From positions 1,543 to 65,542 of the forward strand of contig JBEKDL010000006.1 of the NCBI GenBank assembly GCA_050014355.1: a DNA stretch of 64,000 bases, written 5' to 3'. Position 1 is the stretch's first letter; each line of letters begins with the position of its first letter. The translations under genes were made by a program, and so were the position numbers. This document shows, piece by piece, positions 1 to 64,000 of this stretch. This stretch comes from Dehalococcoidales bacterium. GTDB lineage: Bacteria > Chloroflexota > Dehalococcoidia > Dehalococcoidales > RBG-16-60-22. The notes below the pieces were generated by a model. The model did not search any database and was not told where the DNA came from. It saw only the letters and a program-made list of their open reading frames with translations.

Positions 1-258
1 GCGATGAGGGGTGATAAATTCCTCAATCTGGCAAACGTGAAACTGAAATCATTCAGGGGGCCAAAGGCCGGAGCTGATGCTTACTTCACTTACCAGCTTT
101 AGTGCGACTCCCGGACCGGTAAAGGTCGGCATTTTGCATATTCTAGACTGCAAAGAAAGGAGCGTTCCATCTTTGAGCCTTGCGACGGTGTCATCGAAGA
201 ATGATTGGTCAGAAATGGACGTCTCAGGAGTCTTAAGCTCGAAATGTGAGGTAAGCCG

Positions 259-1386
259 GTGAACATCCTGCGTATACTGACACTTAACAAGCACGGCGAT
301 TTCGAAGAGGTACTATTCTCGTCACTACTAAGCTACCTCCTTAGCCCTCGTAATGACCACGGGCTGGGGGACATATTCTTGGAGAAAGTAACCAAAGAGG
401 TATTTCCCCTAGACAAGTCCTTGTTGGATAGTGCTGAGGTTACGCCAGAGCGACCGCTCGGCAACACTGGTAAGGTAGATATCCTCATCACCATGGGCGA
501 CAAAGTGCTGGCCATTGAGGTGAAGATCTGGGACCGATCGGCCAAGAACGTCTCCGTGAATGATGAGCCCCAGTTGGACAGGTATTGCCGGCACCTAGAT
601 ACAGAATTCGCGGGCAAGGACTGGAAGTTTATATTCCTGATACCAACCATGGCGTCAAGAACTTGCCTGGAGGAGTTCCTCAGGATATGCCAGGGCCAGT
701 TCAAGGATAAAGTTAAGCTCATGACCTGGAACCCCGGCGAACCAGTACCGGACGGTTTCCCAACAAATTGCATGATCCAGAATTCTGTGCTCGAACTTAT
801 AGGTGAGGTCATGGCCGATGTGAAGAGGGTCGACCTGCCACTGAATACGCAGTGGCTACTGGACTCCCTAGAAGACATCATACCTGACCTGGTGGAGGAC
901 ATACCCGAACGGGGCAGGTTCCCAAATAGGGATTGTTTGAAAAACCTTCGTACCTGGCCTATTTTCGAGGCATTCTTTGACGTTAACAAGCGCTGGCCCA
1001 TCTCGCTGCATACCGTTGTGGGTATACCTTACGGGTGGGGTGACCAGAGGTCGGTGATCCATGGCAATAGCCTCTATCGCATAAGGACCGTGACGGACTA
1101 CTACAAGGACGCAGCCGACCAGGAGAACTATCTTCCGACAGATAGAGTTGAGATCGAGCTCTGGCCAGACGTCTACGAGGCGAGTAGAGATAAGGTGCAT
1201 GAATGGGTGGTTAGTTTGGGTCTGGAAGAGAGCGCCCTGAGTGATGGCCGACATCTTGACGCCAATAAGAACGAGGTGGTGAAGCTAGTCAGCATCAAGG
1301 CTGGCACTGAGGTCACGACAGAAAACGTTGAAAGGTTCAACCTGATCCTGAAAGATGGCTTCCGGCGGCTGATGCGCAAAGAGTAG
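259..1386 (+). CDS. PD-(D/E)XK nuclease-fold protein
   Basis: 375-aa ORF with GTG start. GKVDILI(x11)LAIEVKIW gives a D...ExK core followed by QLDRY, a pattern typical of PD-(D/E)XK family proteins. Confidence 0.6.
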   Translation: MNILRILTLNKHGDFEEVLFSSLLSYLLSPRNDHGLGDIFLEKVTKEVFPLDKSLLDSAEVTPERPLGNTGKVDILITMGDKVLAIEVKIWDRSAKNVSVNDEPQLDRYCRHLDTEFAGKDWKFIFLIPTMASRTCLEEFLRICQGQFKDKVKLMTWNPGEPVPDGFPTNCMIQNSVLELIGEVMADVKRVDLPLNTQWLLDSLEDIIPDLVEDIPERGRFPNRDCLKNLRTWPIFEAFFDVNKRWPISLHTVVGIPYGWGDQRSVIHGNSLYRIRTVTDYYKDAADQENYLPTDRVEIELWPDVYEASRDKVHEWVVSLGLEESALSDGRHLDANKNEVVKLVSIKAGTEVTTENVERFNLILKDGFRRLMRKE

Positions 1387-1439
1387 GAATATAATAAAGA
1401 AGATTTAATGAATCTCAAAGTGCTGAGGGAGAGGCTGCT

Positions 1440-2339
1440 ATGAGTATTTGTGACGGTATTAAAAAAATACCACTCCCTCGTTATCTTAAAGAGTACAGCG
1501 AGGAAATATTGCACATAAAATTCGATAAAGATGACTCACTTGGACAGGATTACAATCCAAAAAAATGGCAACGTGAGTTTACAGGCGATCCTTCTGTTAC
1601 CGATGACCTAAAGCGCATAAGACAAAAATGTCCTGTTAAAATAAGCCGTAGTGACGTTGCCCATTTTGCCCAAGAGACACAATCTGGAGGTTATCCCGAG
1701 CTTAAAAGGCTATTTCTAGCCTGTATGATATGGGGATATGGCCAGCATGACACTGGACTAACGAACACTAGCAAAACTCTGTCTGACCCTAGACTCAGAG
1801 CAGTTCTGGAGAAATCACTGGAAAGAATTAAAAAAACGCAAATTAGGGAGGCTTACCAAGCTTTCAACCTGAAGGGGTGCGGACCTGCTTTTTTCACCAA
1901 GTTCTTCTACTTTGTCGGGAAGGAGTATAACGTAAAACCGTTGCCTCTAATTCTCGATAGTCATGTAGCGAACTTCTTAGAGTTCCTGAGTAAACAAACG
2001 ACGTGGGAACTATCGCTTTTTGCTAAACGGAGTCAAAAAGGATTCGTAAAACGCCATACCGAGGGGTATATTCAGTACATATGTTCAATGGATAACTGGT
2101 CCATGAAACTGGGGTGTGCTGCGGATACGATAGAATACTTTATGTATAAGAGAGACCAAGCCCTTGTACAGGAGGAGAAAGAGGAGGGTATTCCTGAGGA
2201 TAGTATTTTATGGTGTCACGATGGGTTACGCTGCTCTTATTGCGAAGAACTTCTGTCCTCACCACCCTTTGATAAAAAAAATATTAAGGCCCTGATTACG
2301 GCACATGTGTGTAAAATAAATAATAGACAAATCGATTGA
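1440..2339 (+). CDS. hypothetical protein, possibly OGG-fold/HhH glycosylase-like with C-terminal Cys/His cluster
   Basis: 299-aa ORF. MIWGYG...LKGCGPAFFTKFFYF...PLILDSHV resembles OGG-fold proteins; this is a weak assignment from memory. C-terminal CHDGLRCSYC...HVC. Its stop overlaps the next ORF. Confidence 0.45.
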   Translation: MSICDGIKKIPLPRYLKEYSEEILHIKFDKDDSLGQDYNPKKWQREFTGDPSVTDDLKRIRQKCPVKISRSDVAHFAQETQSGGYPELKRLFLACMIWGYGQHDTGLTNTSKTLSDPRLRAVLEKSLERIKKTQIREAYQAFNLKGCGPAFFTKFFYFVGKEYNVKPLPLILDSHVANFLEFLSKQTTWELSLFAKRSQKGFVKRHTEGYIQYICSMDNWSMKLGCAADTIEYFMYKRDQALVQEEKEEGIPEDSILWCHDGLRCSYCEELLSSPPFDKKNIKALITAHVCKINNRQID

Positions 2340-2347
2340 GGGGAACA

Positions 2348-3814
2348 ATGTCATCAATAATGCTGTCCAAATCTCGCTACCTTAACGGGCTACAGTGCCC
2401 TAAACTATTGTGGATTGCCACTAACGAACCGGAAAGGATACCCGAGGCGGATGCCGCCACGCAACACATCTTTGATCAGGGACACTTGGTGGGTGAGCTG
2501 GCCAAGAAGCTGTTCCTCGGAGGAATAGATGTACCCAGTGGAGATTTCATGGGTAATATCGCACTGACCAAACAATTACTACAAAAGCGAAAACCACTCT
2601 TCGAAGCTGGTATATTGTCCGGCAAAATCTATTCCAGGGTAGATATCCTGAACCCGGTGAATGAAGATGAATGGGATATCATCGAGGTAAAAAGCTCCAC
2701 TTCGGTGAAAGAGGTCAACCTCCATGATGTCTCCTTCCAGCAACTCTGCTTGGAAAATAGCGGGTTGAAGATAAGGAAGTGCTTCCTCGCCTACATCAAC
2801 AATCAGTACGTCAGGAACGAGGACATTAATCCCAATGAGCTTTTTACCCTTCAGGACATTTCCGACGAGGTCGACGCTGCCGGCGAAGATATACGGGACA
2901 GGATCGCTCAAATGCTTGCGGTTATCGGTGCGCCGGCTTGCCCGGAAATGTCCATCGGCCCTCACTGCAGCGACCCCTATGACTGCGCTTTGACTGAGTG
3001 CTGGGACGGTCTGCCGGAACACAATATCTTCACACTGTATTATGGCGGGAAGAAGTGCCACGAGCTGTACAGTAGTGGAGTGCTCGATATCGCTGGCATC
3101 CCAGCCGGCTACAAACTTAACGATAAACAACGCATCCAGCACGACTGTGTTGTGAGCGGCACACCCTACATTGACAAAGAAGGCGTAAGGGAGTTCCTCT
3201 CCGGCCTTGAATACCCGCTCTATTATCTCGATTTCGAGACCTTCGGCACCGCTATACCGTTGTTCGACGACATCAGGCCCTATCAGAATGTTCCCTTCCA
3301 ATTTTCGCTGCACGTTCAGGAATCTCCGAGCGGCGACGTGAAACATTTCTCGTTTCTTGCGGAAGGGAAACAAGACCCGCGCCCCGAGCTTCTGAAATCA
3401 CTGAGCAGGGTAATCGGTGATAGTGGCAGTATTGTCGCCTACAACAAGTCCTTCGAGGAGAGGGTACTGCTCGATTCAGGGAAAGCTTTTCCCGAGTACG
3501 CCGGTTGGACGGAGAAGGTTGTTTCCAAGCTCGTCGACCTCATCGTACCTTTCCGCAGCTTCTATTATTACCATCCGTCGCAGAAGGGCAGCGCTTCTTT
3601 GAAGAACGTGCTCCCCGCGATAACAGGAAAGGGCTACGAGGAAATGCCGATATCCAAGGGAGACGATGCCAGCCTGGCTTTTTTGAGTATCACCTTTGAG
3701 GACATGGCAGCCGAAGAGGTGGCAAGAATAAGGGAGGAATTGCTTGCTTACTGTGCCCTGGATACCGAGGGTATGGTCAGGATTATTAAACGCCTAGAGG
3801 AATTAGCCAGGTAG
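2348..3814 (+). CDS. DUF2779-type dual nuclease (Cas4/RecB-like PD-(D/E)XK with 4-Cys cluster plus RNase H-like exonuclease domain)
   Basis: N-terminus SKSRYLNGLQCPKLLW, RVDIL...WDIIEVKSS and CSDPYDCALTEC (1+3 Cys). C-terminal half YYLDFETF...VPFQFSLHV...YCALDTEGM. The ATG at 2348 follows GAGGGG; the track start at 2336 is TTG. Confidence 0.7.
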   Translation: MSSIMLSKSRYLNGLQCPKLLWIATNEPERIPEADAATQHIFDQGHLVGELAKKLFLGGIDVPSGDFMGNIALTKQLLQKRKPLFEAGILSGKIYSRVDILNPVNEDEWDIIEVKSSTSVKEVNLHDVSFQQLCLENSGLKIRKCFLAYINNQYVRNEDINPNELFTLQDISDEVDAAGEDIRDRIAQMLAVIGAPACPEMSIGPHCSDPYDCALTECWDGLPEHNIFTLYYGGKKCHELYSSGVLDIAGIPAGYKLNDKQRIQHDCVVSGTPYIDKEGVREFLSGLEYPLYYLDFETFGTAIPLFDDIRPYQNVPFQFSLHVQESPSGDVKHFSFLAEGKQDPRPELLKSLSRVIGDSGSIVAYNKSFEERVLLDSGKAFPEYAGWTEKVVSKLVDLIVPFRSFYYYHPSQKGSASLKNVLPAITGKGYEEMPISKGDDASLAFLSITFEDMAAEEVARIREELLAYCALDTEGMVRIIKRLEELAR

Positions 3815-3962
3815 TCTCAATTATAAACGTGCTGAACATCTTAGTAATATACAAATAAATTGTGACTGTCACTATAAGTTCCCTTGTGTCAGGTAAACAG
3901 TAAACAGATATACGCAGACTTCGGTGTCCTCTTTACTGAACGGGACAAAACCTAGTTCAGTT

Positions 3963-4400
3963 TCACTTTACTTTGCGCAATATCCGTCTAAACAGATCGA
4001 CAGCCTTGGAACGATCGCCTTGTTCCATCCCATGCTGCACAAGTGCTATTAGAGCTCGCCGGACCAAATTCAGGTCATTGTATTTCAATAGCGGACGGAC
4101 TGCGGCATCGTTAGGTACCTGCTGGAAATCATCTTCTGGGTTTCTATTCAAAAAGAGGTCGATAATGTCGCCGCGTTTTTCAACCGGAAACGACTCAATG
4201 AACCTTATACGCTCATAAGGGATGAATCGACTAATCGGCGGCTTTTCCGGTTCGGTTTGAACTCTAACTACTATGACATCACGAAGTGGCATTAATTCCT
4301 GAGCATTGAAAGACGAACCGTCATCCAAAGTGAACTTAAGCAAGGAGTTCCCTTTTACATGCTCGCGCAAACCACTATCAAAAAACTCTTTGGTGAACAA
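3963..4400 (-). CDS. hypothetical protein
   Basis: 145-aa ORF with TTG start preceded by GGGAG. No recognisable motifs. Confidence 0.4.
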   Translation of the reverse strand: MFTKEFFDSGLREHVKGNSLLKFTLDDGSSFNAQELMPLRDVIVVRVQTEPEKPPISRFIPYERIRFIESFPVEKRGDIIDLFLNRNPEDDFQQVPNDAAVRPLLKYNDLNLVRRALIALVQHGMEQGDRSKAVDLFRRILRKVK

Positions 4401-4717
4401 TCTCCGCTCCCTTAATATTGTACCGATGCCTATAAATCCAGCTTCTCTGTTTCTTTTTCGCGCATCACTCTTGTGGTAGAAATATATGCTTGCAAATCGA
4501 TGACGTGATAAAACAAGGTCCTTTTGATTAGGCCTATTCTACACCCTGTCAACGGTCTATGACTAGGCCCCGGTCGTGCTCTTGGCGACAGCGGCACGTT
4601 AGGTCAGCGGGCAACAGACCAGGGAAAATGTCAGTATATGAAAGGCCTGCTTAACCCTCCCGTCCGGGAGTCTTTTTGTTTTACTCATTTCCTCTGTCCG
4701 CCCCCCCTACCGACATA

Positions 4718-4792
4718 AAAATCAAGCATGATTTTATATGGCGTTTAATGTAAATTAAACGCTTGACAGTCAACGAAATAATGTGTTATTGT
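4718..4792 (+). promoter_or_regulatory. sigma70-like promoter with two upstream palindromes
   Basis: TTGACA at 4763-4768, an 18-nt spacer, then TGtTATTGT (extended -10) at 4784-4792. IR AAAATCA-n4-TGATTTT at 4718-4735. IR GCGTTTAAT-gtaa-ATTAAACGC at 4741-4762 abuts the -35. Confidence 0.45.
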
Positions 4793-4850
4793 AATACTAG
4801 AAAAGCAAATATTACAGCTTTTCAAATTTACTCAAAAGGGGGATGGACAA

Positions 4851-5348
4851 ATGGCAGAACAAACAAGACTTGCGTCATTGCTGGAGAAGCAACAGAAGCT
4901 GGAGGCCGACATCGAGTCGGAGAAGGCCAAAGTAGAGGCGGCTAAAGTCCTGAATAAAATCGGGGCGGATGTAGCAACCGTTGTCCAGCAAGCGGCAGTC
5001 AAGGCCAAAGTGGATGTGAAAGTCCTTCACGGAAAGTTCTTTGCCCTGACTGTGGATGATGGCGGGAAGCTATCCGTCGAGGTAGTTACCAAAGCCAACG
5101 GGAAGTCCAACGGCAACGGCAAGGCCAACGGCGGGACAACCACCAACGGCGGGGAGTTTGAATACTTCCTGAAAGATGGACGGGGGCCGTTTGAGACTAT
5201 CCAGAAGGCTATGGAGGCTCTCGCAGTCCCGGAAGCAAACCGTCCGAAGCACAACCGCTATGACAGGCTATCGAAGGACTGGAAGGCCAAAATCGAGCAG
5301 AAGGCCAAAGCCACCGAACCGAAGGCCACCGAACCAGCCAAGAGCTAG
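4851..5348 (+). CDS. hypothetical coiled-coil protein (possible nucleoid-associated, H-NS/Lsr2-like architecture)
   Basis: 165-aa ORF with RBS AAAGGGGGA. N-terminal heptad-like K/E/A-rich helix, Asn/Gly linker KANGKSNGNGKANGG, and a C-terminal DGRGPFETIQKAMEAL segment. Confidence 0.6.
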   Translation: MAEQTRLASLLEKQQKLEADIESEKAKVEAAKVLNKIGADVATVVQQAAVKAKVDVKVLHGKFFALTVDDGGKLSVEVVTKANGKSNGNGKANGGTTTNGGEFEYFLKDGRGPFETIQKAMEALAVPEANRPKHNRYDRLSKDWKAKIEQKAKATEPKATEPAKS

Positions 5349-5378
5349 GCACACGGACAATTGAATATAGCAGGGTTT

Positions 5379-5419
5379 GGGGGACAGGGCGTTATGCCCT
5401 GTCCCCCATTTGCGTTTTC
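5379..5419 (+). terminator. rho-independent terminator
   Basis: GGGGGACAGGGC-gttat-GCCCTGTCCCCC perfect 12-bp stem followed by ATTTGCGTTTT. Confidence 0.6.
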
Positions 5420-5531
5420 AGACCCCTGTCCGGGGGAGGTAGCCCACGTTACCGCCCTGGGACGGAGGCCTGAGAACCTCCGAGGATAGAGGTCGAATAT
5501 CCAACAGCACTACGAAAAAGGGGGATAATCA

Positions 5532-6620
5532 ATGCCCAAGACTAAGGTGGACAAGATACCTTGCCCACATTGTCCCTACGAAGCGTGGTCTAAGGAAGAC
5601 CTGGACGGCCATCTCAAATTCTCCCACGGGGAGAAGCAGCACCACAAGGTAGCCCAGGAAGTGGCCGAGGCGGTCTCCGAGAAGCAAGAGGAAGTCCCGG
5701 CACCGGAACCCGTCCAGCTGGCGAAGCCCGAAGAGGAGTTAAACCTCCCTCCGGGCATTTTTGTGCCTAAACCCCTTCCCGACTTCTGGGTGTCCGAGAG
5801 GGTTGTCCGGGAGCTCTTTATCATCGCCAAGCTGTCCAAAAAAGGCGAGGCGGTGAACATTAAAGTCCTCGGACCCGCCGGAGTGGGAAAGACCTCCCTG
5901 GGGTGGGAGTTCGCCGCCGCCAACAAGAGGCCATGCTTCGAGGTACATTGGGGAATGTATCAGGAGCCGGGAGAAGTTTGGGGTAAGGACAGACTCTCGA
6001 TGGAGAAGGGGACGTACTACGAGCAGGCTCGCTACGTGGACGCCCTGGAAACCCCGAACTGCGTTGTCATTCTGGACGAGCCAAACCGATGCCACCCCGA
6101 AGTCCTCAATACCAATTTTGCCCTGTGGGACTGGAGGCGGGCGGCGTGGGTTCCCGACCTCCGGCGGATGGTCAGGGTAGCGCCGGGAGTCGTTTTCTTC
6201 GCCTGTATGAACGAAGGAAGCGAGTATATCGGGACTAACCCGATGGACAGAGCCATTCGGGAGAGGTTCGGGCGTACCCTGCGACTGACATGGCCTCCCA
6301 TGAAGGTCGAGTCCAAAATCCTGCGCAACAGAACGGGCGTGGACAAGGACACCGCCGACAAGCTGGCGAAGTTCGCCCGGGACGTCAGGCGCAACCCGAA
6401 GGTGGGATGCACTCCCTCCACAAGGCAACTTCTGGTGGCAGCCCAGGACGTCAAGGAGGGGCTGCCCATTCAGGAAGCGGTACTTTACTCCATCATCAAC
6501 GACCTGGATGAGGGTGCCGACCGGACGGCTCTTCTCCAACACCTGCAAGTAATCGGTACGGTGGACGAAGCTTTCGTCAACGGTACACAGGAGGAAGACG
6601 ACGATGACGACAATAAATAA
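5532..6620 (+). CDS. MoxR/CobS-like AAA+ ATPase with N-terminal C2H2 zinc finger
   Basis: CPHCPYEAWSKEDLDGHLKFSH (C-x2-C-x12-H-x4-H). Walker A GPAGVGKTS, Walker B VVILDEPNR. Acidic tail EEDDDDDNK. Confidence 0.8.
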   Translation: MPKTKVDKIPCPHCPYEAWSKEDLDGHLKFSHGEKQHHKVAQEVAEAVSEKQEEVPAPEPVQLAKPEEELNLPPGIFVPKPLPDFWVSERVVRELFIIAKLSKKGEAVNIKVLGPAGVGKTSLGWEFAAANKRPCFEVHWGMYQEPGEVWGKDRLSMEKGTYYEQARYVDALETPNCVVILDEPNRCHPEVLNTNFALWDWRRAAWVPDLRRMVRVAPGVVFFACMNEGSEYIGTNPMDRAIRERFGRTLRLTWPPMKVESKILRNRTGVDKDTADKLAKFARDVRRNPKVGCTPSTRQLLVAAQDVKEGLPIQEAVLYSIINDLDEGADRTALLQHLQVIGTVDEAFVNGTQEEDDDDDNK

Positions 6621-6975
6621 AGCGGCGGTGGAGGCGGTACTCAGGGGCGGGGCAAAGACAGACAGGCCCGCCCGGATAGCCGAGCTGGAGAAGCAACTGG
6701 AGAAGGTCCGCAAGGATATCGCCGAACAGGAGAAGGTGGAGAACTACTGGCGGACGTTCAACGGGGCTTTCGCCAAGCTGAAGGCGAAATTATTCAAGAC
6801 CCTGACCCCGGAGGAGAGAGCCTGCATGGACGGTGCGTATCTTTTCCTGCACGCTGGCTGTGTGGACTTGGTTCGCAGTCTGCCATCGGCCACCGACAAG
6901 GGAGAGGGTAACCAGTTCCTGGACAAGGTGGAGATGGGCGAGGCGCTGGCAGAACTCGGGAATTTAATCAAATAG
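6604..6975 (+). CDS. hypothetical protein
   Basis: 123-aa ORF overlapping the upstream stop by 17 nt. Coiled-coil-like N-terminus. No recognised motifs. Confidence 0.45.
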   Translation: MTTINKAAVEAVLRGGAKTDRPARIAELEKQLEKVRKDIAEQEKVENYWRTFNGAFAKLKAKLFKTLTPEERACMDGAYLFLHAGCVDLVRSLPSATDKGEGNQFLDKVEMGEALAELGNLIK

Positions 6976-7063
6976 TCGAAACGGCGGGAGGCCCGGCTCC
7001 CTCCGCCGTGGGGATATGGCCTACCCCACCTGATGATGACAGGCCAGAAAGGAGGGATAAAAG

Positions 7064-9160
7064 ATGCAGAGAGAGAGAAGTCTGTCGGACTTCTGGCGGG
7101 AAGACAAGTCGGATGACAGGGTGATGGAACTCACCTCCGTCCTGCGTGGGGCTGACAGCCTCATCGGGGTCATGGGGTCTGGCGTCCGTACCGTGTGGTC
7201 AACCGATGGCTCTTCGTCAACCGTGTGGCTGAGGATGATACAGAGTAAGGCCACGGAAACCCGGGTTTTCCTGGACTACTCGCCGCTGGCCGACCTGAGG
7301 CCTCCCTTCGGTGGGCAGGCCGTCGATGAGGTCATAGGATACGCCGCCCATGAGGGCGGACATTGCCTGTGGAGCGCCGAGGACACCAAGACCTATGTGG
7401 ACAATGCCCTGAAAGGGCGCATCATGCCCACGACCAGAGCGACCCGTCCCCACGATGACAAGAACCGCTATTGCCCGTGTCCCGTGTGCGAGATTCTCAG
7501 GATAGACAATATTCTGGAAGATGCCTTCATCGACTACCACGTAGCGGAAAAGTGGCCGGTCCTGGGAGAGTACATCCGCTGGGCCAGATACAAGATAGCG
7601 GATAGACGCCCCATCGACTACGACCAGATAGCCCGGGAAGCGCGTCCGGGGAGGAACTGTATTGTGAACCTCTGGATAGCTTGTTCGCTGTATGACAAGC
7701 CTCTCCCGGACAAGATGAGTGCTAGGGTCAAGCGGGCGATGACTTTCCTGATGAGCAAATCGGTTCAGGCCGTCCAGACGCCGGTAAGCCAACAGCGGGC
7801 TAAATTCGCCGTGGAGTGCTGGGAATACCTGAATAAGGAGTTTACGGCCAACGAAGAGCCGCTTCCCAGACAGCCACCGCCTGCTTTGCCACAGACCGGT
7901 ATCCCTGGCGTCGGCCAGGCGGGAGGTCAGGGCGAAGGGGAAGGCAAAGGTGGCGGCGGAGGATCATCCACCGGCCAAGACAATGTCCCGAAAGAGACCA
8001 AGCCTGAGGGAAGCTCCGAAGAAACGGACACCGGCAAGGACAATGTCCCAGAAAAGGGCAAGGCCGAGGGTGAGGGTGAAGAAGCCGAGGCTGGCGAGCC
8101 TGAAGGCGACGAGGGTGAAGGCGATGGAGAGGGGGACGTAGGGGGTGAGGGTTCATCTGATAAAGATGACGAGGCCGAGCCGGAGGCAGAGGCCGAAGCT
8201 GGCGAGCCGAAGGCCGAGGGGCAGAAGCAGGCAGGCGGACAGCAGGGCGGCGATGAGCAGGGAGCTCCCGGGAACCTGGATGATTTCGACATTCGGGAAC
8301 TCGGAGAAGTACCTGAAAAGGTTATCAAGGAAGTGCTGGACGCCATCGCCCACGAACTGGAAGACCTCTCCCAGTCGGTAGCCGAGGTTATCAACCAGCC
8401 GGTCGGGAGGGTTAACGCCCAGACCAAGATTGCGGATTACGATGGCCCCGCAGCGGACAGAGTCCATGCTCAAGTAGAGCCACAAATACAGGAGATGCGG
8501 AGGGTGTTCGACAGGCAGGCGCAGGTCAAGTCCCGCCAAATCAAGGGGCTGACCACCGGGAAACTCGACAGCCGTTCCCTTGCCAGAGTAGGCACGGGAA
8601 GCCTGAGGGTTTACAAGAGGCGGGAGGTGCTGGACACTCCCGATATCGCCGTAGGTTTCCTGGGCGATGCGTCGGGGTCGATGGCACGCAACATGGATAT
8701 CCTCTACGCTTCGGCCTGTGTCTTTGCGGAGGCGCTGATACGGAAGAAGGGCGTGAATTTCCTGGGACTCGTCTACACAGGCGGTAGCTTCGATGTCCAG
8801 ACGACACGAATATGCGACCGTGCGATGGGTCGGCTCTGTATCGGGAATGTGGACCAGGGCGGAGGCACTCCGTCCGGGCCGGCGATAGCTTCTATCAAGG
8901 TGCTGATGGACAGAAAGCCGGAGAGACAAAAGGTCATTATCCACTTCACCGATGGCTACCCCGATGACCAGTACAGCGTGATTTCCGCGGTCAAGGCGGC
9001 CCGGAAAGCGGGCTACGCTGTGTGGGCGATAGGTTTGGGGGGGATGGACAAAGCCCTCGAAGCGCAGTACGGCACTGGCAACTGGGAAACCATCGGCAAT
9101 ATCCGGGAGCTGCCGGCGAAGGTTGGCGAGCTGGTGAAGAAGCTGGTGATTGCGAGATAG
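7064..9160 (+). CDS. CobT-like VWA-domain protein with HExxH motif and acidic low-complexity linker
   Basis: RBS AAAGGAGGG. HEGGH at 7349-7363. Roughly 130-aa G/E/D-rich linker. C-terminal VWA with MIDAS-like DASGSM and ...FTDGYPDD. Confidence 0.8.
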   Translation: MQRERSLSDFWREDKSDDRVMELTSVLRGADSLIGVMGSGVRTVWSTDGSSSTVWLRMIQSKATETRVFLDYSPLADLRPPFGGQAVDEVIGYAAHEGGHCLWSAEDTKTYVDNALKGRIMPTTRATRPHDDKNRYCPCPVCEILRIDNILEDAFIDYHVAEKWPVLGEYIRWARYKIADRRPIDYDQIAREARPGRNCIVNLWIACSLYDKPLPDKMSARVKRAMTFLMSKSVQAVQTPVSQQRAKFAVECWEYLNKEFTANEEPLPRQPPPALPQTGIPGVGQAGGQGEGEGKGGGGGSSTGQDNVPKETKPEGSSEETDTGKDNVPEKGKAEGEGEEAEAGEPEGDEGEGDGEGDVGGEGSSDKDDEAEPEAEAEAGEPKAEGQKQAGGQQGGDEQGAPGNLDDFDIRELGEVPEKVIKEVLDAIAHELEDLSQSVAEVINQPVGRVNAQTKIADYDGPAADRVHAQVEPQIQEMRRVFDRQAQVKSRQIKGLTTGKLDSRSLARVGTGSLRVYKRREVLDTPDIAVGFLGDASGSMARNMDILYASACVFAEALIRKKGVNFLGLVYTGGSFDVQTTRICDRAMGRLCIGNVDQGGGTPSGPAIASIKVLMDRKPERQKVIIHFTDGYPDDQYSVISAVKAARKAGYAVWAIGLGGMDKALEAQYGTGNWETIGNIRELPAKVGELVKKLVIAR

Positions 9161-9283
9161 CTTGCACCTCCCGCAAGGGAGGGTTCGTAGTGTTGGTCAT
9201 TTGACCCTCGGGAGGGGAGACAAAACCTCCCCTCTCGCAGTCGAGTGACGAACACTCGGAATATTTCTGAAAGGGGGATAACT

Positions 9284-9478
9284 ATGGCGCAGTACACGAA
9301 ACAGGAGGCGGTCGAGGTCTTGAAGGTCGGCAAGGCTTCGATGGAGGTCGCCAAGACCAAGGATGAGGCTATCGCCATCCTGACAGAAGTGGGCAAAGAG
9401 GTCGGATATAAGCCCACTTTCCGCTGTCTGGTCTTGGGCCAGAATCCCGAACAGGCAATTACGTGGGGAGGTAATTAA
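9284..9478 (+). CDS. hypothetical small protein
   Basis: 64 aa from the ATG at 9284, directly after CTGAAAGGGGGATAAC. The track start at 9245 is GTG and lacks an RBS. Confidence 0.45.
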   Translation: MAQYTKQEAVEVLKVGKASMEVAKTKDEAIAILTEVGKEVGYKPTFRCLVLGQNPEQAITWGGN

Positions 9479-9479
9479 C

Positions 9480-9725
9480 ATGGGCGCAAATAAGCGAGAT
9501 TGGGAAGACAGGGTTATCGAGAAGTCCGAGGAACTGGCACAGGAACGCTACAACACGGATTTCAGCCAGCTTTCGCCACCGTTACAGATGAAAACCTGGC
9601 TGGATGCCGAGCATGAGGTCAACGACCAGATAGCCAGCGAAATGGATGCGCTCCGGGACAGAATACGTGAGCAGGGCATCGACCACTGGGCTGAGTTGGA
9701 GCTGGGCAGGAGACTCGGAAAATAA
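9480..9725 (+). CDS. hypothetical small acidic protein
   Basis: 81-aa ORF starting 1 nt after the upstream stop. Confidence 0.45.
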   Translation: MGANKRDWEDRVIEKSEELAQERYNTDFSQLSPPLQMKTWLDAEHEVNDQIASEMDALRDRIREQGIDHWAELELGRRLGK

Positions 9726-9917
9726 GTGCTCATCTCTCCACTCATGGGGCGTCAGGATAAGTTTTTTGTTAAAAAATCGCAAAAAACACGCTTGACGCCT
9801 CCCAGTGGGGCGATGAACCCCAAATAATCTGAAAGGGGGATAACCGACAGCAAGAGAGGTGGCAAAAGGTATCACAAGGTAACCCGGGAAATATTTTATG
9901 AAAGGAGAAACCAAACT

Positions 9918-10712
9918 ATGGCTCCAAGACCTACATGGAAAGGCGGGATGGGCTTCGGTATGGTCAACGTACCCGTGAAGCTCTTCACCGCCACGGACGA
10001 GAAAACTATCCACTTCAACAACATACACCGGGAGTGCAAGACGAAGCTGAACCAGCCGAAGGTCTGCCCTACCTGTAAGAAGGAAGTCGAGACCAAGGAC
10101 ATGGTGAAGGGCTACGAGGTCGGCGACAACCAGTGGGTGTTCCTGGAAGATTCCGATTTCGCCGCTGTCCGGCTAAAGTCGCTCAAGGCGATGGAAGTGC
10201 TGGAGTTCGTCGATGGCGCCGGGATAGATCCCCGACACTATGACCAGTCCTACTTCGTCGCCCCGGATGAGGCCGGCGCCAAAGCCTTCTCCCTCTTTCT
10301 TCAGGCTATGGCCAAGGTGAATATGGTGGGAGTCGTCAAGCTCACCTTCAAGACCAAGGAAAAGCTGGCGACCATCCGGGCTTTCGGCAAGGTCATTCTT
10401 CTCCAGACACTCTTCTACGCCGATGAACTGAAGCCGGCCCAGGATATCCAAGTCGCTCTGCCCGAGGTTTCCGAGCGAGAGTTGGAGATGGGCATGACCC
10501 TCATCAAGACACTGGCATCAGGCAAGGCGGATATGACCAAGTACCACGATAACTACCGGGAAGCCCTGATGAAGGTCATTCAGGCGAAGGTAGCGGGCGA
10601 AGTCATCACGGTGGAGGCGGTGCCCGAGGAGAAACCTATGGACCTGGTGGATGCTCTCATGGCTTCCATCAACGCCGAGCAGAAGAAGAAGGAAACGGCG
10701 GGGGTGGCCTAA
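9918..10712 (+). CDS. ku: Ku (NHEJ DNA-end-binding protein)
   Basis: N-terminus RPTWKGGMGFGMVNVPVKLFTATDEKTIHFNNIH...VCPTCKKEV...VKGYEV matches the bacterial Ku core. RBS GAAAGGAG. Confidence 0.9.
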   Translation: MAPRPTWKGGMGFGMVNVPVKLFTATDEKTIHFNNIHRECKTKLNQPKVCPTCKKEVETKDMVKGYEVGDNQWVFLEDSDFAAVRLKSLKAMEVLEFVDGAGIDPRHYDQSYFVAPDEAGAKAFSLFLQAMAKVNMVGVVKLTFKTKEKLATIRAFGKVILLQTLFYADELKPAQDIQVALPEVSERELEMGMTLIKTLASGKADMTKYHDNYREALMKVIQAKVAGEVITVEAVPEEKPMDLVDALMASINAEQKKKETAGVA

Positions 10713-11665
10713 TGGAAGCCGTGAAACCCATGCTGGCGGAAACAGCGACGGAAGCATTTGATGACCCTAACTACATTTACGAATGGAAATACAACGGAGT
10801 AAGGATTATCGGTCGCAAGCAGGGCGGGTCGGCCTCACTTCAAGGACGGAGTGGGGCCGACTTCACGTCACAGTTCCCGGAACTGGCTGACCTGGCCAAG
10901 TATATCAATGCGTCCAGCGCGGATATCGATGGGGAGGTGGTCTGTCTCGGAGAGAACGGCCTGCCCGACTTCAACCGCATCCAGAACCGCATCGGGAAGC
11001 GAGAGCCGCTGGTCATCCAGAACATGGCCAGGCAGTATCCAGCCACGTTCATGGTCTTTGACGTGACCGCGGTGGAGGACTACGACCTGACGGCCGGTGG
11101 GAAAGCTCAGGCTACCCTGATGCAGCGCAAGGAGCTCCTCCAGAAGATTCTTGTTCCGGACGGAGTGGTCAAGCTGTCTCCCTGGGTTGACGGCAAAGGC
11201 AAGGAACTGCACCAGAAGGCCGTCGACCTCAATCAGGAAGGCATCATGGCCAAGACCAAGAACGGACTCTACTATCCCGGCGGCAGGAACAAGGACTGGC
11301 TGAAGCTCAAAGTCCCGAAGTACGCCAATTTCGTCATCTGCGGCTTTACGAAGGGGACTGGCTGGCGCCAGGACATGATGGGGGCAATCGTACTCGGGAA
11401 GCCCGAAAACGGCACGCTCCGATGGGTCGGGTGCGCTGGGTCGGGTTTCCAGCTCAAGGTGCTCCAGGACTTGTTTCAGGCTCTCCAGACTATCAGGACA
11501 GAAGATAGCCCGTTCCCGCCCGGGACGAAAGTGCCTGACCTGTTGAGCTGGGTCAGGCCGATGCTCGTGGCCTCCGTGAAGTATTACGACATCACGAAGA
11601 CGGGACAGCTCATCTGGCCCATCTTCCAGAGGGTAAGAACTGAATTAACACCGGAGGAGGTGTAA
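10712..11665 (+). CDS. ATP-dependent DNA ligase (LigD ligase-domain-like, stand-alone)
   Basis: Motif I EWKYNGVR, motif III FMVFDV, motif IV EGIMAK, motif V DWLKLK. The start overlaps the ku stop (TAATG). Confidence 0.9.
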   Translation: MEAVKPMLAETATEAFDDPNYIYEWKYNGVRIIGRKQGGSASLQGRSGADFTSQFPELADLAKYINASSADIDGEVVCLGENGLPDFNRIQNRIGKREPLVIQNMARQYPATFMVFDVTAVEDYDLTAGGKAQATLMQRKELLQKILVPDGVVKLSPWVDGKGKELHQKAVDLNQEGIMAKTKNGLYYPGGRNKDWLKLKVPKYANFVICGFTKGTGWRQDMMGAIVLGKPENGTLRWVGCAGSGFQLKVLQDLFQALQTIRTEDSPFPPGTKVPDLLSWVRPMLVASVKYYDITKTGQLIWPIFQRVRTELTPEEV

Positions 11666-11666
11666 T

Positions 11667-12062
11667 ATGGCAGACCAAAATGGTCGAATCAGGAAACGTC
11701 AGAGCTACCAGATGTGGCTCGGCCTTTCCAAGTTTCTCGATGGGAAGCTGAGCAAGCAGGAGATAATGATGCGTATGCACAGTCTCCTGAACGGCGCCAG
11801 CGCCTATGGCTCCATCACCAAGGCAGAGTACAGCAGGGAAAGCCTCGAGCTGGTCATGCAGGACATGGCTACGCCGGCAGGATTAAATGTCGAGGGGGCA
11901 GACGTAAAGGTCGGAGGGAGCTATTCCGGCGATGAGCTCATGGAGGCTCTCGGGGGAGATATGCACGACGGACTGTATGCCATTGGAAATGACAAGACCA
12001 TTGTCGTTGCCGAGGATGAAGGGAACGATAACTACAAGGTACTGTCCGTGCTGGCGAGGTGA
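11667..12062 (+). CDS. hypothetical protein
   Basis: 131-aa ORF starting 1 nt after the ligase stop. Confidence 0.5.
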   Translation: MADQNGRIRKRQSYQMWLGLSKFLDGKLSKQEIMMRMHSLLNGASAYGSITKAEYSRESLELVMQDMATPAGLNVEGADVKVGGSYSGDELMEALGGDMHDGLYAIGNDKTIVVAEDEGNDNYKVLSVLAR

Positions 12063-12089
12063 AGCTATGGCGATGAATAAGAGCTCCTG

Positions 12090-12866
12090 GTGACCGGCGG
12101 GCCAAGAGGGACTTATCGCAGTCGGACGACATCTACCTACAAGCTGAAGGACCCCGAGTTGGTGAGGGAGTGCTTGGAGAAGTTGTCTGTGATTAAGGAA
12201 GGCCAAGAAGAGGGAGAAATCCCGACTGACCTGTTTGACTTCATCCTCGGCCACGACCAGGTGAAAGACCTGCTCTGGAAGTCTATCAATGCAGAGAGAC
12301 CGGTGCATATCCTCTTGGTGGGTCCCCCAGCAACAGCAAAGAGTATGTTCCTTGGAGAGTTGGGCCGGCTGCCGTTTTCACGATTTGCCTTGGGAGGCAG
12401 CACAAGAAAGGGCGGATTGGAAGACTACCTGCTTGAGTTTCGCCCACGATATCTCATCATAGATGAAATTGACAAGATGGATATGCGGGACATGAGCGTG
12501 CTGCTGTCGCTGATGGAGAGCGGGGTCGTGGCCAGGTTGAAGAAGCGTATGAGGGAGACGGAGATAATGACGACATGGGTATTGGGAGGTGCGAATAGGG
12601 ATGAGCATATCTGGCCCGAGCTGAAGAGTCGATTCTTCACCGTTCACCTGAAGGAGTACTCCGAGGCCGACTTCTTGCAGATATCCGAGACAGTACTCAT
12701 CACTCGTGAGAAGGTTGACCCGGGACTCGCCACTTTTATAGCCGCGAACCTGGCTCGACATACTCGAGACGTGCGTGAGGCTATCCATTTTGGGAGACTA
12801 TGTAAGACTGAGGAAGATGTGAAAGGCCTTCTTCAACTGAAGTTCCCTGGCAGGGGACTTTTCTAA
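12090..12866 (+). CDS. AAA+ ATPase (MCM/Mg-chelatase-like flavour)
   Basis: Walker A LLVGPPATAKS, Walker B YLIIDEIDKM, LLSLMESG segment. GTG start without a clear RBS, so the start is uncertain. Confidence 0.7.
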   Translation: MTGGPRGTYRSRTTSTYKLKDPELVRECLEKLSVIKEGQEEGEIPTDLFDFILGHDQVKDLLWKSINAERPVHILLVGPPATAKSMFLGELGRLPFSRFALGGSTRKGGLEDYLLEFRPRYLIIDEIDKMDMRDMSVLLSLMESGVVARLKKRMRETEIMTTWVLGGANRDEHIWPELKSRFFTVHLKEYSEADFLQISETVLITREKVDPGLATFIAANLARHTRDVREAIHFGRLCKTEEDVKGLLQLKFPGRGLF

Positions 12867-12894
12867 TTTCCCTATCGTTTATCATAGATGAAAA

Positions 12895-12929
12895 GGAGCC
12901 AGGACATAGAGCCTGGCCCCTTTTCTTTT
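12895..12929 (+). terminator. rho-independent terminator
   Basis: GCCAGG-acatagag-CCTGGC stem extended by GG/CC, followed by TTTTCTTTT. Confidence 0.55.
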
Positions 12930-13405
12930 GAATGGCTGTCTTTAGTGGAAGCCAACTTAGCTCCGACCTAAATGCAGCAGCAAAGAGGGTTGCAGTCTCT
13001 CCACGGACCATCTCCATATAACCTTCCGCGGCCACACTCACACTATCCACAAAGGAGATGTCCATGGACTGCCCATTGCCCAATTCTCTAATCTCATTTT
13101 CCAATACACTTTGTATCCCTGGTATAGTTCCATTGTGGACATCGTTTAGTGTTAGTCTGTGGATAGCCAGCCCGAGCATTGAATGATAAAGCTAGGCCAG
13201 CACACATGGCGATGCGGGAAAGGAGACGAAGATACTTTCCTTTAGCGTTATCCACGAGCTTTCCTCTACTTTTATAAAATCCCAGGTGGTAAGAGTTCAT
13301 CGTATCCAGCCACAAGAGGGGGGACCCCCTTATTCCCTTTACTATTAGATGACAATTGAGCCTCCATGTCCTTCTATGTCCTTTGATTTTCATCCTCGTT
13401 AACAC
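12930..13405 (-). pseudogene. possible decayed tyrosine-recombinase fragment (two overlapping frames)
   Basis: Strong RBS GGGAGGTG before MKIKGH... The two frames join to read ...KYLRLLSRIAMCAGLA / GLAIHRLTLNDVHNGTI, resembling the xxTGLRxSELxxLxxxDV box. No HxxR or Tyr region follows. Confidence 0.25.
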
Positions 13406-13625
13406 CTCCCTTTTCCCTATTGGGATGCGTATAACGCCAATTAAACGCTTAGTATTTCAGCCTGATTTCCTCCCCTAACTTCTCCTCTGAAACATCGCCC
13501 TGGGTCATCAGCAACCAGAGCCTCTTCAGCGATTCTTGGTCGATTATCACACTAGTGCTGGTGAAAGTGGTGCCGCAACTTCCTCAAGGAGGTGTCCGAT
13601 GCTTCCCCAGGAATCTAATTTACGT

Positions 13626-13800
13626 CCTCGGGATACTTCCGGGGATTATTCCCCGAGGAAACGTTGAAGCTGAGGTCGGGGACACTTCGGGGAAATCGTT
13701 GAAGCTAAAGCGGGGAACAGTCGGGGAAAGCCAGGGATGCTTCGGGGAAACTGTTGAAGCTAAAGCGGGTAGTTTTCGAGGAAAGCCTATAGATGTCGTC
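13626..13800. repeat. iteron-like repeat field
   Basis: About 10 copies of a CGGGGAA-like core. Three 24-26-nt units GGAAAnnGTTGAAGCTrArGyGGG at about 13657, 13691 and 13746. Palindrome CGGGGA-ttat-TCCCCG at 13640-13655. Confidence 0.6.
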
Positions 13801-13926
13801 GTATTTATTTGGGGAATCATGGTTGACAGTTATGGAAACATTGTTGTGTAGAACAGCGTGCAATTCCCAAAACACTTATGAAAATATAGGAAATATACTA
13901 AACTTCGCTTAAAGATATATTGCACC

Positions 13927-14121
13927 TCAAACCGTGAGGTTGGTATCTGCCCTCTTTTGCTCCCTCTGAATCTTCTCCAGTATGGCCTCTTCCAGCCACT
14001 TTCCCATTGTCATCCTCTTAATAACGGCAGCTACCCGGGCTTGGTGGAGAATATCAGGATCAACCCTAACACTGGTGTTCGGTTTCATTCCAGTCCTAGG
14101 TCTACCTGTACGCTTTTTCAT
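13927..14121 (-). CDS. ribbon-helix-helix (CopG/Arc-type) DNA-binding protein
   Basis: 64 aa. Basic N-terminus KKRTGRPR, then TSVRVDPDILHQARVAAVIKRMTMGKWLEEAILEKI (beta-strand plus two helices). Confidence 0.65.
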   Translation of the reverse strand: MKKRTGRPRTGMKPNTSVRVDPDILHQARVAAVIKRMTMGKWLEEAILEKIQREQKRADTNLTV

Positions 14122-14227
14122 GAGTTTATTGTAATGTCTGTAATACTAAATGTCAAATTAGGGCTATCCTGGCTGAAATATCTGATGTGGCCTCAGACGT
14201 CTTCGGTGACTGCCCATAGCTGCAAAT

Positions 14228-14260
14228 CGGCCACCCTTATGGAGCAAACCGGCCACCCTT
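14228..14260. promoter_or_regulatory. tandem direct repeat upstream of the RHH gene (candidate operator)
   Basis: CGGCCACCCTT at 14228-14238 and 14250-14260. The 22-nt period is about two helical turns. Confidence 0.3.
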
Positions 14261-14436
14261 GGAGAGGTTACCCATACGCAAGACAAAAGAGGTCCCGCGC
14301 TTAAAGAATGGTATCTTGCCAGCTTTGTTTATAACAGACTGTTCCGAGAAGAAGGTAAGATGTGTTTGGTACGGGAAGTAGCTACCGAGTAAAAGCCAAC
14401 CTGGATTATAAACAGCCTACGGCGCGTCCATGATTG

Positions 14437-17400
14437 TTATTTTATATCCATCGTCAAACGCACAACAGCCGAACGCATGTTGATTTTACGCTGGTCTACC
14501 AACTCGGCAAGGCTGTGGAATCGGCGTTCAATATAGGATTCTCCTGAGGGTTCAAGAAAGATGGCATTTACTTGCTTCCCTAATTCCCATGCTTCCGCCA
14601 GCATCTCAACCCCATTTTCTCTCTCTAATGATGAACTAGCAAGGAACAGGGGAATTTCGTCCCCATCACTCACTAACTTCCACCGGAAAATGCCTTGTGT
14701 TCGTATAACTTGAGATCCGTTTGGATGTAAGAACGCTCCATGTATGTCATCCCATTGGTATTCAAGTCCCCTGAGATAATGACTTAATCGTTCAAACTGT
14801 TTAGCCTGCCTCTTCTTATGCAATAGAATATCATCCGCATCTTCACCTTCATCGTGTTTTTCATTGATATCCTTATCGGTCGAATCCGTGGATGTTACAT
14901 CTTCACCGTGAGGTGAGATGGTCTTCCCATTCGAACCTTGACCTGGAGGTTCATTTGCACTAGCGTCCTCAATGCTAGATGTCAAATCGTCCAAATCGAG
15001 GTGCTGGCGCCCGTATGCTAGGATCCATACGTCACTCCGAGCTACACAGTCTCTTATGGCTCGCTTCGACTCTTCGGTTCTAAATGATCGAGCAAGTTCT
15101 CTGACCAGTTTGTCAAATACCCCAGCAATATCGCCTGCAACATATAGAATATGATCGTACCAGGCCACAACCTCCTCTCTTTCGAGGCTAACCGGACTAT
15201 TATTCAGATACTTCTGAACGCGCAAGGAAGAAGCTGGATGCAGTTTCGTCGCTGCAAGCTTTTGCCCTGTCTTGCGATCGGCCACGTAGTCATCCGCCTT
15301 ATCGTTATCAGGAATACGAAGACCTGCAAGCAGTGTTCCAAGTGCTTTAAGCCACAATTGGTCAGATGACACAGCCTCTCCATCCAATTCAACTTTCGAA
15401 ATTCTAAGTTGCAGATGATTCTCCAGCATTAAGGGTACTTTCTCACCAAGTGAAGTCAATAAATTAGCTTCCACCATTGAAAAATCGCAAACTGTGCCCC
15501 TGATTCCCGAGAAAAGACCTTCGCCGATGGCACGGTCGCGGCACCCCCAAAGAACCTCGTTTTTGTTGATGATGCGGTTATCAAGATTGAGCCATCGACT
15601 TGACTTATTCCATACTTCGCTTGGGTACCTCGCCAGTAAATCACGTAAAGCTCGTCGATCACGTTCCGAGAGGTCGGAATTTGACGGTAAAACTTCTACC
15701 CAGTTCAAGACATCGTTTAAACCAGGCTCAACACCAACTTCCAGTCGTTCCCATAAGGCTATATCGGCTATGTCGTGGTGCAGAACGGCAACACCCGGTA
15801 GGCTTCCAGGATTGTTGCGGAAAATGGCATCAATATGCTCCCAGGTATCTTCCGCTCTCGCTAATTTCTTTGAACTGAAGGCGTCCTTAATATTACCGAT
15901 CTGTTCAATCGGCAATCGGGCCACTACCCGGTCAATCGCTTGATATAGATCACGGAGTGGTCCAATAGGTGGGTTCATAGCCTGCGAAAGATCCTCTAAT
16001 CTTTTTAGAAGTGGTTGGATGTCTGCTGGGTCAGAGCGGACACCGAAGGCGTCTAGACCTACTCGACACCACTCCTGATCCCACGATGCTTTTACGAACG
16101 GCTCAATACCTTCCAATGCACTAGTCTCAGTTGTCCGGCGGTAAAGTTCCGTTGGAAGTTGCGGATGATTAAAGTCATCGGGAATACACTCAACGGTGCG
16201 GAGCCGATGAAGCCAAGATGCCCTTGCTCCACCGGTGGTCACTTCTCGTTCGTGGTCACCCCATGTCTCAAATATGCATATCTTTGTTCGCAAATCCCAA
16301 GTTTTTGCCCATGACTGCAAAATAGCCCTAGAAAGACGCACCCAGATATCTTTATCCGTTGAGCCCTTTTCGGTCCAATAGAGCCAGAATTCCTTAGCGA
16401 AATCCCAATCGAAGATAGCATAATGTCTTGGATTATTATAATAGAAAGATGGCTGCTCACCTCCTCTAGCGCTACAGAGTTCTGTGACATTGTATCGAGA
16501 ATAAAGAAAATGCTCTGATTTTTCAGGAACTGGAAAGGCTAGGATGCCGCCGCGGTTATAAGACCTCGCCCACTTTCGCCAAACATCTTTTTCCTTTGGT
16601 TCCAAACCAGCTTCGTATTCTTCGGTAAGAACATGTGTCTTAATCCATTCCGGTGGTAACAATGATTCGATGTCGATGTCCCCCGGTACTAGACACTTAT
16701 CGTTTGTCCGCCAGGACCCATCTTGGCATAAGAATTTTATTTCTCCACCAGCGATTATTACTGGTAAATCTAATTCGGCCGCGACATGAAGAATCCGAAT
16801 CGCTTTATCCTTGTTAGAATCAACATCATTAAATATGGTTGACGCCGCAAGATTCAGGATATCTCCTATTTCTTTGGGCTGGTTCAATCCAGTTTTATCG
16901 TAACCATTTTTGACGCGAGTTAAGTCTGACTTCTCAATTCGCATCCCTGCAGCCTCGGTTAAGTGGTCCAGGTCAAGTTCAGTACTCTCAACAATTTGGC
17001 TTATGATTCGCGACCAGTTTGAGTCTAACACTTTAACCATGCTGCAAAGAAACTGCCATTGGCTATCCAGGCATCTTTCAGGAACTGACGGCAATGTAAC
17101 TATATCTTTAGCCCTGCCGAGGATGTTGCTGCCTTCCACAGGTATCAAAGCGGCTCGACGCCAGAACTGCCATATTCCTGTCATTGTTTCAACAGTTCGC
17201 TCTGCTAAACTCCATAATGGCAGGAGACTTTCTATCTTGTTTGGTCGAGGGGGCGGTTCGCATCTTTCATCCTGAAGCTTAGTAAATGCATCTTCCGCTT
17301 TGAAGATTTCGACCAATCCCCACTTTGAAAGATTCTCAATATGTTGTTGACGAACATGAGGTGCCAAAGCATTCGTCCAATCGGGAGTGAAATAGTCACA

Positions 17401-18609
17401 AGCGGTTTCCCACCCCCACACATTAATCACTTGGCGAGGTAGGGCAATCGTGCCATCCTTGCAGCCAAGCTCACTATTCGCATTCAATAGAATATCTTTT
17501 TCTTTTATGACAGTCGCAAAAGCTTGAGAAACCTGATTGCATGCTGATTGTTCTATATTAAAAGAGTAATCAGTACCTTTTGGTGGCATGAGGCTGTAGG
17601 CCTCTGCTCTGTCCGTCAAATTGAGATCTGTTCTACCTAACCAGTCCAGTAGACTTGATCCGAGTAGACGTCCAATTCTTCCCAGAAGCCAACGGTTTAC
17701 AGGTGAACTGGCCAACTCCTTTATACCACGTCGAGCAGGATCTTGAATGAACGGAGCTTGAACGCACACTGGAAGGTCGAGTTTGACGCCAGTTGGAAGT
17801 ACCACATGTAGTCGTCCTCTATCTCCTTCGGGCACATGAGCTACTACGATAACACGGCACGGAGGAAAATCTACATCACTCTCGCCACGCTCTTCCTGTA
17901 TTTCTTCGATGCAATCAGGAGGGAAATCCTCATCTTTAGAATCAATGACAAGAACTTTATCTGCAAGCCCCGTGAGCCTCACAAATTTGGAGGCAGTGCA
18001 AGGGCCAGGTTCCTCCGCTGTCATAGCAAATTTTTTATTCTCCAGATTGAAGCCCTTGATATTGTCAAAGAAAAGAAGTGGCAGGGGAGATTTCCGCCAC
18101 CGTTCAAACTCATCTTTTAAAAGTTGTTCTTTTTGCTGAGCATCCAGTCTCACTTTGATTATCGTATGTTCGGATGGTTCAGTTCCTGAAATCCATTCCG
18201 GTTCAGTAAAACGGCTCTTATTAAAGCGACAAGTAATTGTCGGCGTCGTAAGTTCAGCAATTGGTCCAAGCGAAAAAACTGATTTGAAACCAATTCCTCT
18301 AAAACCGATTGTTAATAGCCGTCTCTTGTTTGATCGGCCAAATGAACAAAGGGACTCGAACTCTTCACATGTGAAATCATGACCATTGTGCTCAAACACA
18401 AAGAAACCATCTTTAAGAAAGCCGGATGCCCATGTCGCACCAGCATCATCCGCGTTCTGAATAAGCTCTGAAAGTACATGCCGCGGGCTTTGCACTTGGC
18501 GAAACAGTTGGTACCAAGGGCCAGCTAAATCAGGATCGCCTTCAAGTTGATCCCAACGGCTTTTTGCCTTAGAGCGTATAGCTTCAAAAAAGTCTGGTTC
18601 GCGGAGCAT
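14437..18609 (-). CDS. giant sacsin/NO VEIN-like GHKL ATPase
   Basis: 1390 aa. N box SELIQNADDAGA, G box GFRGIGFKSVF, and PFIQDPARRGI...NRWLL downstream as in sacsin-type modules. Starts 6 nt after the upstream gene. Confidence 0.8.
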   Translation of the reverse strand: MLREPDFFEAIRSKAKSRWDQLEGDPDLAGPWYQLFRQVQSPRHVLSELIQNADDAGATWASGFLKDGFFVFEHNGHDFTCEEFESLCSFGRSNKRRLLTIGFRGIGFKSVFSLGPIAELTTPTITCRFNKSRFTEPEWISGTEPSEHTIIKVRLDAQQKEQLLKDEFERWRKSPLPLLFFDNIKGFNLENKKFAMTAEEPGPCTASKFVRLTGLADKVLVIDSKDEDFPPDCIEEIQEERGESDVDFPPCRVIVVAHVPEGDRGRLHVVLPTGVKLDLPVCVQAPFIQDPARRGIKELASSPVNRWLLGRIGRLLGSSLLDWLGRTDLNLTDRAEAYSLMPPKGTDYSFNIEQSACNQVSQAFATVIKEKDILLNANSELGCKDGTIALPRQVINVWGWETACDYFTPDWTNALAPHVRQQHIENLSKWGLVEIFKAEDAFTKLQDERCEPPPRPNKIESLLPLWSLAERTVETMTGIWQFWRRAALIPVEGSNILGRAKDIVTLPSVPERCLDSQWQFLCSMVKVLDSNWSRIISQIVESTELDLDHLTEAAGMRIEKSDLTRVKNGYDKTGLNQPKEIGDILNLAASTIFNDVDSNKDKAIRILHVAAELDLPVIIAGGEIKFLCQDGSWRTNDKCLVPGDIDIESLLPPEWIKTHVLTEEYEAGLEPKEKDVWRKWARSYNRGGILAFPVPEKSEHFLYSRYNVTELCSARGGEQPSFYYNNPRHYAIFDWDFAKEFWLYWTEKGSTDKDIWVRLSRAILQSWAKTWDLRTKICIFETWGDHEREVTTGGARASWLHRLRTVECIPDDFNHPQLPTELYRRTTETSALEGIEPFVKASWDQEWCRVGLDAFGVRSDPADIQPLLKRLEDLSQAMNPPIGPLRDLYQAIDRVVARLPIEQIGNIKDAFSSKKLARAEDTWEHIDAIFRNNPGSLPGVAVLHHDIADIALWERLEVGVEPGLNDVLNWVEVLPSNSDLSERDRRALRDLLARYPSEVWNKSSRWLNLDNRIINKNEVLWGCRDRAIGEGLFSGIRGTVCDFSMVEANLLTSLGEKVPLMLENHLQLRISKVELDGEAVSSDQLWLKALGTLLAGLRIPDNDKADDYVADRKTGQKLAATKLHPASSLRVQKYLNNSPVSLEREEVVAWYDHILYVAGDIAGVFDKLVRELARSFRTEESKRAIRDCVARSDVWILAYGRQHLDLDDLTSSIEDASANEPPGQGSNGKTISPHGEDVTSTDSTDKDINEKHDEGEDADDILLHKKRQAKQFERLSHYLRGLEYQWDDIHGAFLHPNGSQVIRTQGIFRWKLVSDGDEIPLFLASSSLERENGVEMLAEAWELGKQVNAIFLEPSGESYIERRFHSLAELVDQRKINMRSAVVRLTMDIK

Positions 18610-18615
18610 TAATCT

Positions 18616-21600
18616 CTATTCCTTTTCGAAATTGAAGTTGGAGAAACCAAGTGTCCGGCAATTCTCCGTCACTGTACGGATCACCTGCTCTGACGCTCCG
18701 TCTGGAATACTAATCTGTATTTCAAGAGTGGTCTCTGCCGATGCACCAGGCAAGCTAACTAAGTGCTGGACAACCTCATCCGCGACTTCGGCAATATCCC
18801 TAGAAAGGCGAGTGGGATCAAGCTGAATGGTTGCGTGAAAGCGCTTGGGTTTTACCATCTCCGCCGGTGTAATTGGCTCAATTAGGGATGGTTGAGCCGG
18901 ATGCATACCCCCTGGCACAACATCTGTGGATGACTTTCCATTTGGTTGCCTACGCTGGTCCTCCTCTATGTGCTTTTGTGCGACTTCGGGCTTAACCAGC
19001 ATGGCTTGACCATCAAGCAATACATTTATGCTACGGCAGACGCTTAAGCCTTTGTAACGCCCCTGGGTTTGATCCCATGACTCGGCAAAGGCGAAGCTAT
19101 CGGGGTTCCATGTCATAAGACGTACGCCATCAGCGATAGCCGCAACAATGACCTGGCTGTCACGAATGCGCGGCAGGTAGAGATACCGGCCAAAATCCTC
19201 TACCAGTTGTTTTATGCTGACATTATCGCCACGCCACAAAGGCACCCTATCCAGTTCCAATCGAAGTCGCGTTGCGCCTATCTGAACCAGGAGCATCTCT
19301 TCGCTCTTGAGCCGTTTGGCTGCTCTGGTTGACAGAGCTTCTTGCCCACGCACTGGCATTTCTGTCCATTCAATAACCCCCTGAGGTTTAGACTGACCCG
19401 GTACAAGCAGCCACTGATAAGTCTCAGGTATTCTTAGTTTTACAGTTTCATCAGCATTCCGGCTTTTAGTCTCGGCCTGCTTAGCTTGAAAGGCATCTAG
19501 GTTCAGCGTTTCACGTTCCTGAATTATGGATGTCCAGGCGAGGTACTGGCGTATGGATTGGTCAAGTTCCTTTAGTCGGTTGCCGTCCGCTGCGAGGAAC
19601 ACAAGCATATTCTTGTAGTTCCTTGGACTATTGCCCCGATTCTCAAGAATACTAGCGGCCTGTGTTCTAGCGGGACTAGCTTGGTCTTTAGAAATATGCG
19701 GATACTCAGGATCAAGAATGACTAAACGTGCCTCCAGTTCATCAGGTATGTCACCGCTGGGAACACATACATGGACTCGAGCGAACTCAGCCCTCGTCCT
19801 AGCTTCGCCACGAAGTCTCCTACGAATCTCATCTAGCACTGCATGATTCGCTAACTGGGCAGCCCGGTCATCGGCAAGCCTTGTAACTGACGGCTGAGTT
19901 GAGTACCAATACTTGTTGCCGTCCACATAGAGGTATGTAGCTTGATCGGTAAGCCGGCGTAGGGCGTCTCCAAAGGTGGGTACACTTTCTCCTGGCTGCA
20001 CACAACCTAGCTTGATTCTTCGCTCATCGATACCACGGTTGGCGCCTCTCAACGTAGGCGCCGATCCAATGTAGACAGTGCGAGCTACCCTCCGGCAGGC
20101 AGAATACCTGCCAAGATTGGGGTTGTCGCGGTCCAAAGTCAGTGGCAGAGATTGCGGTCCGTCAACGTCCTTCTCAATCACAGGCACCCACTGGTCTTCT
20201 AGGTATCGCGTCAATTCAAACTGCACCGCCGGATCATCGATGGGTATGCTAGCCGGCAGGATAAGTAGATTGGTATCATTACGAATCCATAAAGAATGTA
20301 TTACGGCAGCCATCAAGCGCAGGACGCCTCTCGTCCTTTGGAACTTATCTAGTGCAGACCAATCGGTATATAAACGGTCGAAAAGTTCCGGATGTATTGG
20401 ATAAGCGGCTTTTAGCCGGCGTTCGTAGTCCGCCTCTCGGCACTCATAAGGAAATTCCTGACTTTGGGTTGCATATAGGTCGGTAAAAGCACGGGCGACT
20501 GCGTCTCGTTGCACATAAAGACTGTTATCTACTATAGGCTCGAATAGTCTGCGTCGTACGATTTCAAATCCCTCATCCGTACTTGCCGGCCGCCATGAGG
20601 ACTCAACCCTCCCGACAGTATTCTTCAAACGGTCGAGAGCCATCTTACCTCGTTCGCCGCCTATTTCATTGTCAGAAGCCGGGATACTGACTACAAGCAT
20701 AGTGCCTGGAGCTGCCTTAGTTGCCTCGGTCAATGCCTGGGCAAATGTGAATTGAGTATCAAAAGTGCCTGCAGGGAGGTTAGGATCATCGTGGAGTTGT
20801 CTCGCGTAGGCCACCCATTCATCAATCAAAATCAGGCAAGGAGAATATCGCTGGAACAGCTCACGCAACCTATCTCCAGGGTTGGTTGCACTTTGGTCGG
20901 CCTCGGCAATCAATGAATAGCCATCTTTACCGCCAAGCTGCCAAGCTATCTCACCCCACAATGTGCGAGTAATAACGCCGTCGGCCTTACGATGTGGTTG
21001 CCCTGGGGAGATTTTGCTCCCTACCAGAACCACCCGGTGGACATCGTGAACAAGTGCTAATCCTGAGTCCTTGAGTATACCTTCGACTCCAGGCAGTTCG
21101 GATGCAGCTTTGCCGCTGAACAAATGATACAATGCAAGCATAGAATGCGTCTTGCCCCCGCCGAAATTGGTTTGTAGCTCCACCACCGGATCGCCACCGG
21201 TGCCACCAAGACGGCCGAGAGCGCCTGTGAGGAGGTGGATGAGTCCCCCTGTTAGAAAGGTACGACGGTAGAACTCAGTTGGATTGCGGTACTCTTCTGA
21301 ACCGCGATCAAGGTAGACCTGCCAGAGGTCAGCTGCAAACTCTGCTTGTTGGTAGCGTCCAGAGGCAACGTCAGGATGAGGTGTGACGACCTCCCGCCAT
21401 GGCTTTAACCCTCCCACCGGTTGTCCCAACATCGGCTGGACTTTGCGCATCTCTCCGCGGCGTTGCTCATCGAATCGGGTGCGGAGAAGTTCCATCTTTT
21501 GCTTGTCGATTTCATCAGCTTCCTCGGCCGCTACGGCCTGAAGAAGACGACCAATACTATCAAGACATCGGTAGGCATCGTCCGTACTGAATGGGTTTTG

Positions 21601-21897
21601 GTGAGCCCACTTGTTTCGCATGTCCCTTAATTCACTAATGAGCGAGCGTTCTGCCGGCCCGAGTGTTCGTCTGAAGACATCGTTCCACTGGTCCCACATA
21701 ACATGCAACATTGCCTGAACGTCCCAGGTGATTTGGCCACCTTTGCTGGTTGGTTTCTCCTCACTCAAGGATTGCAGTGCGACTCGAGTCCATTGGCCGC
21801 CATGAACGGACTTCATCTCACGTTCGAAGAATGGCTTAAGTCCTGCCTTTAATGTCTCAAGTGCTTTGCCTACTCTTTCGTAATTTGTTATCGCCAT
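18616..21897 (-). CDS. Swt1-like HEPN domain + DUF499 P-loop ATPase
   Basis: 1093 aa. RNKWAH (Rx4H) at 21601-21618. Walker A NFGGGKTHS, Walker B-like LILIDEW. Confidence 0.85.
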   Translation of the reverse strand: MAITNYERVGKALETLKAGLKPFFEREMKSVHGGQWTRVALQSLSEEKPTSKGGQITWDVQAMLHVMWDQWNDVFRRTLGPAERSLISELRDMRNKWAHQNPFSTDDAYRCLDSIGRLLQAVAAEEADEIDKQKMELLRTRFDEQRRGEMRKVQPMLGQPVGGLKPWREVVTPHPDVASGRYQQAEFAADLWQVYLDRGSEEYRNPTEFYRRTFLTGGLIHLLTGALGRLGGTGGDPVVELQTNFGGGKTHSMLALYHLFSGKAASELPGVEGILKDSGLALVHDVHRVVLVGSKISPGQPHRKADGVITRTLWGEIAWQLGGKDGYSLIAEADQSATNPGDRLRELFQRYSPCLILIDEWVAYARQLHDDPNLPAGTFDTQFTFAQALTEATKAAPGTMLVVSIPASDNEIGGERGKMALDRLKNTVGRVESSWRPASTDEGFEIVRRRLFEPIVDNSLYVQRDAVARAFTDLYATQSQEFPYECREADYERRLKAAYPIHPELFDRLYTDWSALDKFQRTRGVLRLMAAVIHSLWIRNDTNLLILPASIPIDDPAVQFELTRYLEDQWVPVIEKDVDGPQSLPLTLDRDNPNLGRYSACRRVARTVYIGSAPTLRGANRGIDERRIKLGCVQPGESVPTFGDALRRLTDQATYLYVDGNKYWYSTQPSVTRLADDRAAQLANHAVLDEIRRRLRGEARTRAEFARVHVCVPSGDIPDELEARLVILDPEYPHISKDQASPARTQAASILENRGNSPRNYKNMLVFLAADGNRLKELDQSIRQYLAWTSIIQERETLNLDAFQAKQAETKSRNADETVKLRIPETYQWLLVPGQSKPQGVIEWTEMPVRGQEALSTRAAKRLKSEEMLLVQIGATRLRLELDRVPLWRGDNVSIKQLVEDFGRYLYLPRIRDSQVIVAAIADGVRLMTWNPDSFAFAESWDQTQGRYKGLSVCRSINVLLDGQAMLVKPEVAQKHIEEDQRRQPNGKSSTDVVPGGMHPAQPSLIEPITPAEMVKPKRFHATIQLDPTRLSRDIAEVADEVVQHLVSLPGASAETTLEIQISIPDGASEQVIRTVTENCRTLGFSNFNFEKE

Positions 21898-21910
21898 CGC
21901 TTATCACCCC

Positions 21911-24679
21911 CTAAGACATTTCCATTCGGCCTTGTTCTGGCAATTTAGAGTCTTGCGCGAGCCGCGTTATTTCAGGCCAGGCTCTGACCAGACCGTTGTA
22001 AGCCATTGCCTCTCTAGACCAACCTTTTTTATCGCATATGGCGAATAAACGGTAAGCCAGTGAACGTGCCTCCTCACTACGACCGCCACCCAAACGCGCT
22101 ACTAGGCGTCCTGCAACTTCCTCTCCGTCAGCCTCCAGAGTCCGGATGAGCTGCTGAGTAGATTCCCATACGGTCAACCGAGCATCCTTGAGGGGGTCCC
22201 ATCCTTCCTCAAGTTCGTCCCTTTTTAGGAGACGCACTTTACCAGCCTTAGCTTGAGCCACACCTGAGTTGACCAGCCCCTGTACTGCAATATCCTTCGC
22301 CTTGGCAAGAGTCTCCGCTTCACCAAACGGGCCTTCTTCCATTCCCCTCTGTTCAAACCAGGCTAGACAAAAGCGCGTATCTCGGTCTAGGTCGCCTTCT
22401 TCCTGAGTCAGATATGCATCCAGCTCCTGGTTTATGATCTGAAGAGCGGAACGTACCGACATGGGGTTACCGTCAGCTTCTAGTACCTTCGAATAGCGGG
22501 AGAATACCGCCATCCCGGGTCCAATAGACGCCTGAGTTAGGTCAACCGGTGCAACACCCCCACTGATGAGTAACTTTAGCTGGCTAGGCATTTCTTTTCT
22601 TAAAGCCGCTATGAATTCCTTCCGTGTCGCAAGTGGTGCATCCTCTGGCCGAGGACGGCAGGCGATGACAATAGAGGACGCCAGTGCATTAGCATTATAG
22701 TCTCGCAAGCCGCCTGACCGTTCTGTTCGCATCGGCCAAGTGGCAGTAATCTGAAATCCTGCTTTCAATAGTCCGTCGAGCATCTTTTCCCATCCAGTTG
22801 ATGAAGCAGTTACGCCATTCCCGTCATCATCTCCAAGCTCTTGTTGCTTGAAAGCGTAGTAGACAGTCAGAGGATACTCCGGGTTAGAGTGTTGTCTCAT
22901 CAGGGTAAAAGCTTTGCCTAGACCGATTTCAAAATGCTCCTCTGCTTTCCTACCATCACCATTGAACCGGAAAGGTGAAGCTATTAATTCCTGCGCCTTG
23001 GGCGTGAGCACAGTCGAAAAAAGTTCGGGATATACATTGGCTAGACTTCTCCTTAGCCAGATATAGAAGAAGTCTGAGAGGTCAGCATATCCGATGTTAT
23101 CATAGTATGGCGGGTCAGATGCAATCAGTGGAGCGTTAGTTTTTTGCTTTGGAAGAGCGATAGAGGCATCGAGTTGATCCACAGTGCCCAATGGCTGTCT
23201 AACAGGAGTCCTCTCCAGGCACTCTGCCACGAGACCTACTGAATCCTGCCAGTTGCCCGTTGACTCGCTGAACGGATTTGATTCCGCAAAGTCCCAGGTC
23301 ATCGGTATAGCCTGACGGGCAAAAGTCTGCTCAATTTTTTCGCCACCTGTATTCCAGATACATATAGTGGAACCACGGTTCGCTAAGCGGTCAACAGTAA
23401 AAGCAAGGTATGTACTGACAGCGTCTGCGTAAGCTAGAGCTCCAGATCCGCCAGACGAAAACCCTTTCGCATCGTTCGTCATACCTGCTCGCACTGCATC
23501 TTCGAACACCCGCTTCCGTGCTTCTGTGACCAGGTCGGAAAACGTGGTTAGAGCGAGAAGCTGACGTTTAGTGAATAGGTCGGCGTGACTTGTCATCCCG
23601 TAGGCTTGCACACGAAACCCTAATGCTTTCTCAGGAAGATTCGTTTTCGGAAATGATCTTGGGATGGCCCCTAAAGCTAATACTTCGTGTTTTTCAATTG
23701 GGGGTATGTACAAACGTTGTGTTCGTCCGTCAACAACAATTGCCATTAGCCTGTAACCCAATCGCGCCTCACGGCCTTGAGCCCTAATTTCTTCAAAGGG
23801 CAAAGACGTGTTACATACCGGGCACCTAGCACCTTGACGATTCACAGTACCTGCGATTCCTGCAGCGCTTCCTGCCTGTACTCGGAATCGTACTCTCTTG
23901 TTATCTCTGTCTGGCTCTAATCCGACAGAGTACCTCCGGCCCTCTTTGCTAGACAAGGTAAGTGAGCGAATAAGAGGTAATTCAAAATTACAGGCCGGAT
24001 TTGAGCACTTTGCTGTACGCGCCCAAAGCCACGCAATCACAGTCTCTCCACTAGGGGCCTTTGGGTAGAATTGTCCGATGCTTTTCTCAGCCTCATTCCT
24101 CATCCACCGTCCGTAGTATCTCACGTCGGCAGCAAGTCCAGCTGCCCCTTTCCATACTGCAGAGTCAGCCGTGCCCTTCCGCAATTCAGGATTAACAGGG
24201 TGCCGTCCATCAAATATGGAAGGTATCTCAATTAATGCCTTGGTAATAAGTACAGCTACGGGGTTTAAATCCGAAGCAGAAACAGACAGCCCCAAACGTT
24301 GGCCCTCCAGTGGGATAGAACCACCCCCACAGAACGGGTCTAAAACTGACGGTACAACGCCTTTGGTGGCCCGGCGTATCTCCCTCCTTGCGGTCTCAAG
24401 TACTGTCTCGTTCGTGGTATTCTCCCACTCAACGAGTCGCTCGATAATGTTGAAAAGTCGTTCGCGCTCCTTAGAAGCCTTGTCCTCCGGCAGATCGTTA
24501 CCCGGGTCATCAATTAATGAAGCGAAAAGTACAGCCCGACACGCTGCCAGCGGCCGTCGTGCCCACCAAATATGTAAAGTTGAGGGATGGCCATGCCTGA
24601 TCGATTTCTCTCGCGCTGAAGCGGCGTTGATTGCCTCAAGAGGCAAGGCTACCTCAATCAGCTTTTTACGGTAGGTCAT
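21911..24679 (-). CDS. DUF1156-type DNA methyltransferase (N6A/N4C class)
   Basis: 922 aa. LPLEAINAASAREKSIRHGHPSTLHIWWARRP, DPFCGGGS (SAM pocket), DPPYYD (catalytic), CSNPAC...CPVC zinc ribbon. Confidence 0.9.
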   Translation of the reverse strand: MTYRKKLIEVALPLEAINAASAREKSIRHGHPSTLHIWWARRPLAACRAVLFASLIDDPGNDLPEDKASKERERLFNIIERLVEWENTTNETVLETARREIRRATKGVVPSVLDPFCGGGSIPLEGQRLGLSVSASDLNPVAVLITKALIEIPSIFDGRHPVNPELRKGTADSAVWKGAAGLAADVRYYGRWMRNEAEKSIGQFYPKAPSGETVIAWLWARTAKCSNPACNFELPLIRSLTLSSKEGRRYSVGLEPDRDNKRVRFRVQAGSAAGIAGTVNRQGARCPVCNTSLPFEEIRAQGREARLGYRLMAIVVDGRTQRLYIPPIEKHEVLALGAIPRSFPKTNLPEKALGFRVQAYGMTSHADLFTKRQLLALTTFSDLVTEARKRVFEDAVRAGMTNDAKGFSSGGSGALAYADAVSTYLAFTVDRLANRGSTICIWNTGGEKIEQTFARQAIPMTWDFAESNPFSESTGNWQDSVGLVAECLERTPVRQPLGTVDQLDASIALPKQKTNAPLIASDPPYYDNIGYADLSDFFYIWLRRSLANVYPELFSTVLTPKAQELIASPFRFNGDGRKAEEHFEIGLGKAFTLMRQHSNPEYPLTVYYAFKQQELGDDDGNGVTASSTGWEKMLDGLLKAGFQITATWPMRTERSGGLRDYNANALASSIVIACRPRPEDAPLATRKEFIAALRKEMPSQLKLLISGGVAPVDLTQASIGPGMAVFSRYSKVLEADGNPMSVRSALQIINQELDAYLTQEEGDLDRDTRFCLAWFEQRGMEEGPFGEAETLAKAKDIAVQGLVNSGVAQAKAGKVRLLKRDELEEGWDPLKDARLTVWESTQQLIRTLEADGEEVAGRLVARLGGGRSEEARSLAYRLFAICDKKGWSREAMAYNGLVRAWPEITRLAQDSKLPEQGRMEMS

Positions 24680-27600
24680 TGTGGTTTTCCCCCTCGTGCA
24701 ATTATTTCACCTAGGTCATAGTTCACACTGGTAACACCAAAGTCAGGTTCTCGTCCGAAGGGATAACGGATATAGACTGGTTCATGGACTGACTTTCCAT
24801 CAACTAGGACAACAGCTAGGATGAATTCCTCGGGTTTGTTGAGACCTGTCAATATCTCATTCTTAGTCACTGTCACTGTCGTTGCTCGATAGTCGCGCCC
24901 TTTAACTTCGATGAAGAGCAATCGGCCACTGTCTCGGAACCCGGATTCAATATCATATCCAACCTTCTCCGCGGATACATCGACAGGTCGACGGTCTAGC
25001 AACCGCTCAATTTCCAGGACCTTACGCATTGCAAGTTGCTCAATGCGCTTAGTTTCCCGAGACTCTTCATCTCCTACACCAACCTTCTGACCGCGCAAAC
25101 GCTGCAATAAGCCTTCTGGCACAACGAGGGCGCCACCGATTATCACTGGGGGCACTGGATAAACATGTCGCTCTAACTCTAACTCATCCAGGCGCTTTTT
25201 AAGCCGAGCCTCTAATTCGTCAGCACGCTGGCGAGCTTTGCCTGAGTTAATTTTGGCATTGACCTTACCAGCTAACTCCTGCATTTTTAATTCATTGGCC
25301 CGGTAGTCCCAATAGTTAATCTCCTTAGTAAGACGGTCCTTCACTGCCGCTACGGTGTGGTCAACGACTTCCTCGCGCCGTCGGCGTACCTCCTCTAGGT
25401 GCCGTGGCACCACGCGCTCGATGGCGTACTGCATAATTTTGGACTCGAAATCTCCTTTGAGCCAAGCATCAGACAGTATGGGCAGTATGGATTCACGCTC
25501 CTCAGGACCTATCGAGCGATAGTCCAAATAGGGAGCATACCCAGCTGCACGAGTGTCGCCATTGCGGTCCACCTCAACGAATTGCATCTGCTGCGATACG
25601 ATCCGTTTTCGCCCATCAGGAAGCGTTCTGGCATCCTGCAATGAGTGCTCTAGGTAAAATAGTAAACGCGGATTGTCCGAAATATCAGTGGGGTCAACCA
25701 GAATAGCCCCCTCTTTCAGCAAATTGCGATACTTTTCCAGCATGAGATCAATTACAACATCCAGTAGCGGGTGTCCCGGACAGACAAGCTCTGCCAAGGG
25801 CTTACCTCGAATGGTTATTTGGTCCTTTTCGAAGCATACACGCTCATACTTCGCCATGAGTGGTTCACCGACACCCAACAATCGATCACGGCTTCGCATG
25901 ACTTGCGGTACATGCGTTACTTCATATCTTTTAGGTTCGCGTTCCCTTGCTGTCCCTCCAAAATGAGCAAAGGCTTCAAGAAAGAAAGCTCGTATAAAAT
26001 GCGGCTGAAGTTTTCGAGCGTCGGCTCTTTCCATATCTTCACGAATTCGCTGCACTTTGGCTGTATCCAGAGAGTCGTGTGCCAAAGCCCGATCTTCAAG
26101 GAGTTGTCGTAAATGGTCTCGGTCGAGCTCAGCGTCTACTACCTTGTTGTGCCTGCTCCTGACCTCCGGCTGGTCCCCGTAGCGGATTGCTTCAAGCAGA
26201 AGCTTACGCAGCTCATCACCCTCGAAAACGCGACCAAGAATGTCGAAGACTCCTCCGCCAAGCGCTTTTCGTTCTTCTTCGAGCTTTGTCAGAAGCCTGT
26301 GATATACCTCGCCTTCGCGTGTCTTGTATGCCACGAGACTCCACATGTGGCATACCTCTTCTTGGCCGATGCGATGAATACGTCCAAACCGCTGCTCAAG
26401 ACGATTTGGGTTCCAAGGCAGGTCGTAGTTGACCATTAGATGTGCCCTCTGGAGATTAATTCCTTCACCAGCGGCATCTGTGGCGACCAGCACAAAGACA
26501 TCTTTATTCTGAAGAAATGCTTCCTGGGTCTTGCGCCTGTCTTCACGACCCATGCTGCCATGAATGGTCACCACCGCCTCATGGCGCCCGACAAGGCCGC
26601 GGATCTTCTCCACTAGGTAATCCACAGTATCTCGGTGTTCACTGAAGATGATTAATTTTCTGATATTGCCACTAACATCAACTATTTCATGATTATTCTG
26701 GAGAAGATTGGAGAGTTGCTCCCATTTTTTATCTTTCCCTGAACGGCGTACAGTTGCTGCAAGTAGTTCAAGGGACTTCAAGGTCTCTATTTCTTTTTCT
26801 AGTTCAGCTACATTACGGGAGGCTGAAGCTTGTTCAACGATTTTATCTTCAAGGGACTCCAGTTCGCCGCTCGGGCGGTCATCCATCTCGTCCAGATCAT
26901 CTTCATCTAGGATGGGAAGGTCTTTGGGATCCTCTATTCGTGTCTGAAGCCCGTGCTTCATTATACGTTCCTCATTAAGGCGTTTTTCGAGTCTTTCACG
27001 TCGGCGTCTCAGCGACTCGTGTATGGCGGCAGGTGATGAAGCCAGACGACGTTGCAATGAGGTGAGGGCGAAGCCAACTCTATTGCCCCGACGGCCTTCA
27101 CCTTCAGCCATGAGACGGTCTACTCGGTTCATTTCCTCTTGGACGTAGGCTGTAACTCGGTTGTAAAGGTCATTCTCTTCATTTGAAAGCTCATAAGTCA
27201 CTGTATAAGCCCAACGTTCCGGGAATAGAGGAGTACCGTCAAACTTCACTAGCTGCTCTTTAACTAATCGACGCATAACATCTGAAGTATCGGCAATGTG
27301 TATGCCGTCGCGGAATTTTCCTTCGAATCTATCACTATCGAGGAGAGCCATAAAAAGCTGGAAGTCTTCCTCCTTACCATTATGAGGCGTGGCAGTAAGT
27401 AACAATAGATGCCTTGTTCGGTCAGGCGCTCCAAGCAGTTGTCCGAGCTTGTAGCGTTTGGTCTCCTTAATGTCGCTGCCAAAAAAGTGTGCTGACATTT
27501 TGTGTGCTTCGTCTACAATCACGAGGTCCCATTCTGTCTGACGGAGCTTCGCTTGAATGCTTTCATTCCGACTCATGTGGTCCAGCCGGCTTATTACCAA

Positions 27601-28200
27601 GTTGGCTTCATTGTAGGGATTGCCACTCTTTGAGTCCTCGATCGTCTGGTTAGAAATTATCTTAAAATCAAGACCGAATCGGCGCCACATTTCGTCTTGC
27701 CATTGGTCAACTAAGTTCCCAGGGCAGCAAATAAGACATCGGCGGACATCACCGCGGATAGCTAATTCCTTTATGAAAAGACCCGCCATAATAGTTTTTC
27801 CAGCTCCAGGGTCATCGGCTAGAAGAAAGCGCAATGGTTGTCTAGGAAGCATCGTTTCATAAACAGCGGTTATCTGATGAGGTAGAGGGTCAACAACAGA
27901 AGTATGCACGGCCAGAACCGGGTCAAAAAGATGTGCTAAGCGAATACGGTACGCTTCCGAAACTAGACGAAAAATGCCACCTTCGACGTCAAAGCTCCAT
28001 ACCCGAGTAGCTTCGATAGTCTCTAAAGATGCTTCGCGGTCGCGAAACATCAGTTGATTGCCAAGGTTTCCAGAAGAGTCTTTGTAAGTTAACTCCACTA
28101 CGTTTGGGCCGTGCCACTGTGCGCTGACTACAGTTACCGGTCCACTAGGCGTAACTCCTTTTACGAGGGTACCTTGCTTCAAGTCTTCTAGTCGAGCCAT
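24676..28200 (-). CDS. SNF2-family helicase with C-terminal DUF3883 (PD-(D/E)XK-like) domain
   Basis: 1174 aa. DDPGAGKT, VIVDEAHK, LLLTATPHNG, FGRIHRIGQ. C-terminal GYDIESGF...LLFIEVKG. ATGA overlap with the methylase gene. Confidence 0.9.
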   Translation of the reverse strand: MARLEDLKQGTLVKGVTPSGPVTVVSAQWHGPNVVELTYKDSSGNLGNQLMFRDREASLETIEATRVWSFDVEGGIFRLVSEAYRIRLAHLFDPVLAVHTSVVDPLPHQITAVYETMLPRQPLRFLLADDPGAGKTIMAGLFIKELAIRGDVRRCLICCPGNLVDQWQDEMWRRFGLDFKIISNQTIEDSKSGNPYNEANLVISRLDHMSRNESIQAKLRQTEWDLVIVDEAHKMSAHFFGSDIKETKRYKLGQLLGAPDRTRHLLLLTATPHNGKEEDFQLFMALLDSDRFEGKFRDGIHIADTSDVMRRLVKEQLVKFDGTPLFPERWAYTVTYELSNEENDLYNRVTAYVQEEMNRVDRLMAEGEGRRGNRVGFALTSLQRRLASSPAAIHESLRRRRERLEKRLNEERIMKHGLQTRIEDPKDLPILDEDDLDEMDDRPSGELESLEDKIVEQASASRNVAELEKEIETLKSLELLAATVRRSGKDKKWEQLSNLLQNNHEIVDVSGNIRKLIIFSEHRDTVDYLVEKIRGLVGRHEAVVTIHGSMGREDRRKTQEAFLQNKDVFVLVATDAAGEGINLQRAHLMVNYDLPWNPNRLEQRFGRIHRIGQEEVCHMWSLVAYKTREGEVYHRLLTKLEEERKALGGGVFDILGRVFEGDELRKLLLEAIRYGDQPEVRSRHNKVVDAELDRDHLRQLLEDRALAHDSLDTAKVQRIREDMERADARKLQPHFIRAFFLEAFAHFGGTAREREPKRYEVTHVPQVMRSRDRLLGVGEPLMAKYERVCFEKDQITIRGKPLAELVCPGHPLLDVVIDLMLEKYRNLLKEGAILVDPTDISDNPRLLFYLEHSLQDARTLPDGRKRIVSQQMQFVEVDRNGDTRAAGYAPYLDYRSIGPEERESILPILSDAWLKGDFESKIMQYAIERVVPRHLEEVRRRREEVVDHTVAAVKDRLTKEINYWDYRANELKMQELAGKVNAKINSGKARQRADELEARLKKRLDELELERHVYPVPPVIIGGALVVPEGLLQRLRGQKVGVGDEESRETKRIEQLAMRKVLEIERLLDRRPVDVSAEKVGYDIESGFRDSGRLLFIEVKGRDYRATTVTVTKNEILTGLNKPEEFILAVVLVDGKSVHEPVYIRYPFGREPDFGVTSVNYDLGEIIARGGKPQ

Positions 28201-28212
28201 TCTGTACCTCCT

Positions 28213-28446
28213 TTAACGCCTATCGACAGCATTATCTACGGGAAATGCCTTCGAAGATGGCCTACCTCTGCGCCCTTTATATCCTCTCGCAAATGAGTGA
28301 AGTGTATCGCTTCGGATGAGCCAAGTGTTATGGATCTTTTTCGCCACTAATCTACTTTCTCTACATAATCTTTTCACCGTTCCGGGATGAACCCCTAGTA
28401 CCTGGGCAGCCTCAACCACACTCAAGTAATCATCTAATATAGGCAT
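28213..28446 (-). CDS. excisionase-family (MerR-type) helix-turn-helix protein
   Basis: 77 aa. LSVVEAAQVLGVHPGTVKRLCRESRLVAKKIHNTWLIRSDTL. Ends 12 nt upstream of the helicase start. Confidence 0.75.
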   Translation of the reverse strand: MPILDDYLSVVEAAQVLGVHPGTVKRLCRESRLVAKKIHNTWLIRSDTLHSFARGYKGRRGRPSSKAFPVDNAVDRR

Positions 28447-28866
28447 TAAATATCCTTCTAGACCAATATTATTCCGATGTCGTTATATTATTCCCCTAGG
28501 CTCTGGGAAAGTCAAGGTTCATCTCTTTGGTTCGGATAAACAAACTATCTGGTTGAAGGTCAATGCCAGACAAATGATAAAGATGGCTGGCAATAAACCT
28601 ACAGCACCGGAATCGGCAGCCTAAGAAAGAAAAGGAGAAAAGAGAACCAGAAAAGAGACCCCCCTACCTCCTCTAAAGACGAATATATATACAGAGGAAG
28701 AGAAAGAGAAACGCTGTGACGTATGTTATAGATTAGCTAACAAATAGCTAACAGACTGGATTACATGGGTTATCACAATTTAGTACTCCACGCTCAGAAA
28801 CGGCTGCTTGCACCAGACAAATTTGTACTTATTTGAGCTTAACAGCATCACATGATACAATGAGAC

Positions 28867-28916
28867 ACAGTTTCGTAAACCGCTTGTCGTAGGTTCGATT
28901 CCTATCGCTGGCTCCA
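28867..28916 (+). repeat. att-like direct repeat copy 1: tRNA 3' segment (positions 27-76, anticodon CGU)
   Basis: ACAGT-TTCGTAA-ACCGC-TTGTC-GTAGG-TTCGATT-CCTAT-CGCTGGC-T-CCA. Identical to 36695-36744. Weaker similarity extends back to about 28848. Confidence 0.7.
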
Positions 28917-29002
28917 GTTCTTGAAGCTAAAATCCACTGAAATGGCGAGAGCGTTTTGGCGGATTTTTTATTTTTGCTAATCTTTTGCTAATCTATGTGA
29001 AT

Positions 29003-29413
29003 TTAGGGACAGTTTAAAGATGCTGACAATGTGTAGCCAATATTACCTAAATATTCGGCATGTACGTTTAATTTGTTATTTCCCGGCGTTTTATAAGGTA
29101 AATAAAAAGTAACTAAAGCTTCTTGATTAACGTTGAGTGAAAAAGGCTGAGTTTCTTGAGATACTAATATTCTACCGTCATCAGAACGAATATCAGCAAA
29201 TGTTTTTATGTTATCCACTTGAGTTGAGCCGATATTTTTTATATACGCCCTAATTCTATAGACACGACCGGCTCTGAAGTCATCGATCGTATAGGTAATA
29301 GCAGGAAGAGGGTTTAAAGGAACGATAAAAAAATCATTTGGGTCATATATATTTGGAATATGACCAATTGCTAGGTCAACATTTGGAATCACAGCGGCGA
29401 AGTGAGAGAACAA
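29003..29413 (-). CDS. hypothetical Ig-like (CARDB-like?) protein, probably 5'-truncated
   Basis: 136 aa, AT-rich, no signal peptide. Beta-rich YIKNIGSTQVDNI...NKLNVHAEY. Its 5' end collides with the recombinase remnant. Confidence 0.35.
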   Translation of the reverse strand: MFSHFAAVIPNVDLAIGHIPNIYDPNDFFIVPLNPLPAITYTIDDFRAGRVYRIRAYIKNIGSTQVDNIKTFADIRSDDGRILVSQETQPFSLNVNQEALVTFYLPYKTPGNNKLNVHAEYLGNIGYTLSASLNCP

Positions 29414-29547
29414 AGGCGGGGTTAGAACGGTTCCGGGCTATCGGTAAGAAGTTGGGGCGGCCCCCCGGCAGTAAGGACAAAAGGCGCCGGCAAAAAAGGG
29501 TCGCTCGGATTCACGAACGATACTTCACGCCTACCGGCATTTATTGA
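29389..29547 (+). pseudogene. serine recombinase (resolvase/invertase) C-terminal remnant
   Basis: SERTKAGLERFRAIGKKLGRPPGSKDK matches the resolvase linker/HTH entry. The catalytic N-terminal domain is absent. Confidence 0.6.
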
Positions 29548-30029
29548 AAAAGGAACCTTTTTATTCCCTATTGACCATCCGCTAAATTGTTACTTTCGGC
29601 AGTGCCCGCACAACGCGCTGGGTATGCCCCCAAAAAAGATGGGAGTGCAAAAATTCAGAAAGTATCGGACTCTACGGGGGCAAAAAGAAGGAGTCCAGTT
29701 GAGACCAATGGCGGAAGTTTGTAAACCAGAAATTAAGCTTCTTGACATCGTTAGTCTGGCAGGAGTAAAGTTATCATGTTTTAATGCACGGTTCGGGTTA
29801 TCCGGTACGGTACTTCACAGAGGAGGATAAACGGTCTCACAATTCGGATTTGCGATAATGCGGTGGGACACCGTTTTGTCGCTTCCGTCTCGATCCTCAG
29901 CGGAGAACAGGATGATGACCCTTGGTTGAGATCAATTGTGGTACATTCTTCTAGAGGCGAGACTATTGCACTGCAAACGAAAAGAGCGGTATAGGTTACT
30001 CGTTTCCTATATGATTAACGGAGCCGCTG

Positions 30030-30761
30030 GTGGACGGTAAATCCTTCAATTTATCACTGGTGCTACCCTTCTACAATGAGGAGGAGAATATCAGAGACGT
30101 GGTTAATGGGCTGTCAGTTGCTTGTGAGAAGGCCCATATTGCCTACGAGTTAGTGCTGGTGAATAATGGCTCGGTGGATGACTCTGCCTCGATATTAGGT
30201 GACTTAGCCAAAGAAAAACCTGATAGAATAAGAGTTATCAACATTCCCTCTAATCAGGGCTATGGGTGGGGAATCATTAACGGATTCAATAATGCTTCTG
30301 GTGAGTATGTAGGATTTATGTCCGGCGATGGTCAGACAAGCCCCGAAGATATGTTAAGGGTATTCCACGGCATGTCGGAGAACTTTGATATAGTCAAGGC
30401 GAAAAGAACTGTACGGAACGATGGAATAGCCCGTAAGATTTTATCCAAAGTCTGTAACTTCCTGTTCCTGGCATTATTCAACGTGAATACGTCAGATGTG
30501 AACGGTAGCCCGAAGATTCTTAAGAACGAACTGCTACGCAAGATTGCTCCCACATCCAAGGACTGGTTCATCGATGCTGAAATAGTTATCAAGGCCATGT
30601 ATCTGAATCTTAAGCTCAAGGAGGTACCTGTGGAGTTCTTACGCCGAGAAAAAGGGAGGTCCCACGTGAAGTTCTCCACGATTTTTGAGTTTGCGAAGAA
30701 TATGTGGAATTATAGATTCGGCAGAGGATTTGAAGAATGGAAACAAGCGATTCAAAAGTAG
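30030..30761 (+). CDS. family 2 glycosyltransferase (polyprenyl-phosphate sugar synthase, GtrB/ArnC-like)
   Basis: LSLVLPFYNEEENI...ELVLVNNGSVDDS...GDGQ. 243 aa, GTG start. Confidence 0.85.
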   Translation: MDGKSFNLSLVLPFYNEEENIRDVVNGLSVACEKAHIAYELVLVNNGSVDDSASILGDLAKEKPDRIRVINIPSNQGYGWGIINGFNNASGEYVGFMSGDGQTSPEDMLRVFHGMSENFDIVKAKRTVRNDGIARKILSKVCNFLFLALFNVNTSDVNGSPKILKNELLRKIAPTSKDWFIDAEIVIKAMYLNLKLKEVPVEFLRREKGRSHVKFSTIFEFAKNMWNYRFGRGFEEWKQAIQK

Positions 30762-31534
30762 TGATCCTTTGTGGCGGAAGAGGGGTCAGGTTTCATGAAG
30801 CGACAGAGCTTAGACCTAAGCCTCTCATAGAGATAGGGGGAAGACCCATACTCTGGCACATAATGAAGACTTATGGCTATTATGGGCACCAAGACTTCAT
30901 ACTATGCTTGGGCTACAGAGGCGAGATGATAAAAAGACATTTTCTTGATTACGAGCTTATGAATTGTGACTTTACGGTCCAGTTGGGTCGAAAGAAGAAG
31001 ATTGAGCTCCACAACACATGTCAGGAACAGGGATGGAAGGTTACCTTAGCCGAGACCGGCATAAATGCTATGACTGGCGCTCGGATCAAACGCATCGAAA
31101 AGTATGTTGATTCTGACTTGTTTCTACTGACTTATGGGGATGCTGTCACCAATCTTAATATTTCTAACCTGGTTGATTTTCATCACTCCCATAAGAAAAT
31201 TGGGACAATCACTGCGGTGAGCTCTCTATCAAGATTTGGTGACCTCAAGATAGGTCGAGGCAATTTGGTTGAAGAGTTTAGGGAAAAGGCTCCCATCCAT
31301 GGTAGCTACATCAACGGAGGTTTCTTTGTCTTTGACCGAAGATTATTTGACTATGTGGACGATGATGATAGTTGTAGTTTCGAGCGGCAACCATTGGAAC
31401 GACTTGCGAAGGACGGGCAACTAGCTGCTTACGTTCACGACGGTTACTGGCAGTGCATGGATACTTACCGTGATTGGGAAATCCTTGAGCAAGCTTGGAA
31501 TACCAACAATCCACCGTGGAAAGTCTGGGGATGA
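30737..31534 (+). CDS. rfbF: glucose-1-phosphate cytidylyltransferase
   Basis: [37 protein letters not shown], 265 aa. Confidence 0.9.
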
Positions 31535-32529
31535 GCACGATGAAGGATTTTTGGCGAGACCGGAAGGTGTTCATCACCGGTTGTACGGGACTGCTTGGGT
31601 CTTGGTTGACCCAGACCCTGGTGGAGAGAAACGCCGAGGTTGTCGGACTGGTTCGAGACCTAGTCCCTAAGTCCAATCTCAATTGGAGCGGATTTAGCGA
31701 CAAAATTAATATCGTTCGCGGCGAACTGGAGGATTATCCCACCCTGGAGCGAGCACTCAACGAGTATGAAATAGACACCGTTTTTCACCTGGGTGCCCAA
31801 ACAATCGTCGGCATCGCCAACAGGAACCCTCTAAGCACCTTCGAATCTAACATAAGAGGGACGTGGAATTTACTGGAAGCCTGCCGGCGAACCAGCACTA
31901 TCTCAAGGGTTTTGGTTGCCTCTAGCGATAAAGCGTATGGTGAACATGAAGAACTCCCCTATAATGAGACGTTTGCTCTTAAAGGCAGTCACCCCTATGA
32001 CGTTTCCAAAAGCTGTGTGGACCTAATCTCCACTGCCTACTATAAGACCTATGGTTTGCCAATCGGCATTGCGAGGTGTGGTAATTTCTATGGAGGCGGT
32101 GACCTGAATTTCAATCGTATCATCCCCGGGACGATAAGAGCCGTATTTAATAACGAGAGGCCTGTAATTCGTAGCGATGGGACTTTCATTCGCGATTATA
32201 TTTTCGTATTGGATGCGGTGGAGGCATACTCACTACTGGCTGAACGCATGGACAACAAGAACATACATGGCGAGGCCTTCAATTTTAGTAATGAAATGCG
32301 AATGACTGTTATCGAGATTGTGCAAAAGATATTGCGGTTAATGAACCGGGAAGACCTAGAACCGACGATATTAAACACGGTGAAGGGTGAGATAAAGCAT
32401 CAATATCTCACTACTCAAAAAGCCGGGATGATTTTGGGCTGGAAACCCAAGTACGAACTAGAAGAAGGTCTCTTGGAGACTATCAAGTGGTACCAAGAGT
32501 TTTTTGAGGGGCAGAACAAGACTAGATGA
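31531..32529 (+). CDS. rfbG: CDP-glucose 4,6-dehydratase
   Basis: [25 protein letters not shown] catalytic pair. ATGA overlap with rfbF, so the start is taken at 31531. Confidence 0.9.
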
Positions 32530-33524
32530 TTGCAGCACTAAACAATACAGTGGTGTTTGTTACGGGAGTTTCCGGTTTCATCGGCTCACACCTAGCCCGA
32601 AGGCTGGTTGCGGAGGGGGCCAAAGTGCATGGGCTGGTTAGAAAGAGCTCTAACTTATGGCGAATCCAAGACTTTAGAGACCAGATTGAATTTCACTATG
32701 CTGACCTAAGAGATTTTGAATCAGTGAAAAAAGCAGTTCAAGATATCAGCCCACAGAAAATATTCCATCTCTCTGCGTACGTCGATGTTGATCGCTCCCC
32801 GGCGCTCATGGCGGAAATGGTCGAAGTTAACGTCAAAGGAACTCTAAATTTGTTACAGGCTCTGGGTGGAATTCCTTACGACTGTTTCGTAAACACAGGA
32901 GCTTCTGAGGAATATGGAGACAACCCAGTTCCATTTCGAGAAAGCCAAATGCCAAATCCAGTCTCTCCCTATTCAGCATCAAAGGTGGCTACCACTATGT
33001 TTTGCCAGATGCTTCATAAGACGCAAGGATTACCGATTGTTACTTTGAGACCTTTCTTGACCTACGGTCCAAGACAGGAGAGCCGCATGCTCATTCCCTC
33101 GCTAATTCAGCAGACGCTTCGCAGTGAGGCCTTTGAAATGACCGGGGGAGAACAGACCAGAGAATTCAACTATATCGATGATATCGTCGACGGTTTTGTG
33201 CGGGCTTCCGTTACCCCCGGAGCTATTGGCGAAATAATAAACATTGGGAATGGCTTGGAGCATAAAGTCAAGGATGTGGTAGAGGCAGTTTTGAGCCTGA
33301 TGAACAGTTCCGTAAAACCGAAGATAGGAGCTTTAAATTATCGCCCCGGGGAAGCCTGGCATTTTTACTGTGACAATACCAAAGCGAGGCGAATTCTGGG
33401 CTGGGAACCCAGGGTCAATTTAGGCGATGGCCTAAAAAAGACCATCGATTGGTACCGGGAATACTATCTGAAGAATAATCAGGATGTAGCCAAAATGGGA
33501 GAGCGGAGTGCCCACCACGGTTAG
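32526..33524 (+). CDS. NAD-dependent sugar epimerase/dehydratase (SDR extended family)
   Basis: [23 protein letters not shown] overlap with rfbG. Confidence 0.85.
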
Positions 33525-33544
33525 TTTATCTCGTCGGAACTGCA

Positions 33545-34210
33545 ATGACTTATGATTTTTCGGCTCACAGTAAGGAATACGAGAGGACTATCGGTAAGTC
33601 TCACAAGTACTTCATCCAGGTTAAATGCAGCGAGTTGCTGAAGATGCTGGCAAGATATGGGCTTACTCCCGAGAGAGTCTTGGATCTAGGCTGCGGCACG
33701 GGAGAAGCAGAGCAGATTTTATGCAAATACTTTGGTAACATTACTGGCATCGACCTGTCGGAAGGCATGATTAGTGAGGCAAAAAAGAAGGGTTTGGTAA
33801 ATTGCGAATTCCGACAGGCAAATGCGACAAAGCTTCCATTTACAGGCGAGCATTTTGACCTGGTCTTTTCGTTTTCATTATTTCATCATATAGCGAAAAA
33901 CCAATTGGAGCAGTCAATAAACGAGGCGGTAAGAGTAACCAGAAAATCGGCAATTATACTGGTCTTTGAGCATAACCCCCGAAATCCAATAACTAAACTC
34001 GTGGTGGAGAGGTCGCCGATTGACAAGGGTATTATATTGTTAAATGCCAGTAGTATAGAAGAATTGTACCGAAAATCTAATGTAGAAATACTGGAAAAGA
34101 GATATATCGTTTTCTTGCCCAGGTTAATGTCCTTTTTACGTCCGTTGGAAGGCCTGCTACACAAAGTACCTTATGGTGGTCAATATTGCGTTGCGGGGCG
34201 GGTCACTTGA
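33545..34210 (+). CDS. class I SAM-dependent methyltransferase
   Basis: VLDLGCGTGEA motif I. 221 aa. Confidence 0.8.
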   Translation: MTYDFSAHSKEYERTIGKSHKYFIQVKCSELLKMLARYGLTPERVLDLGCGTGEAEQILCKYFGNITGIDLSEGMISEAKKKGLVNCEFRQANATKLPFTGEHFDLVFSFSLFHHIAKNQLEQSINEAVRVTRKSAIILVFEHNPRNPITKLVVERSPIDKGIILLNASSIEELYRKSNVEILEKRYIVFLPRLMSFLRPLEGLLHKVPYGGQYCVAGRVT

Positions 34211-34248
34211 GTAAGCAGAGAGTTAACCCCAGGTTACAGAGGAGTAAC

Positions 34249-34623
34249 ATGTTTGGTCTAATATTAGTGTCCATCTGTATCGTTTGTGCCGTGGTGGGGC
34301 AAATTGCCATGAAGAGTGGCATGGGTGATATTGGCGAGATAAGCAATATGAGACAGTTGCTGAATTCTCATACCCTTTTCCTTATCTTCACAAACATCCG
34401 CATTCTGATAGGCTTACTGTTCTATGCGGTGTCGGCTGTGTTATGGTTAGCCGCCTTATCGACGCTGAATGTCAGCTTTATGTACCCCTTATTGAGTCTG
34501 GCTTACGTAGTGACAGCAATATTGGCGTTTGTTTTCCTAAAGGAAAAGATAACTCCATTCGGCTGGCTGGGAATTATCCTTGTGGTAGGTGGCTGCTTCC
34601 TGATACTCAAGGCAGGCCGTTAG
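34249..34623 (+). CDS. small EamA/SMR-like membrane protein (ArnE/F-like flippase subunit candidate)
   Basis: 124 aa from the ATG after GAGGAG. Four predicted TM helices. GQIAMKSGM...LKEKITPFGWLGIILVVGG. Confidence 0.65.
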   Translation: MFGLILVSICIVCAVVGQIAMKSGMGDIGEISNMRQLLNSHTLFLIFTNIRILIGLLFYAVSAVLWLAALSTLNVSFMYPLLSLAYVVTAILAFVFLKEKITPFGWLGIILVVGGCFLILKAGR

Positions 34624-34805
34624 TATGCCAAATGTTAGTAGGGGGCCGTGTTTTGTTAAACGCGTGACTATCTCAGGTACCTGATTTTTCTGCGAATCTC
34701 AGGTGCTTAGAAGTAAGAACAGGTACAATTATTGGGGCGGGTCACTGGGGCAGGCGTTGTCCTGATTTGCTTGGGGTTATTCTGGGTACTGCGAAGTTAA
34801 TAAAT

Positions 34806-36296
34806 ATGAGGCTGCCAAAAATCCTTATCAAAATCAGAACTAAGGAAGTTCTGGTTTTCTCTCTCATCATTTTACTCGCCATTGGTATTAGAGTCGGAAT
34901 TACCTATAATACCCTCGGCGTCCCCGAGTATTCCGGAATGGCGGTTGATATAGGCGAGGCTGCCAGGAACCTGGCAGAGGGTAGAGGTTACGTTGTTGAC
35001 TCCGCTTATATGGGCGCAATCAGCAGGTTACAGGCGGAAAAGAACATGCTGGTCGACCTTCAGGACGTGCCACCTCCGGTTGTTGAGGTTTTTTCACCCT
35101 ATTATGCGCTTCCGCCAGGACCCAGCGCTTTACTGGCTTTAACTTACAAAGTATTCGGGGAATACAGGTATATCTACTTCCGATTACTAGAAGCTATTAT
35201 TTCCTCATTTGGTTGCCTATTCATATTCCTGTTAGGCAAGGAACTATTTAATCGTAACATCGGGTTATTCGCTGCCTTGGTATATGCTGTTTACCTGCCT
35301 TTGGCCTATATTTCTACCTGGGCCCTCCATGACGCCCTGATACCATTTATAACGCTACTAGCAGTATACCTCTTCATCCTTGGGGCAAAAAGAAAAGCCT
35401 TAAAGTTCTACATCCTGGCCGGACTTACTACTGGCATTGGATGCTATTTCCAGCCAACTGTTGTGCTCCTGCCGCTCAGCTTTGGCCTGGGCCTTTTTAT
35501 ATATCGCCTGGGCGAGTCAAATCTCAGAAAGAATATCACCCATGTGATCATGACGAGCGCTGTCATGATGGTGGTGGTGGTACTGGTTGTATCCCCCTGG
35601 GTGGCGAGAAATTACCACATTACCGGCAAGATTATGCTGATGCGTCCCAGTACGTGGCAGGCTGTCTGGGAAGGCTTCGGTGAGTTTGAAAATCCCGTAG
35701 GGGCGGTGCTTAATGATGAAGTAACCTACGAGCAGGTAAAAGATGAGCTGGGCTATAATATCCCCTACGGTACGCCGGAATATGACGCGGTTCTACGAGG
35801 AAAATCGATAAAGGCTATCGAGGAACACCCTTTTTGGTGGCTAAGTATTCTGGCCCGCAGAGCGCCGCATACTATAGTCTACGGGAGTGAATTGGGGATA
35901 GCCCATTACCCGCGTGATACTCATGGAAATATCCTCTGGGGTGAAACACAGGCTCAGGCTGATAGCCATTCGCGTTTCATCATTGCGATAAAAAGCGCTA
36001 ATTTCGGGGAAGCATGGGAAATATTAAGAACACACCCTTACGCTATTTTCTCATCGGGGATGACCCTGTTGTTCGCTTTTTTGCCGTTATTGCTCAGTAT
36101 CATCGGCATATGGCTGATGAGGCGGGAATGGAGAGCTATCGTCCTGGTAGCAACAGTGCTGTTTTATTTCTCGGTAGTAAATATTCTTTTCTTCGTTAAC
36201 TGGAAGACCTTGGTGCCGGGCGCATTGGCCTATGTCCTTTTCAGCGCTATCACGCTACATTACGTCGTGTTAAGGTTGAAAATTGTTCACGAATAG
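34806..36296 (+). CDS. polytopic GT39/ArnT-like glycosyltransferase
   Basis: About 496 aa with more than 10 TM helices. A large membrane GT-C-like protein in context with the GT2 and the flippase-like gene. Confidence 0.7.
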   Translation: MRLPKILIKIRTKEVLVFSLIILLAIGIRVGITYNTLGVPEYSGMAVDIGEAARNLAEGRGYVVDSAYMGAISRLQAEKNMLVDLQDVPPPVVEVFSPYYALPPGPSALLALTYKVFGEYRYIYFRLLEAIISSFGCLFIFLLGKELFNRNIGLFAALVYAVYLPLAYISTWALHDALIPFITLLAVYLFILGAKRKALKFYILAGLTTGIGCYFQPTVVLLPLSFGLGLFIYRLGESNLRKNITHVIMTSAVMMVVVVLVVSPWVARNYHITGKIMLMRPSTWQAVWEGFGEFENPVGAVLNDEVTYEQVKDELGYNIPYGTPEYDAVLRGKSIKAIEEHPFWWLSILARRAPHTIVYGSELGIAHYPRDTHGNILWGETQAQADSHSRFIIAIKSANFGEAWEILRTHPYAIFSSGMTLLFAFLPLLLSIIGIWLMRREWRAIVLVATVLFYFSVVNILFFVNWKTLVPGALAYVLFSAITLHYVVLRLKIVHE

Positions 36297-36608
36297 CTAA
36301 CGGACTGAGTAATAGCTGGCAGCAACTGGTAACTTTTGACGCACAAATTAAGAATTTCGTGGGTGGTGGGATGACACATTTTCGAAGCTAAAAACACTCC
36401 ATAGCACATAGTCTTACAGACTTTTAATCAGATCAGCTTGGTGCAAAGGCAAATACTGCCTGAAAAACCAAACCTTTGGTTCTATCTGTGGAACCCATCG
36501 GCTCATTACACAGGGGCCGAACTTGCTTAACCATGACCGCAGCTATCCAGTGGAAGGAATCCAGCTAATAAATAGCTAACGGGCGGAATGCGACTAGATA
36601 TTACAGGA

Positions 36609-36744
36609 TGGCATTGCACGAACAAATAAGGTTTTTGGCCTACGACGTAAGGGGTCTAGTTGGAACGGGACAACATCATGTGGTACAATGGCGAACAGTT
36701 TCGTAAACCGCTTGTCGTAGGTTCGATTCCTATCGCTGGCTCCA
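36609..36744 (+). repeat. att-like direct repeat copy 2 (extended ~136 nt; 50-nt tRNA-type core at 36695-36744)
   Basis: Core identical to copy 1. The upstream ~86 nt are homologous, with substitutions and a 6-nt indel, to 38489-38567. Confidence 0.7.
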
Positions 36745-36870
36745 TTTTTTAGGGGTCACCGGTCGCTATTGTCCCAGTAATTTAAAGACTTTTAAGAGAA
36801 ATGTTGGCTTTAGCAATCAACTTGTATTACGAAAAGTAATTGAGTGGCTATAAAGTGCTTTATTATCATT

Positions 36871-38082
36871 CTAATCAGTGTCCAGAGCTTCCGTGATGTA
36901 AAAAGAGTTTGCACTTAAACCGGTACAGGAGGGATCGGTGGTGCTGGTCACTCTAATTTGGTAATTGTCTCCTAACATCTGATAAGGGGATATTGTCCAT
37001 AAATAGAAGCCAGTGCCACCCGAACCTATCGATATCATTGAAGCAATAGGGCGTTGAAAAACGCCGTCCTTGTAAAGATCAATTTTAACGTATGGGCCAG
37101 GATTACTGTTATACATCCAGGTGATAGCGTATTGACTCTCTCTTGCCCAGCCCTCACCACTGGGCGAAGTGACGATGATAGGTGGCCCTTTGATTCTGAA
37201 ATTGCCTTCACTGGTAGCGGTACAGGTGGTATTGCTGGTACTGGTTATTTTGATCTGGTATTTGTCTCCTGGAATCTGAGTAGATGGTATTGTCCATACA
37301 TAGCAACGGCCGCTACCATCTGAACCTGCCGGTGTCTGTGTAGTGATAGTCTGGTAATAAGCTCCGCCTTTAAGGAGCTCAATTTTAACATACGGACCTG
37401 GGTTGCCACTACATGCCCAGTCAATTTCCTGCCATTGTCCTGCCGTATAACTTTCACCATCTTTGGGTGAACTAACGGTAATAGGGGCTTTCAGGATACT
37501 AAAAGTGTTTTTACTTGAACCGGTAAAGGCGGAATCTGTGGTGCTGGTAACTCTAATCTGGAAATTGTTTCCGGAAATTTCAGAGGAGGGTATTGTCCAA
37601 TTATAGAGACCACTGCCGCCTGTGCCTGTGGGTGCCTTTTGGGTGATAGTCTGGTAAAAAGCCCCGTCCTTAAGAAGTTCAATTTTAACATAGGTTCCCG
37701 GGTTGCCAGTATATGTCCATTTGATAGCCTGCTGACTCCCCGCTGTCCAGGTTTCTCCACCGGAGGGAGAAGCAACAATGAAAGTGGATTCCGGGCTGTT
37801 GAAAGGATAGAGGTTACCATCAGGAAAACTCCCGATCCCGTTACCTGTGCCATAAAACCTGTAAAACCATGAAAGTACGTCAGGGCTTAAAGCGAGGCCG
37901 TTGTCCCGTGAGGCGGCATACATGGTGTTGTTATCGCTGGTGATGGAAGTAGACTGAATTTGTGTGCTGGGAGAGCTGGCTGCCTGCGTTTTTGCGGGCA
38001 TTGTCAATGGGAGCGCGACAATTAAAAATAATAAAAATCCCAGAACCGCCAATCGGGAAAGTAATTTCAACATCTCAGCCAT
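36871..38082 (-). CDS. secreted protein with three tandem Ig-like repeats (Kre9/KNH-type, tentative)
   Basis: Signal/anchor LLSRLAVLGFLLFLIVALPLTMPAKTQA. Three ~95-aa repeats with GNPGxYVKIELLKxG...YxWTIP...YQIRVTSTT. Confidence 0.75.
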   Translation of the reverse strand: MAEMLKLLSRLAVLGFLLFLIVALPLTMPAKTQAASSPSTQIQSTSITSDNNTMYAASRDNGLALSPDVLSWFYRFYGTGNGIGSFPDGNLYPFNSPESTFIVASPSGGETWTAGSQQAIKWTYTGNPGTYVKIELLKDGAFYQTITQKAPTGTGGSGLYNWTIPSSEISGNNFQIRVTSTTDSAFTGSSKNTFSILKAPITVSSPKDGESYTAGQWQEIDWACSGNPGPYVKIELLKGGAYYQTITTQTPAGSDGSGRCYVWTIPSTQIPGDKYQIKITSTSNTTCTATSEGNFRIKGPPIIVTSPSGEGWARESQYAITWMYNSNPGPYVKIDLYKDGVFQRPIASMISIGSGGTGFYLWTISPYQMLGDNYQIRVTSTTDPSCTGLSANSFYITEALDTD

Positions 38083-38488
38083 CCCTTCATCCGTATTATC
38101 AATTTTTTTATTTTCGGTTTAAATGTCTTCTCCTAACCGCATATTAAAGATATAATTTACTGTGGCAGATAAAACCGGCTCATAAAATAGAGAAATCCCC
38201 AATTCTGATTATTATAATTATTAGACTATTTATAGTTATATTACTGTATTATTTCAGTTAGATTTTGGAGAGAAATTAACTCAGTTCGGCTCTTATTTTC
38301 AAAATTGTTACATTATTTGATCCATCTATTTTAGCTACGTGTTTATTAAATTCATAATAAGAGGTTCCTATGGTGTTCTTATAATCTGCTCCCCGAAAAC
38401 CAGCGCATACATTGACCTGACTCGCTAGGCGGAACTGAAGGTTGCCTTGAAAGAACAGACATGAGATTATATCTACGGAACCCATAGG

Positions 38489-38617
38489 GCATCTCACGAA
38501 CAAATGAGATTTTTGACCGGAGACGCGAGGGGTCTAATTGGAACGGGACAACATCATGTGGTACAAACAGATTCGTAAGCCGCTTGTTGTAGGTTCGATT
38601 CCTATCGCTGGCTCCAG
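38489..38617 (+). repeat. att-like direct repeat copy 3 (diverged; core 38568-38617)
   Basis: The core differs from copies 1 and 2 at 3 of 50 positions (tRNA positions 31, 39, 48). It ends 3 nt before the MFS stop codon. Confidence 0.65.
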
Positions 38618-38620
38618 TTT

Positions 38621-39895
38621 TCAAAGCCGGAATTCAGCCTGCTGGTGCGCTTTTTTATATTCTTCCAGGTTCAGGTGCCAGATATCCGGCGCAAAAATCC
38701 TTATCGCCAGTACCAGCGCAACACAGGAAGCGCCCATTATCGTCACCGCCATCGGGCCCCCCAGATAGTTCCCCAGAGCGCCCGCCAGCAGGCTTCCCAG
38801 GGGCATAAGAGCCCGGTTCAGCAGGTAGATACCTAGGATCCTTCCCCTTAAACGCGCGGGCGCCAGCGTCTGGATGATGGTCTGGTCCTGGGTAGTGTAG
38901 CTGCTGTTGCTCACCCCGATTATCAGGATAAATATCGTCGCTAGCCACAACATATGCGAATGCCCGAATAATATCAGTGAGACTCCGAAGCCGGCCGCCC
39001 CCACTATCATCAATTTTCCGCTGCCCTGGAGCCGCCCTATCGAAGCTATCGTCAATGCCCCGAGCACAGCGCCGACGCCTACCATCGCCATGAGTAAGCC
39101 CTGCGTGGCGGAACCGCCTTTAAAAACTTGAGTCGCGAAACCCGGCATGAGAGTGATGAAAGGCATGCCCAGCACCATCGGTGCCAGGCCCAGCACCATC
39201 AACGCCAGGATGAGTTTATTAGACATTACATAGGCGAAGCCTTCGCGGGTACTGGATAAAAACGATTGCTCTTCGGCCGCAAACGAGGCGGCGGCCTGCT
39301 TGGTCTCGGGCACCTTTATCTGTACCGTCCAGACTGTTGCGATAATGTACATGAAGGCCTGGACATAATAGGAAAAGTCAGCGCCCATAATGTTAAGGAG
39401 TCCGCTTACCGCCGGACCGATGCTACGGCTTAAGTTAAGCGCCGCGGAGTTCAGAGAAATGGCGTTGAGGAGGTATTTTTCCCCCACGAGGTCGTTAATC
39501 AGCACCTGGCGGGCCGGCTGCTGAAACGCCTGCACCGTACCGGCGAGGAAACCGGTGACATAGACGTGCCACGGCTGGACTTGATGGGTGAGGACGAGGG
39601 TGGCCAAGGCCACGTTCAATATCGCGTTGACCACCTGGGCGATAATAAGCTGGGCCTTGCGCCCGTAGCGGTCCGCAACCACGCCGGCTATTGAGCCGAA
39701 AAGGAGCAAAGGTATTCCCCGTACCGCACTGACGAAACCCAGCTGCAAGTATGACCCGGTAAGGGTAAAGATGAGCCAGGTACGCGTGACCTGGTCCATC
39801 CATAGCCCCATCGAGGTGGTTAGCTGTCCTGCCCAGAGCAGGCGGTAATCTCTAAGGCGGAGAGATTCAAAGGTGCGTAAGTTCCGGATACGCAT
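38621..39895 (-). CDS. MFS transporter
   Basis: 424 aa, about 12 TM helices. N-terminus FRLLWAGQLTTSMGLWM and VADRYGRK loop typical of MFS_1/EntS-like exporters. Confidence 0.85.
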   Translation of the reverse strand: MRIRNLRTFESLRLRDYRLLWAGQLTTSMGLWMDQVTRTWLIFTLTGSYLQLGFVSAVRGIPLLLFGSIAGVVADRYGRKAQLIIAQVVNAILNVALATLVLTHQVQPWHVYVTGFLAGTVQAFQQPARQVLINDLVGEKYLLNAISLNSAALNLSRSIGPAVSGLLNIMGADFSYYVQAFMYIIATVWTVQIKVPETKQAAASFAAEEQSFLSSTREGFAYVMSNKLILALMVLGLAPMVLGMPFITLMPGFATQVFKGGSATQGLLMAMVGVGAVLGALTIASIGRLQGSGKLMIVGAAGFGVSLILFGHSHMLWLATIFILIIGVSNSSYTTQDQTIIQTLAPARLRGRILGIYLLNRALMPLGSLLAGALGNYLGGPMAVTIMGASCVALVLAIRIFAPDIWHLNLEEYKKAHQQAEFRL

Positions 39896-40070
39896 TAGAT
39901 GTTTCTGGTTTTCACTCTTTCCTTGAAAATGCTCACACGGAGAAAGCCGTTTTATCGGCCAAAGGACTATTTTATCTTAGATTTGTTGGACCTGTCAAAC
40001 GAAAGCGTATTGAGAAAAAGAGACGCCCCCGTGAAATGCCGGGGGCGACGTTAGTGTTCCGATTTGTGCT

Positions 40071-40873
40071 CTATTTGTCTGATTTGAAGTTGTCCGGCCG
40101 GCCTCTTACCTTGCCCCAGTCGGGTGTTCTTTTATCGAGGAAAGCCTGCATGGACTCCCGCATTTCCGGCCCGCCAAAATAGGTGGGATTAATCAGGGTG
40201 GGGAAGTAGTCTATCGTGTGGTGGGGCATCATTTCCAGCTCTTCATCTTTTCGACTTCTTCATCAACTTTGTCCAACGGCACTACCGCGTTGACCAGGCC
40301 CCAGGCGAGCGCCTGCTGGGCGGTATAGCGCCGACAGAGCATCCACATTTCCCTGGCCCTCTTCTGGCCGATAATCCGGGACAGGTAAGCTACATCCGTG
40401 CCGCTGGCCGGGCTGCCCACCCGCGGGCCCACCTGGCCGAAGATGGCATTGTCCGCGGCGATGGTTAAATCGCAGTGATAAGCGTAATGGTGCCCGGCGC
40501 CGATGGCGTATCCTTTCACCACCGCGATGATGGGTTTCAGGGCCAGTCTCATGTTGAGATGGACATCCGTCATCTGGGTAAAAGAGTTGGGCTTTTTCTC
40601 GGCGCCTTCCTCGCGCAGGTCGCCGCCGGCGCAGAAAGATTTATCACCGGCGCCCGTGAGAATAATGCAACCGATGCTATCATCGAGCCGCGATTCCCTG
40701 AAGCAGGCGCACATTTCGCTCATCCCGCGGGGGCTGATGAAATTAAGCCCCTTGGGATTGGTGTTGGCCATGGTTATCCGGGAAACGCCGCCCATTTTAT
40801 AGTACTTTTTCTCGTAAATGGTCTGGTCAGTGCAATATCCGTCTACTTTGGTCCACTCTTTGTTCCAAGCCAT
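40071..40873 (-). pseudogene. enoyl-CoA hydratase/isomerase family (MenB-like), interrupted by a frameshift
   Basis: The 214-aa ORF (40229-40873) has ILTGAGDKSFCAGGD and stops at ...EKMKSWK*. The adjacent frame (40071-40232) encodes the missing C-terminus ...PEMRESMQAFLDKRTPDW. Confidence 0.7.
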
Positions 40874-40942
40874 CGTTTATAATCCTCCTGTTTAGTTTGG
40901 TTTTACTGATATTTAGTTGTTTTAACCTGCGCGAATGGCGCT

Positions 40943-41734
40943 TTACCCGACTACGCTGTAGCCGCCGCTGACGCTCAAAATCTGGCCGGTGATAAAACTG
41001 GCGGCGCTCGAAGCGAGGAAAGCCACCGCGTTGCCAATGTCCTGCGGCGTGCCGACTCGGCCGAGGGGATACATTCGCATAAGTTCTTTTTGTGCCTCCG
41101 GCGTGGAGGCCGGGCCCTGTACACCATAGTGCATGCTCATCTCCCCGATGTCTTCCGGTTTGGGGGGAGTGGCGCCGGGACTGACAACGTTCACTCTGAT
41201 ACCGAAACGGCCGTTCTCGCGGGCCAGGGTCTTGCTTAATGAGTTAATGGCACCCTTGCACCCGGAGTAGACCGATTCCCTCGGGCCGCCGACGCGCGAG
41301 GAATCCGAGCTGATGCTAACGATAGCCCCGGATTTCTGGTTAATCATGGGGCGCAGTACCGCCTTACAACAGTTCATCATGCCGACGTAATTTATTTTGA
41401 TAATTTTATCCCAGAGCTCGGGCGTGGTATCGACAAAGAAGGCGAAGGCGTCCCACCCGGCGTTGTTGACCAGGATGTCCACTTTCTGGTACTGGTCGAT
41501 TATTTTTTTCACCATAGCTTCCACTTCGTCCAGTTTGGTGATATCAACTTTCATCGGTATCGCTTTGCCCCCGGCCACTTTAATATCCCCGGCGGTCTTA
41601 ATGGCCTGCTTCTCGTCAAGGTCGGCAATGATGACGATAGCGCCCTCGGCAGCCAGAGTGATAGAAATGCCCCGACCGATATTGGAGGCGCCCCCGGTGA
41701 CTATCGCCGTTTTGCCCTTGAGACCTAAGTCCAT
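40943..41734 (-). CDS. SDR family oxidoreductase
   Basis: TGGASNIGRG, NNAG, YSGCK catalytic motif. Confidence 0.9.
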   Translation of the reverse strand: MDLGLKGKTAIVTGGASNIGRGISITLAAEGAIVIIADLDEKQAIKTAGDIKVAGGKAIPMKVDITKLDEVEAMVKKIIDQYQKVDILVNNAGWDAFAFFVDTTPELWDKIIKINYVGMMNCCKAVLRPMINQKSGAIVSISSDSSRVGGPRESVYSGCKGAINSLSKTLARENGRFGIRVNVVSPGATPPKPEDIGEMSMHYGVQGPASTPEAQKELMRMYPLGRVGTPQDIGNAVAFLASSAASFITGQILSVSGGYSVVG

Positions 41735-41910
41735 AGGTTTCCTCCTTCTATTTAGAACATCACTTTTTTACCCATAAAATCATACCTTAACCGCTATCAT
41801 CTTGTCAATTTGAGCAAGTATAACCTATAATGTAACAAACATGGGTCGGAAAGCCTGGGATTATGTTGCCAGGGAGTCAGGTTTGATATACAGGAAAGGA
41901 GTGTGTCGCT

Positions 41911-42960
41911 ATGGAACTGGCCAGCATTAACATAGTTGTCCGGGATGCCGATGCGGCTTTAGCCACCTATTTAAAGCTAATCGGGACCAATAACGTATCT
42001 GAATTAATCAAGCTCACGGGGTTAAAAGACGATACTGAAACGGTGGACGGCTACTGGCTGAAGACCCGCCCGCTCAACCTGGCGATATTGACGCCCCGCG
42101 GCGATAAGGGCAGAATGGGACAGTTCCACCAGAAATACGGGCAGGGTATCCACCATATGCAACTGCACCTGGGCCAGGATGAGTTCGAGCAGACCTACGA
42201 GCGTTTCAACAGCCTGGGCTGGCCGGTCTCGAGGCCCAGTTACTTCGGTAAGTTTTCCGAGGCCGTCTTCTGGCTGGAGGAAAGCGGGCCACAGGGCGTG
42301 CCGGTCAAATTCGCCACCAAGGCCTACCACACTTTAAAGATGTGGCCGGAAGTGGTCTATAATGATACCCCGCAGCGATTCGAAGTGGTCGAGATAAAAG
42401 AAAAAATCATCCGGCCGCGGGTGGACTTGAAGACCCCGGTGGTATCGGTGCGGGATTTTGAAAAACAGACACAAATCTGGGCCACGCTGCTGTCGCGCCC
42501 GGCGCGCATGCGGGAGGGTGGGGAGAGGCCTCCCGTTGACGATAGGAGGGGCAACCAGTTTATTGCCCAGATGTTCCAGTTCGCTAATACCAGTAAAATC
42601 AGCGTTTACCACGCGCTGAACCCGGAGGGCTCTATCCGCCGGACGCTTTCACGCTATGGCCGGGACTCGATGTATTATGACATGATATTCCACGTCCAGC
42701 GCGATGCCACCCACGAGCTGTGGCGGCAGTGGGAAAAAGCCGGCTTTTTCATGGTCGACCCGAAGCCCTTGCTCAACACGGGACAGGGCAACGGGAACTA
42801 TTTCTTCTTCATCCACCCGCTAAGCACCCACGGGGTGGTCTGCGAGTTCGTTTCGCAGTGGAATTTCCCCGAAAATGAAGAGGGCGATGCTTACATGGTC
42901 TTCGACTGGAGCGATTCCAGGGTATTTATGGTGAACCCGGACGTCAATGCAAAACATTGA
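41911..42960 (+). CDS. VOC (glyoxalase/dioxygenase-fold) family protein, two-domain
   Basis: 349 aa. INIVVRDADAA...GIHHMQLHL and a second half ending HGVVCEF resemble paired VOC modules (moderate confidence). Confidence 0.5.
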   Translation: MELASINIVVRDADAALATYLKLIGTNNVSELIKLTGLKDDTETVDGYWLKTRPLNLAILTPRGDKGRMGQFHQKYGQGIHHMQLHLGQDEFEQTYERFNSLGWPVSRPSYFGKFSEAVFWLEESGPQGVPVKFATKAYHTLKMWPEVVYNDTPQRFEVVEIKEKIIRPRVDLKTPVVSVRDFEKQTQIWATLLSRPARMREGGERPPVDDRRGNQFIAQMFQFANTSKISVYHALNPEGSIRRTLSRYGRDSMYYDMIFHVQRDATHELWRQWEKAGFFMVDPKPLLNTGQGNGNYFFFIHPLSTHGVVCEFVSQWNFPENEEGDAYMVFDWSDSRVFMVNPDVNAKH

Positions 42961-43037
42961 AAACTTTAAAGAAATGATTAACCGGATAAATACAAAACGG
43001 CCCATCCTGACGAACAGATGCCGGAAAGAGGTAGGCG

Positions 43038-43379
43038 ATGGTAAAGTTTGCCAGAGTTAGAATGATATTGGGCAAAGATGTAAAAAAGGGAGACCAGGAG
43101 TCTTTGCAGACGCTGTTTCACTCCATGGAAAGGTACCGGCCTATCACGCTGCTGACGAGCGCCGCGGAAGATGCCAACCTTAGAGTCGTCCTGCAGGGAC
43201 TTGGCGCCACCGAACTGAAGTTGGGTGATGATATGCGAAAAGGACAGGTCAAGACCATTATGACGCTGTTCTGGTACGCGGAAAGAGCCAAACCGATTGA
43301 AATGAAACATAAGGCTAGAGCAGGGAAAATTATCCCCATTGACATGACGCTGGCTCCTGCCGCAAAGCCTGCCGCTTAA
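43038..43379 (+). CDS. hypothetical protein
   Basis: 113-aa ORF with no motifs. Confidence 0.4.
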   Translation: MVKFARVRMILGKDVKKGDQESLQTLFHSMERYRPITLLTSAAEDANLRVVLQGLGATELKLGDDMRKGQVKTIMTLFWYAERAKPIEMKHKARAGKIIPIDMTLAPAAKPAA

Positions 43380-43419
43380 GAACGCGCGCCAAGACCGCTG
43401 CGCTGCAGCTAAAAAATTT

Positions 43420-44619
43420 TTAAATTACCCCATCATTGGCCATTTGGGCCAGTTCTGCCTCGGAGAAGCCCAGCATATTGCCGTAGACTTCAAGATTGTG
43501 CTCGCCGAGGAAAGGCGCCGGGAATTTGATGTTCCCCGGTGTTTTAGAGAACTTGAAAATAGAACCCGCAGTTTTGACTTTGCCCGAAAGCAACTGCTCC
43601 ACCTCGATGACCATCTCCCGGTTTTTAATCTGCGGGTCGTTGCATACCTGGGCGAAGTCCGGCACTGCCGAACAGGGCACATCGGCTTTCTTGAGCGCCT
43701 CCAGTATTTCGGCTACATTCTTCGTCTTTGTCCATTGCCCGATAACATCGTCGATTTCCTTTTTGTATTTAATGCGCACGTTTCCTTCGGCGCAGAGCGG
43801 CGAGCTCAACAAGTCGGCCCGCCCTATCGTTTTAAAGACGCTTTGAGTCTGGCCCAGCAGGGGCGCGGCGATGTACACATAGCCGTCTTTAGCGGGGTAG
43901 AGATTGGCGGGGGTAAGCCACTCATCGCCGTTGCCGTATCTTTGGGGGACTTTACCGTCTAGGAAATAGGTGGGGCCGCACCACATGGAGGTGGGGAGGA
44001 AGACGCAGTCCTGCAAAGACATATCGATGGCCTGCCCCTGCCCGGTACGGTTCCTGTATTGCAGGGCTGCCAGGATGGCTACCGCGGTAAAGATGCCGGT
44101 CACCAGGTCCCCCATGGGCACGCCTACCTTAGTGGGGGTGCCATCGGGATAGCCGGTAACGCTCATCATGCCTCCCATGGCTTGGGCCACCGGGTCGAAG
44201 ACCACATCGTGCTGGCGGGGGCCGGTATGCCCGAACCCGGAAATGGAAGCGTATATCAACTTCGGGTTCAGATTGCAGAGCTCCTTGCTGCCGAGGCCGA
44301 ACCTGTCCATGACGCCGGGGGTAAAATTCTCGATCAGTACGTCCACCTTCTGCGCCAGCGACCGCGCGACTTCGCGGCCTTTTGGGCTGGTCGTGTTCAA
44401 GGTGACGCTTTTTTTGCCGCGGTTCAGCATGATAAAGGCGCCGCTTTCTTCAGCCGCGGTGCGGGGGGCGTTCTTGCGCGGCCCTTCCCCGCCGTCTTTC
44501 ACCGTTCTTTCCACCTTGATGATTTCAGCCCCCAGGTCCCGCAGCAGCAGTGTGCAGAATGGCCCGGCGTACCACATCGTAAAGTCTAAAACCTTGATTC
44601 CGTCCAATGCGCCGGCCAT
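43420..44619 (-). CDS. CaiB/BaiF family (class III) CoA-transferase
   Basis: LDGIKVLDFTMWYAGPFCTLLLRDLGAEIIKVE. Start taken at the ATG after AAGGGGG; the track start is 44655. Confidence 0.9.
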   Translation of the reverse strand: MAGALDGIKVLDFTMWYAGPFCTLLLRDLGAEIIKVERTVKDGGEGPRKNAPRTAAEESGAFIMLNRGKKSVTLNTTSPKGREVARSLAQKVDVLIENFTPGVMDRFGLGSKELCNLNPKLIYASISGFGHTGPRQHDVVFDPVAQAMGGMMSVTGYPDGTPTKVGVPMGDLVTGIFTAVAILAALQYRNRTGQGQAIDMSLQDCVFLPTSMWCGPTYFLDGKVPQRYGNGDEWLTPANLYPAKDGYVYIAAPLLGQTQSVFKTIGRADLLSSPLCAEGNVRIKYKKEIDDVIGQWTKTKNVAEILEALKKADVPCSAVPDFAQVCNDPQIKNREMVIEVEQLLSGKVKTAGSIFKFSKTPGNIKFPAPFLGEHNLEVYGNMLGFSEAELAQMANDGVI

Positions 44620-44848
44620 ATTGACCCCCTTATGATGATTTATTGAATCATTCATTGAACATGCGTAGTAGAATATTCAGGTTAATTATAATTTGTTTTA
44701 GATGGCGGCGCAATGACGTTACTGACCTGACAAAGGGTTGACATAAAACAAATAATGCAATTTGTGCACGGACGTTGAACCAGTATATAATTGAACAGTC
44801 AAGTCCAGGCAATGCGCTTTTAGTAAACACGAAACCAGGAGGATTTTT

Positions 44849-45664
44849 ATGCCGTACGAAGCTATAAGGTATGAAAAGGGCGAAAATTACGGTGTGATTA
44901 CCCTGAACCGTCCCGAGCGTTTGAACGCGATAGGTAGGCAGATGGTTACCGAGGTGCTTAAGGTCATCGATGAAATATCCGGCAGCAACGAAGTGAACGC
45001 GTTGATTATCACGGGGGCGCCGCGACCGGACGGCCGTCCCTGTTTTTGCGCCGGTGCTGACCTTAAAGACATCATGGAAAAGGGCTTTCTGCCCCAACTG
45101 CCCCTCCAGACCGCCATGCAGGCAATCGTCAGCGGCGATAGGAAAGGCGACGGCGCTTTCTGGGAGATTGTGGCCCGGTGCCCCAAGATTACCATCGCGG
45201 CTATCGACGGCGTATGTTCCGCCGGCGGCCTGGAGCTGGCGCTGGCCTGTGATATTATCCTCGCCTCGGAGACGGCGCAGATAGGCGATTTACACATGAA
45301 AAATATGGGGGGTATCGGCGGGGCGGCCGTGACGGTAAACCTGGCGCGGCGCGTGGGTGTGGCCAGGGCCATCGAGATGGTCACGACTTCTGACTTTCTC
45401 GACGGCAAAGAGGCCCACCGCATTAATCTGGCCAACCACGTCTTTCCACCGGCGAAGCTGATGGAAGGGGCCAGGGAGCTGGCGAAGAAAATCGGCGGCA
45501 TGCGGCCCGACGCTACGGCGCTGGTGAAATCGGCGTGCAACGCTATCTACAATATGGACTACCGCACCGCCTGGCGCTACGCGGACGCCTGTTCCGCCGC
45601 CCTGGGTGCCGCGCCGAAAAGCGCCGTCCCGGAAGGAAGCAAAAAAGAGCCTCCTCGCAAGTAG
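44849..45664 (+). CDS. enoyl-CoA hydratase/isomerase family protein
   Basis: GVITLNRPERLNA, CFCAGADLK, GGLELALACD. Confidence 0.9.
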   Translation: MPYEAIRYEKGENYGVITLNRPERLNAIGRQMVTEVLKVIDEISGSNEVNALIITGAPRPDGRPCFCAGADLKDIMEKGFLPQLPLQTAMQAIVSGDRKGDGAFWEIVARCPKITIAAIDGVCSAGGLELALACDIILASETAQIGDLHMKNMGGIGGAAVTVNLARRVGVARAIEMVTTSDFLDGKEAHRINLANHVFPPAKLMEGARELAKKIGGMRPDATALVKSACNAIYNMDYRTAWRYADACSAALGAAPKSAVPEGSKKEPPRK

Positions 45665-45670
45665 GATTGG

Positions 45671-46168
45671 TCAGTCTTTACCGATAATATCTTCTATTTC
45701 CTGGCGCGCGCGGGCGAGAACCTCTTTGATGCGGGGCCATTTCTCCGTCCCCGGGCGGAAAGTCCGCCGGCCGATGAGTTGCCACAGCCCGCCGAGTTCC
45801 TGCATGGCATCATGGAAATCCTGGTGGCTGTGCGGGCCCGACCAGTCTTTCATCTGCTCCTTGATCTTAGCGATGACATCCTGCCGCTCGGTCAGGAACT
45901 TTTTACCTTCTTCGGTGATGGTGTAGACCTTTTTGCCGTCACGCTCCGAAGAGCTAACGTAGCCCATATCTTCGAGCATCTGGAGGGTAGGGTAAACGCT
46001 GCCGGCGCTGGGGGTATAGAAGCCGTGGAAAGAACCTTCTAGGGCGCGCATTATCTCATAGCCGTGGCTCGGTTTATCTTTTACGAGATTGAGGATGATG
46101 TATTTAAGGTCGCCTTTTTCGAAGATGCGCTGGTGCGGGGGAAAGGGAAAAAACGGTCTGCGAAACAT
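45671..46168 (-). CDS. PadR family transcriptional regulator
   Basis: KPSHGYEIMRAL...SAGSVYPTLQMLEDMGYV. ATG at 46168 after AAAGGAGAA. Confidence 0.85.
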   Translation of the reverse strand: MFRRPFFPFPPHQRIFEKGDLKYIILNLVKDKPSHGYEIMRALEGSFHGFYTPSAGSVYPTLQMLEDMGYVSSSERDGKKVYTITEEGKKFLTERQDVIAKIKEQMKDWSGPHSHQDFHDAMQELGGLWQLIGRRTFRPGTEKWPRIKEVLARARQEIEDIIGKD

Positions 46169-46325
46169 GGTATTATTCTCCTTTTCGGTATTGCGATATA
46201 TCGTAACATATCTAAATAAATTTGTCAATGACCGGCGTTGTAATTTACCGGTCGAAAGTATAAAATAGAGTCATTCTATCTCGTCTGACCGTAAAAAATA
46301 CCCTGTAGTTCACCACCGGGGGTGA

Positions 46326-47618
46326 ATGGTGGTCTCGAAAGGACAAGCGATTACTGAACCGCAACGCAAACAGCGCTCTTTTTTGTGGACTTCGCTGCCG
46401 TGGTTCATTATGGCCCACTTCGGCCACCACCTGCTGACGGCCCTGCCCAACCCGATGTTACCAGCGATAAGCACGGAGTTTAATCTGGACTATACCCATG
46501 CCTCCTTTGTGACAACCTCTTTTGCTATCGCGGGAGGCGCCGCCCAGATACCCTCCGGATTGATGGCTGACCGTATCAAACCCGCGATATTGATAGCCAT
46601 AGGTACGCTCGGGGTGGCGGTGGGCGGCATCCTGGTAGGTCTTTCGCACACCTATACCATGCTGCTGGTCTGCCTGGTGGTCATGGGACTGATGACCGGC
46701 GGTTACCATCCAGCCTCGACCCCCCTTATCCTTGCTTCGGTGGAACCGCAACAGCGCGGCAAAGCGCTCGGCTTCCATCTCGTGGGGGGGAACTCTAGCT
46801 TCTTCATCGCTCCGATAATCGCCGGTTTTTTGATAGCAGCGCTGCCTGGCCTGGGCTGGCGTGGTCCTTTCCTTATATTGGCAATTCCGACGGCCGTTTT
46901 CGGGCTGATATTTTTTATCTATTTAACAAAGCGGGGAGGTAAAGGCCACGCCGAAGCGGCGCGCAAGCGGCTAGCCAGCGAGAAGCCGCCGCAGCCCGGG
47001 TATAAACGCCGGCTCATCTCATATCTGGTAATGATGATAGTCGGCGGCGGCGCGGGCATGTCCCTCAATTCGTTCCTCACGCTTTATATGTCTCGCGTAT
47101 TGATGCAGGACCTGCCCCGGCATACTGCCGACTCAAGGGCGAGTATTTTGATATCGATACTCTATCTCCCGGGTATTTTCGGCGGTCCGGTTATCGGGGG
47201 GTGGATATCCGACCGCATCGGAAGCGCTAAGATAGTAATCGCCTCCAACATTATCAGCGGACTGATAGTCTTCGGCGTGAAATCGTTTCCTCTGGGGTTC
47301 GCTTTCTATGCCATGCTCTTCATCATGGGGCTGAATATGGCCATCCGTATGCCGGTGACCGAGGTCTTTATCATGAGCCAGACGCCCGCCAACCGGCGCT
47401 CCACAATCTACGGAATCTACTATTCAACGATGCAGTACACGGGCGCTATTTTCGCCCCTATCATGGGCGGGCTCATTCAAAAATATACTTTTAACACGAT
47501 GTTTACTTTCTCGGCGATTACAGTGACAGTAGTGGCGATAGTAACGGCTTTCTTTTACGGGGATGCCAAAGACCATTACTCTGACCCGACGCCGAACTCG
47601 CCAGTTCCCGCCAGGTAG
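46326..47618 (+). CDS. MFS transporter
   Basis: 430 aa, about 12 TM helices. MADRIKP loop between TM2 and TM3. Confidence 0.8.
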   Translation: MVVSKGQAITEPQRKQRSFLWTSLPWFIMAHFGHHLLTALPNPMLPAISTEFNLDYTHASFVTTSFAIAGGAAQIPSGLMADRIKPAILIAIGTLGVAVGGILVGLSHTYTMLLVCLVVMGLMTGGYHPASTPLILASVEPQQRGKALGFHLVGGNSSFFIAPIIAGFLIAALPGLGWRGPFLILAIPTAVFGLIFFIYLTKRGGKGHAEAARKRLASEKPPQPGYKRRLISYLVMMIVGGGAGMSLNSFLTLYMSRVLMQDLPRHTADSRASILISILYLPGIFGGPVIGGWISDRIGSAKIVIASNIISGLIVFGVKSFPLGFAFYAMLFIMGLNMAIRMPVTEVFIMSQTPANRRSTIYGIYYSTMQYTGAIFAPIMGGLIQKYTFNTMFTFSAITVTVVAIVTAFFYGDAKDHYSDPTPNSPVPAR

Positions 47619-47622
47619 ATTT

Positions 47623-48849
47623 TCACGATTCGCCCAGTAGCTTTTCGCCGCGCTCCATCAATATTTTCTGGCGTTCCGGCGGCACTTTTTGGGCTTCCAG
47701 ATAGGCCTTGAGAGCGGCCAGGGGCGTTATCTCTTCAGAGGAGTGGTTGCCCAGCCTTATGCGTGTCTCACGCCGTATCTCCCGCGCAATGGTGAAATAG
47801 TGAGCGTCTTTCAGGGCTTCCTGCATTTCGCGGTAGCGGAGCTGCCCTTCGATTTGGGACGGCAGGTCGAGGTTGAGGCGTACGATGGCATTTTTGATAT
47901 TTTCCTTTTGATGGCTTAAAGCGTCCAGCACTTTAGCTGTGGGGTCGGGGTCATCCTGCCCCAGCGTGACCGCGATGGTGAGAAAGCGGCGCGCTTTCAC
48001 GGGGTGGAAATCGAAAGTCACTTTGCGGCTGGTCTGGCCTGTTTCGATATCGATTACATAGAACCCTTTTTCATCGTCTTCTTCACTGAAATCAATGCGC
48101 TCCAGGCTGCCCGCGTAGACCACGGGCGGGTTTTCCGCCAGCACCTGGTGCTTGTGAATATGTCCCAGCGCAACATAGTCGAAGGCCGGCAGGGCGATGT
48201 TCGAGAGCAACAGGACCGGCTCCTGCCCGATGGCCATCATGCTCTCCGAGCCGGCCCGGGCGGCGCCGACCGAGACATGGGCGGCCAGAATAGCGGGCAG
48301 GGAGGGGTCAAGAACGACGGCCTGGCTACTGATGACCTGCGTCAGGGCTTCCTGCATCCTCTGGTTGACCTGCTCCAGGTTGAGGTTTTTAGTATCCTCG
48401 CGGCTCAAGAGGGCGCTGCGGCGGAGCCAGGGCAAAGCGCTCACCTGTACCGCACCGCCGGTGGTCTGGATTTTGAAGGTGCCGGGTCGGCTAGCGACCG
48501 TGACGTTTTTAACCGTTAGAGTGTCGAAAATCTCGGTGGCGGTGGCGCGGCCGATGGCGTTGGGCATATCGTGGTTGCCGACGAGGAGAAAAACAGAGAT
48601 ATCGCTGGAGGCGAGGCGGTTAATGCGCCGGGCGAACTCCCGCTGCTGGGTCTGGGTGGGCTCGCGGGTCTTATAGGCGTCGCCGCAGAAGAGAACGAGG
48701 TCGACTTTTTCTGCCAGGGCATAGTCCACGAGCTCGTCCAGAGAATTTAGAAAATCGCCCAGTCGCGAAGAAAGCCCGGTAGCGGGGTCAATGCGCCCGT
48801 AGTTTTCTACTCCCAGATGCAGGTCAGCGAAGTGGATGATTTTTATCAT
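47623..48849 (-). CDS. sbcD: DNA repair exonuclease SbcD/Mre11 family
   Basis: IIHFADLHLG, CGDAY, LLVGNHD, GHIH phosphoesterase motifs. Confidence 0.85.
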   Translation of the reverse strand: MIKIIHFADLHLGVENYGRIDPATGLSSRLGDFLNSLDELVDYALAEKVDLVLFCGDAYKTREPTQTQQREFARRINRLASSDISVFLLVGNHDMPNAIGRATATEIFDTLTVKNVTVASRPGTFKIQTTGGAVQVSALPWLRRSALLSREDTKNLNLEQVNQRMQEALTQVISSQAVVLDPSLPAILAAHVSVGAARAGSESMMAIGQEPVLLLSNIALPAFDYVALGHIHKHQVLAENPPVVYAGSLERIDFSEEDDEKGFYVIDIETGQTSRKVTFDFHPVKARRFLTIAVTLGQDDPDPTAKVLDALSHQKENIKNAIVRLNLDLPSQIEGQLRYREMQEALKDAHYFTIAREIRRETRIRLGNHSSEEITPLAALKAYLEAQKVPPERQKILMERGEKLLGES

Positions 48850-48927
48850 ACTTTATTTTAATATAACTGATGCCCCAAGACCAGCTCACCTTTATCGCGT
48901 GACTTACCCAACACTCTCATATATAAT

Positions 48928-49719
48928 ATGGCGAGTAAGATGAATGATATTTCCATAATAAACCCTGAAGTACCTGCTCTGCCCCTGCAAAAACGCGTCT
49001 GGGGCGGCTGGGCCACCGCCGGTTTCGGCGCGGTGATTATGGTGGTGCTGTTCCTGGTATTGATATTCGTCGTGGTAATTATGGCAATCGTCATCGGAAT
49101 ATCGCACCGGGAGGTTCTTGACTCTGGTAACCTCTCCGATTTAATACGCTCTTACATGGGGCTGCTTGTTTCGGTGGCCGGTATTGTCTCCTACGCGGCG
49201 GGTACCGGGCTGGTGCTCGCTTTCGTTAAAGCCCGGGGGAGGGCTGGTATCGCGGAATATCTGGGGTTAAAAAGGATTAGCTGGAAGGTCGTGCTGACCG
49301 TGGTGCTGATTACGGCGTTTTGTGTTGCCTTAACGACTGTGATAGGCAATCTCCTGCATATCGGCGAAAATGACACCCTCATGAACGACTTGTATAATTC
49401 ATCCGTGTGGCCGGCACTGCTCTGGCTAGTCGTGGTTGTTTTGGCGCCGATTTTCGAGGAGTCTCTTTTCCGCGGTTTTCTCTTCGAGGGTTTCAGAAAA
49501 TCCCGGCTTGGCGTTATCGGGACGATTATCCTGACCTCTTTCGTCTGGATGTTTTTTCACCTTGGCTATGACCTGTATTCGCTGGCGGCGATTTTCCTGT
49601 TCGGCCTGGTGCTGGGCGCGGTGCGCTATAAGACCGGATCGCTCTGGAGCACGATGCTGATGCACGCCTGTTATAATATCGTGGGGATGACTCTGATTGC
49701 GCTTAGCGCCGCCGGCTAG
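48928..49719 (+). CDS. CPBP family intramembrane glutamic endopeptidase
   Basis: FEESLFRG, FHLGY, HACYN motifs. Multi-pass membrane protein. Confidence 0.8.
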   Translation: MASKMNDISIINPEVPALPLQKRVWGGWATAGFGAVIMVVLFLVLIFVVVIMAIVIGISHREVLDSGNLSDLIRSYMGLLVSVAGIVSYAAGTGLVLAFVKARGRAGIAEYLGLKRISWKVVLTVVLITAFCVALTTVIGNLLHIGENDTLMNDLYNSSVWPALLWLVVVVLAPIFEESLFRGFLFEGFRKSRLGVIGTIILTSFVWMFFHLGYDLYSLAAIFLFGLVLGAVRYKTGSLWSTMLMHACYNIVGMTLIALSAAG

Positions 49720-49728
49720 AGAAGGCGT

Positions 49729-50382
49729 CTAGTCCAGCAGTTTCAGGACTTCTTTCAGAGAGGTTATAACCGGTCCGTGCCAGTCTGCGACGCGAGGCTT
49801 ATCCAGAACTATGTTGGATTTATCCTCATCCAGATTGCGGATAAGCACTGCGCACATGCCGACCTCCACCGCCCCTTGCAGCTCGTTACCGTCGCCATCG
49901 CCTACATAGAGGCAGGTCTCCGGTTTTACCGAGAGCTTCTCTGCCGCCATCCTGTAAATGCGCGGGTCGGGCTTGCGCAGTCCCGCCGAACTGGAAAATA
50001 TCGTCATGTCAAAGTACGGCGCGAATTGTGTGCCCGGCCAGAGTACCGGCGGCTCGGGCGAGCAGTTGCTGATGAGGCCTATTTTATAGCCGTCTGATTT
50101 GAGCTGTTTCAGCGTTGACAGGGCGTCTTTTTTAGGTGCCAGGGCGCGGGTGACCATGTCCAGCCTTACCCGGGAGGCGCTTTCAAGCTGATTTTTGGTT
50201 GGATTTATTTTGATTTCTTTACAGATGTATTCCAGGTTCTCTTCGAGAGTGCCGAAACCTCCGGTAGAGCGTTCCCCGGCCGTCTGATACCACATTTTGA
50301 TGAACTCATCGTGCGGGGCTTTCAGGGTGACGACCATCTCCTCTAAAGCGCTTTCGTACTCTTCGCGGGAGAAAATATTCAC
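49729..50382 (-). CDS. HAD-superfamily hydrolase (haloacid-dehalogenase-like subfamily); start uncertain
   Basis: Motif IV VGDGDGNE and ISNCS motif II. The in-frame upstream sequence to 50430 encodes AVIFDFYGTLV (motif I) but lacks ATG, GTG or TTG. Confidence 0.7.
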   Translation of the reverse strand: MNIFSREEYESALEEMVVTLKAPHDEFIKMWYQTAGERSTGGFGTLEENLEYICKEIKINPTKNQLESASRVRLDMVTRALAPKKDALSTLKQLKSDGYKIGLISNCSPEPPVLWPGTQFAPYFDMTIFSSSAGLRKPDPRIYRMAAEKLSVKPETCLYVGDGDGNELQGAVEVGMCAVLIRNLDEDKSNIVLDKPRVADWHGPVITSLKEVLKLLD

Positions 50383-50449
50383 CAGTGTTCCGTAAAAATC
50401 AAAAATAACGGCCTGGTATTTTTTATTGATTTACCTCACCCCCTGTATC

Positions 50450-50508
50450 CCCCTCTCCTGAAAGGCGAGGGGGAAGAAAAGAAGAGGGGCTGCGCCCCTC
50501 TTAGACGC
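50450..50508 (-). repeat. hairpin-rich leader element copy 1 (gene-sense on minus strand)
   Basis: Read on the minus strand: GCGTCTAAGA, a 7-bp hairpin, a T-rich linker, a C-arm/G-arm hairpin, then ACAGGGGG and the HAD gene start region. Confidence 0.5.
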
Positions 50509-50613
50509 TCCGTTCTATTTATTTGTCATTCCCGCGAAAGCGGGAATCTACTTTCTGCCTTATTTAAATCTGGATTTCCTGTCGGGTCGGTAAAGACGTT
50601 AAAATTTTACCTC

Positions 50614-51996
50614 TTATCCCTTCTTTTCTTCCTTCCAGATTTTGCCGCCTTCCGGCAGGACGAATAAGTCTTCACCGGCCAGCTTGGCCTGCAAGACGCT
50701 TTTCAGGGTGGGGATAGGGACGCGTATCTGGTTCATGCTATCGCGCTCGCGGATGGTGGCCATGTTATCTTCCAGCGACTGGAAGTCCACGGTGACGCAG
50801 TAGGGCGTCCCCAGCTCGTCCTGTCGGCGGTAGCGCCGACCGATGCTCTGTGTGTCGTCGTACTGGGTGGTAAAGCCGGGGCGCAACGTGTTGTAAACGT
50901 CTTTAGCTAAAGCGGCCAGGTTTTCCTTGTGGCTCAAGGGCAGCACGGCCACCTTGATGGGGGCTATGTCAGGATGGAAGTGGAAGACCACCCGTATCTC
51001 GTCCTTGTCCGGCTCCTCGTCATAAGCATCGCACATGAGGGCCAGCAGCGTCCGGTCGACGCCCGCGGAAGGCTCAATGATGTAAGGGATATAGTGCTCC
51101 TTGGTCTCATCGTCGAAATACTCCATGGACCTGCCGCTGGCGGCGCTGTGCTGCCGCAGGTCAAAGTCCGTGCGATTTGCGATGCCCTCCAGCTCCGCCC
51201 AACCGTGAGGGAAAAGATAGGTGATATCGGTGCAGGCGCGCGCGTAATGCGCCAGCTTCTCTTTCGGGTGACACTCCAGGCGCAGGTGTTCTTTATTAAT
51301 GCCTAATTTAACGTACCAGTTCAAGCGCTCCTCCACCCAGTAGTCGAACCACTTTTCATCCGTCCCCGGCTTGACGAAGAACTCGATTTCCATCTGTTCG
51401 AACTCGCGGCTGCGGAAGATGAAATTGCCGGTGGTAATCTCGTTGCGGAAGGACTTTCCCATCTGGGCGATGCCGAAGGGAAGGCGCTTACGGGAGGTAT
51501 TGAGGACGTTCGGGAAATTGACGAACATGCCCTGGGCCGTCTCCGGGCGCAGGTAGACCACGGCGGCCTCTTCTTCCACCGGCCCGATGAAAGTCTTGAA
51601 CATCACGTTGAACATGCGCTCGCCGGTAAGCTCGCCGCCGCAAGAAGGGCACACGTTTTTGGCAAGGTCATCGGCCTTCCACCTCATGTGGCAGTTCTTG
51701 CATTCTACCAGAGGGTCGGAGAAGCTCTTGACATGGCCGCTGGTCTCCCATACCTTCGAGTTCATCAGGATGCTGGTCTCTAGCCCGACGATGTCGTCAC
51801 GCTCGCGGATGTTGTCACGCCACCAGGCTTCTTTGATGTTACGCCTAAACTCGACGCCCACCGGCCCGTAGTCCCAGCAGCCGGACAGGCCGCCGTAGAT
51901 ATCGCTGTTGGGGAAGATAAAGCCGCGCCGCTGGCACAGCGAGACGAGTTTTTCCAGGCTGACTTTACCGGGTTTATTTTCTGACATCAGTTTCAC
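50614..51996 (-). CDS. glyQS: glycine--tRNA ligase (dimeric class II form)
   Basis: RRGFIFPNSDIYGGLSGCWDYGPVGVEFRRNI. 460 aa. Confidence 0.95.
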   Translation of the reverse strand: MKLMSENKPGKVSLEKLVSLCQRRGFIFPNSDIYGGLSGCWDYGPVGVEFRRNIKEAWWRDNIRERDDIVGLETSILMNSKVWETSGHVKSFSDPLVECKNCHMRWKADDLAKNVCPSCGGELTGERMFNVMFKTFIGPVEEEAAVVYLRPETAQGMFVNFPNVLNTSRKRLPFGIAQMGKSFRNEITTGNFIFRSREFEQMEIEFFVKPGTDEKWFDYWVEERLNWYVKLGINKEHLRLECHPKEKLAHYARACTDITYLFPHGWAELEGIANRTDFDLRQHSAASGRSMEYFDDETKEHYIPYIIEPSAGVDRTLLALMCDAYDEEPDKDEIRVVFHFHPDIAPIKVAVLPLSHKENLAALAKDVYNTLRPGFTTQYDDTQSIGRRYRRQDELGTPYCVTVDFQSLEDNMATIRERDSMNQIRVPIPTLKSVLQAKLAGEDLFVLPEGGKIWKEEKKG

Positions 51997-52531
51997 TCCC
52001 TGAAGTATTTTCCGTTTTTAATCCACGAGATTGCACGAAAGCCCGGGTAAAAAGCACGGCCATGATTATTCCTCCCATAAATAACACCGCCAGGGCGAAG
52101 GCCCAGAGGGCCGGGAGGGCTCTGCCGTATACATTGTAAAGGAAAATATCCGCCATTGCATAGGCAACGATAATCTGGGGGAGCGCCACCATATTGCCCA
52201 TGATGCCGAATATCGTCCGGTTCAGTTGGCTTTCGGCCAGTTGCATGCGCCGGGCCGCACCGGTGATAAAAAGGGCGATAGCCAGTGAGATTAGCACAAA
52301 AACCAGCTGAAGTCCCAGTGTCCAGACCAGGAAGCCGCCCCGGCTCACCCGGCTGACCGGCAGGCCGCCGGAGAAACGGTAGGCGGTATCCTGCGGCAGT
52401 CTGCCGTAAGAAACGGCGTCGATAGCGATGGCAATGAGCAGCACGATTACTGGCAGCGCAACGTACGCCCACCGGAAAACGATTTTTTTCGGAGTATCTT
52501 TTAAAGGTTCTGCGGTACTTATAGCGGTCAC
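51974..52531 (-). CDS. hypothetical membrane protein
   Basis: 185 aa with 4-5 TM helices. Overlaps the glyQS start by 23 nt. Confidence 0.55.
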   Translation of the reverse strand: MTAISTAEPLKDTPKKIVFRWAYVALPVIVLLIAIAIDAVSYGRLPQDTAYRFSGGLPVSRVSRGGFLVWTLGLQLVFVLISLAIALFITGAARRMQLAESQLNRTIFGIMGNMVALPQIIVAYAMADIFLYNVYGRALPALWAFALAVLFMGGIIMAVLFTRAFVQSRGLKTENTSGSETDVRK

Positions 52532-52633
52532 CTGCCTTGAAGCAAGTTACATTAAAGATTAACAGCTTTAAGGCGGGGGTGTCAAAAAAGAAAGGTAATT
52601 TAAGGTGATGGTTTTTAGCCTGCTAATAATCTT

Positions 52634-52873
52634 TTACGAGGCGCAGGTGCTGCAATTGCCGGAGCTGCATCCGGAGCAGGAAGAACCCGAATTACCGGGC
52701 ATGGCTTTTGGAATACCGGAATCGCTCGAGATAAAACCATTGAAAGTGGACATTTTGCGCCGGGCGGGTTTATGGCAGCGGGGGCATTCCGCCGTTTTAC
52801 CAGCCTGGCTCAAGGGGCGTAATTGCTCAAATTTGGAATCACATTCCGAGCAAAGATATTCGTATATCGGCAT
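52634..52873 (-). CDS. FmdB-family zinc-ribbon protein
   Basis: MPIYEYLCSECDSKFE...CPRC plus a Cys/Ser/Gly-rich tail. Confidence 0.8.
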   Translation of the reverse strand: MPIYEYLCSECDSKFEQLRPLSQAGKTAECPRCHKPARRKMSTFNGFISSDSGIPKAMPGNSGSSCSGCSSGNCSTCAS

Positions 52874-52894
52874 ATGTATTCTCCTGCTAATATT

Positions 52895-53602
52895 TTAGCC
52901 GATTTGAGCTTCATTATCAACCGGGGCGCCCCGTTTCAGTGAAAGCCGCATGAGGTTGATGCCCGCCACCTCGACCCAGATGACTATATTGGCCACCAGG
53001 ATTCGCTCGACTAAACCGAAATAGTTAGCCCCGTCTTTGAAAAACGACAGCGCAATCGCGAAGAGCACCGAAAGGATGCATGTGACGATGGAGTATTTGA
53101 ACAGGCACCGCCAGTCGGGGTCTTTTTTAAAGTTGAACGCGAGCAGCAGGACGGCTATAGGGAACAGGGAGAAAGAGACTTTGGTGGCCAGGCCGTGGAT
53201 CATCCCCTTAATAGTCGTGGCGCCACCGGGAATATCGGTGTTGAAAGCGCCGATACAAAGCATCCCGAAGCCGAATAAAACAAACGCCGCGATACCCAGG
53301 TGAAACCACTTGGACCTTTTAACGTTGTAGAGTAGGCCAGCGGTGAATATCTCCACCAGTAGACCGAGCGCCAGGAAACCGATGGTCTGCAGCCAGCCGA
53401 TTGATGATAGTGCGAGGCTGGATATCGAGTTCTTGACGAGGCTGTAATAGGGAGTGATGAGCCCGGCGGTGAGGTCGCCGGTCTCCAGCATCAGTGGTGC
53501 CAGGATACCTGCCAGGGCCAGGGCGCTATGCGCATTCAATCGTCTGGCGATGGACAGCACTTTCGATTGAACAGGCAGGTATATGTCCCGATATTTTATC
53601 AT
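52895..53602 (-). CDS. hypothetical multi-pass membrane protein (DUF998-like?)
   Basis: 235 aa with 6-7 TM helices. Confidence 0.55.
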   Translation of the reverse strand: MIKYRDIYLPVQSKVLSIARRLNAHSALALAGILAPLMLETGDLTAGLITPYYSLVKNSISSLALSSIGWLQTIGFLALGLLVEIFTAGLLYNVKRSKWFHLGIAAFVLFGFGMLCIGAFNTDIPGGATTIKGMIHGLATKVSFSLFPIAVLLLAFNFKKDPDWRCLFKYSIVTCILSVLFAIALSFFKDGANYFGLVERILVANIVIWVEVAGINLMRLSLKRGAPVDNEAQIG

Positions 53603-53635
53603 ACCATAGTTATAACGTATTTCCGGGTATACTGG

Positions 53636-54121
53636 TTATTTCGTCCCGTACTGGACGAAAAGCGAGCCGGTGACCGGGTAAATAATCTCCAGAAAAACAG
53701 TTGTGTCCTTCCCGCTCGAGCTGCTGCCGGAGGTTAAGGATAACGTATAGGCGACGCCCTGCGCCTGACTGGCGATAAAAGAGAACCTGTCGGAACTGAC
53801 CCGATTGGTGCCGTCAGTTGATTGTGAGGTATAAATCGGCGAGCTACCGGAAACGCTGAAACCGATGCCCTCGCCTTTGACCATGTAAAAATAGCCGTCG
53901 ACTTTATCGCCGTCTTTCAGTTTCAGAATAAGCGAAACATCGCTCGCCAGGTTGATTTGAATCTGCTTCACCGTCCATACCTTGCTGATGGTGGCTTCCC
54001 TTACCGTGTCGACGCTGGCCGCGGGCGTTGTACTGGTGGCGTTAGGTTTCGACCCCAGCGAGCATCCTGCGACGCCGACTAAAGATAAAGCTACGATTAA
54101 GCACAGTATTTTTTTAAACAT
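53636..54121 (-). CDS. lipoprotein
   Basis: Signal peptide with lipobox LVGVAGC. Confidence 0.7.
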   Translation of the reverse strand: MFKKILCLIVALSLVGVAGCSLGSKPNATSTTPAASVDTVREATISKVWTVKQIQINLASDVSLILKLKDGDKVDGYFYMVKGEGIGFSVSGSSPIYTSQSTDGTNRVSSDRFSFIASQAQGVAYTLSLTSGSSSSGKDTTVFLEIIYPVTGSLFVQYGTK

Positions 54122-54200
54122 CTGTAACCCCTTATAAATTTTACTAATAATAATGTATATCTATTTGAACGTAATAGTCAATGGGGAGGTGGTGAGGGAA

Positions 54201-54228
54201 AGCTCAAAGCTCAAAGGTCAAAGCTCAA
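54201..54228. repeat. heptanucleotide tandem repeat (AGCTCAA x4, third unit AGGTCAA)
   Basis: Read directly. Lies 80-107 nt upstream of the lipoprotein start. Confidence 0.7.
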
Positions 54229-54256
54229 AACCACAACGAAAAAGGTAAAACTAAAA

Positions 54257-54445
54257 CTACTTTAATCGCTTGATGAGGTCTTCTTTTGAGATGTTATTCC
54301 AGAGGCTTACTTTACCGATGATATCACTAAGGGTACCTTTGGCCATTACTTTATGTACCGGAACGGAAATAGCGTGCTCGCCTGAAACGGTAACTTTCTT
54401 CAGGCGGACATGACTGCCCTTCTGCCTTATCACTTCGTAGCCCAA
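54257..54445 (-). CDS. hicA: HicA-family mRNA interferase toxin (N-terminus atypical)
   Basis: GYEVIRQKGSHVRLKK...VPVHK...GTLSDII. The only start is a TTG. The in-frame upstream QLVRLLQSL helix is cut off by a TAA. Confidence 0.7.
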   Translation of the reverse strand: MGYEVIRQKGSHVRLKKVTVSGEHAISVPVHKVMAKGTLSDIIGKVSLWNNISKEDLIKRLK

Positions 54446-54458
54446 AGACTGGAGGAGC

Positions 54459-54641
54459 CTAACTAGTTGACAAGGTTAAAATCGTAAGAGGTTCACCTAT
54501 TTCACCGTAATGTACGGCTACAGCTTCTTTAATATTTTGATGTAGCTCGTCCAGGGTTTTACCCTGCGTGAAGATATCCTCGCCGATACCGCGGGCGCAC
54601 CAGAACTCGCCGTCAAAGTAAAGTTCAATCTTAACTAACAT
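54459..54641 (-). CDS. hicB: HicB-family antitoxin (short, no DNA-binding domain)
   Basis: MLVKIELYFDGEFWCARGIG...TLDELHQNIKEAV. ATG after GGGAG. Confidence 0.65.
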   Translation of the reverse strand: MLVKIELYFDGEFWCARGIGEDIFTQGKTLDELHQNIKEAVAVHYGEIGEPLTILTLSTS

Positions 54642-54715
54642 AATCTCATCTCCCAATTAACCCTATTATAGCACACGGGGAAAAGGGGGGAGGGATCGTG
54701 ACCATTTAAATGCCC

Positions 54716-55363
54716 CTATGTTCCACTTGGTAAAATAGAGATATTCCCTTTGAAATCTGACACATCTATATTATTATTTTCAGGTATGACTAAAGTGTAG
54801 TGATTTCCGACTTGCCAGACATTAAACTTTAACTCCCCTTTTGATTTGGATAATTTGCCTACTATTTCCTCAACTATTTCTGGAGGTAATACAAAATCAA
54901 GTCTTAATCCAGATGCTGTTTGACAAAGTAATATTATAACTACACCACCTTTACCAATTTTTTCTCGCACTTTGTCTTCAGATAAACCAAGAAACCAGCG
55001 CCCAGGGCGCCCCTCCATTGTGGCTGTTGGAATTGCTACCCATAAGCCTGTTGATGTCTCTGCCCAAACATTATTAAATGGTTCGATCAATATACCTTTC
55101 TGTTGCAGTTCAGAAATATAACTCTTGCGTAGTTTCTTTCCCCTTGCCTTTTTCCCTGTGCCTATTGAAACGGAATCATTGTCAGTCGTAAGAATATTCC
55201 TTATTTCTTGATTATTTTCTGAACCAATTAGTTTCTTTATTGGAAGTTCGGATAGTACTTCTCTAAATTCAACATCCTTCAATACCAAGTTAACGACCTC
55301 TACCTTTTCTACCTTTGTTAAAGAACAAAGGGCTTGCACAAGGTGTTTGGCTATTGTATCCAT
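54716..55363 (-). CDS. hypothetical protein (AT-rich, foreign-looking)
   Basis: 215-aa ORF, markedly AT-richer than its neighbours. No recognised motif. Confidence 0.55.
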   Translation of the reverse strand: MDTIAKHLVQALCSLTKVEKVEVVNLVLKDVEFREVLSELPIKKLIGSENNQEIRNILTTDNDSVSIGTGKKARGKKLRKSYISELQQKGILIEPFNNVWAETSTGLWVAIPTATMEGRPGRWFLGLSEDKVREKIGKGGVVIILLCQTASGLRLDFVLPPEIVEEIVGKLSKSKGELKFNVWQVGNHYTLVIPENNNIDVSDFKGNISILPSGT

Positions 55364-55469
55364 TTATACCTCCTCTTATAATAACTTACACATACCTTAT
55401 CACATTACTTGCATTTTGTCAATAGTGTTATAGTAAGATATAAGTAAGTGAATATATGAAGGTATATAA

Positions 55470-58400
55470 CTAATGATTTACTTGAGATAATTCAAGATAA
55501 GTTCTAATTGTGTTCTCCACCACCCCCTTCCACCCCCTCCCTATCTTTTTATAGTTTATTCTTATCTGCGTGCGGCCCACGGCTATCTCATTGCGTAAGA
55601 AGGGGGCAAGTTTTTGCGTATCGAACGCGAGTTCGCCGAAGCGCCGGATAATAATCAGCCCTTCGTCCGTGGAAACTGATTCAATACCAGCTTTCGCCCC
55701 CAGCGCTTTAATCCTTACCGCATAAAACAGGTTTTCCACCTCCGGCGGCGGCGCACCGAAGCGGTCGGTGAGCGCCTTCCGGATATCGTCGAGCTTTTCC
55801 GCCGCCTCCACGCTCCCCAGTGTGCGGTAAAGCTCCAGGCGCGTGTCCACGTCCGCTACATAGCTTTCAGGGATAAATGCGTCCAGCGGCAGGTCGACGG
55901 TAGGGGCGGGGAGACGGGGCGGCGGCTTGGCTTTACCGGCGCGCAGGGCTTTCTGCTCTTCCACAGCTTCGGCCAGTAGCCGAGTGTACAGGCTGAAACC
56001 GACAGCTGTGATGTGGCCGCTCTGCCGCGTCCCGAGCAGGTTGCCCGCGCCTCTTATTTCCAGGTCTTTCATGGCGATGCCGTAACCCGCGCCGAGCTCG
56101 GTCGCCTCATAAATCGTGCGGAGGCGCTTGTGCGCGATGGGTGCCAGGCGCTTGCCGCCGTCATAGAGAAAATAAGCGTAAGCCAGGTTGGCGCCGCGGC
56201 CTACCCTGCCCCGCAGCTGGTAAAGCTGTGTCAGCCCGAACTTGTCTGCCTTGTTCACGATGATGGTATTGGCGTTGGGCATGTCCAGGCCCGACTCGAT
56301 AATCGTGGTGCAGACCAGGATATCCACCTCGCCCCGCGTGAACGCCGCCATGACTTTTTCGAGCTCGTCTTCCGGCATTTGCCCGTGACCTAACGAGATT
56401 CTCGCTTCGGGCACGAGCTCGCGCAGGTTATCGGCCACCATGCCGATGCTCTGGACGCGGTTGTGCAGGAAAAAGACCTGGCCGTTGCGCTCTAGCTCGC
56501 GCAGCACCGCCTCTCTGACCAGGTGGTCGTTATACTCGGCGACATAGGTCTTCACCGGCAGGCGTGCCTCCGGCGGCGTCTCCATGGTGCTCATGTCCCT
56601 GACGCCGACGAGCGACATGTGCAGGGTGCGGGGAATAGGGGTGGCGCTTAAGGTCAGTACGTCCACCTCCTGACGCATTTTTTTCAGGTGCTCTTTATGA
56701 TTGACGCCGAAACGCTGCTCTTCATCGATGATGAGCAGGCCGAGGTTTTTAAACGCTATGTCTTTCTGTAACAGCCGGTGCGTACCGATACAGATATCCA
56801 CGGTGCCGGCAGCCAGCCCGTCAACGATAGCGCGCTGCTCCGAAGGAGAGCGGAAACGGCTCAATACCTCGACCTTGACCGGGAAAGCTTCCAGCCTTTC
56901 GGAGAAAGTGGCAAAGTGCTGCTGCGCCAAAACGGTGGTCGGCACGAGCACGGCCACCTGCCGCCCGTCCATCACCGCCTTGAAAGCGGCGCGGATGGCT
57001 ATCTCGGTCTTGCCGTAGCCGACGTCCCCACAAACGAGGCGGTCCATCGGGCGCGCCTTTTCCATGTCGTCCTTGACTTCCTGGATGGCCTCGAGCTGGT
57101 CTGGCGTCTCGACGTAAGGGAAAGCGGACTCCAGCTCCTGCTGCCAGAGCGTATCGCGGGAAAAAGCGAAACCCGGGACGACTTCCCGCGAAGCATACAG
57201 GTCCAGGAGGTCTTTCGCGAGCACCTCCGCCGCCTCTTTGGCCCGCTGGCGGGTTTTGGTCCATTCCTGCGTACCGAGCCGGCTCAACACCGGTGTCCGG
57301 TCGCTGGCGCCCACGTAGCGGTTCACCCGGTCTATCTGGTCGGTAGGGACGTACAGCGTGTCGCTCGCCGCGTACTGTAAAACAAGGTACTCCTTTTCGC
57401 TGCCGGCGGCTTTCATCGTGGTCACGCCGGTAAATTTCCCGATGCCGTGCTCGACGTGGACGACGTAGTCGTCCGGTACAAAATCTATAGCCTGCTTACG
57501 ATGCGCCGCAGGTCGTTTGGTGACCAGACGCCGCTGTTTCACGAAGCCGAAAATCTCGGCGTCGGTGAAGAGATACGTTTCCGCGCCCATCACCCAGCCG
57601 TCCGGCAGCGAACCCTGCACCAGCGTTAGCGTACCCGGCGCCGGTAATTGGGTAACCTCTTCGCTGGGCGAAGTAATGATATCTTCTTCCAGGAATAGCT
57701 CGGAAAGGCGGCTCGCCTGGTGGCTGATAACAATGACGCGTTTGTGCTGTCCCAGGAGCTCCTTTGTTTTTTGCAGGAACAGGGGCAGCTTCCCGGCGTA
57801 ACCAGGGGCGGACATAAAGTCCAGCTGCTCCCCGATGCCCCAGGCGGTCAGGCTCAAACTCTGTCTTTCTTTTATCCCCGCCCCGAGTTCCTCCCAGGTG
57901 AAATACGGCCGGGGGAAGTTGCGCGGCAGCTCGCCGCGCTCAAGTTTTTCCGTGCGTAACCGGGCGGCCTCGGCATCGAACGCGGCGGCGGTTTCCTCAA
58001 CGACCGAAGGCTCATCGAGCACGACCAGCGCCCCGTCAGGAAAATAGTCGAGCAGTTTGCCCTGGTTGAAAAGAGGGGTATAAAACTCCGCTTCGTGGGT
58101 GAATTGACCTTCTAACAGAGCTGCAATGTCGCTCTGGAACTGCTGCCTGGCTTCCGCGGTACAGCCAGCCAGGTCGAGGCTATTTAATGCACTATCCAGC
58201 GACGTTTTATCCATGCGCCGCGGCGTTAAAAGCTCGGCTGCTGGTCCGAACCACACTGAAGGCACTTTATCGGTGGAGCGCTGGGTGGTCGGGTCAAAGC
58301 TGCGGATGCTGTCGATGGTATCGCCGAAAAACTCCAGCCGGACGGGTGTCTCACGGGTGGGCGGAAAGATATCGATAATACCGCCGCGGTGGCTCACCGT

Positions 58401-58940
58401 GCCGGGTATTTCTACCGTATTTTCCAGCCGGTAGCCCGTGTCTTCCAGCGCTTTGAGCAGGCGGAACGGCTCGATGGTCATGCCGAGAGAGAGCGTGCGG
58501 CAGGCAGAGGTAAAATCTTCGTAAGACGTGGTGCGGGACATCAGCGCCGCCGCCGAGGCTACTACCAGCGGGGGCGGGCTGCCCGTTTCTCCAGAGCCGC
58601 AGGCCGCCAGCGCGGAAAGCACCTGAATGCGCTCTATCTCCGTCGTCGTGTCGGAGACGAGCCTTTCGTAGGGCAGGACATCCGGCTCCGGGAAGAGCTT
58701 TATACCTTCGCCGGGACACCAGTTTAATAGCTGTTCGTGGAGCTTTTTGGCGTTCTCCGGCTGCGCCGTGACTACCAGTAAAGGCAACCGGAGGTCGCGG
58801 TAGAGCGTAGCGATGAGATAGGGCCTGGCTGCATCGAGCATCACCACCGCCTTATTCCCCCGCCCCTTAAGCGCCTCGAGGAGAATGCGGTAGGCCGGCA
58901 TGTCTTCGATTAACGTAAGCAGCAGGCTCAAGTCCGGCAT
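55470..58940 (-). CDS. mfd: transcription-repair coupling factor
   Basis: 1156 aa. [30 protein letters not shown], and a CarD-like region. Confidence 0.95.
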
Positions 58941-59102
58941 TATATTCTATAAACGCCTTTAGGGCTCGTACTTCATCCCGGAGAGGTACAGCCCTATCTG
59001 GATTGTAACATAAAACAAGGTTTAAAAATATACGTGAGAGTTGTTTTATTTGTTCAACCAGCGGATGCTTGCTATAATGTAAAGATTGTGATTTGAGAAA
59101 TT

Positions 59103-60296
59103 ATGGGCAGTAGAGGCGAAAAAACCAGAAAAACAGGGTCACCTTACCGGAGAATCGTCATCAAGCTGGGCACCAGCCTGCTGACCGGCGGCGGCGATTG
59201 CCTGGATGAAGAGATGATGTCGCGCCTGGTGGAACAGGTGGCGCGGCTGCAGGCGCAGGGCGTCGAGCTGATTCTGGTGTCCTCCGGCGCGATAGCTTCC
59301 GGGCGGCATAAGCTGGGCTTGACGAAGTCCATCAAGGGTATACCTTTCAAGCAGGTGCTGGCGGCGGTGGGGCAAAGCGGGCTGATGCATACCTACGAGC
59401 GGCTTTTTGGCAAGTATAATGTCACCGTGGCGCAGGCCCTGCTGACCAAGTCCGACCTCGCCGACCGCCACGGATATCTCAACGCCCGCAACACCCTTTT
59501 GGCGTTGATGGAGCTGGGTGTGGTCTGCGTGGTCAATGAGAACGATGTGGTCTCCATCGATGAGATTAAGGAAGCCAAGTTCGGCGATAACGATAACCTT
59601 TCCGCCATGGTGGCCAATCTGGTGGACGCGGATATGCTCATCATGCTGACCGATATCGGCGGGCTATACACCGCGGACCCGCATGTTGACCCCTCCGCCC
59701 GCCTTATCCCCGAGGTGAGAAAAATCGATTCCGGCATCAAGCGGCTGGGGGCGGCGCCCTCGAGCAATCTCGGCACGGGGGGCATGGTCACCAAGATAGA
59801 AGCGGCGGAAAAGGCCACGGATGCCGGTGTGCGGGTGGTCTTCGCTTGTGGCCGCGAGCCGGATATTATCCTGCGGCTGGCCTCCGGCGAGCCTCTCGGC
59901 ACCCATTTCCTGCCCACGAGCACGAAAATCGAAAGTCGTAAGCGCTGGATGATTTCCGGGCTCTGTACGCGCGGCAAGCTCGTGGTGGATGCCGGCGCGG
60001 CGCAGGCTTTAAAAAAACAGAACCGCAGCCTCCTGGCCGCTGGCATCCTGAAAGCGGAAGGCAGGTTCGGCCGCGGAGAAATCGTCGCTATTTATGACAC
60101 GGACGGGACGCAACTCGGCTGCGGCATAGCTAACTACAGCTCCGGCGATATCGGCATCATCAAGGGGGCGCGTTCCGAGAAAATAGCCGGCCTTTTAAGT
60201 GTTGACTACGGCCCGGAGGTGGTGCACCGCAACAATCTCGCGCTTGTAGAAAGAGAGGAGCCAGGTGAGCATAGGCAGACTGTACCAGGCCATTGA
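59103..60296 (+). CDS. proB: glutamate 5-kinase
   Basis: [20 protein letters not shown]-terminal PUA region. Roughly 14 extra C-terminal residues read into the insertion. Confidence 0.95.
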
Positions 60297-60540
60297 CGGG
60301 AAATTCATCGGGGAAGTGAACTATAATTTCCAGCACGAAGAGGAGTTCCGCTGGTGGGGGGAACTGACGCTGGTGGACTACATGCGCATCAAGGACGGCG
60401 GCGGCTATATCATCGAGCTGGAAGACGGCCGCCATGCCCGCTGCGCTTTAAAGAAACGGGTCAACCGGGCGGTCACCAGCCTGCCCCCGCGCTATGTTTA
60501 CCACTTCTCCGGCAGCGGTGCTTTCGAGAAGGGGAGATAG
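60265..60540 (+). CDS. hypothetical protein
   Basis: 91 aa, GTG after AGAGAGGAG. Ordinary amino-acid composition, unlike the overlapping frame of the 610-aa track ORF. Confidence 0.5.
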
Positions 60541-60560
60541 ATTTTAAGGGGGAAGGGGGA

Positions 60561-62186
60561 ATGAAGACCAACGTTCTCTATTACGGGGATAATCTGGAAA
60601 TACTGAAAAACCGCGAATACTTCCCCGACGCCTGCATCGACCTTATCTATTTAGACCCGCCGTTCAACAGCAAGAAAGACTACAACATTTTATTCAAGGA
60701 AAACGGCGGCCTGGAATCCGAAGCGCAGATAAAAGCCTTCACCGATAGCTGGCACTGGACGCCGAAGGCCAGGGACGCTTACCACGACCTGATTATCAAT
60801 AGCCCCACCAACGTAGGCAAGCTCATCAACGCGCTGCATGATACGCTGGGCGGGAACGATGTAATGGCCTATCTGGTGATGATGACGGCGCGTTTGCTGG
60901 AGTTGCACCGGGTATTAAAGTCTACCGGCTCTTTATACCTGCACTGCGACCCCACCGCCAGCCACTACCTGAAGCTGGTGCTGGACCAGATATTCGGGCC
61001 GGCAAATTTTGTAAATGAAATTGCATGGAAACGCACAACAGCCCATGGAGATATAAAGCAAGGTGCACGTCATTTTGGAAGAATACACGACATAATTTTT
61101 AGATATTCCAAAGGAAAAGATTTCAAGTTCAATCCTCAATATAGCGATTACAGCGACGAATACGTAGATACTTTTTACAGACATATTGAGCCTGGCACAG
61201 GAAGAAGGTTTCAAGCAGTAGATTTAACAGCAAGAAAACCAGGTGGAGATACCCTTTACGAATGGAAAGGTAAGTTTCCATATCATGGACGTTATTGGGC
61301 TTATAGCAAGCAAAATATGGAGGAGTTTGAGAGAAAAGGGAGGCTTTTTTACACAAGCAGTGGTATGCCACGTTTAAAATATTATCTTGATGAAATGCAA
61401 GGTGTACCATTGCAGGATATATGGGATGATATATATCATACTCAGGGAAGTGAGCGTCTTGGTTACGAAACTCAAAAACCTCTCGCTTTATTAGAGCGTA
61501 TCATCAATGCCAGTTCCAACGAGGGCGATATCGTTTTAGACCCGTTCTGTGGGTGCGGCACGGCGGTGGTCGCCGCGCAGAAGCTTAAGAGAAAATGGAT
61601 TGGCATAGATATCACCCCGCTGGCCATTAACCTCATGCGCGTACGCCTGCGGGACAGCTTTAACCTTGACCCCGAGGTCGTCGGAGAGCCCGCGGACCTG
61701 GCCGGGGCCAAGGCCCTGGCCCACCAGCAGGACCGCTATCCGTTCCAGTACTGGGCGATGGGGAAAATCGGCGCCCGTCCGGTGGGAGAGAAAAAGAAAG
61801 GCGCCGATAAGGGCATTGACGGCATTATCCCGTTTATCGATAACTCCGGCGATAAGCGCAAAAACGTTATCGTCCAGGTGAAAAGCGGGCATGTAGGGGT
61901 AGACGTCATCAAAGTGCTTAAAACAACTGCCGCGAATGAGGCCATGGGCGTCCTTATTTCACTTGAGCCACCCACCAAACCCATGCAGGCCGAAGCCATG
62001 GAAGCGGGCTACTATCACTCGGATATCTGGAATAAAGATTATCCCAAAATCCAGATACTCACGATAGAAGAAATCTTACAGGGCAAACAGGTGGACATGC
62101 CCCCGCAAAAACAGACGAGCGTCGCCTTCGCTAAAGCGCCGAAAGTAAAAATGAAACAGGGCAAGCAGCTAACATTGGAAGAATAG
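60561..62186 (+). CDS. beta-class N6A/N4C DNA methyltransferase fused to a C-terminal Mrr-like restriction-endonuclease domain
   Basis: LIYLDPPFNS (motif IV) precedes TQKP and DPFCGCGT (motifs X and I). C-terminal GIDGIIPF...VIVQVKSG (D...QxK). ATG after GGGGGAAGGGGGA. Confidence 0.85.
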   Translation: MKTNVLYYGDNLEILKNREYFPDACIDLIYLDPPFNSKKDYNILFKENGGLESEAQIKAFTDSWHWTPKARDAYHDLIINSPTNVGKLINALHDTLGGNDVMAYLVMMTARLLELHRVLKSTGSLYLHCDPTASHYLKLVLDQIFGPANFVNEIAWKRTTAHGDIKQGARHFGRIHDIIFRYSKGKDFKFNPQYSDYSDEYVDTFYRHIEPGTGRRFQAVDLTARKPGGDTLYEWKGKFPYHGRYWAYSKQNMEEFERKGRLFYTSSGMPRLKYYLDEMQGVPLQDIWDDIYHTQGSERLGYETQKPLALLERIINASSNEGDIVLDPFCGCGTAVVAAQKLKRKWIGIDITPLAINLMRVRLRDSFNLDPEVVGEPADLAGAKALAHQQDRYPFQYWAMGKIGARPVGEKKKGADKGIDGIIPFIDNSGDKRKNVIVQVKSGHVGVDVIKVLKTTAANEAMGVLISLEPPTKPMQAEAMEAGYYHSDIWNKDYPKIQILTIEEILQGKQVDMPPQKQTSVAFAKAPKVKMKQGKQLTLEE

Positions 62187-62218
62187 GAAAACGCTGTCTT
62201 GGTGTATAGGAGGCTCGA

Positions 62219-62441
62219 ATGTCAATGGCTATGAAACATGATGATTTGAAAAAGTTATCGGACGATGATCTTAAAAAGAAGTATGATGAGGTAGCAGGAA
62301 AAACTGTAGTAGGATTAAACTTTTTTTTTGGAAGAGATTATACAAAGGAAACAGCGCAAATTTGAAAGGTTGAATATTTCCTTAAGCATTTGCTCCTTGA
62401 TTATTGCCGTTGGCGCGATTGCCGTTGCATTCATAAAGTAA
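62219..62441 (+). pseudogene. small tail-anchored membrane protein ORF split at a T9 tract
   Basis: MSMAMKHDDLKK...GLNFFF reads into a stop at 62363-62365. The +1 frame continues EEIIQRKQRKFERLNISLSICSLIIAVGAIAVAFIK*. Confidence 0.4.
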
Positions 62442-62467
62442 TAAAAATAACCAAGCCTTAAGAAGGG

Positions 62468-62540
62468 GCGTCTAAGATCCCGATTTATCGGGACTCTTTC
62501 AAATTATTTCCCCTTCCCCTGAATCGCGCAGGGGAAGGGG
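62468..62540 (+). repeat. hairpin-rich leader element copy 2
   Basis: GCGTCTAAGA, hairpin TCCCGAT-tt-ATCGGGA, a T-rich linker, the 12-bp hairpin CCCCTTCCCCTG-aatcgcg-CAGGGGAAGGGG, then ACAAAGGGG and the proA ATG. Confidence 0.55.
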
Positions 62541-62560
62541 ACAAAGGGGATAGGGTCACT

Positions 62561-63844
62561 ATGAAAAATACTTATTCACCCGTTGAACAGCTGAACGCAA
62601 AAGGTCGGGTGGCCAAGGCGGCCTCCCGCAAGCTCGCTTACCTCTCCACCGATATAAAAAATAAAGCGCTCCTCAACATCGCCGCCGACCTAATCAAAAA
62701 GAATAACGAAATACTGGCAGCCAATCGCATTGACTACAAAACGGGCGAGGCCTCGGGCATGAGCGCCGCGTTGCTCGACCGCCTCATGCTCGATGAAAAT
62801 CGCCTGGAAGGCATCGCCGCGGACACCCGCGCCGTCGCCGCGCTGCCCGACCCCGTTGGCGAGGTGTTCGATATGCGCACCATGCCCAACGGCCTGCAAA
62901 TCGGGAAAAAGCGCGTGCCCATCGGCGTCATCGGAGCTATTTACGAAAGCCGTCCCAACGTCACTGTTGACATCGCCGCCCTCTGCTTGAAGTCCGGCAA
63001 CGCTGTCATCCTGCGCGGCGGCAAAGAGACGATTAACTCCAACACCGCCATCGTTAAAGTGATTCAATCTGCCTGCGAACGCGCCGGACTGCCCGAAGGC
63101 TGCATCCAGTTTATCGACAACACTGACCGCGCCCTTGTCGACCACATGCTTAAAATGAATCACGTCATCGATTTGATTATTCCGCGGGGCGGCGCCGGGC
63201 TTATTAAATCCGTATCTGAAAACGCCACTATGCCCGTAGTCACCGGCGGCATCGGCGTGTGCCATACCTACGTGGATAAAAGCGCCGCTGTCCAAATGGC
63301 CGTTGATATCGTCTATAACGCCAAAGTGCAGCGCCCCACGGTCTGTAACGCGCTGGATATGGTACTGGTGCATAAAGACATTGCCGCTGACTATCTGCCC
63401 GCCATGGCCGCCGCGCTGAATAAAGCGAAGGTGGAGCTCCACTGCGACAAAAAAGCTCTGGCCATACTTAAAGCGGATAAATCCTTAAAACTGGTTCCCG
63501 CTATTGCGGACGACTGGGGCAAAGAGTTCCTGGCGCTCATCGCGGCGATTAAAGTGGTGGACTCTCTGGAAGAAGCCCTGGCGCACATTGAAAAATACGG
63601 CTCGGGGCACTCCGAGGCTATCGTCACCGAAGATTACCAGAGCGCCATGCGCTTTATCAACGAGGTGGATGCTGCCTGTGTCTATGTCAACGCCAGCACG
63701 CGCTTTACGGATGGGGGGCAGTTCGGGCTGGGGGCGGAGGTGGGGATAAGCACGCAGAAAATGCACGCCCGCGGCCCTATGGGCTTAAAAGAGCTGACGA
63801 CTTACAAGTGGATTATCTTCGGGACGGGACAGGTCAGGCCGTAG
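62561..63844 (+). CDS. proA: glutamate-5-semialdehyde dehydrogenase
   Basis: 427 aa. IYESRPNVTVD, LRGGKE, CNALDMVLVH. Confidence 0.95.
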   Translation: MKNTYSPVEQLNAKGRVAKAASRKLAYLSTDIKNKALLNIAADLIKKNNEILAANRIDYKTGEASGMSAALLDRLMLDENRLEGIAADTRAVAALPDPVGEVFDMRTMPNGLQIGKKRVPIGVIGAIYESRPNVTVDIAALCLKSGNAVILRGGKETINSNTAIVKVIQSACERAGLPEGCIQFIDNTDRALVDHMLKMNHVIDLIIPRGGAGLIKSVSENATMPVVTGGIGVCHTYVDKSAAVQMAVDIVYNAKVQRPTVCNALDMVLVHKDIAADYLPAMAAALNKAKVELHCDKKALAILKADKSLKLVPAIADDWGKEFLALIAAIKVVDSLEEALAHIEKYGSGHSEAIVTEDYQSAMRFINEVDAACVYVNASTRFTDGGQFGLGAEVGISTQKMHARGPMGLKELTTYKWIIFGTGQVRP

Positions 63845-64000
63845 CTACAAATCTCATAATGAAACTTAATAGTTGTTTATGGATGAACAAGAGTTTAATA
63901 AATATATGAATAACGCCATGATTTTTCAGGGGAAAATGAATTTAATGGCTAATTCAATTGATTTATTGCTAGGATTTATTTTAGAAAATATAAAGCTTAA

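Follow-up and report, generated by a model that had tools for sequence, protein, structure and literature searches.

A Ku–ligase gene pair of a family of large mobile elements in a collapsed remnant carried by a Dehalococcoidales bacterium

Canonical bacterial NHEJ systems, such as those of Mycobacterium tuberculosis and Pseudomonas aeruginosa, combine Ku with a three-domain LigD, in which polymerase (POL) and phosphoesterase (PE) domains accompany a ligase with a KxDG motif and a motif VI, and their genes lie among housekeeping neighbors. The minimal C-terminal region of Ku binds LigD, and in M. tuberculosis this C-terminus touches both the ligase domain and POL (PMC13717202). The bridge site of the M. 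tuberculosis protein is formed by His35, Cys48, and Cys51, in the arrangement His...Cys-x2-Cys (PMC12658125). "Non-conventional" NHEJ, in which Ku is accompanied by a LigD devoid of POL and/or PE, has also been described, as have NHEJ genes on mobile replicons, namely rhizobial and Streptomyces plasmids; the same survey recorded no NHEJ in chromosomal regions of horizontal origin (Sharda et al. 2020, PMC7719229).

Another example of Ku on mobile DNA is found in mycobacteriophages of the Omega (cluster J) and Corndog types, which carry a bacterial-type Ku gene in a non-structural region. The genomes of these phages are large, about 110 kb. Pitcher et al. reportedly described in 2006 that the phage protein depends on host LigD for genome circularization. 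A further gene pair relevant to this work is cobS/cobT, which is widespread in tailed viruses and a recognized hallmark of them, with a presumed viral function (PMC8651126). We found no published report of its linkage to Ku and ligase.

Here, we describe a Ku and ligase gene pair in a 64 kb stretch of a Dehalococcoidales bacterium contig (the window), which belongs to a metagenome-assembled genome (MAG) of 112 contigs. The pair shares the Ku core and C-terminal helix with canonical systems, including the one on contig C7 of the same genome, but it has no POL or PE, its ligase carries KxNG and a degenerate motif VI, and its context is that of a mobile element. Unlike the systems covered by the survey (PMC7719229), it lies in horizontally acquired chromosomal DNA and belongs to a family with cobST, clamp, and clamp loader genes. 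The AAA+ and VWA genes upstream of ku match the phage CobS and CobT PHROGs. As in the mycobacteriophages, the presumed role is the joining of the element's own DNA ends; however, the phage Ku proteins are only ~34% identical to that of the window and fall into a different clade, and no ligase gene lies beside them, whereas the family described here has a dedicated, co-inherited ligase. The parent element of the window pair may be viral. A short ligase-like gene also follows Ku on a Sporosarcina plasmid.

Ku, ligase, and the leader upstream of them

Both ORFs begin and end exactly where the original prediction had placed them, on the same strand (Table 1), and the TAATG overlap from which their coupling had been proposed was confirmed, with the Ku stop and ligase start at 10710-10714. 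The ku gene is preceded by an AAGGAG ribosome-binding site. Its product scores 254.5 bits over residues 4-251 against NCBIfam TIGR02772 (Ku_bact; cut-off 150 bits) and 153.6 bits (E 7.5e-45) against Pfam PF02735 (cut-off 25), and with 264 aa it falls among the single-domain bacterial Ku proteins, which have about 260-300 aa and a minimal C-terminal LigD-binding region. The cluster formed by HRECK (H37, C40) and CPTCK (C50, C53), which had been pointed out earlier, is invariant at all four residues across 24 clade members. H37, C50, and C53 fit the His...Cys-x2-Cys bridge site of bacterial Ku and may bind metal, with C40 as an extra residue. At the C-terminus, the minimal helix is kept (DLVDALMAS), without a long basic tail; this stretch aligns with the C-terminal helix of the M. 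tuberculosis and Bacillus subtilis proteins, and D242, L247, A249, and S250 do not vary within the clade. Because the Ku C-terminus also contacts the ligase domain (PMC13717202), a ligase-only partner would be recruitable in principle.

The ligase consists of an adenylation domain (PF01068) and an OB domain (PF04679), with nothing else. Its best solved-structure match is the LigD ligase domain of M. tuberculosis (1VS0), and its best NCBIfam match is TIGR02779 (NHEJ_ligase_lig), where 220.2 bits place it just below the cut-off of 227.75. The predicted absence of the other LigD domains was borne out: no ORF between 4.8 and 13.9 kb matches PF21686 or PF13298, and a whole-genome search confined polymerase and phosphoesterase domains to the LigD on contig C7. 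Neither of these two families appears among the proteins listed from ~60 kb of related contigs. The window ligase is not a multidomain LigD protein (TIGR02776 and related). Its motifs III, IIIa, IV, and V are preserved (D73-G-E75, F116-D117, E176-G...K181, and K198 with K200). Motif I reads KYNGVR instead of the LigD consensus KxDGxR. Essentially all ligase clade members of at least 52% identity have the form K-[YWF]-N-G-x-R, as do a few at 45-46% (P0195, P0198), and KxDGxR is found in most homologues at 40-48% identity and in all below 40%. A fungal tRNA ligase with KxNG is catalytically competent (PMC6379707). Motif VI departs from the consensus LRxP...RxDK, reading LIWPIFQRVRTEL in the window versus LRIPVFLRLREDK in the host LigD, and its tail varies across the ligase clade. 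Because of the KxNG motif I, the degenerate motif VI, and the TIGR02779 score below the cut-off, ordinary ATP-dependent nick sealing is not assured. As judged from sequence, positions 9918-11665 nevertheless hold a genuine Ku and ligase-only end-joining pair, with predicted end-joining activity on a putative DNA-end substrate.

The structured leader upstream of ku folds as a two-helix hairpin whose apical loop varies in length, with a minimum free energy of -43.7 kcal/mol (z -7.3). In this conserved leader, 97.4% of cells are paired and 10 of the 22 pairs show compensatory changes; none of 500 shuffles reached the observed pairing, and slid controls paired in at most 53% of cells. The G-U pairs, which form on the + strand, speak for a hairpin that would act as RNA of the ku transcript. 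Rfam gave no match near any gathering score for either the hairpin or the promoter block.

Foreign origin and decay of the block carrying the pair

The original prediction had placed the pair on a putative mobile element outside the core genome and named, as the case against it, vertically inherited core NHEJ genes; a search for a second chromosomal ku/ligD had been suggested. Such a canonical pair is present on contig C7, adjoining metK and ahcY, and consists of an 890-aa LigD (PE-Lig-Pol) and a 259-aa Ku, to which the window pair is only 36% and 34% identical. In the Ku tree, the C7 protein groups with the chromosomal Ku of relatives (support 100/100), and the window Ku falls into a separate clade of element-borne proteins (99/96). 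The closest Ku among 60 relatives is at most 39% identical to it, the best match in 400 genomes of the class reaches 45%, and the best in 185,579 species genomes reaches 40%. Ku is sporadic in those 400 class genomes; among the 60 relatives, 9 were found to have Ku and 8 to have an ATP-dependent ligase, and ~85% of the genomes searched in the host order have neither. Twelve relatives have nothing of window positions 1-20000 apart from one gene, and synteny with the genus begins only at ~38.6 kb. The region has a GC content of 58%, compared with 53.5% for the genome on average and 46% for the flanks. The foreign, mobile-element origin of the DNA is thus upheld by the relatives without the region, the Ku tree, and the separate C7 pair, and phylogeny and synteny exclude the vertical case that had been named.

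Homologues of the window Ku, 51-89% identical, occur on contigs of 11-103 kb from sediment and subsurface metagenomes. All ten related loci share the order cobS-like AAA+, cobT-like VWA, Ku, ligase, and then a clamp-sized ORF (305-349 aa), with a small ORF between the first two genes and further small ORFs before Ku; seven of the ten keep the translational coupling of Ku and ligase. The clamp-sized ORF of L040, the one that was tested, matches a processivity factor. Longer related contigs add a tyrosine integrase, ParA, a clamp loader, ubiquitin-like conjugation genes (Ub/E2/E1), and the isoprenoid genes for DXS and a polyprenyl synthase. The Ku and ligase genes belong to the DNA-metabolism operon of this parent element. 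Ku and ligase are strictly linked to the viral cobS/cobT pair.

PHROG scans of 10 and then 56 parent-element proteins recognized radical SAM, HNH, clamp, clamp loader, and one "virion structural protein"; the scans, which covered ~60 kb of related contigs, detected no capsid, portal, or terminase gene. A single Ku query of IMG/VR returned no matches; an alignment query returned just two remote relatives at 32-36% identity, neither of which has a ligase close by. Among GenBank phages, only the mycobacteriophage proteins at ~34% and one unannotated fecal contig were found. Because the family is missing from IMG/VR at useful identity, the parent is possibly plasmid-like and not viral. The parents are large uncultivated integrative elements that resemble viruses or phage-plasmids and may be of viral nature.

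The copy in the window, 4718-13450 (~8.7 kb), is a deletion-collapsed remnant of such a much larger element, in which the cobST-Ku-ligase block is intact. The first deletion junction lies at the 3' end of the 131-aa ORF, where 11905-12057 matches L011 in blastn. The truncated clamp loader that follows corresponds to residues 77-335 of an element protein 336 aa long, whose gene, in an intact relative, comes ~16 kb after the ligase gene, and the polyprenyl-synthase pseudogene, 41-43% identical to the element protein, keeps its orientation relative to ku. Each of the six cassette ORFs that were tested is intact, in contrast to flanking element genes, which have been truncated or lost, and dN/dS values of 0.06-0.20 indicate purifying selection, with the window lineage no more relaxed than that of L007.

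Table 1. Features of the remnant, by position in the window
Feature	Position	Strand	Remarks
Conserved 51-nt non-coding block, left edge	4718-4768	+	90-92% identical to L009, L011, L015; in L018 within a longer alignment, surrounding DNA ~70% identical
Palindrome GCGTTTAAT-gtaa-ATTAAACGC	4741-4762		recurs in parent elements
Sigma-70-like promoter TTGACA-18-TATTGT	4763-4792	+	from promoter scan; abuts palindrome block
165-aa conserved protein, first cassette gene	4851-5348	+	46-70% identical orthologues at the same position in 8 loci; N-terminal coiled coil, low-complexity linker, conserved C-terminal domain; no Pfam, PHROG, or PADLOC match
cobS-like MoxR-type AAA+ ATPase	5532-6620	+	AAA_5 and CbbQ_C; phrog_249, E 5e-25; orthologues 66-93% identical; dN/dS 0.06 vs L007
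123-aa conserved helical protein	6604-6975	+	between cobS-like and cobT-like; orthologues in 8 loci, small ORF at matching position in the remaining two elements; no Pfam or PHROG family match
cobT-like protein, C-terminal VWA domain	7064-9160	+	VWA, VWA_2; phrog_5298 and phrog_17276 (cobalamin biosynthesis protein and CobT subunit); orthologues in every related locus
77-aa conserved ORF	9245-9478	+	tblastn 59-70% in L007, L009, L011, L015
81-aa conserved ORF	9480-9725	+	tblastn 31-53% in five loci
Structured leader hairpin	9730-9816	+	directly upstream of ku
ku (264 aa)	9918-10712	+	element-type clade; dN/dS 0.16
Ligase-only ATP-dependent DNA ligase (317 aa)	10712-11665	+	LigD-ligase lineage; dN/dS 0.14
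131-aa ORF, probably chimeric	11667-12062	+	only residues 80-130 match an element ORF
5'-truncated clamp-loader-like AAA+ gene	12084-12866	+	71% identity; phrog_168 clamp loader
Polyprenyl-synthase pseudogene	12973-13405	-	partial PF00348; two pieces in different frames, C-terminal 40% missing
Second palindrome copy GCGTATAACgccaATTAAACGC	13427-13448		right end of remnant; right-hand "repeat" of the original prediction

An H-NS-like identity was considered for the 165-aa protein and rejected, as its AF2 model has a pLDDT of 62.5 and gave no Foldseek match below E 1.7.

Proposed role of the pair and competing readings

We propose that a parent element entered a tRNA-linked genomic-island region of a Dehalococcoidales-type bacterium and then collapsed by deletions, leaving an end-joining pair of its family behind. 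In the parent, putative homodimeric Ku rings would thread onto the ends of the element's putatively linear DNA, arising from entry or from nuclease cuts, and would protect and align them. The Ku C-terminal helix would then recruit the co-translated ligase, and sealing of the ends would lead to circularization or repair. The element probably carries its own ligase because most hosts of the order have neither Ku nor an ATP-dependent ligase, and it is plausible that the parent elements are self-sufficient for end joining, as predicted. For the present host, the remnant can be no more than an accessory NHEJ set beside the chromosomal Ku and LigD, and since it is a remnant, its present-day role may be nil. 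We assign this explanation as a whole a probability of roughly 70%.

It is also conceivable, though in our judgment unlikely, that the host has kept cobST, Ku, and ligase as a second NHEJ set, with POL and PE of the chromosomal LigD acting in trans, which might benefit a slow-growing bacterium with possibly a single genome copy. The survival of the six tested ORFs amid truncated or deleted neighbors, the intact promoter, ribosome-binding site, and leader hairpin, and N:S counts of the window lineage equal to those of the lineage of an apparently intact element are in line with retention. However, recent decay accounts for this pattern equally well, a complete canonical system is already present in the host, and the retained block was not seen in any of the 60 relatives or the 400 class genomes.

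Equally doubtful is a counter-defense function in the parent element, in which Ku would cap the ends of injected or replicating DNA against host exonucleases and the ligase would reseal restriction or CRISPR cuts, with circularization not being the purpose. The pair does lie within an early DNA-metabolism operon, an Hma system is present in the host island, and the phage Ku homologue Mu Gam protects DNA ends, but no cassette protein matches any defense or anti-defense family, and a strictly co-inherited ligase would be needless for end capping alone. The reading of the cassette as a defense system was tried and rejected, with PADLOC returning no matches for all ten cassette proteins. The original prediction had taken proximity to an RM-like defense operon, at less than 2 kb, as a clue to the role of the pair. 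The ligase stop lies 2.8 kb from the nearest defense gene (14437), from which the remnant end at 13450 is ~1 kb away, and adjacency to this Hma operon is conserved in none of the ten related loci. The operon is outside the element family.

A more speculative and improbable view is that the cobS-like protein, the small protein, the cobT-like protein, the leader RNA, Ku, and the KxNG ligase form one end-joining or circularization machine. The VWA domain would then act in trans and the AAA+ protein would load or extract Ku, and the ligase without motif VI would represent a distinct subfamily with altered adenylylation. In eukaryotes, Ku70/80 carry a vWA module in cis and p97 extracts Ku. If this view were true, the function of the viral cobST pair would concern DNA ends and not cobalamin.

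The original prediction had described the pair as part of a repeat-bounded element rather than of the core genome. Its position outside the core genome stands, and its bounds do not: they are copies of a dispersed palindrome, and no recombinase was found within 4718-13450. The corresponding reading, an autonomous 8.7-kb element bounded by direct repeats and using Ku and ligase for self-circularization or repair of its own breaks, is largely refuted and very improbable. A 24-nt imperfect repeat at 4741 and 13427, the co-directional genes, and the distinct GC content speak for it. Against it stand the missing recombinase and a gene content that represents what a collapse has left of 48-103 kb elements, including a clamp loader in truncated form and a pseudogene. 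A repeat of such length and identity is also at chance level in 64 kb, where many similar families occur. The palindrome itself, GCGT(A/T)TAAT-N4-ATTA(A/T)ACGC, recurs inside the parent elements, with 1-4 copies in most related loci versus 0.22 copies per 64 kb of shuffled sequence, and the bounding repeat is this recurrent operator-like palindrome, not an att site. The block is thus not an att-bounded autonomous integrative element. The integrases at 36871-38082 and 38621-39895 were assigned to other units beside tRNA-fragment repeats. ARAGORN and Rfam, with which the 50-nt repeats were checked, found no complete tRNA or tmRNA gene in the window; because the 50-mer is 100% identical to a site beside the syntenic region of a same-genus genome, it was taken for what is left of an island att site that has no relation to the ku block.

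An assembly artefact, in which a piece of a co-occurring element was misjoined into a chromosomal MAG contig, is hardly to be expected either. The 112-contig assembly and the compositionally mosaic contig would allow for it, but the piece does not correspond to one unbroken segment of an intact element; it is a deletion-collapsed, pseudogene-bearing version, and its DNA identity to the nearest relative is only 80-83%. No other parent-element pieces were found in the assembly, just 25-49% matches to host genes such as those for IspG, IspH, a kinase, and integrases. Finally, that the pair belongs to the core NHEJ genes of the lineage and was inherited vertically can be dismissed, as nothing beyond the sporadic presence of Ku in the class speaks for it, and the host Ku and LigD lie elsewhere and cluster with those of relatives, whereas the window pair clusters with element-borne genes.

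Significance for the element family and its hosts

Phage-encoded Ku and plasmid-borne NHEJ genes were already known. The pair described here is a counter-example to the negative finding of the survey on NHEJ in horizontally acquired chromosomal DNA (PMC7719229), and compact pairs of Ku and a 317-aa ligase are candidate portable end-joining tools for bacteria without NHEJ. What is added is a widespread family of large uncultivated elements that carries both partners as a coupled pair, and for this otherwise unbinned family the remnant provides a direct host link, to a Dehalococcoidales-type bacterium.

The Ku and ligase genes and the host's own NHEJ

The original prediction of a two-gene NHEJ module, consisting of Ku and an ATP-dependent ligase, was borne out by ORF listing, Pfam and NCBIfam. 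The window Ku is a bacterial Ku (PF02735, E 7.5e-45; TIGR02772, 254.5 bits against a curated cut-off of 150 bits), while the ligase has the adenylation (PF01068) and OB (PF04679) domains alone; its top NCBIfam model is TIGR02779 for LigD ligase domains, scoring 220.2 bits (cut-off, 227.75). The predicted TAATG overlap of the ku stop with the ligase start is present, AAGGAG lies 5' of the ku start, and LigD polymerase or phosphoesterase domains are, as claimed, absent from all ORFs between 4.8 and 13.9 kb.

Features of the window
Feature	Position	Strand	Remark
46-50-nt repeat	4600-4649		immediately left of remnant edge
Terminator-like hairpin	4657-4670		follows the 46-50-nt repeat
Palindrome copies	4741-4762; 13427-13448		recur in L039, L053, L011, L040 and others, intergenic
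Terminator-like hairpin	5378-5408	+	14-bp stem, 10 G-C pairs, T-run
cobS-like/cobT-like pair	5532-9160		intact
Leader hairpin	9730-9816	+	two helices, 87 nt; directly upstream of ku
Ku ORF	9918-10712	+	264 aa; PF02735, TIGR02772
Ligase ORF	10712-11665	+	317 aa; PF01068, PF04679
Truncated clamp-loader-like ORF	12084-12866		71% identity to residues 77-335 of parent protein
Fragmented polyprenyl-synthase pseudogene	12973-13405	-	orientation relative to ku as in parent
tRNA-3'-end-like 50-mers	28867-28916; 36695-36744; 38568-38617
Tyrosine integrases	36871-38082; 38621-39895	-; -	with the 50-mers

The proposed search for a second chromosomal ku/ligD was carried out in the host assembly (2.13 Mb, 112 contigs, 94.8% complete; the window is C6:1543-65542). 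Contig C7 encodes a 259-aa Ku and an 890-aa PE-Lig-Pol LigD, adjoining metK- and ahcY-like genes; LigD polymerase and phosphoesterase domains occur nowhere else in the genome. The window Ku is 36% identical to the C7 Ku, and the window ligase 34% identical to the LigD ligase domain. Close relatives of the window Ku were found neither in 60 genomes of the genus, family and order (best identity 39%), nor in 400 genomes of the class (45%), nor in 185,579 species genomes (40%). In 12 relatives, window positions 1-20000 are missing apart from one gene, and genus synteny starts only at ~38.6 kb. GC content is 58% in the ku block, against 53.5% in the genome and ~46% in the flanks. In the maximum-likelihood Ku tree, the C7 Ku and the chromosomal Ku of relatives form one group (100/100); the window Ku falls in a separate clade (99/96) composed solely of metagenome-contig proteins and distinct from mycobacteriophage, IMG/VR and plasmid Ku. 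Vertical inheritance as core NHEJ thus has the C7 pair, the genome searches, synteny, GC content and the tree all against it, and the window pair is no part of the lineage's inherited NHEJ.

The predicted HRECK...CPTCK cluster of Ku is real, and its H37, C40, C50 and C53 are invariant across 24 clade members. Cryo-EM of Mycobacterium tuberculosis Ku revealed a possible bridge metal site, to which one protomer contributes His35 and the other Cys48/Cys51 (PMC12658125), which makes the cluster a general bacterial Ku feature; in contrast to that protein, the window Ku has a fourth putative ligand. A minimal C-terminal helix is conserved in the clade. Since the Ku C-terminal region in M. tuberculosis touches both POL and the ligase domain (PMC13717202), a Ku working with a ligase-only partner is mechanistically plausible by analogy.

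The window ligase retains the motif I lysine and motifs III, IIIa, IV and V, while motif VI (LRxP...RxDK) is replaced by LIWP followed by variable sequence. Essentially all homologues of at least 52% identity, and a few at 45-46%, have K-[YWF]-N-G-x-R as motif I, whereas most sister-group ligases (40-48% identity) and every LigD ligase domain farther away, the host's included, have KxDGxR. On this comparison, KxNG defines a distinct ligase subfamily. An active fungal tRNA ligase also has KxNG as motif I, its Asn reaching the catalytic metal via water (PMC6379707); by this analogy, the change appears compatible with catalysis.

The parent element family and its remnant

A large protein database contains 290 Ku homologues, those listed being 48-89% identical to the window Ku, and a parallel set of ligase homologues; the few with a named source come from subsurface and marine-sediment metagenomes. 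Ten loci (Ku identity 51-89%) were compared. In all ten, genes for a ~170-aa protein, a cobS-like AAA+ protein, a ~123-aa protein and a cobT-like VWA protein are followed by small ORFs and Ku, and then by the ligase, small ORFs and a ~325-aa protein. In the related contig L040, the 330-aa protein at that last position matches a DNA-polymerase processivity factor in PHROGs, and a 336-aa AAA+ protein farther along matches a clamp loader. In PHROGs, the cobS-like and cobT-like proteins hit phage CobS and CobT, a pair described as widespread among tailed viruses (PMC8651126). Ku and ligase are co-inherited in 10/10 elements, and in 7/10 their reading frames overlap (coupled), although the ten loci, as members of one family, do not count as separate support that cobST and Ku are functionally linked. 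Two family branches (L016:10795-11265; L054:6686-7937) have 1-4 additional small ORFs between ku and ligase, one carrying DUF1281_C, which break the translational coupling, unlike in the other seven elements.

The related contigs (11-103 kb) have nearly all genes co-directional and also encode a tyrosine integrase. ParA, a Prok_Ub/E2/E1/JAB cluster and isoprenoid genes (DXS, IspH/LytB, IspG C-terminal domain, MVD-like GHMP kinase and polyprenyl synthase; L040, L053, L057) are present as well, as are DnaJ and a radical-SAM protein, an auxiliary set unusual for a mobile element. In ~60 kb of these contigs, capsid, portal and terminase genes were not found, the sole related PHROG match being one 'virion structural protein', and the family was not found in IMG/VR. 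The parent is therefore best termed virus-like or phage-plasmid-like.

The window copy appears to be a remnant of such a larger element. Homology to the parents, in DNA and protein, runs from 4718 to ~12060 and is followed by a truncated clamp-loader-like ORF, whose counterpart lies ~16 kb downstream of the ligase in an intact relative, and by a polyprenyl-synthase pseudogene. The integrase, clamp and Ub system are gone, and no further pieces of a parent-type element were found elsewhere in the assembly. All six cassette genes tested are intact despite the surrounding decay, with dN/dS of 0.06-0.20 against the nearest relative and nonsynonymous:synonymous counts equal on the window lineage and on that of an apparently intact element; these substitution patterns show the cassette genes to be under purifying selection. 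The host of the intact cobS-like/cobT-like pair belongs to an order known for corrinoid dependence, and the pair may act on cobalamin or on another target such as DNA ends.

Two further repeats were observed. The 46-50-nt sequence at the left edge has copies of 88-91% identity near the end of another host contig (G000:C44:23046-23095) and in a same-genus genome (G001:C87:872-921); a small repeat element and an integration target are both conceivable readings. The 50-mer, present in three copies alongside two integrases, has a 100% match next to the syntenic region of another genome from the genus. Searches of the window detected no complete tRNA, and all sequence left of ~38.6 kb is absent from relatives; the arrangement looks like tandem island accretion.

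Palindrome and leader RNA

The element had been described as repeat-bounded, but its 'direct repeat' is the palindrome GCGT(A/T)TAAT-N4-ATTA(A/T)ACGC, which recurs in most related loci (1-4 copies, against 0.22 per shuffled 64 kb). The left copy adjoins a TTGACA-18-TATTGT promoter with a strong -35 box, and the 51-nt block around it shows 90-92% conservation in three relatives, with a longer alignment to a fourth relative enclosing it. Such a position and recurrence mark the palindrome as an operator-like site, and the att-site reading was rejected; a regulator encoded by the element probably uses it as its operator.

The leader hairpin of ku has an MFE of -43.7 kcal/mol (z = -7.3). Pairing holds in 97.4% of cells across seven elements, with compensatory changes in 10/22 pairs; 0/500 shuffles reach the observed pairing, and slid registers attain at most 53% of cells. 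G-U pairs on the + strand suggest an RNA that is part of the ku transcript. With no Rfam match, the hairpin is a candidate new cis-regulatory RNA. Separately, the interval from the 165-aa first gene to the cobS-like gene contains a very strong terminator-like hairpin, a sign that the first gene may be subject to attenuation or transcribed on its own.

Proposed role and biological meaning

Gene content shows the Ku/ligase pair to be placed in a predicted DNA-metabolism operon. We infer end joining in the parent element: Ku would bind the ends of linear element DNA, protect and align them, and recruit the ligase, which would seal them. The result would be an element circularised on entering the cell, or repaired where nucleases have cut it. 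Because their hosts supply LigD, mycobacteriophages need to encode only Ku. In the host order, Ku was found in 9/60 genomes and an ATP-dependent ligase in 8/60, counts subject to MAG incompleteness; this scarcity offers a simple reason for an element to carry both genes.

A functional tie to the neighbouring Hma defence operon, said to lie less than 2 kb away, did not hold up. The distance from the ligase stop to the nearest defence gene is 2.8 kb, the operon is absent beside the cassette in 10/10 related loci, and PADLOC gave no match to any cassette protein; the adjacency is, on this comparison, accidental.

Phage Ku is already known from mycobacteriophages and one Streptomyces phage (PMC11936186); the parent elements, unlike the mycobacteriophages, bring their own ligase. 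Plasmid-borne NHEJ and 'non-conventional' Ku with reduced LigD are also known, and the same survey reported no NHEJ in horizontally acquired chromosome parts (PMC7719229). New here are a large family of uncultivated elements in which cobST, Ku, ligase and clamp form one strictly linked module, a subfamily of KxNG ligases that lacks a conserved motif VI, and a covarying leader RNA 5' of ku. In the present host, the remnant would be a leftover that has yet to decay or else an accessory NHEJ set that has been retained, and this chromosomal copy ties the element family to a Dehalococcoidales-type host.

Follow-up and report, generated by a model that had tools for sequence, protein, structure and literature searches.

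Among its closest relatives in 80 species genomes, the family of gene 5, the last gene of a five-gene operon in the window (the whole stretch of 64,000 nt analyzed here), occurs almost exclusively next to the Hma helicase-nuclease. Gene 5 looks like an undescribed fourth component of the Hma defense system, related in sequence to the single-gene defense Tiamat, and the locus is probably a known system joined by a new accessory subtype. We found no published description of a link between gene 5 and Hma, and a sacsin/GHKL partner is not mentioned in the Hma literature, comprising papers from 2021, 2024 and 2026 and the H. meridiana study. We favor, with a probability of roughly 0.6, the reading that a HEPN-form Hma unit headed by an HTH regulator has been extended by a dedicated accessory gene 5, which would act together with HmaA.

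The first-pass annotation had described five closely spaced minus-strand ORFs, in exact agreement with the ORF coordinates; each motif that it quoted was located in its protein, and profile-HMM searches (Pfam, NCBIfam) upheld all of its domain calls. The locus and its surroundings contain the following features:

28213-28446, minus strand: HTH gene (77 aa)
24676-28200, minus strand: hmaA (1174 aa)
21911-24679, minus strand: hmaB (922 aa)
18616-21897, minus strand: hmaC (1093 aa)
14437-18609, minus strand: gene 5, GHKL protein (1390 aa)
28487-28515, minus strand: promoter-like site TTGACT-17 nt-AATAAT (consensus scan, 10/12 matches; a consensus match only)
28867-28936, 36695-36764 and 38567-38636: three-copy direct repeat ending ...GGTTCGATTCCTATCGCTGGCTCCA

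A gap of 12 nt separates the HTH gene from hmaA, hmaA and hmaB overlap by 4 nt (ATGA), and gaps of 13 and 6 nt precede hmaC and gene 5, respectively; the promoter-like site lies 41 nt 5' of the HTH start, and Shine-Dalgarno-like sequences are present ahead of HmaA, HmaC and gene 5. The synteny for which the first-pass annotation had proposed a search was recovered at two further loci, L001 and L002, where the five genes recur, at L001 in identical order. DNA homology between L001 and the window begins 48 nt 5' of the HTH start (28494), ends about 80 nt short of the gene-5 stop codon and is confined to the operon, the flanks beyond it being unrelated. Based on the short gaps and overlap, and on the retention of all five genes in L001, between unrelated flanks, and in L002, we predict that the locus is a single transcription unit. 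Within it hmaABC is contiguous, with nothing embedded between the genes, and the additional gene 5 is placed after hmaC.

On sequence grounds genes 2-4 are assigned to the Hma system (the Type-1 DUF499-centered BREX-related system) in its HEPN-fused form. This triad is already known, given the full-length PADLOC matches (HmaA 1679 bits, HmaB 1114, HmaC 1120) and the published definition of Hma, which was named in 2021 (Payne et al., PMC8565338) and surveyed again in 2024 and 2026 (PMC12839542); the earlier identification of an RM-like helicase/methylase/ATPase system labeled 'Hma' was correct, and the PADLOC run that it had called for matched all three proteins. HmaA (1678.8 bits, residues 1-1172 against positions 1-1171 of the 1176-position model) contains the Pfam domains SNF2-rel_dom, Helicase_C and NOV_C (= DUF3883, residues 1053-1143), with the motifs DDPGAGKT (residue 129), DEAH (230), TATPHNG (269), GYDIES (1081) and LFIEVKG (1095); the nuclease motif GYDIES...FIEVKG shows no variation in 11 homologs. 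The protein is thus a predicted SNF2-family helicase with a C-terminal NOV_C PD-(D/E)XK nuclease. HmaB (1114.5 bits; Pfam DUF1156 at 2.5e-28) is a predicted DUF1156 N6-adenine-type DNA methyltransferase, with motif I (DPFCGGGS) at residue 114, motif IV (DPPY, in DPPYYD) at residue 522, a candidate four-cysteine Zn-ribbon (C225x4C230...C286x2C289) and a putative target-recognition insert; its residues 150-500 are just 26-48% identical to L001, versus 87-89% for HmaA and HmaC. HmaC (1120 bits over residues 164-1091) combines a HEPN_Swt1 domain (1.8e-38, residues 11-122), bearing the Rx4H motif RNKWAH at residue 94, with DUF499, whose Walker A GGGKT lies at residue 244 within NFGGGKTHS, and is a predicted fusion of an N-terminal Swt1-type HEPN RNase domain to an ORC/Cdc6-like AAA+ ATPase. 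Such HEPN-DUF499 fusions are the majority variant, found in 1370 of 2446 taxa (PMC12839542). The earlier statement that no mechanistic study exists is outdated: HmaA alone shields E. coli from phage T4 by an abortive-infection-like route that depends on its NOV_C domain, a Mn2+-dependent nickase that in vitro shows no sequence specificity on supercoiled plasmid, and lethality was not reported for HmaA expressed alone in E. coli (PMC11232893).

Gene 5 starts with a GHKL ATPase head and middle domain, followed by a conserved body of about 900 aa, a disordered acidic linker at about residues 1210-1265 and a C-terminal domain of about 120 aa. It matches NCBIfam P_loop_sacsin (63.5 bits; cutoff 50) and Pfam SACS, its profile weakly matches MORC3 (E 5e-4), and it carries the motifs ELIQNADDAGA (residue 48) and GFRGIGFKS (102), with the Bergerat residues E48, N52, D54/55, G76, D78 and G102xRGxG107 invariant in 26 homologs. 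The AlphaFold model of the N-terminal half (pLDDT 84) retrieves Hsp90/TRAP1 (E 4e-9) and MLH1 as its top PDB folds. In light of this predicted fold, the MORC3 profile match and the invariant Bergerat residues, we identify gene 5 as a predicted sacsin/Hsp90-like GHKL ATPase head on a long body. Its G1 box is non-canonical, as in sacsin-type GHKL domains (His74 where MORC3 has Asp), and ATP hydrolysis is therefore not assured. The C-terminal half (likewise pLDDT 84) gave no significant PDB match; weak matches to the restriction-endonuclease fold (PvuII, RecU, Hjc; E about 0.2) mean that it might harbor a cryptic nuclease. Domain searches detected neither NOV_C nor another nuclease in gene 5, and its C-terminal domain is unrelated to NOV_C (hhalign probability 0.2%).

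Among the PADLOC defense models gene 5 matches only those for TmtA, with PDLC03968 (4e-53) covering only residues 40-344, and a homolog (P0006) aligns to positions 73-1029 of the 1486-position TmtA model. Another homolog, P0053, is free-standing, with hma genes absent nearby, and is colinear with gene 5 over residues 5-1207 (34% identity) before continuing into NOV_C. This nuclease domain is also present on the homologs L050, outside hma loci, and P0233; of the three relatives with a NOV_C fusion that were inspected, two are located outside hma loci, and for the third the upstream side could not be judged. Gene 5 accordingly resembles a TmtA (Tiamat)-like core that lacks NOV_C.

We surveyed the 80 species genome loci with the best-scoring relatives of gene 5, a choice under which remoter members of the family may show another pattern. 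Gene 5 lies inside an hma locus in 76 of them, and the linkage of the GHKL gene to the triad that had been suggested earlier thus holds across phyla, with representatives in Chloroflexota, Planctomycetota, Pseudomonadota, Acidobacteriota, Verrucomicrobiota, Bacillota, Actinomycetota, Cyanobacteria and Methanobacteriota. Its usual place is directly after hmaA (69/80), the operon end seen here being a minority position, and the two gene orders, after hmaA or after hmaC, recur on independent Pfam-annotated contigs. The hmaA-gene 5 junction is at most 20 nt in 63 of the 69 cases and exactly a 4-nt overlap in 42. Embedded genes, where present, lie after gene 5 and ahead of hmaB, leaving the hmaA-gene 5 junction uninterrupted; the gene 5-hmaB spacing exceeds 600 nt in 22 of 50 loci. 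Seven loci are hmaA-gene 5 pairs, with hmaB and hmaC absent within 10 kb downstream. Judged solely by gene order, gene 5 appears to be coupled to HmaA, and the distance matrices of the two proteins correlate (r = 0.53-0.62, Mantel p = 0.001).

Combining the family literature with the anatomy and comparative genomics of gene 5, we propose that HmaB would methylate adenines within a motif that its variable insert recognizes, thereby marking host DNA as self, while HmaC, with winged-helix and RRM-like domains accompanying its AAA+ ATPase, would recognize unmodified incoming DNA and assemble the complex. The SNF2 motor of HmaA would translocate on DNA, its NOV_C nuclease would nick or cut it, and the HEPN RNase of HmaC would serve as a back-up, suicide-type effector; the first-pass view of DUF1156 as the self-marking enzyme and of DUF3883/NOV_C and HEPN as effectors agrees with literature proposals (PMC12839542, PMC3710099). 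Gene 5 may be a dimerizing GHKL ATPase of the sacsin/Hsp90/MutL type, acting in concert with HmaA rather than alone. The Hma-linked form would have lost, or never had, NOV_C and adjoins, usually with translational coupling, the gene of the NOV_C-bearing HmaA; since free-standing relatives fuse the same body to NOV_C, HmaA and gene 5 might together constitute a 'split Tiamat' built on a helicase. In this arrangement gene 5 could serve as a clamp or matchmaker, driven by ATP, that senses some feature of the invader or the DNA and licenses or restrains the helicase-nuclease, analogous to MutL, which licenses MutH/UvrD. The fast divergence of gene 5 fits a sensor role.

The slot after hmaA hosts many unrelated, independently acting embedded defense systems (Payne 2024), which counts against gene 5 as a partner of HmaA, and it is conceivable, if rather unlikely, that gene 5 is an autonomous single-gene Tiamat-like defense lodged in this hotspot, sharing the promoter yet independent of HmaA/B/C. 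Embedded genes are held by 62.7% of Hma systems, many proven defensive alone (Payne 2024), with Septu, PARIS, GmrSD and many others among them, and in an HmaA-anchored sample of 63 informative Hma loci gene 5 was found in 12 and other cargo after hmaA in 39. However, such independent systems occur mostly outside Hma (0.7% of Septu is embedded), as against 76/80 for gene 5, which moreover is without the NOV_C nuclease of its free-standing relatives, usually shares a 4-nt overlap with the end of hmaA and has other cargo inserted after it, not before. Its place is not fixed, being after hmaC in the window and about 8 other loci, and its co-evolution with HmaA is loose (~0.6, far below the r = 0.96 between HmaC and HmaA); both observations count against partnership, and together with its divergence (63% identity between the window and L001, versus 87-89% for its neighbors) and its exclusive resemblance to TmtA among defense models they would suit autonomy. 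The abortive-infection-like action and non-specific nicking of HmaA would also be compatible with a safety device, in which a chaperone-like gene 5 keeps a toxic helicase-nickase inactive until infection, akin to an antitoxin, and substitutes for methylation-based self-protection in loci without hmaB. The Hsp90-like fold, the seven pairs without methylase or HmaC, and a translational coupling that would fix stoichiometry are in line with this idea; we nevertheless consider it improbable, as about 80% of related Hma loci lack gene 5, HmaA was expressed alone without reported lethality, and the fusion of the gene-5 body to NOV_C is as compatible with an activator or partner as with an inhibitor.

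The HTH gene is peripheral. Its 77-aa product (Pfam HTH_17 at 5.2e-10; 66-67% identical in L001) is an HTH_17 (excisionase/MerR-type) DNA-binding protein and probably the transcriptional regulator of the operon, which it most likely autoregulates, as C-proteins and BrxR do in other modification-based systems. Beyond this lineage an HTH_17 gene is directly 5' of hmaA in just 2 of the 80 loci (L005, L030), about 15 have a WYL-type regulator upstream of hmaA, and others a ribbon-helix-helix-like protein or nothing; it is one among several interchangeable upstream regulators outside the core. Of the five-component variant proposed earlier, the GHKL gene stands as linked to the triad, while the HTH is no conserved component. 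The HTH also matches the excisionase family TIGR01764 (31.4 bits; cutoff 28.8), and one copy of the direct repeat, which resembles a tRNA 3' end, is 421 nt away from its gene; with the matches of DrmD, BrxH and DpdE models to the helicase core, these might suggest a classical restriction-modification system or a DISARM/BREX member with an excisionase and gene 5 as unrelated neighbors. We regard this as very improbable: DrmD, RapA and DpdE fall far under their curated cutoffs (e.g. 365 versus 610) whereas matches to the Hma models span their full length, PglZ, BrxA/B/L and DrmA/B/C genes were not found in the operon, and the HTH and gene 5 accompany the triad also where the genomic surroundings differ. 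The island beside a tRNA-type att repeat envisaged earlier is borne out for the repeat itself, but no tRNA or tmRNA gene was found in the whole window (ARAGORN, Rfam), and the operon has neither an accompanying integrase nor a matching repeat copy to its left.

Compared with described Hma systems, the locus has the same three proteins end to end, on the same strand in A-B-C order, namely a SNF2 helicase with NOV_C/DUF3883, a DUF1156 N6-methyltransferase and a Swt1-type HEPN-DUF499 AAA+ ATPase; those systems are described with three genes and without mention of a sacsin/GHKL partner, whereas gene 5 follows hmaC here. Gene 5 resembles TmtA-like (Tiamat) proteins in its sacsin-type GHKL head and over much of its long body; TmtA-type proteins, however, carry a NOV_C PD-(D/E)XK nuclease at their C-terminus, and the one examined (P0053) is free-standing, whereas gene 5 ends in the acidic linker and ~120-aa domain and is encoded beside a helicase that itself carries NOV_C. 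Prokaryotic MORC/paraMORC proteins are likewise GHKL ATPases encoded with superfamily-II helicases (including SWI2/SNF2), DNA methylases and restriction-fold nucleases, some with the nuclease in cis (Iyer, Abhiman & Aravind 2008, PMC2292703), and the weak MORC3 match is a further likeness; gene 5 differs in belonging to the sacsin/Hsp90-like branch, with Hsp90/TRAP1 as top folds, and in being three to four times the MORC length, and neither it nor the DUF499/DUF1156 partnership appears in PMC2292703. Type 3 BREX (BrxC, BrxXI/PglXI, BrxHII) has a homologous ATPase, N6-methyltransferase and SNF2 helicase (PMC12839542), and the PADLOC BrxHII model matches HmaA at 9e-89; the present locus, however, is without PglZ or another BREX-specific gene, its ATPase is of the DUF499 rather than the DUF6079 type, its methylase has a DUF1156 N-terminus, and its helicase bears a C-terminal nuclease predicted to be active.

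The operon comprises five minus-strand ORFs, which follow one another, from the HTH gene to gene 5, with a gap of 12 nt, an overlap of 4 nt (ATGA) and gaps of 13 and 6 nt, and both the ORFs and the spacing reported in the first-pass annotation are borne out by the ORF coordinates. Shine-Dalgarno-like sequences lie ahead of three of the genes.

28487-28515: single promoter-like site, 41 nt upstream of the first gene (HTH)
28213-28446, minus strand: HTH gene, ORF of 77 aa
24676-28200, minus strand: HmaA, ORF of 1174 aa
21911-24679, minus strand: HmaB, ORF of 922 aa
18616-21897, minus strand: HmaC, ORF of 1093 aa
14437-18609, minus strand: gene 5, ORF of 1390 aa

The motifs quoted in that annotation were all located at defined positions, the Zn ribbon of the methylase being represented by a four-Cys candidate in HmaB, and Pfam HMMs recovered the domains that had been called from the sequence alone: SNF2-rel_dom, Helicase_C and the nuclease domain NOV_C, synonymous with DUF3883 (residues 1053-1143, with an invariant D...EVK motif), in HmaA; DUF1156 (2.5e-28), with DPPYYD at residue 522, in HmaB; HEPN_Swt1 (1.8e-38) and DUF499 (8.7e-26) in HmaC; SACS in gene 5; and HTH_17, alongside TIGR01764, in the HTH protein. 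The PADLOC models for HmaA, HmaB and HmaC match end to end, with residues 1-1172 of HmaA aligned to positions 1-1171 of the 1176 of PDLC00659 at 1678.8 bits and with 1114.5 and 1120.1 bits for HmaB and HmaC, and the three genes occur as one copy each, contiguous and on the minus strand, as in the PADLOC definition of Hma. Several related systems were considered and set aside: DISARM DrmD (365 against a curated cutoff of 610; no DrmA/B/C genes in the operon), DpdE (182 against a cutoff of 500; no Dpd genes in the operon), BREX BrxH (score far under the curated cutoff; no PglZ gene in the operon) and the NCBIfam "antiphage" DUF1156/DUF499/PLD trio (matches far under the curated cutoffs). No PLD/HKD domain was matched by Pfam in the operon proteins, and no small extra gene of the DUF3780 type, a Type-2 marker, is present among the ORFs of the operon.

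The triad, including its HEPN fusion, is therefore an already known system. This operon type was first spotted as Ava_2192 in the 2013 HEPN survey, as a HEPN-DUF499 protein with a SNF2-DUF3883 helicase in R-M operons (PMC3710099); it was named Hma in 2021 on the basis of 1,638 loci from 26 phyla (PMC8565338), was found in 2024 to carry embedded defence genes in 62.7% of systems (bioRxiv 10.1101/2024.01.29.577857), and was described anew in 2026, under the name Type-1 BREX-related system, from 2446 taxa, with the HEPN fusion in 1370 and a helicase-nuclease fusion in 79% (PMC12839542). The earlier statement that there was no mechanistic study has been overtaken by work on Halomonas meridiana, whose HmaA alone guards E. 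coli from T4 in an abortive-infection-like manner that requires NOV_C, a Mn2+-dependent nickase of supercoiled DNA; overexpression of HmaB left T4 sensitivity unchanged (PMC11232893). Because the operon belongs to a system that has been catalogued and in part validated, most of what had originally been put forward as a candidate was already known.

The HTH gene had been counted as a component of the system, a view that we abandon given that the gene upstream of hmaA varies among loci. A phmmer search with the HTH protein finds the sister locus (L001, with the same five genes) and a single weak match only, which excludes it from the conserved core, and among the loci examined an HTH_17 gene lies directly upstream of hmaA only in the window, the sister locus, L005 and L030. 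About 15 proteobacterial loci instead carry a protein of about 290 aa at this position, BrxR-like and with a WYL domain (checked in L023, 1.5e-7); a few others have small proteins resembling ribbon-helix-helix or BrnA-type regulators by eye, and the remaining loci have nothing recognisable directly upstream. The WYL proteins (L023:5053-5937 and equivalents, e.g. in L022, L026, L027, L039 and L075) share the conserved N-terminus WGVERRLEFIEFRLFWEG... and are probably BrxR/CapW-type regulators occupying the slot of the HTH_17 protein. We also rejected an excisionase of an integrative element, as no integrase is found nearby: the domain is present, with no integrase within about 15 kb, tRNA gene or flanking repeat pair. 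We conclude that the HTH protein is one of several interchangeable operon regulators and not a mechanistic component.

The product of gene 5 matches a hypothetical protein from a Dehalococcoidales MAG at 100% identity. Its homologues number over 1,500, and the best 120 for the most part measure 1330-1440 aa and share 31-40% identity with it along their entire length; an alignment of 26 homologues displays conservation from end to end. A search with the non-GHKL residues 300-1390 against 1.84 billion cluster representatives matched 552 clusters; E ≤ 1e-30 was reached by 328, and most are about 1350-1450 aa in length. Invariant across the 26 homologues are E48, N52, D54/55, G76, D78 and G102-x-R-G-x-G107, which constitute the N-box and G2-box of the Bergerat fold; gene 5 accordingly has the ExxxNxxD and GxxGxG motifs and the predicted fold and transducer/middle domain of a GHKL protein, with a G1 box (FEHxGxDF, against the canonical DxGxG) in which an invariant His74 aligns with an Asp of MORC3. 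Profile searches recognise the head only, as Pfam SACS, as HATPase_c_3 in 20 of the 26 members and as the NCBIfam sacsin N-terminal domain, and PDB profiles match MORC3 (E 4.7e-4, again only the GHKL head) and, weakly, sacsin and MutL. AlphaFold models were built on sub-alignments of residues 1-720 and 700-1390. The best PDB folds for the first (pLDDT 84) are full-length Hsp90/TRAP1 (best E 4e-9), matched over NTD+MD, and MLH1, with E values of 4e-9 to 4e-7 among these folds, Hsp90 folds outranking MutL and MORC, and we therefore assign residues 1-720 to a GHKL head and a middle/transducer domain. The second model (pLDDT 84 except in a disordered acidic linker at about 1210-1265) has no significant structural neighbour in the PDB by Foldseek, the best matches, which would suggest a candidate nuclease at most, being to PvuII, RecU and Hjc at E of about 0.2, and no conserved acidic/lysine triad is visible in this half. 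A small domain occupies the last ~120 residues; it has invariant Gly and Trp positions and shows no catalytic-looking triad. Pfam finds no NOV_C in gene 5, and the possibility that its C-terminal domain is a degenerate NOV_C was rejected by hhalign (probability 0.2%).

We then examined the genomic setting of this family. In the sister locus, whose gene 5 is 63% identical, the five genes recur as one operon in which the 6-nt spacing is preserved, and its DNA homology to the window runs from 48 nt upstream of the HTH start to ~80 nt short of the gene-5 stop; as the homology is bounded at the operon ends and the flanks are unrelated, the five genes move as one unit. A scan of one genome per species yielded 419 gene-5 relatives, of which the 80 best-scoring, hence not a random sample, were examined with 10-kb flanks by tblastn with the window proteins, genes being called by tblastn and longest ORF. 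The co-occurrence of the GHKL gene with the triad could thereby be tabulated: in 76 of these 80 species the relative lies inside an hma locus.

Gene order at the loci of the 80 best of 419 gene-5 relatives
hmaA-gene5-hmaB-hmaC: 45 loci
hmaA-gene5: 19 loci (12 ended by the contig, 7 with 10 kb downstream without hmaB/C)
hmaA-gene5-hmaB: 5 loci
hmaA-hmaB-hmaC-gene5, as in the window, or a truncated form: 5 loci
gene5-hmaA: 2 loci
divergent orientation: 1 locus
hma gene absent: 3 loci

Host organisms come from nine or more bacterial phyla and also include methanogenic archaea. The junction between hmaA and gene 5 is ≤20 nt in 63 of 69 loci, with an exact 4-nt overlap in 42, whereas that between gene 5 and hmaB exceeds 600 nt in 22 of 50; extra cargo thus goes in after gene 5 and not between hmaA and gene 5. 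A complementary sample, anchored on the NOV_C region of HmaA, comprised 80 metagenomic loci. Among the 63 informative ones, gene 5 directly follows hmaA in 11 and occurs in the window's order in one more (about 19% in total), hmaB directly follows hmaA in 13, and other cargo does so in 39. Gene 5 after hmaA and gene 5 after hmaC are both also seen in three independently gene-called, Pfam-annotated contigs, one of which has the window's order with a 4-nt gene5/hmaC overlap and other genes embedded after hmaA. Taken together, the two samples indicate that gene 5 is nearly always found with Hma and that Hma is often found without gene 5. In a locus with the window's gene order (L167:2052-3855), proteins of the HATPase_c (289 aa), DUF4325 and PIN types are encoded between hmaA and hmaB, and this trio is a candidate embedded system alongside gene 5.

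The seven hmaA-gene5 pairs with 10 kb downstream free of hmaB and hmaC (~6400-14200 in each of L013, L018, L024, L032, L040, L046 and L066) may represent a minimal two-gene system. Their surroundings differ: the next gene downstream codes for a TonB receptor in L032 and for a Replic_Relax protein in L013, and in L024 the pair lies between a pPIWI_RE module upstream and an Eco57I-like methylase gene downstream.

The components also differ in their rates of change. Across 41-56 loci the distance matrix of HmaA correlates with that of HmaC at r = 0.96, of HmaB at r = 0.76 and of gene 5 at r = 0.53-0.62 (Mantel p = 0.001). Between the window and the sister locus, HmaA and HmaC are 89% and 87% identical, gene 5 is at 63% along its whole length, and HmaB (21911-24679 against L001:3905-6706) is at 55% overall, falling to 26-48% in residues ~150-500, the target-recognition insert. 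Fast change is thus seen in two parts, the methylase's specificity insert and gene 5. The central divergence of HmaB looks like the swap of a target-recognition module, which would entail a different methylation motif; the fast change of gene 5 is what one would expect of a component in contact with the invader and would equally fit a more loosely attached passenger.

The only defence models matched by gene 5 are those of PADLOC for TmtA, the single protein of the Tiamat defence. The best of these covers only residues 40-344 of the window protein, i.e. the head and about 250 residues, and this limited match, together with the lack of a NOV_C domain, identifies gene 5 as a homologue of the TmtA core and not as a Tiamat system. 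Among gene-5 homologues, P0006 aligns to positions 73-1029 of the 1486 of a TmtA model, and P0053 (1682 aa), encoded by a stand-alone gene with no hma neighbours, is colinear with residues 5-1207 of gene 5 at 34% identity and continues into a NOV_C-containing region that matches the C-terminal parts of TmtA models. A NOV_C-fused relative in L050 (8082-17825), one of the three loci without hma, has HerA upstream and a UvrD helicase and a PD-(D/E)XK protein (PDDEXK_1) downstream; another, P0233 (L165:62-6708, the contig beginning 61 nt upstream), is followed by a NERD/UvrD-like helicase; and P0120 (L166:3198-12308), which lacks NOV_C, lies beside a SNF2 helicase that also lacks it and an Mrr_N protein. 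Outside hma loci, judged for P0233 by its downstream side, these relatives retain helicase and nuclease neighbours. The recurring rule is a sacsin-like GHKL protein with a helicase and a restriction-fold nuclease, and because the nuclease recurs either fused to the GHKL protein or on the adjacent helicase, HmaA and gene 5 can be read together as a "split Tiamat".

Gene content, domains, intact catalytic motifs and synteny are shown by the present analysis. With regard to mechanism, the literature on the family suggests that HmaB would mark self DNA, that HmaC, an ORC/Cdc6-like protein with variable DNA/RNA-binding modules, may recognise foreign DNA and scaffold the complex, that HmaA would translocate and nick or cut DNA, and that the HEPN domain may act as a last-resort RNase. 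To this we would add gene 5 as a putative dimerising GHKL ATPase acting on or with the HmaA helicase-nuclease, perhaps in the role of a sensor, a clamp or a licensing factor. The seven methylase-less pairs suggest that hmaA and gene 5 can be a system of their own, in which discrimination could not rest on methylation.

A bolder reading, with a probability of about 0.4, is that gene 5 is an obligate fourth subunit of Hma ("HmaD") that forms a split Tiamat with HmaA, in which the GHKL module would be a sensor of infection or clamp that turns the NOV_C nickase on, whether fused to it as in Tiamat or separate as in Hma. The main alternative, which we regard as unlikely, is that gene 5 is an autonomous Tiamat-like gene merely occupying the embedding hotspot of Hma loci. 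Its variable position, its looser co-evolution with HmaA and the many Hma loci, the majority, that lack it would all be expected of such a gene, but a near-exclusive occurrence in hma loci, the 4-nt overlap with hmaA and the missing NOV_C nuclease speak against autonomy.

The first-pass annotation had also placed the operon in an island array beside a tRNA-type att repeat. A direct repeat of 50-70 nt with a tRNA T-arm/acceptor-like end, GGTTCGATTCCTATCGCTGGCTCCA, does exist in three copies:

28867-28936: first copy, 421 nt from the HTH gene
36695-36764: second copy
38567-38636: third copy, sharing with the second a further 79 nt upstream (36610-36688 / 38488-38566)

These copies bracket the glycosyltransferase/sugar-nucleotide cluster to the right of the operon and a gene for an Ig-like protein. 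The arrangement resembles islets in tandem at a tRNA-like att site that is degraded or unusual, and "island array" is a plausible term for the segments between them; the array is not demonstrated for the Hma operon, as no tRNA or tmRNA was found in the window (ARAGORN; Rfam at gathering thresholds or E ≤ 1), no integrase or transposase among the neighbours adjoining the operon, no repeat copy to its left, and no direct or inverted repeats bracketing it. Just downstream of gene 5, a low-GC intergenic stretch holds two tandem copies of a 54-nt unit (13679-13787, 81% identical). Further left are a small AAA protein gene, a bacterial NHEJ pair of Ku and ATP-dependent DNA ligase genes with a 1-nt overlap (9918-11665, plus strand), and, at the drop in GC content, a short ORF (12781-13179, minus strand) matching the polyprenyl synthetase profile over positions 104-156 only, which is probably a gene remnant and possibly marks an insertion boundary. 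The GC content of the window varies from 43% to 61%, which suggests several segments of foreign origin; a 1156-aa ORF (55470-58940, minus strand) lies in a high-GC stretch (about 60%).

What we could not find described is the dedicated tie of the gene-5 family to HmaA and its fused/split relation with Tiamat: neither appears in the texts and the available portions of the supplements of Payne 2021, Payne 2024, Liu 2024, the 2026 BREX paper and Iyer 2008, or in keyword searches. The "HATPase" candidate of Payne 2024 belongs to a different family (AlbA_2/HATPase_c_4/HTH_24). Few RM-like defences are as widespread as Hma (26 phyla; thousands of taxa), and a dedicated GHKL partner, translationally coupled to HmaA and found in about a fifth of the sampled related loci, would be a concrete regulatory component of it. 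The fused/split relation would furthermore join Hma and Tiamat, which are catalogued as unrelated, and the methylase-less pairs suggest a minimal two-gene system that annotation tools would miss or mislabel; pipelines may call such loci "Hma" plus an orphan or partial "Tiamat" where they are better treated as one unit. Should the "HmaD" reading hold, it would provide the first mechanistic handle on Tiamat, define a methylase-independent hmaA-gene5 defence of two genes, and link the GHKL architectures of NO VEIN and sacsin in eukaryotes with an immune module of prokaryotes.

Among known systems, MORC and paraMORC GHKL ATPases, which combine GHKL and S5 modules with family-specific motifs, offer a general precedent, being encoded in R-M operons alongside SF2 helicases and nucleases (PMC2292703). 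The MORC3 profile match of gene 5 covers the GHKL head, and Hsp90 folds rank above MutL/MORC. Tiamat differs in having the GHKL head and a C-terminal NOV_C in one protein, encoded by a stand-alone gene, whereas gene 5 is devoid of NOV_C and sits 6 nt downstream of hmaC. The description of the Type-1 BREX-related system includes an N-terminal TUDOR domain and inactive REase in the helicase and a C-terminal RRM in the ATPase. The markers of the Type-2 counterpart, an N-terminal HKD domain and a DUF3780 gene, are absent from the window operon, whereas its C-terminal active-type PD-(D/E)XK domain on the helicase corresponds to the Type-1 form, as do the DUF1156 and DPPY methylase and the DUF499 ATPase, in which HEPN is optional, represented here by HmaB and HmaC.

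Follow-up and report, generated by a model that had tools for sequence, protein, structure and literature searches.

The three 50-nt direct repeats of this locus are very probably displaced 3' fragments (positions 30 to 76) of a single tRNA-Thr(CGU) gene, one left by each site-specific integration at the anticodon loop. With the upstream flank and tRNA positions 1 to 38 on contig C49 and an MFS transporter gene after copy 3 on contig C6, the foreign DNA that interrupts the anticodon loop of this one gene amounts to at least 41 kb. Tandem accretion at a tRNA hotspot is a textbook phenomenon of a well-known kind, and the initial annotation of the repeats as island remnants at a tRNA site is supported by the results.

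The locus belongs to a MAG of a Dehalococcoidales bacterium (2.13 Mb, 112 contigs, 94.8% completeness). The window is the whole stretch of DNA analyzed, 64,000 nt of contig C6 (66.6 kb). The MAG is fragmented, with many repeat-induced contig breaks. The features of the window are listed in Table 1.

Table 1. Units, tRNA fragments, and conserved arms on contig C6 (window coordinates)
Feature	Position	Strand	Description
E1	1-28730		Accessory DNA left of copy 1 (Pfam); left end beyond contig
RE1	28731-28866	+	Conserved right arm of E1; arm-type repeats ATTAGCTAACAAATAGCTAAC; core-proximal block ending ACAG
Copy 1	28867-28916	+	Displaced 3' fragment, ACA + 47 nt; attR of E1, attL side of E2
LE'	28917-29000	+	Left arm of 3'-fragment-mode element; TGAAGCTAAA, hairpin and T-run (tRNA terminator), TTGCTAATC twice
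E2 cargo	29001-36562	+	Cargo of the 7.8-kb unit (Pfam)
RE2	36563-36694	+	Right arm of E2; AGCTAATAAATAGCTAAC ... ACAG
Copy 2	36695-36744	+	Displaced 3' fragment, identical to copy 1
E3	36745-38487	-	1.8-kb remnant; single gene (36871-38082) for a 403-aa Ig-like repeat protein (Pfam Kre9_KNH/Big_7)
RE3	38488-38566	+	Partial right arm, 86% identical to RE2
Copy 3	38567-38616	+	Displaced native 3' end of the gene; substitutions at positions 31, 39, and 47
MFS_3 gene	38621-39895	-	Core gene next to the right end of the array; flanks the tRNA downstream in the native arrangement (Pfam)

Origin of the 50-nt repeats

Copies 1 and 2 of the 50-mer (ACAGTTTCGTAAACCGCTTGTCGTAGGTTCGATTCCTATCGCTGGCTCCA) match without mismatches, and copy 3 has 3 mismatches; no match was obtained in 100 shuffles. 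The initial annotation had described the three copies and the changes in copy 3 correctly but had placed copy 3 one base off, at 38568-38617. The final 47 nt of the 50-mer are tRNA-Thr(CGU) positions 30 to 76, with 47/47 identity to the intact gene of the congener G002. The leading ACA is element sequence and not tRNA derived, which accounts for the "mispaired" anticodon stem. The tRNA origin proposed initially is therefore correct, but the span is 30 to 76 and not 27 to 76, as the ACAG comes from the conserved right arm. In other genera, this arm abuts ACAG, the loop, and the 3' half of Met and Lys tRNAs. Intact genes ending in the 50-mer sequence (two mismatches allowed) were found at 11 related loci. 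The copies are displaced partial copies and not genes, as initially proposed. ARAGORN detected no tRNA gene in the window, and neither a 5' acceptor strand nor a D arm is located upstream of the copies, as had been noted before.

Empty sites and extent of the inserted DNA

The site is uninterrupted and the island absent in two relatives. In G001 (contig C105), a C49-like flank, an intact tRNA, and the MFS gene lie within 5 kb; on the metagenome contig L082, the MFS gene directly follows the intact tRNA. Aligned to C6, the G001 empty site matches from a point within copy 3 onward into the MFS gene, and the same was observed for metagenome contigs L078 and L082. By synteny with G001, the C49 flank, the tRNA 5' part (+), and the window (+) would follow each other, with all three 3' fragments downstream and in the same orientation.

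All three segments are inserted DNA. Window positions 9000 to 28866, E2 (past its first 77 nt), and E3 had no DNA match in four congeners, and positions 1 to 9000 matched them only in one gene (71%, elsewhere in G003) and in 50 nt (88%, G001). The MFS gene was found at 73 to 74% in G001 and G002, adjoining the tRNA in G001, and the genes just past it are conserved at 73 to 79% in 4/4 congeners. At copy 3 (about 39 kb), the GC content steps up from 0.44 to 0.55. The same tRNA carries a canonical island in G029, where the tRNA is followed by an integrase, 23 kb of DNA, and then a 3' fragment. The initial annotation had regarded everything from at least 28.9 kb, and plausibly from position 1, to 38.6 kb as accessory DNA at the tRNA and had suggested looking for an empty site in related genomes; both the empty sites and the presence/absence pattern in the four congeners bear this out.

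Content of the units

E1 encodes nucleases, an OGG-like gene, AAA_5/VWA, Ku-LigD, and an Hma-type defence operon (Pfam), as well as an HTH_17 excisionase-like gene at 28213-28446(-). E2 contains, in order, a truncated CARDB-like ORF (-), a GT2, an NTP-transferase, two epimerase/dehydratases, a methyltransferase, an EamA-like small membrane protein, and a PMT_2 GT-C, and its GC content is 0.43 to 0.48, versus a genome mean of 0.535. The Pfam domains suggest that this cargo is a gtr-like glycan-modification module. Modules of the gtrABC type are carried beside the att site of temperate phages. E2 likewise has a GT2, a small membrane protein, and a polytopic GT-C within an att-flanked unit, but it differs in that phage genes are absent and a nucleotide-sugar pathway is added.

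No integrase was found anywhere on the 66.6-kb contig C6, which counts against the accretion model. A search of the whole genome with PF00589 gave 9 matches, none of them on C6 or C49, and ORF Pfam scans of E1 to E3 agreed. A candidate serine-recombinase remnant at about 29.39 kb was rejected, as Pfam returned nothing at E <= 0.1. No conjugation or mobilization genes were seen. E2 keeps both att sides, with copy 1 and LE' at its left end and RE2 and copy 2 at its right end; the two repeats are identical, and glycosylation genes are all that lies between, so that integration and transfer genes are absent, as in a CIME. E2 thus resembles a cis-mobilizable remnant, its mobilization being putative. 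E3 is a stump, without the LE' signature and without an integrase. Since C6 has no integrase, the units of 7.8 kb and 1.8 kb appear to be decayed remnants that may be mobilizable in cis.

Conserved arms

Upstream of copies 2 and 3, about 78 to 86 nt of additional homology was found (133-nt alignment, 85.7%), confirming the earlier observation of shared upstream sequence. The arm upstream of copy 1 is a weaker version of the arm common to copies 2 and 3, and ATAGCTAAC is located 123 nt ahead of copy 1. Duplicated GCTAAY motifs are present at RE1, LE', and RE2. In RE3, the GCTAAY repeats are missing and 6 nt are deleted ahead of ACAG, and E3 has no left arm; these gaps in the pattern count against the accretion model.

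LE' is 94% identical to the sequence after the G004 tRNA-Thr copy, which is cut by the contig end, and its signature also occurs after the intact tRNA-Thr in G036 and the intact tRNA-Ser on G000:C18. On contig C10, tRNA-Cys is followed by GCTAAC twice and a convergent tyrosine integrase. This is the sole GCTAAY-associated integrase in the assembly, and its truncation by an IS at the N-terminus is a further point against the model. So is the result for the relatives, where no single contig yielded a second complete 3'-mode element with arms of the GCTAAY type. No cognate integrase was matched inside the relatives' elements, whose contigs are too short, and in G026 a right arm occurs by itself, no partner being present within 40 kb.

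The 5' half of the gene on contig C49

C49 contains the upstream flank and the native tRNA positions 1 to 38, which end exactly at the anticodon loop (...GGTTTCGTAA); the fragments on C6 begin at GTTTCGTAA. Given this precise end of the 5' part, GTTTCGTAA is the core that both parts share. The crossover is located in the anticodon loop (class A).

The intact tRNA had initially been expected to the left, outside the window. No intact tRNA-Thr(CGU) was found among the 112 contigs by regex or ARAGORN, and only the truncated 5' part (positions 1 to 38) is present, on C49, fused to another element. The failure to assemble the intact gene counts against the accretion model, in which a regenerated gene is expected at the opposite end of the island, probably in the unassembled gap between C49 and C6. 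The assembly is incomplete, and the organism may still have the gene. The 112-contig state of the MAG counts against the model as well, and so does the linkage of C49 to C6, which is suggested by synteny with G001 and not by reads.

The fragment on C49 is the left junction of a further element, of a different kind, which brings its own replacement 5' half. In many tRNA 5' halves, position 38 is succeeded by a conserved block. The 5'-fragment mode was verified from end to end on G000:C25 and was also found at tRNA-Thr in G023 and L078. Both integration modes occur in this genome and in its relatives. TCGCCAA in duplicate occurs only on C49, whereas duplicated GCTAAY marks RE1, LE', and RE2, indicating that the C49 element and E1 are different elements. 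The left-end block was also considered as an inverted copy of the right arm and rejected, since the similarity is only a 10- to 16-nt motif with z <= 5 in a few pairs.

An improbable alternative is that the gene was split by a single element that left it unrestored. The two ends of this element would then be the C49 block and the right arm that precedes copy 1, and attP would share only the 9-nt loop core with the target. The tRNA-Thr(CGU) would be inactive, and ACG would be read by tRNA-Thr(UGU). The location of the 5' half on C49 and the 3' fragments on C6, with no intact gene in the assembly, fits this explanation, as does the presence of tRNA-Thr(UGU) and tRNA-Thr(GGU), both of which were assembled. 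However, the arm repeats differ (TCGCCAAAA twice on C49 versus GCTAAC twice before copy 1), whereas verified elements have the same arm motif at both ends. Furthermore, wherever a block-type left end can be traced (C25 and G023), the right end of the element bears an integrase together with an intact tRNA, and L078 has the C49-type arm motif beside an integrase and an intact tRNA-Thr.

An intron or a Nanoarchaeum-like split tRNA was rejected, because each junction has its own copy of the anticodon loop and the elements on C25, G023, and L078 restore the gene with their own 5' half. A group II intron or structured RNA in the tail of C49 was rejected as well; Rfam gave nothing, and the tail consists of a MITE-like 115-nt repeat and an IS terminus.

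Expression and integrity of the fragments

It is very unlikely that the fragments are functional, expressed tRNA-half-like RNAs, transcribed from TGnTACAAT promoter-like sites 5 to 6 nt upstream and terminated at the hairpin/T-run after copy 1 and the T-run after copy 2. Promoter-like sites with an extended -10 are located at 28833-28861 and 36660-36689, the fragments of G003 and G029 likewise have a -10-like motif ahead of them, and copies 1 and 2 are perfectly conserved. Recent integration accounts equally well for this conservation, however. Copy 3 has no such motif, and its substitutions are unpaired; the homologous right arms of other genera also have no -10 motif. The number of promoter-like matches (21 versus 18 +/- 5 in shuffles) indicates no enrichment, and an outward promoter ahead of each fragment was rejected for these last two reasons. 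The fragments fold no better than shuffles (z -0.65 to -1.6), and Rfam gave no relevant match at E <= 1. Neither the complete cloverleaf nor the curated RNA family expected of a functional tRNA or tRNA-like gene was found. Expression of the orphan 3' halves as tRNA-half RNAs is a more remote possibility than the integrase retargeting considered below.

Least probable of all is that the repeats reflect an assembly artefact, with strain alleles chained through the 50-mer, or a dispersed mobile short repeat: although the MAG is broken at many repeats, the contig-end overlaps of about 120 nt indicate an assembly k-mer above the 50-nt repeat, so that reads must span each junction, and the true dispersed repeats in this genome are quite unlike the 50-mer. 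In the empty sites, the ortholog of copy 3 is the tRNA 3' end. The T-arm/acceptor 28-mer (<= 2 mismatches) matched the entire assembly at these three places only, each on the + strand of C6, and the 50-mer, whose dispersal the initial annotation had proposed to check, occurs nowhere in the 2.13-Mb assembly outside the C6 locus.

Proposed sequence of integrations

In the accretion model, attP would consist of the right arm (GCTAAY repeats, ending ACAG), the anticodon loop, a copy of the tRNA 3' segment, and the left arm (TGAAGCTAAA, hairpin, and GCTAAY twice). A tyrosine integrase would exchange strands inside the shared GTTTCGTAA core, after which the element-borne 3' segment would restore the gene and the old 3' segment would be displaced to the far end of the element. 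Three such rounds may have occurred, with E3, beside the core genome, as the oldest unit, followed by E2 and then E1, and the integrases would since have been lost from the C6 units. Later, a related element of the opposite mode, with an integrase and a replacement 5' half at its right end, would have entered the same loop, leaving the native 5' half (1 to 38) on C49. The gap between C49 and C6 is predicted to contain the integrase end TCGCCAAAAT(A/G)TCGCCAAA, the intact tRNA-Thr(CGU), and an TGAAGCTAAA/GCTAAY left arm, followed by the start of C6.

Comparison with known systems

Islander tDNA islands have an anticodon-centred attP and form tandem arrays (Hudson, Lau & Williams 2015, PMC4383910, where Williams 2002 is cited for islands of this type). 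As in these islands, the tRNA is split at an anticodon-loop crossover, the gene would be regenerated by element sequence, the displaced fragment marks the island end, and 3' fragments lie downstream in the same orientation. The Islander records comprise 3760 3'-fragment and 159 5'-fragment islands, and a tandem array requires an integrase in each member; arrays of at least three are rare (4/3919) (PMC4383910). The C6 units, in contrast, have no integrase and do not fit that definition, the intact gene is unassembled, and the locus unites elements of both the 3' and the 5' mode at a single tRNA.

Tandem accretion and CIMEs are described for ICESt1/ICESt3-type islands (Pavlovic 2004 and Bellanger 2011, as reviewed in PMC5704250). 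E2 agrees with the description in that review, as it keeps both arms and identical 50-nt repeats and has no integrase. It differs in that no conjugation or mobilization genes were seen and that the target is a tRNA anticodon loop instead of a protein gene 3' end or tRNA-Lys.

Dehalococcoides ssrA islands are located, several in tandem, downstream of one small RNA gene (McMurdie et al. 2011, PMC3146451). In both systems, direct repeats of the gene 3' end delimit the units, a conserved motif unlike the gene lies just ahead of the repeats, some members have no integration module, and the cargo is strain specific. The ssrA islands differ in their serine recombinase (DsiB), 20-bp repeat, and insertion in the tmRNA T-loop, whereas here tyrosine integrases are associated, the repeat is 47 to 50 nt, and the tRNA anticodon loop is the target.

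Implications

The boundary at 38616/38617 separates at least 41 kb of strain-specific DNA from the core genome. The cargo, with the BREX-related Hma defence operon, Ku-LigD, the putative glycan-modification module, and the Ig-repeat surface protein, should be annotated as horizontally acquired. The tRNA-Thr(CGU) gene is gone from the MAG through island-induced fragmentation, and the organism need not lack it.

One tyrosine integrase clade of this family might, more tentatively, use the 7-nt anticodon loop as its overlap and retarget freely among tRNAs, with related members (50% identity) having either the 5' or the 3' half of the target in attP. At least 8 anticodons were seen beside the conserved left-end block. 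The integrases at Thr(CGU) and Trp(CCA), tRNAs with identical anticodon stems, are 80% identical. If this is true, integrases that target tRNAs and are easily reprogrammed would exist as a natural family, and the two modes would have collided at this locus.

The conserved arm sequences can serve as probes for islands at many tRNA genes of a poorly known bacterial family, and they also open a way to study target switching among close integrases.

Origin of the 50-nt repeat

The coordinates first reported for copies 1 and 2 of the repeat were borne out, and no differences were found between the two, while those of copy 3 were one base too high (see the table). The 50-mer had no match in any shuffle of the window sequence. 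Its T-arm/acceptor part occurs at just three sites in the whole 2.13-Mb, 112-contig assembly with two mismatches allowed, all on the forward strand of this contig (C6). ARAGORN called no tRNA gene in the window, consistent with the view that the copies are not genes, and Rfam returned nothing relevant at 20-45 kb. Intact tRNA-Thr(CGU) genes ending in the repeat sequence are present at eleven loci in related genomes, and the last 47 nt of the gene of congener G002 (positions 30-76) are identical to copies 1 and 2, indicating that the repeat derives from the 3' part of tRNA-Thr(CGU). The correspondence to tRNA positions 27-76 given in the initial annotation holds for positions 30-76 and fails for the leading ACA, which differs from the gene (GCGGT at 27-31) and so accounts for the two mispairs noted in that strand. 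The three substitutions in copy 3 break the 31-39 pair, in keeping with its being the oldest copy and no longer functional; copies 1 and 2 still match the functional sequence exactly.

Features of the tRNA-Thr(CGU) locus (window positions unless a contig is given)
Feature	Location	Strand	Description
Copy 1 of 50-mer	28867-28916	+	identical to copy 2
Copy 2 of 50-mer	36695-36744	+	identical to copy 1
Copy 3 of 50-mer	38567-38616	+	three substitutions
E1, unit left of copy 1	position 1 (at least) to 28866		nucleases, Ku-LigD, Hma-type defence operon, HTH_17 gene; left end off contig
E2, unit left of copy 2	28917-36694		both arms, identical 50-nt repeats; gtr-like glycan-modification set and truncated CARDB-like ORF
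E3, unit left of copy 3	36745-38566		one Ig-repeat protein gene; partial right arm, no left arm
LE' left arm	directly after copy 1		TGAAGCTAAA, hairpin with T-run, TTGCTAATC twice
Left-end block, ~140 nt	G000:C49:14267-14409; loci L041-L050; G000:C25:8601-8746		

Native gene and empty site

In the whole genome (G000), ARAGORN found tRNA-Thr(UGU) and tRNA-Thr(GGU) and no intact tRNA-Thr(CGU). Another contig, C49, matches the upstream flank of the relatives' tRNA-Thr(CGU) gene and carries GTCAGCGTAGCTCAGGGGTAGAGCAGCGGTTTCGTAA, corresponding to positions 1-38 of the tRNA, with unrelated DNA beyond. With the 5' part ending at position 38 and the fragments on C6, the overlap is therefore GTTTCGTAA (the anticodon loop and two stem bases). 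In congener G001, a flank resembling that on C49 (at 78-81% identity) is contiguous with an intact tRNA-Thr(CGU) and an MFS gene, all within 5 kb, and the alignment of this locus to C6 starts in the interior of copy 3. In the metagenome contig L082, the MFS gene directly follows an intact tRNA-Thr. These empty sites indicate that copy 3 is the displaced native 3' end. The insertion between the two gene halves is at least 857 + 40108 nt, synteny being the only link between C49 and C6 in this MAG.

Congener G004 has the same neighbors, but its segment with the tRNA and the ECH-to-CoA-transferase block (L037, G004:C38:1-16630) runs in the opposite direction to that of G000 and G001. One endpoint of this inversion is at the tRNA locus, and an AT-rich PIN_12 gene separates ECH from the tRNA left arm.

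Arms of the elements leaving 3' fragments

The sequence similarity reported upstream of copies 2 and 3 was recovered over ~80 nt (133-nt alignment, 85.7%), and a three-way alignment showed the arm upstream of copy 1 to be a more diverged version, so that a homologous right arm (RE1-RE3) precedes all three copies. The motif ATAGCTAAC, part of a GCTAAY x2 repeat, lies exactly 123 nt upstream of the copy in RE1 and RE2 and occurs four times in the window versus 0.41 expected. This type of arm is also found in other genera (73-79% identity). In those genera, its terminal ACAG(A/T) directly precedes the anticodon loop and 3' half of other tRNAs, Met(CAU) and Lys(UUU), indicating that ACAG is element sequence.

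The left arm LE' shares 94% identity with the DNA that follows, in G004, a tRNA-Thr copy cut by a contig end. The LE' signature also follows an intact tRNA-Thr in relative G036 and an intact tRNA-Ser on G000 contig C18. On C10, an intact tRNA-Cys is followed by GCTAAC x2 and a convergent tyrosine integrase. These layouts indicate that a GCTAAY-arm element restores the tRNA on its left side and that the 3' fragment left behind marks its right end; where seen, its integrase adjoins the tRNA. A canonical island with a different integrase occupies tRNA-Thr(CGU) in relative G029, in the order tRNA, convergent 436-aa integrase, 23 kb and 3' fragment.

C49 junction: an element type that carries a replacement 5' half

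The 140-nt block after the 5' part on C49 is 75-90% conserved in at least 10 other genomes of the bacterial family, where in every case it comes after nucleotide ~38 of the 5' half of a tRNA. At least eight tRNAs are represented (Met, Arg(UCU), Arg(CCU), Lys(CUU), Thr(CGU), Ser(UGA), Trp and Leu(CAA)), and ARAGORN called none of the 5' halves preceding the block. A split-gene reading of these halves was rejected on the basis of contig C25, which carries an 11-kb prophage-like unit. A tRNA-Trp 5' half with the block marks one end of this unit; at its other end, the gene for a 394-aa tyrosine integrase runs into an intact tRNA-Trp, and ACGCCAA x2 arm repeats lie at both ends. The block-type element therefore carries a replacement 5' half, and the block-flanked halves are leftover 5' fragments of such elements.

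This mode was seen twice at tRNA-Thr(CGU). In relative G023, the gene is intact and has a 421-aa integrase running into it, with the leftover 5' half on a separate contig; in metagenome contig L078, the intact gene comes between an integrase end with ATATCGCCAAAATATCGCCAAA and the MFS gene. The G023 integrase is 80% identical to that at tRNA-Trp on C25 and 50% to that on C10, and the anticodon stem GCGGT/ACCGC is common to tRNA-Thr(CGU) and tRNA-Trp. Within the C49 block, GTCGCCAAAATGTCGCCAAAA matches the arm motif of L078 and occurs nowhere else in the G000 assembly. The arms of the block are unlike those of RE1, indicating that the block is from an element other than E1. Two insertions, a 115-nt MITE-like repeat and an IS at which the contig ends, interrupt the left arm on C49. 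At a tRNA-Ser 5' fragment in G078 (L046, G078:C78), a T2SSE-type secretion ATPase gene (1720-2829, reverse strand) adjoins the block, which hints that some block-type elements carry pilus or transfer genes.

Accessory DNA and gene content

That the array extends from position 1 to copy 3 agrees with DNA searches in the four congeners, by which all of this DNA is accessory. There was no match in them to window positions 9000-28866 or 36745-38566, and none to 28917-36694 past the first 77 nt. Positions 1-9000 matched one gene (71%, elsewhere in G003) and 50 nt (88%, G001), whereas 38617-48000 matched in all four (73-79% identity). The GC content is 0.43-0.48 at 28-39 kb and 0.52-0.60 to its right (genome mean, 0.535).

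No PF00589 or resolvase match was found on C6 or C49. E2 retains attL and attR without integration genes and therefore fits the definition of a cis-mobilizable element. E3 is a stump. At a GC break within E1, an arm-like repeat ATAACGCCAATTAAACGC (13432-13450) and a ~55-nt tandem repeat with TTGAAGCTAAAGCGGG twice (13660-13790) may mark an old internal junction of two elements.

Other repeats and integrases in the assembly

The ~115-nt MITE-like repeat (ACCCGAAGGGCAGGGTTCCACGGGC...CCCGTGGGTATC; G000:C49:14530-14649) occurs in at least nine other places (C4, C16, C37, C39, C62, C77, C91, C106 and C112). All copies are 100% identical and are usually bordered by AATAA and TA. On C62, a copy at the contig start runs directly into the last part of a tRNA (variable loop, T arm and acceptor end) without an ARAGORN call. 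Eight contigs (C49, C10, C12, C19, C23, C35, C52 and C66) end in a shared terminus of 117-120 nt (GCAGGGTGTTGAAAAACGGGCG...), in each case with CTA before it. It belongs to a multicopy IS that fragmented the assembly and, on C10, removes the N-terminus (first ~80 residues) of the tRNA-Cys-adjacent integrase. Seven tyrosine-integrase and two serine-recombinase matches lie beside tRNA or tmRNA genes (C10, C12, C17, C25, C39, C47, C64, C77 and C91), and the gene for tRNA-Arg(UCU) is present three times, that for tRNA-Arg(CCG) twice. The tDNA island load is heavy for a 2.1-Mb genome.

Comparison with known islands and proposed history

The mechanism at this locus is the standard one of tDNA islands. 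In Islander, islands with 3' fragments number 3760 and those with 5' fragments 159; 2083 have anticodon-centered sites, and there are only four tandem arrays of three or more under a stricter rule, an integrase in each member (PMC4383910). Tandem accretion with cis-mobilizable remnants has been described for streptococcal elements (PMC5704250) and the Dehalococcoides ssrA islands (PMC3146451); in the latter, as here, a conserved non-gene motif lies just upstream of each repeat. In contrast to the Islander criteria, this assembly has neither an intact gene nor an integrase at the locus, indicating a decayed composite array and not three active islands. The island-array interpretation is thus supported with these corrections, and the underlying observation is confirmed.

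Most likely, three elements of the 3'-fragment mode integrated successively, E3, then E2, then E1, each restoring an intact gene at its left. Their integrases would have decayed afterwards, and a 5'-fragment-mode element would last have integrated into the regenerated gene. If so, the unassembled gap is expected to contain an intact tRNA-Thr(CGU) together with an integrase.
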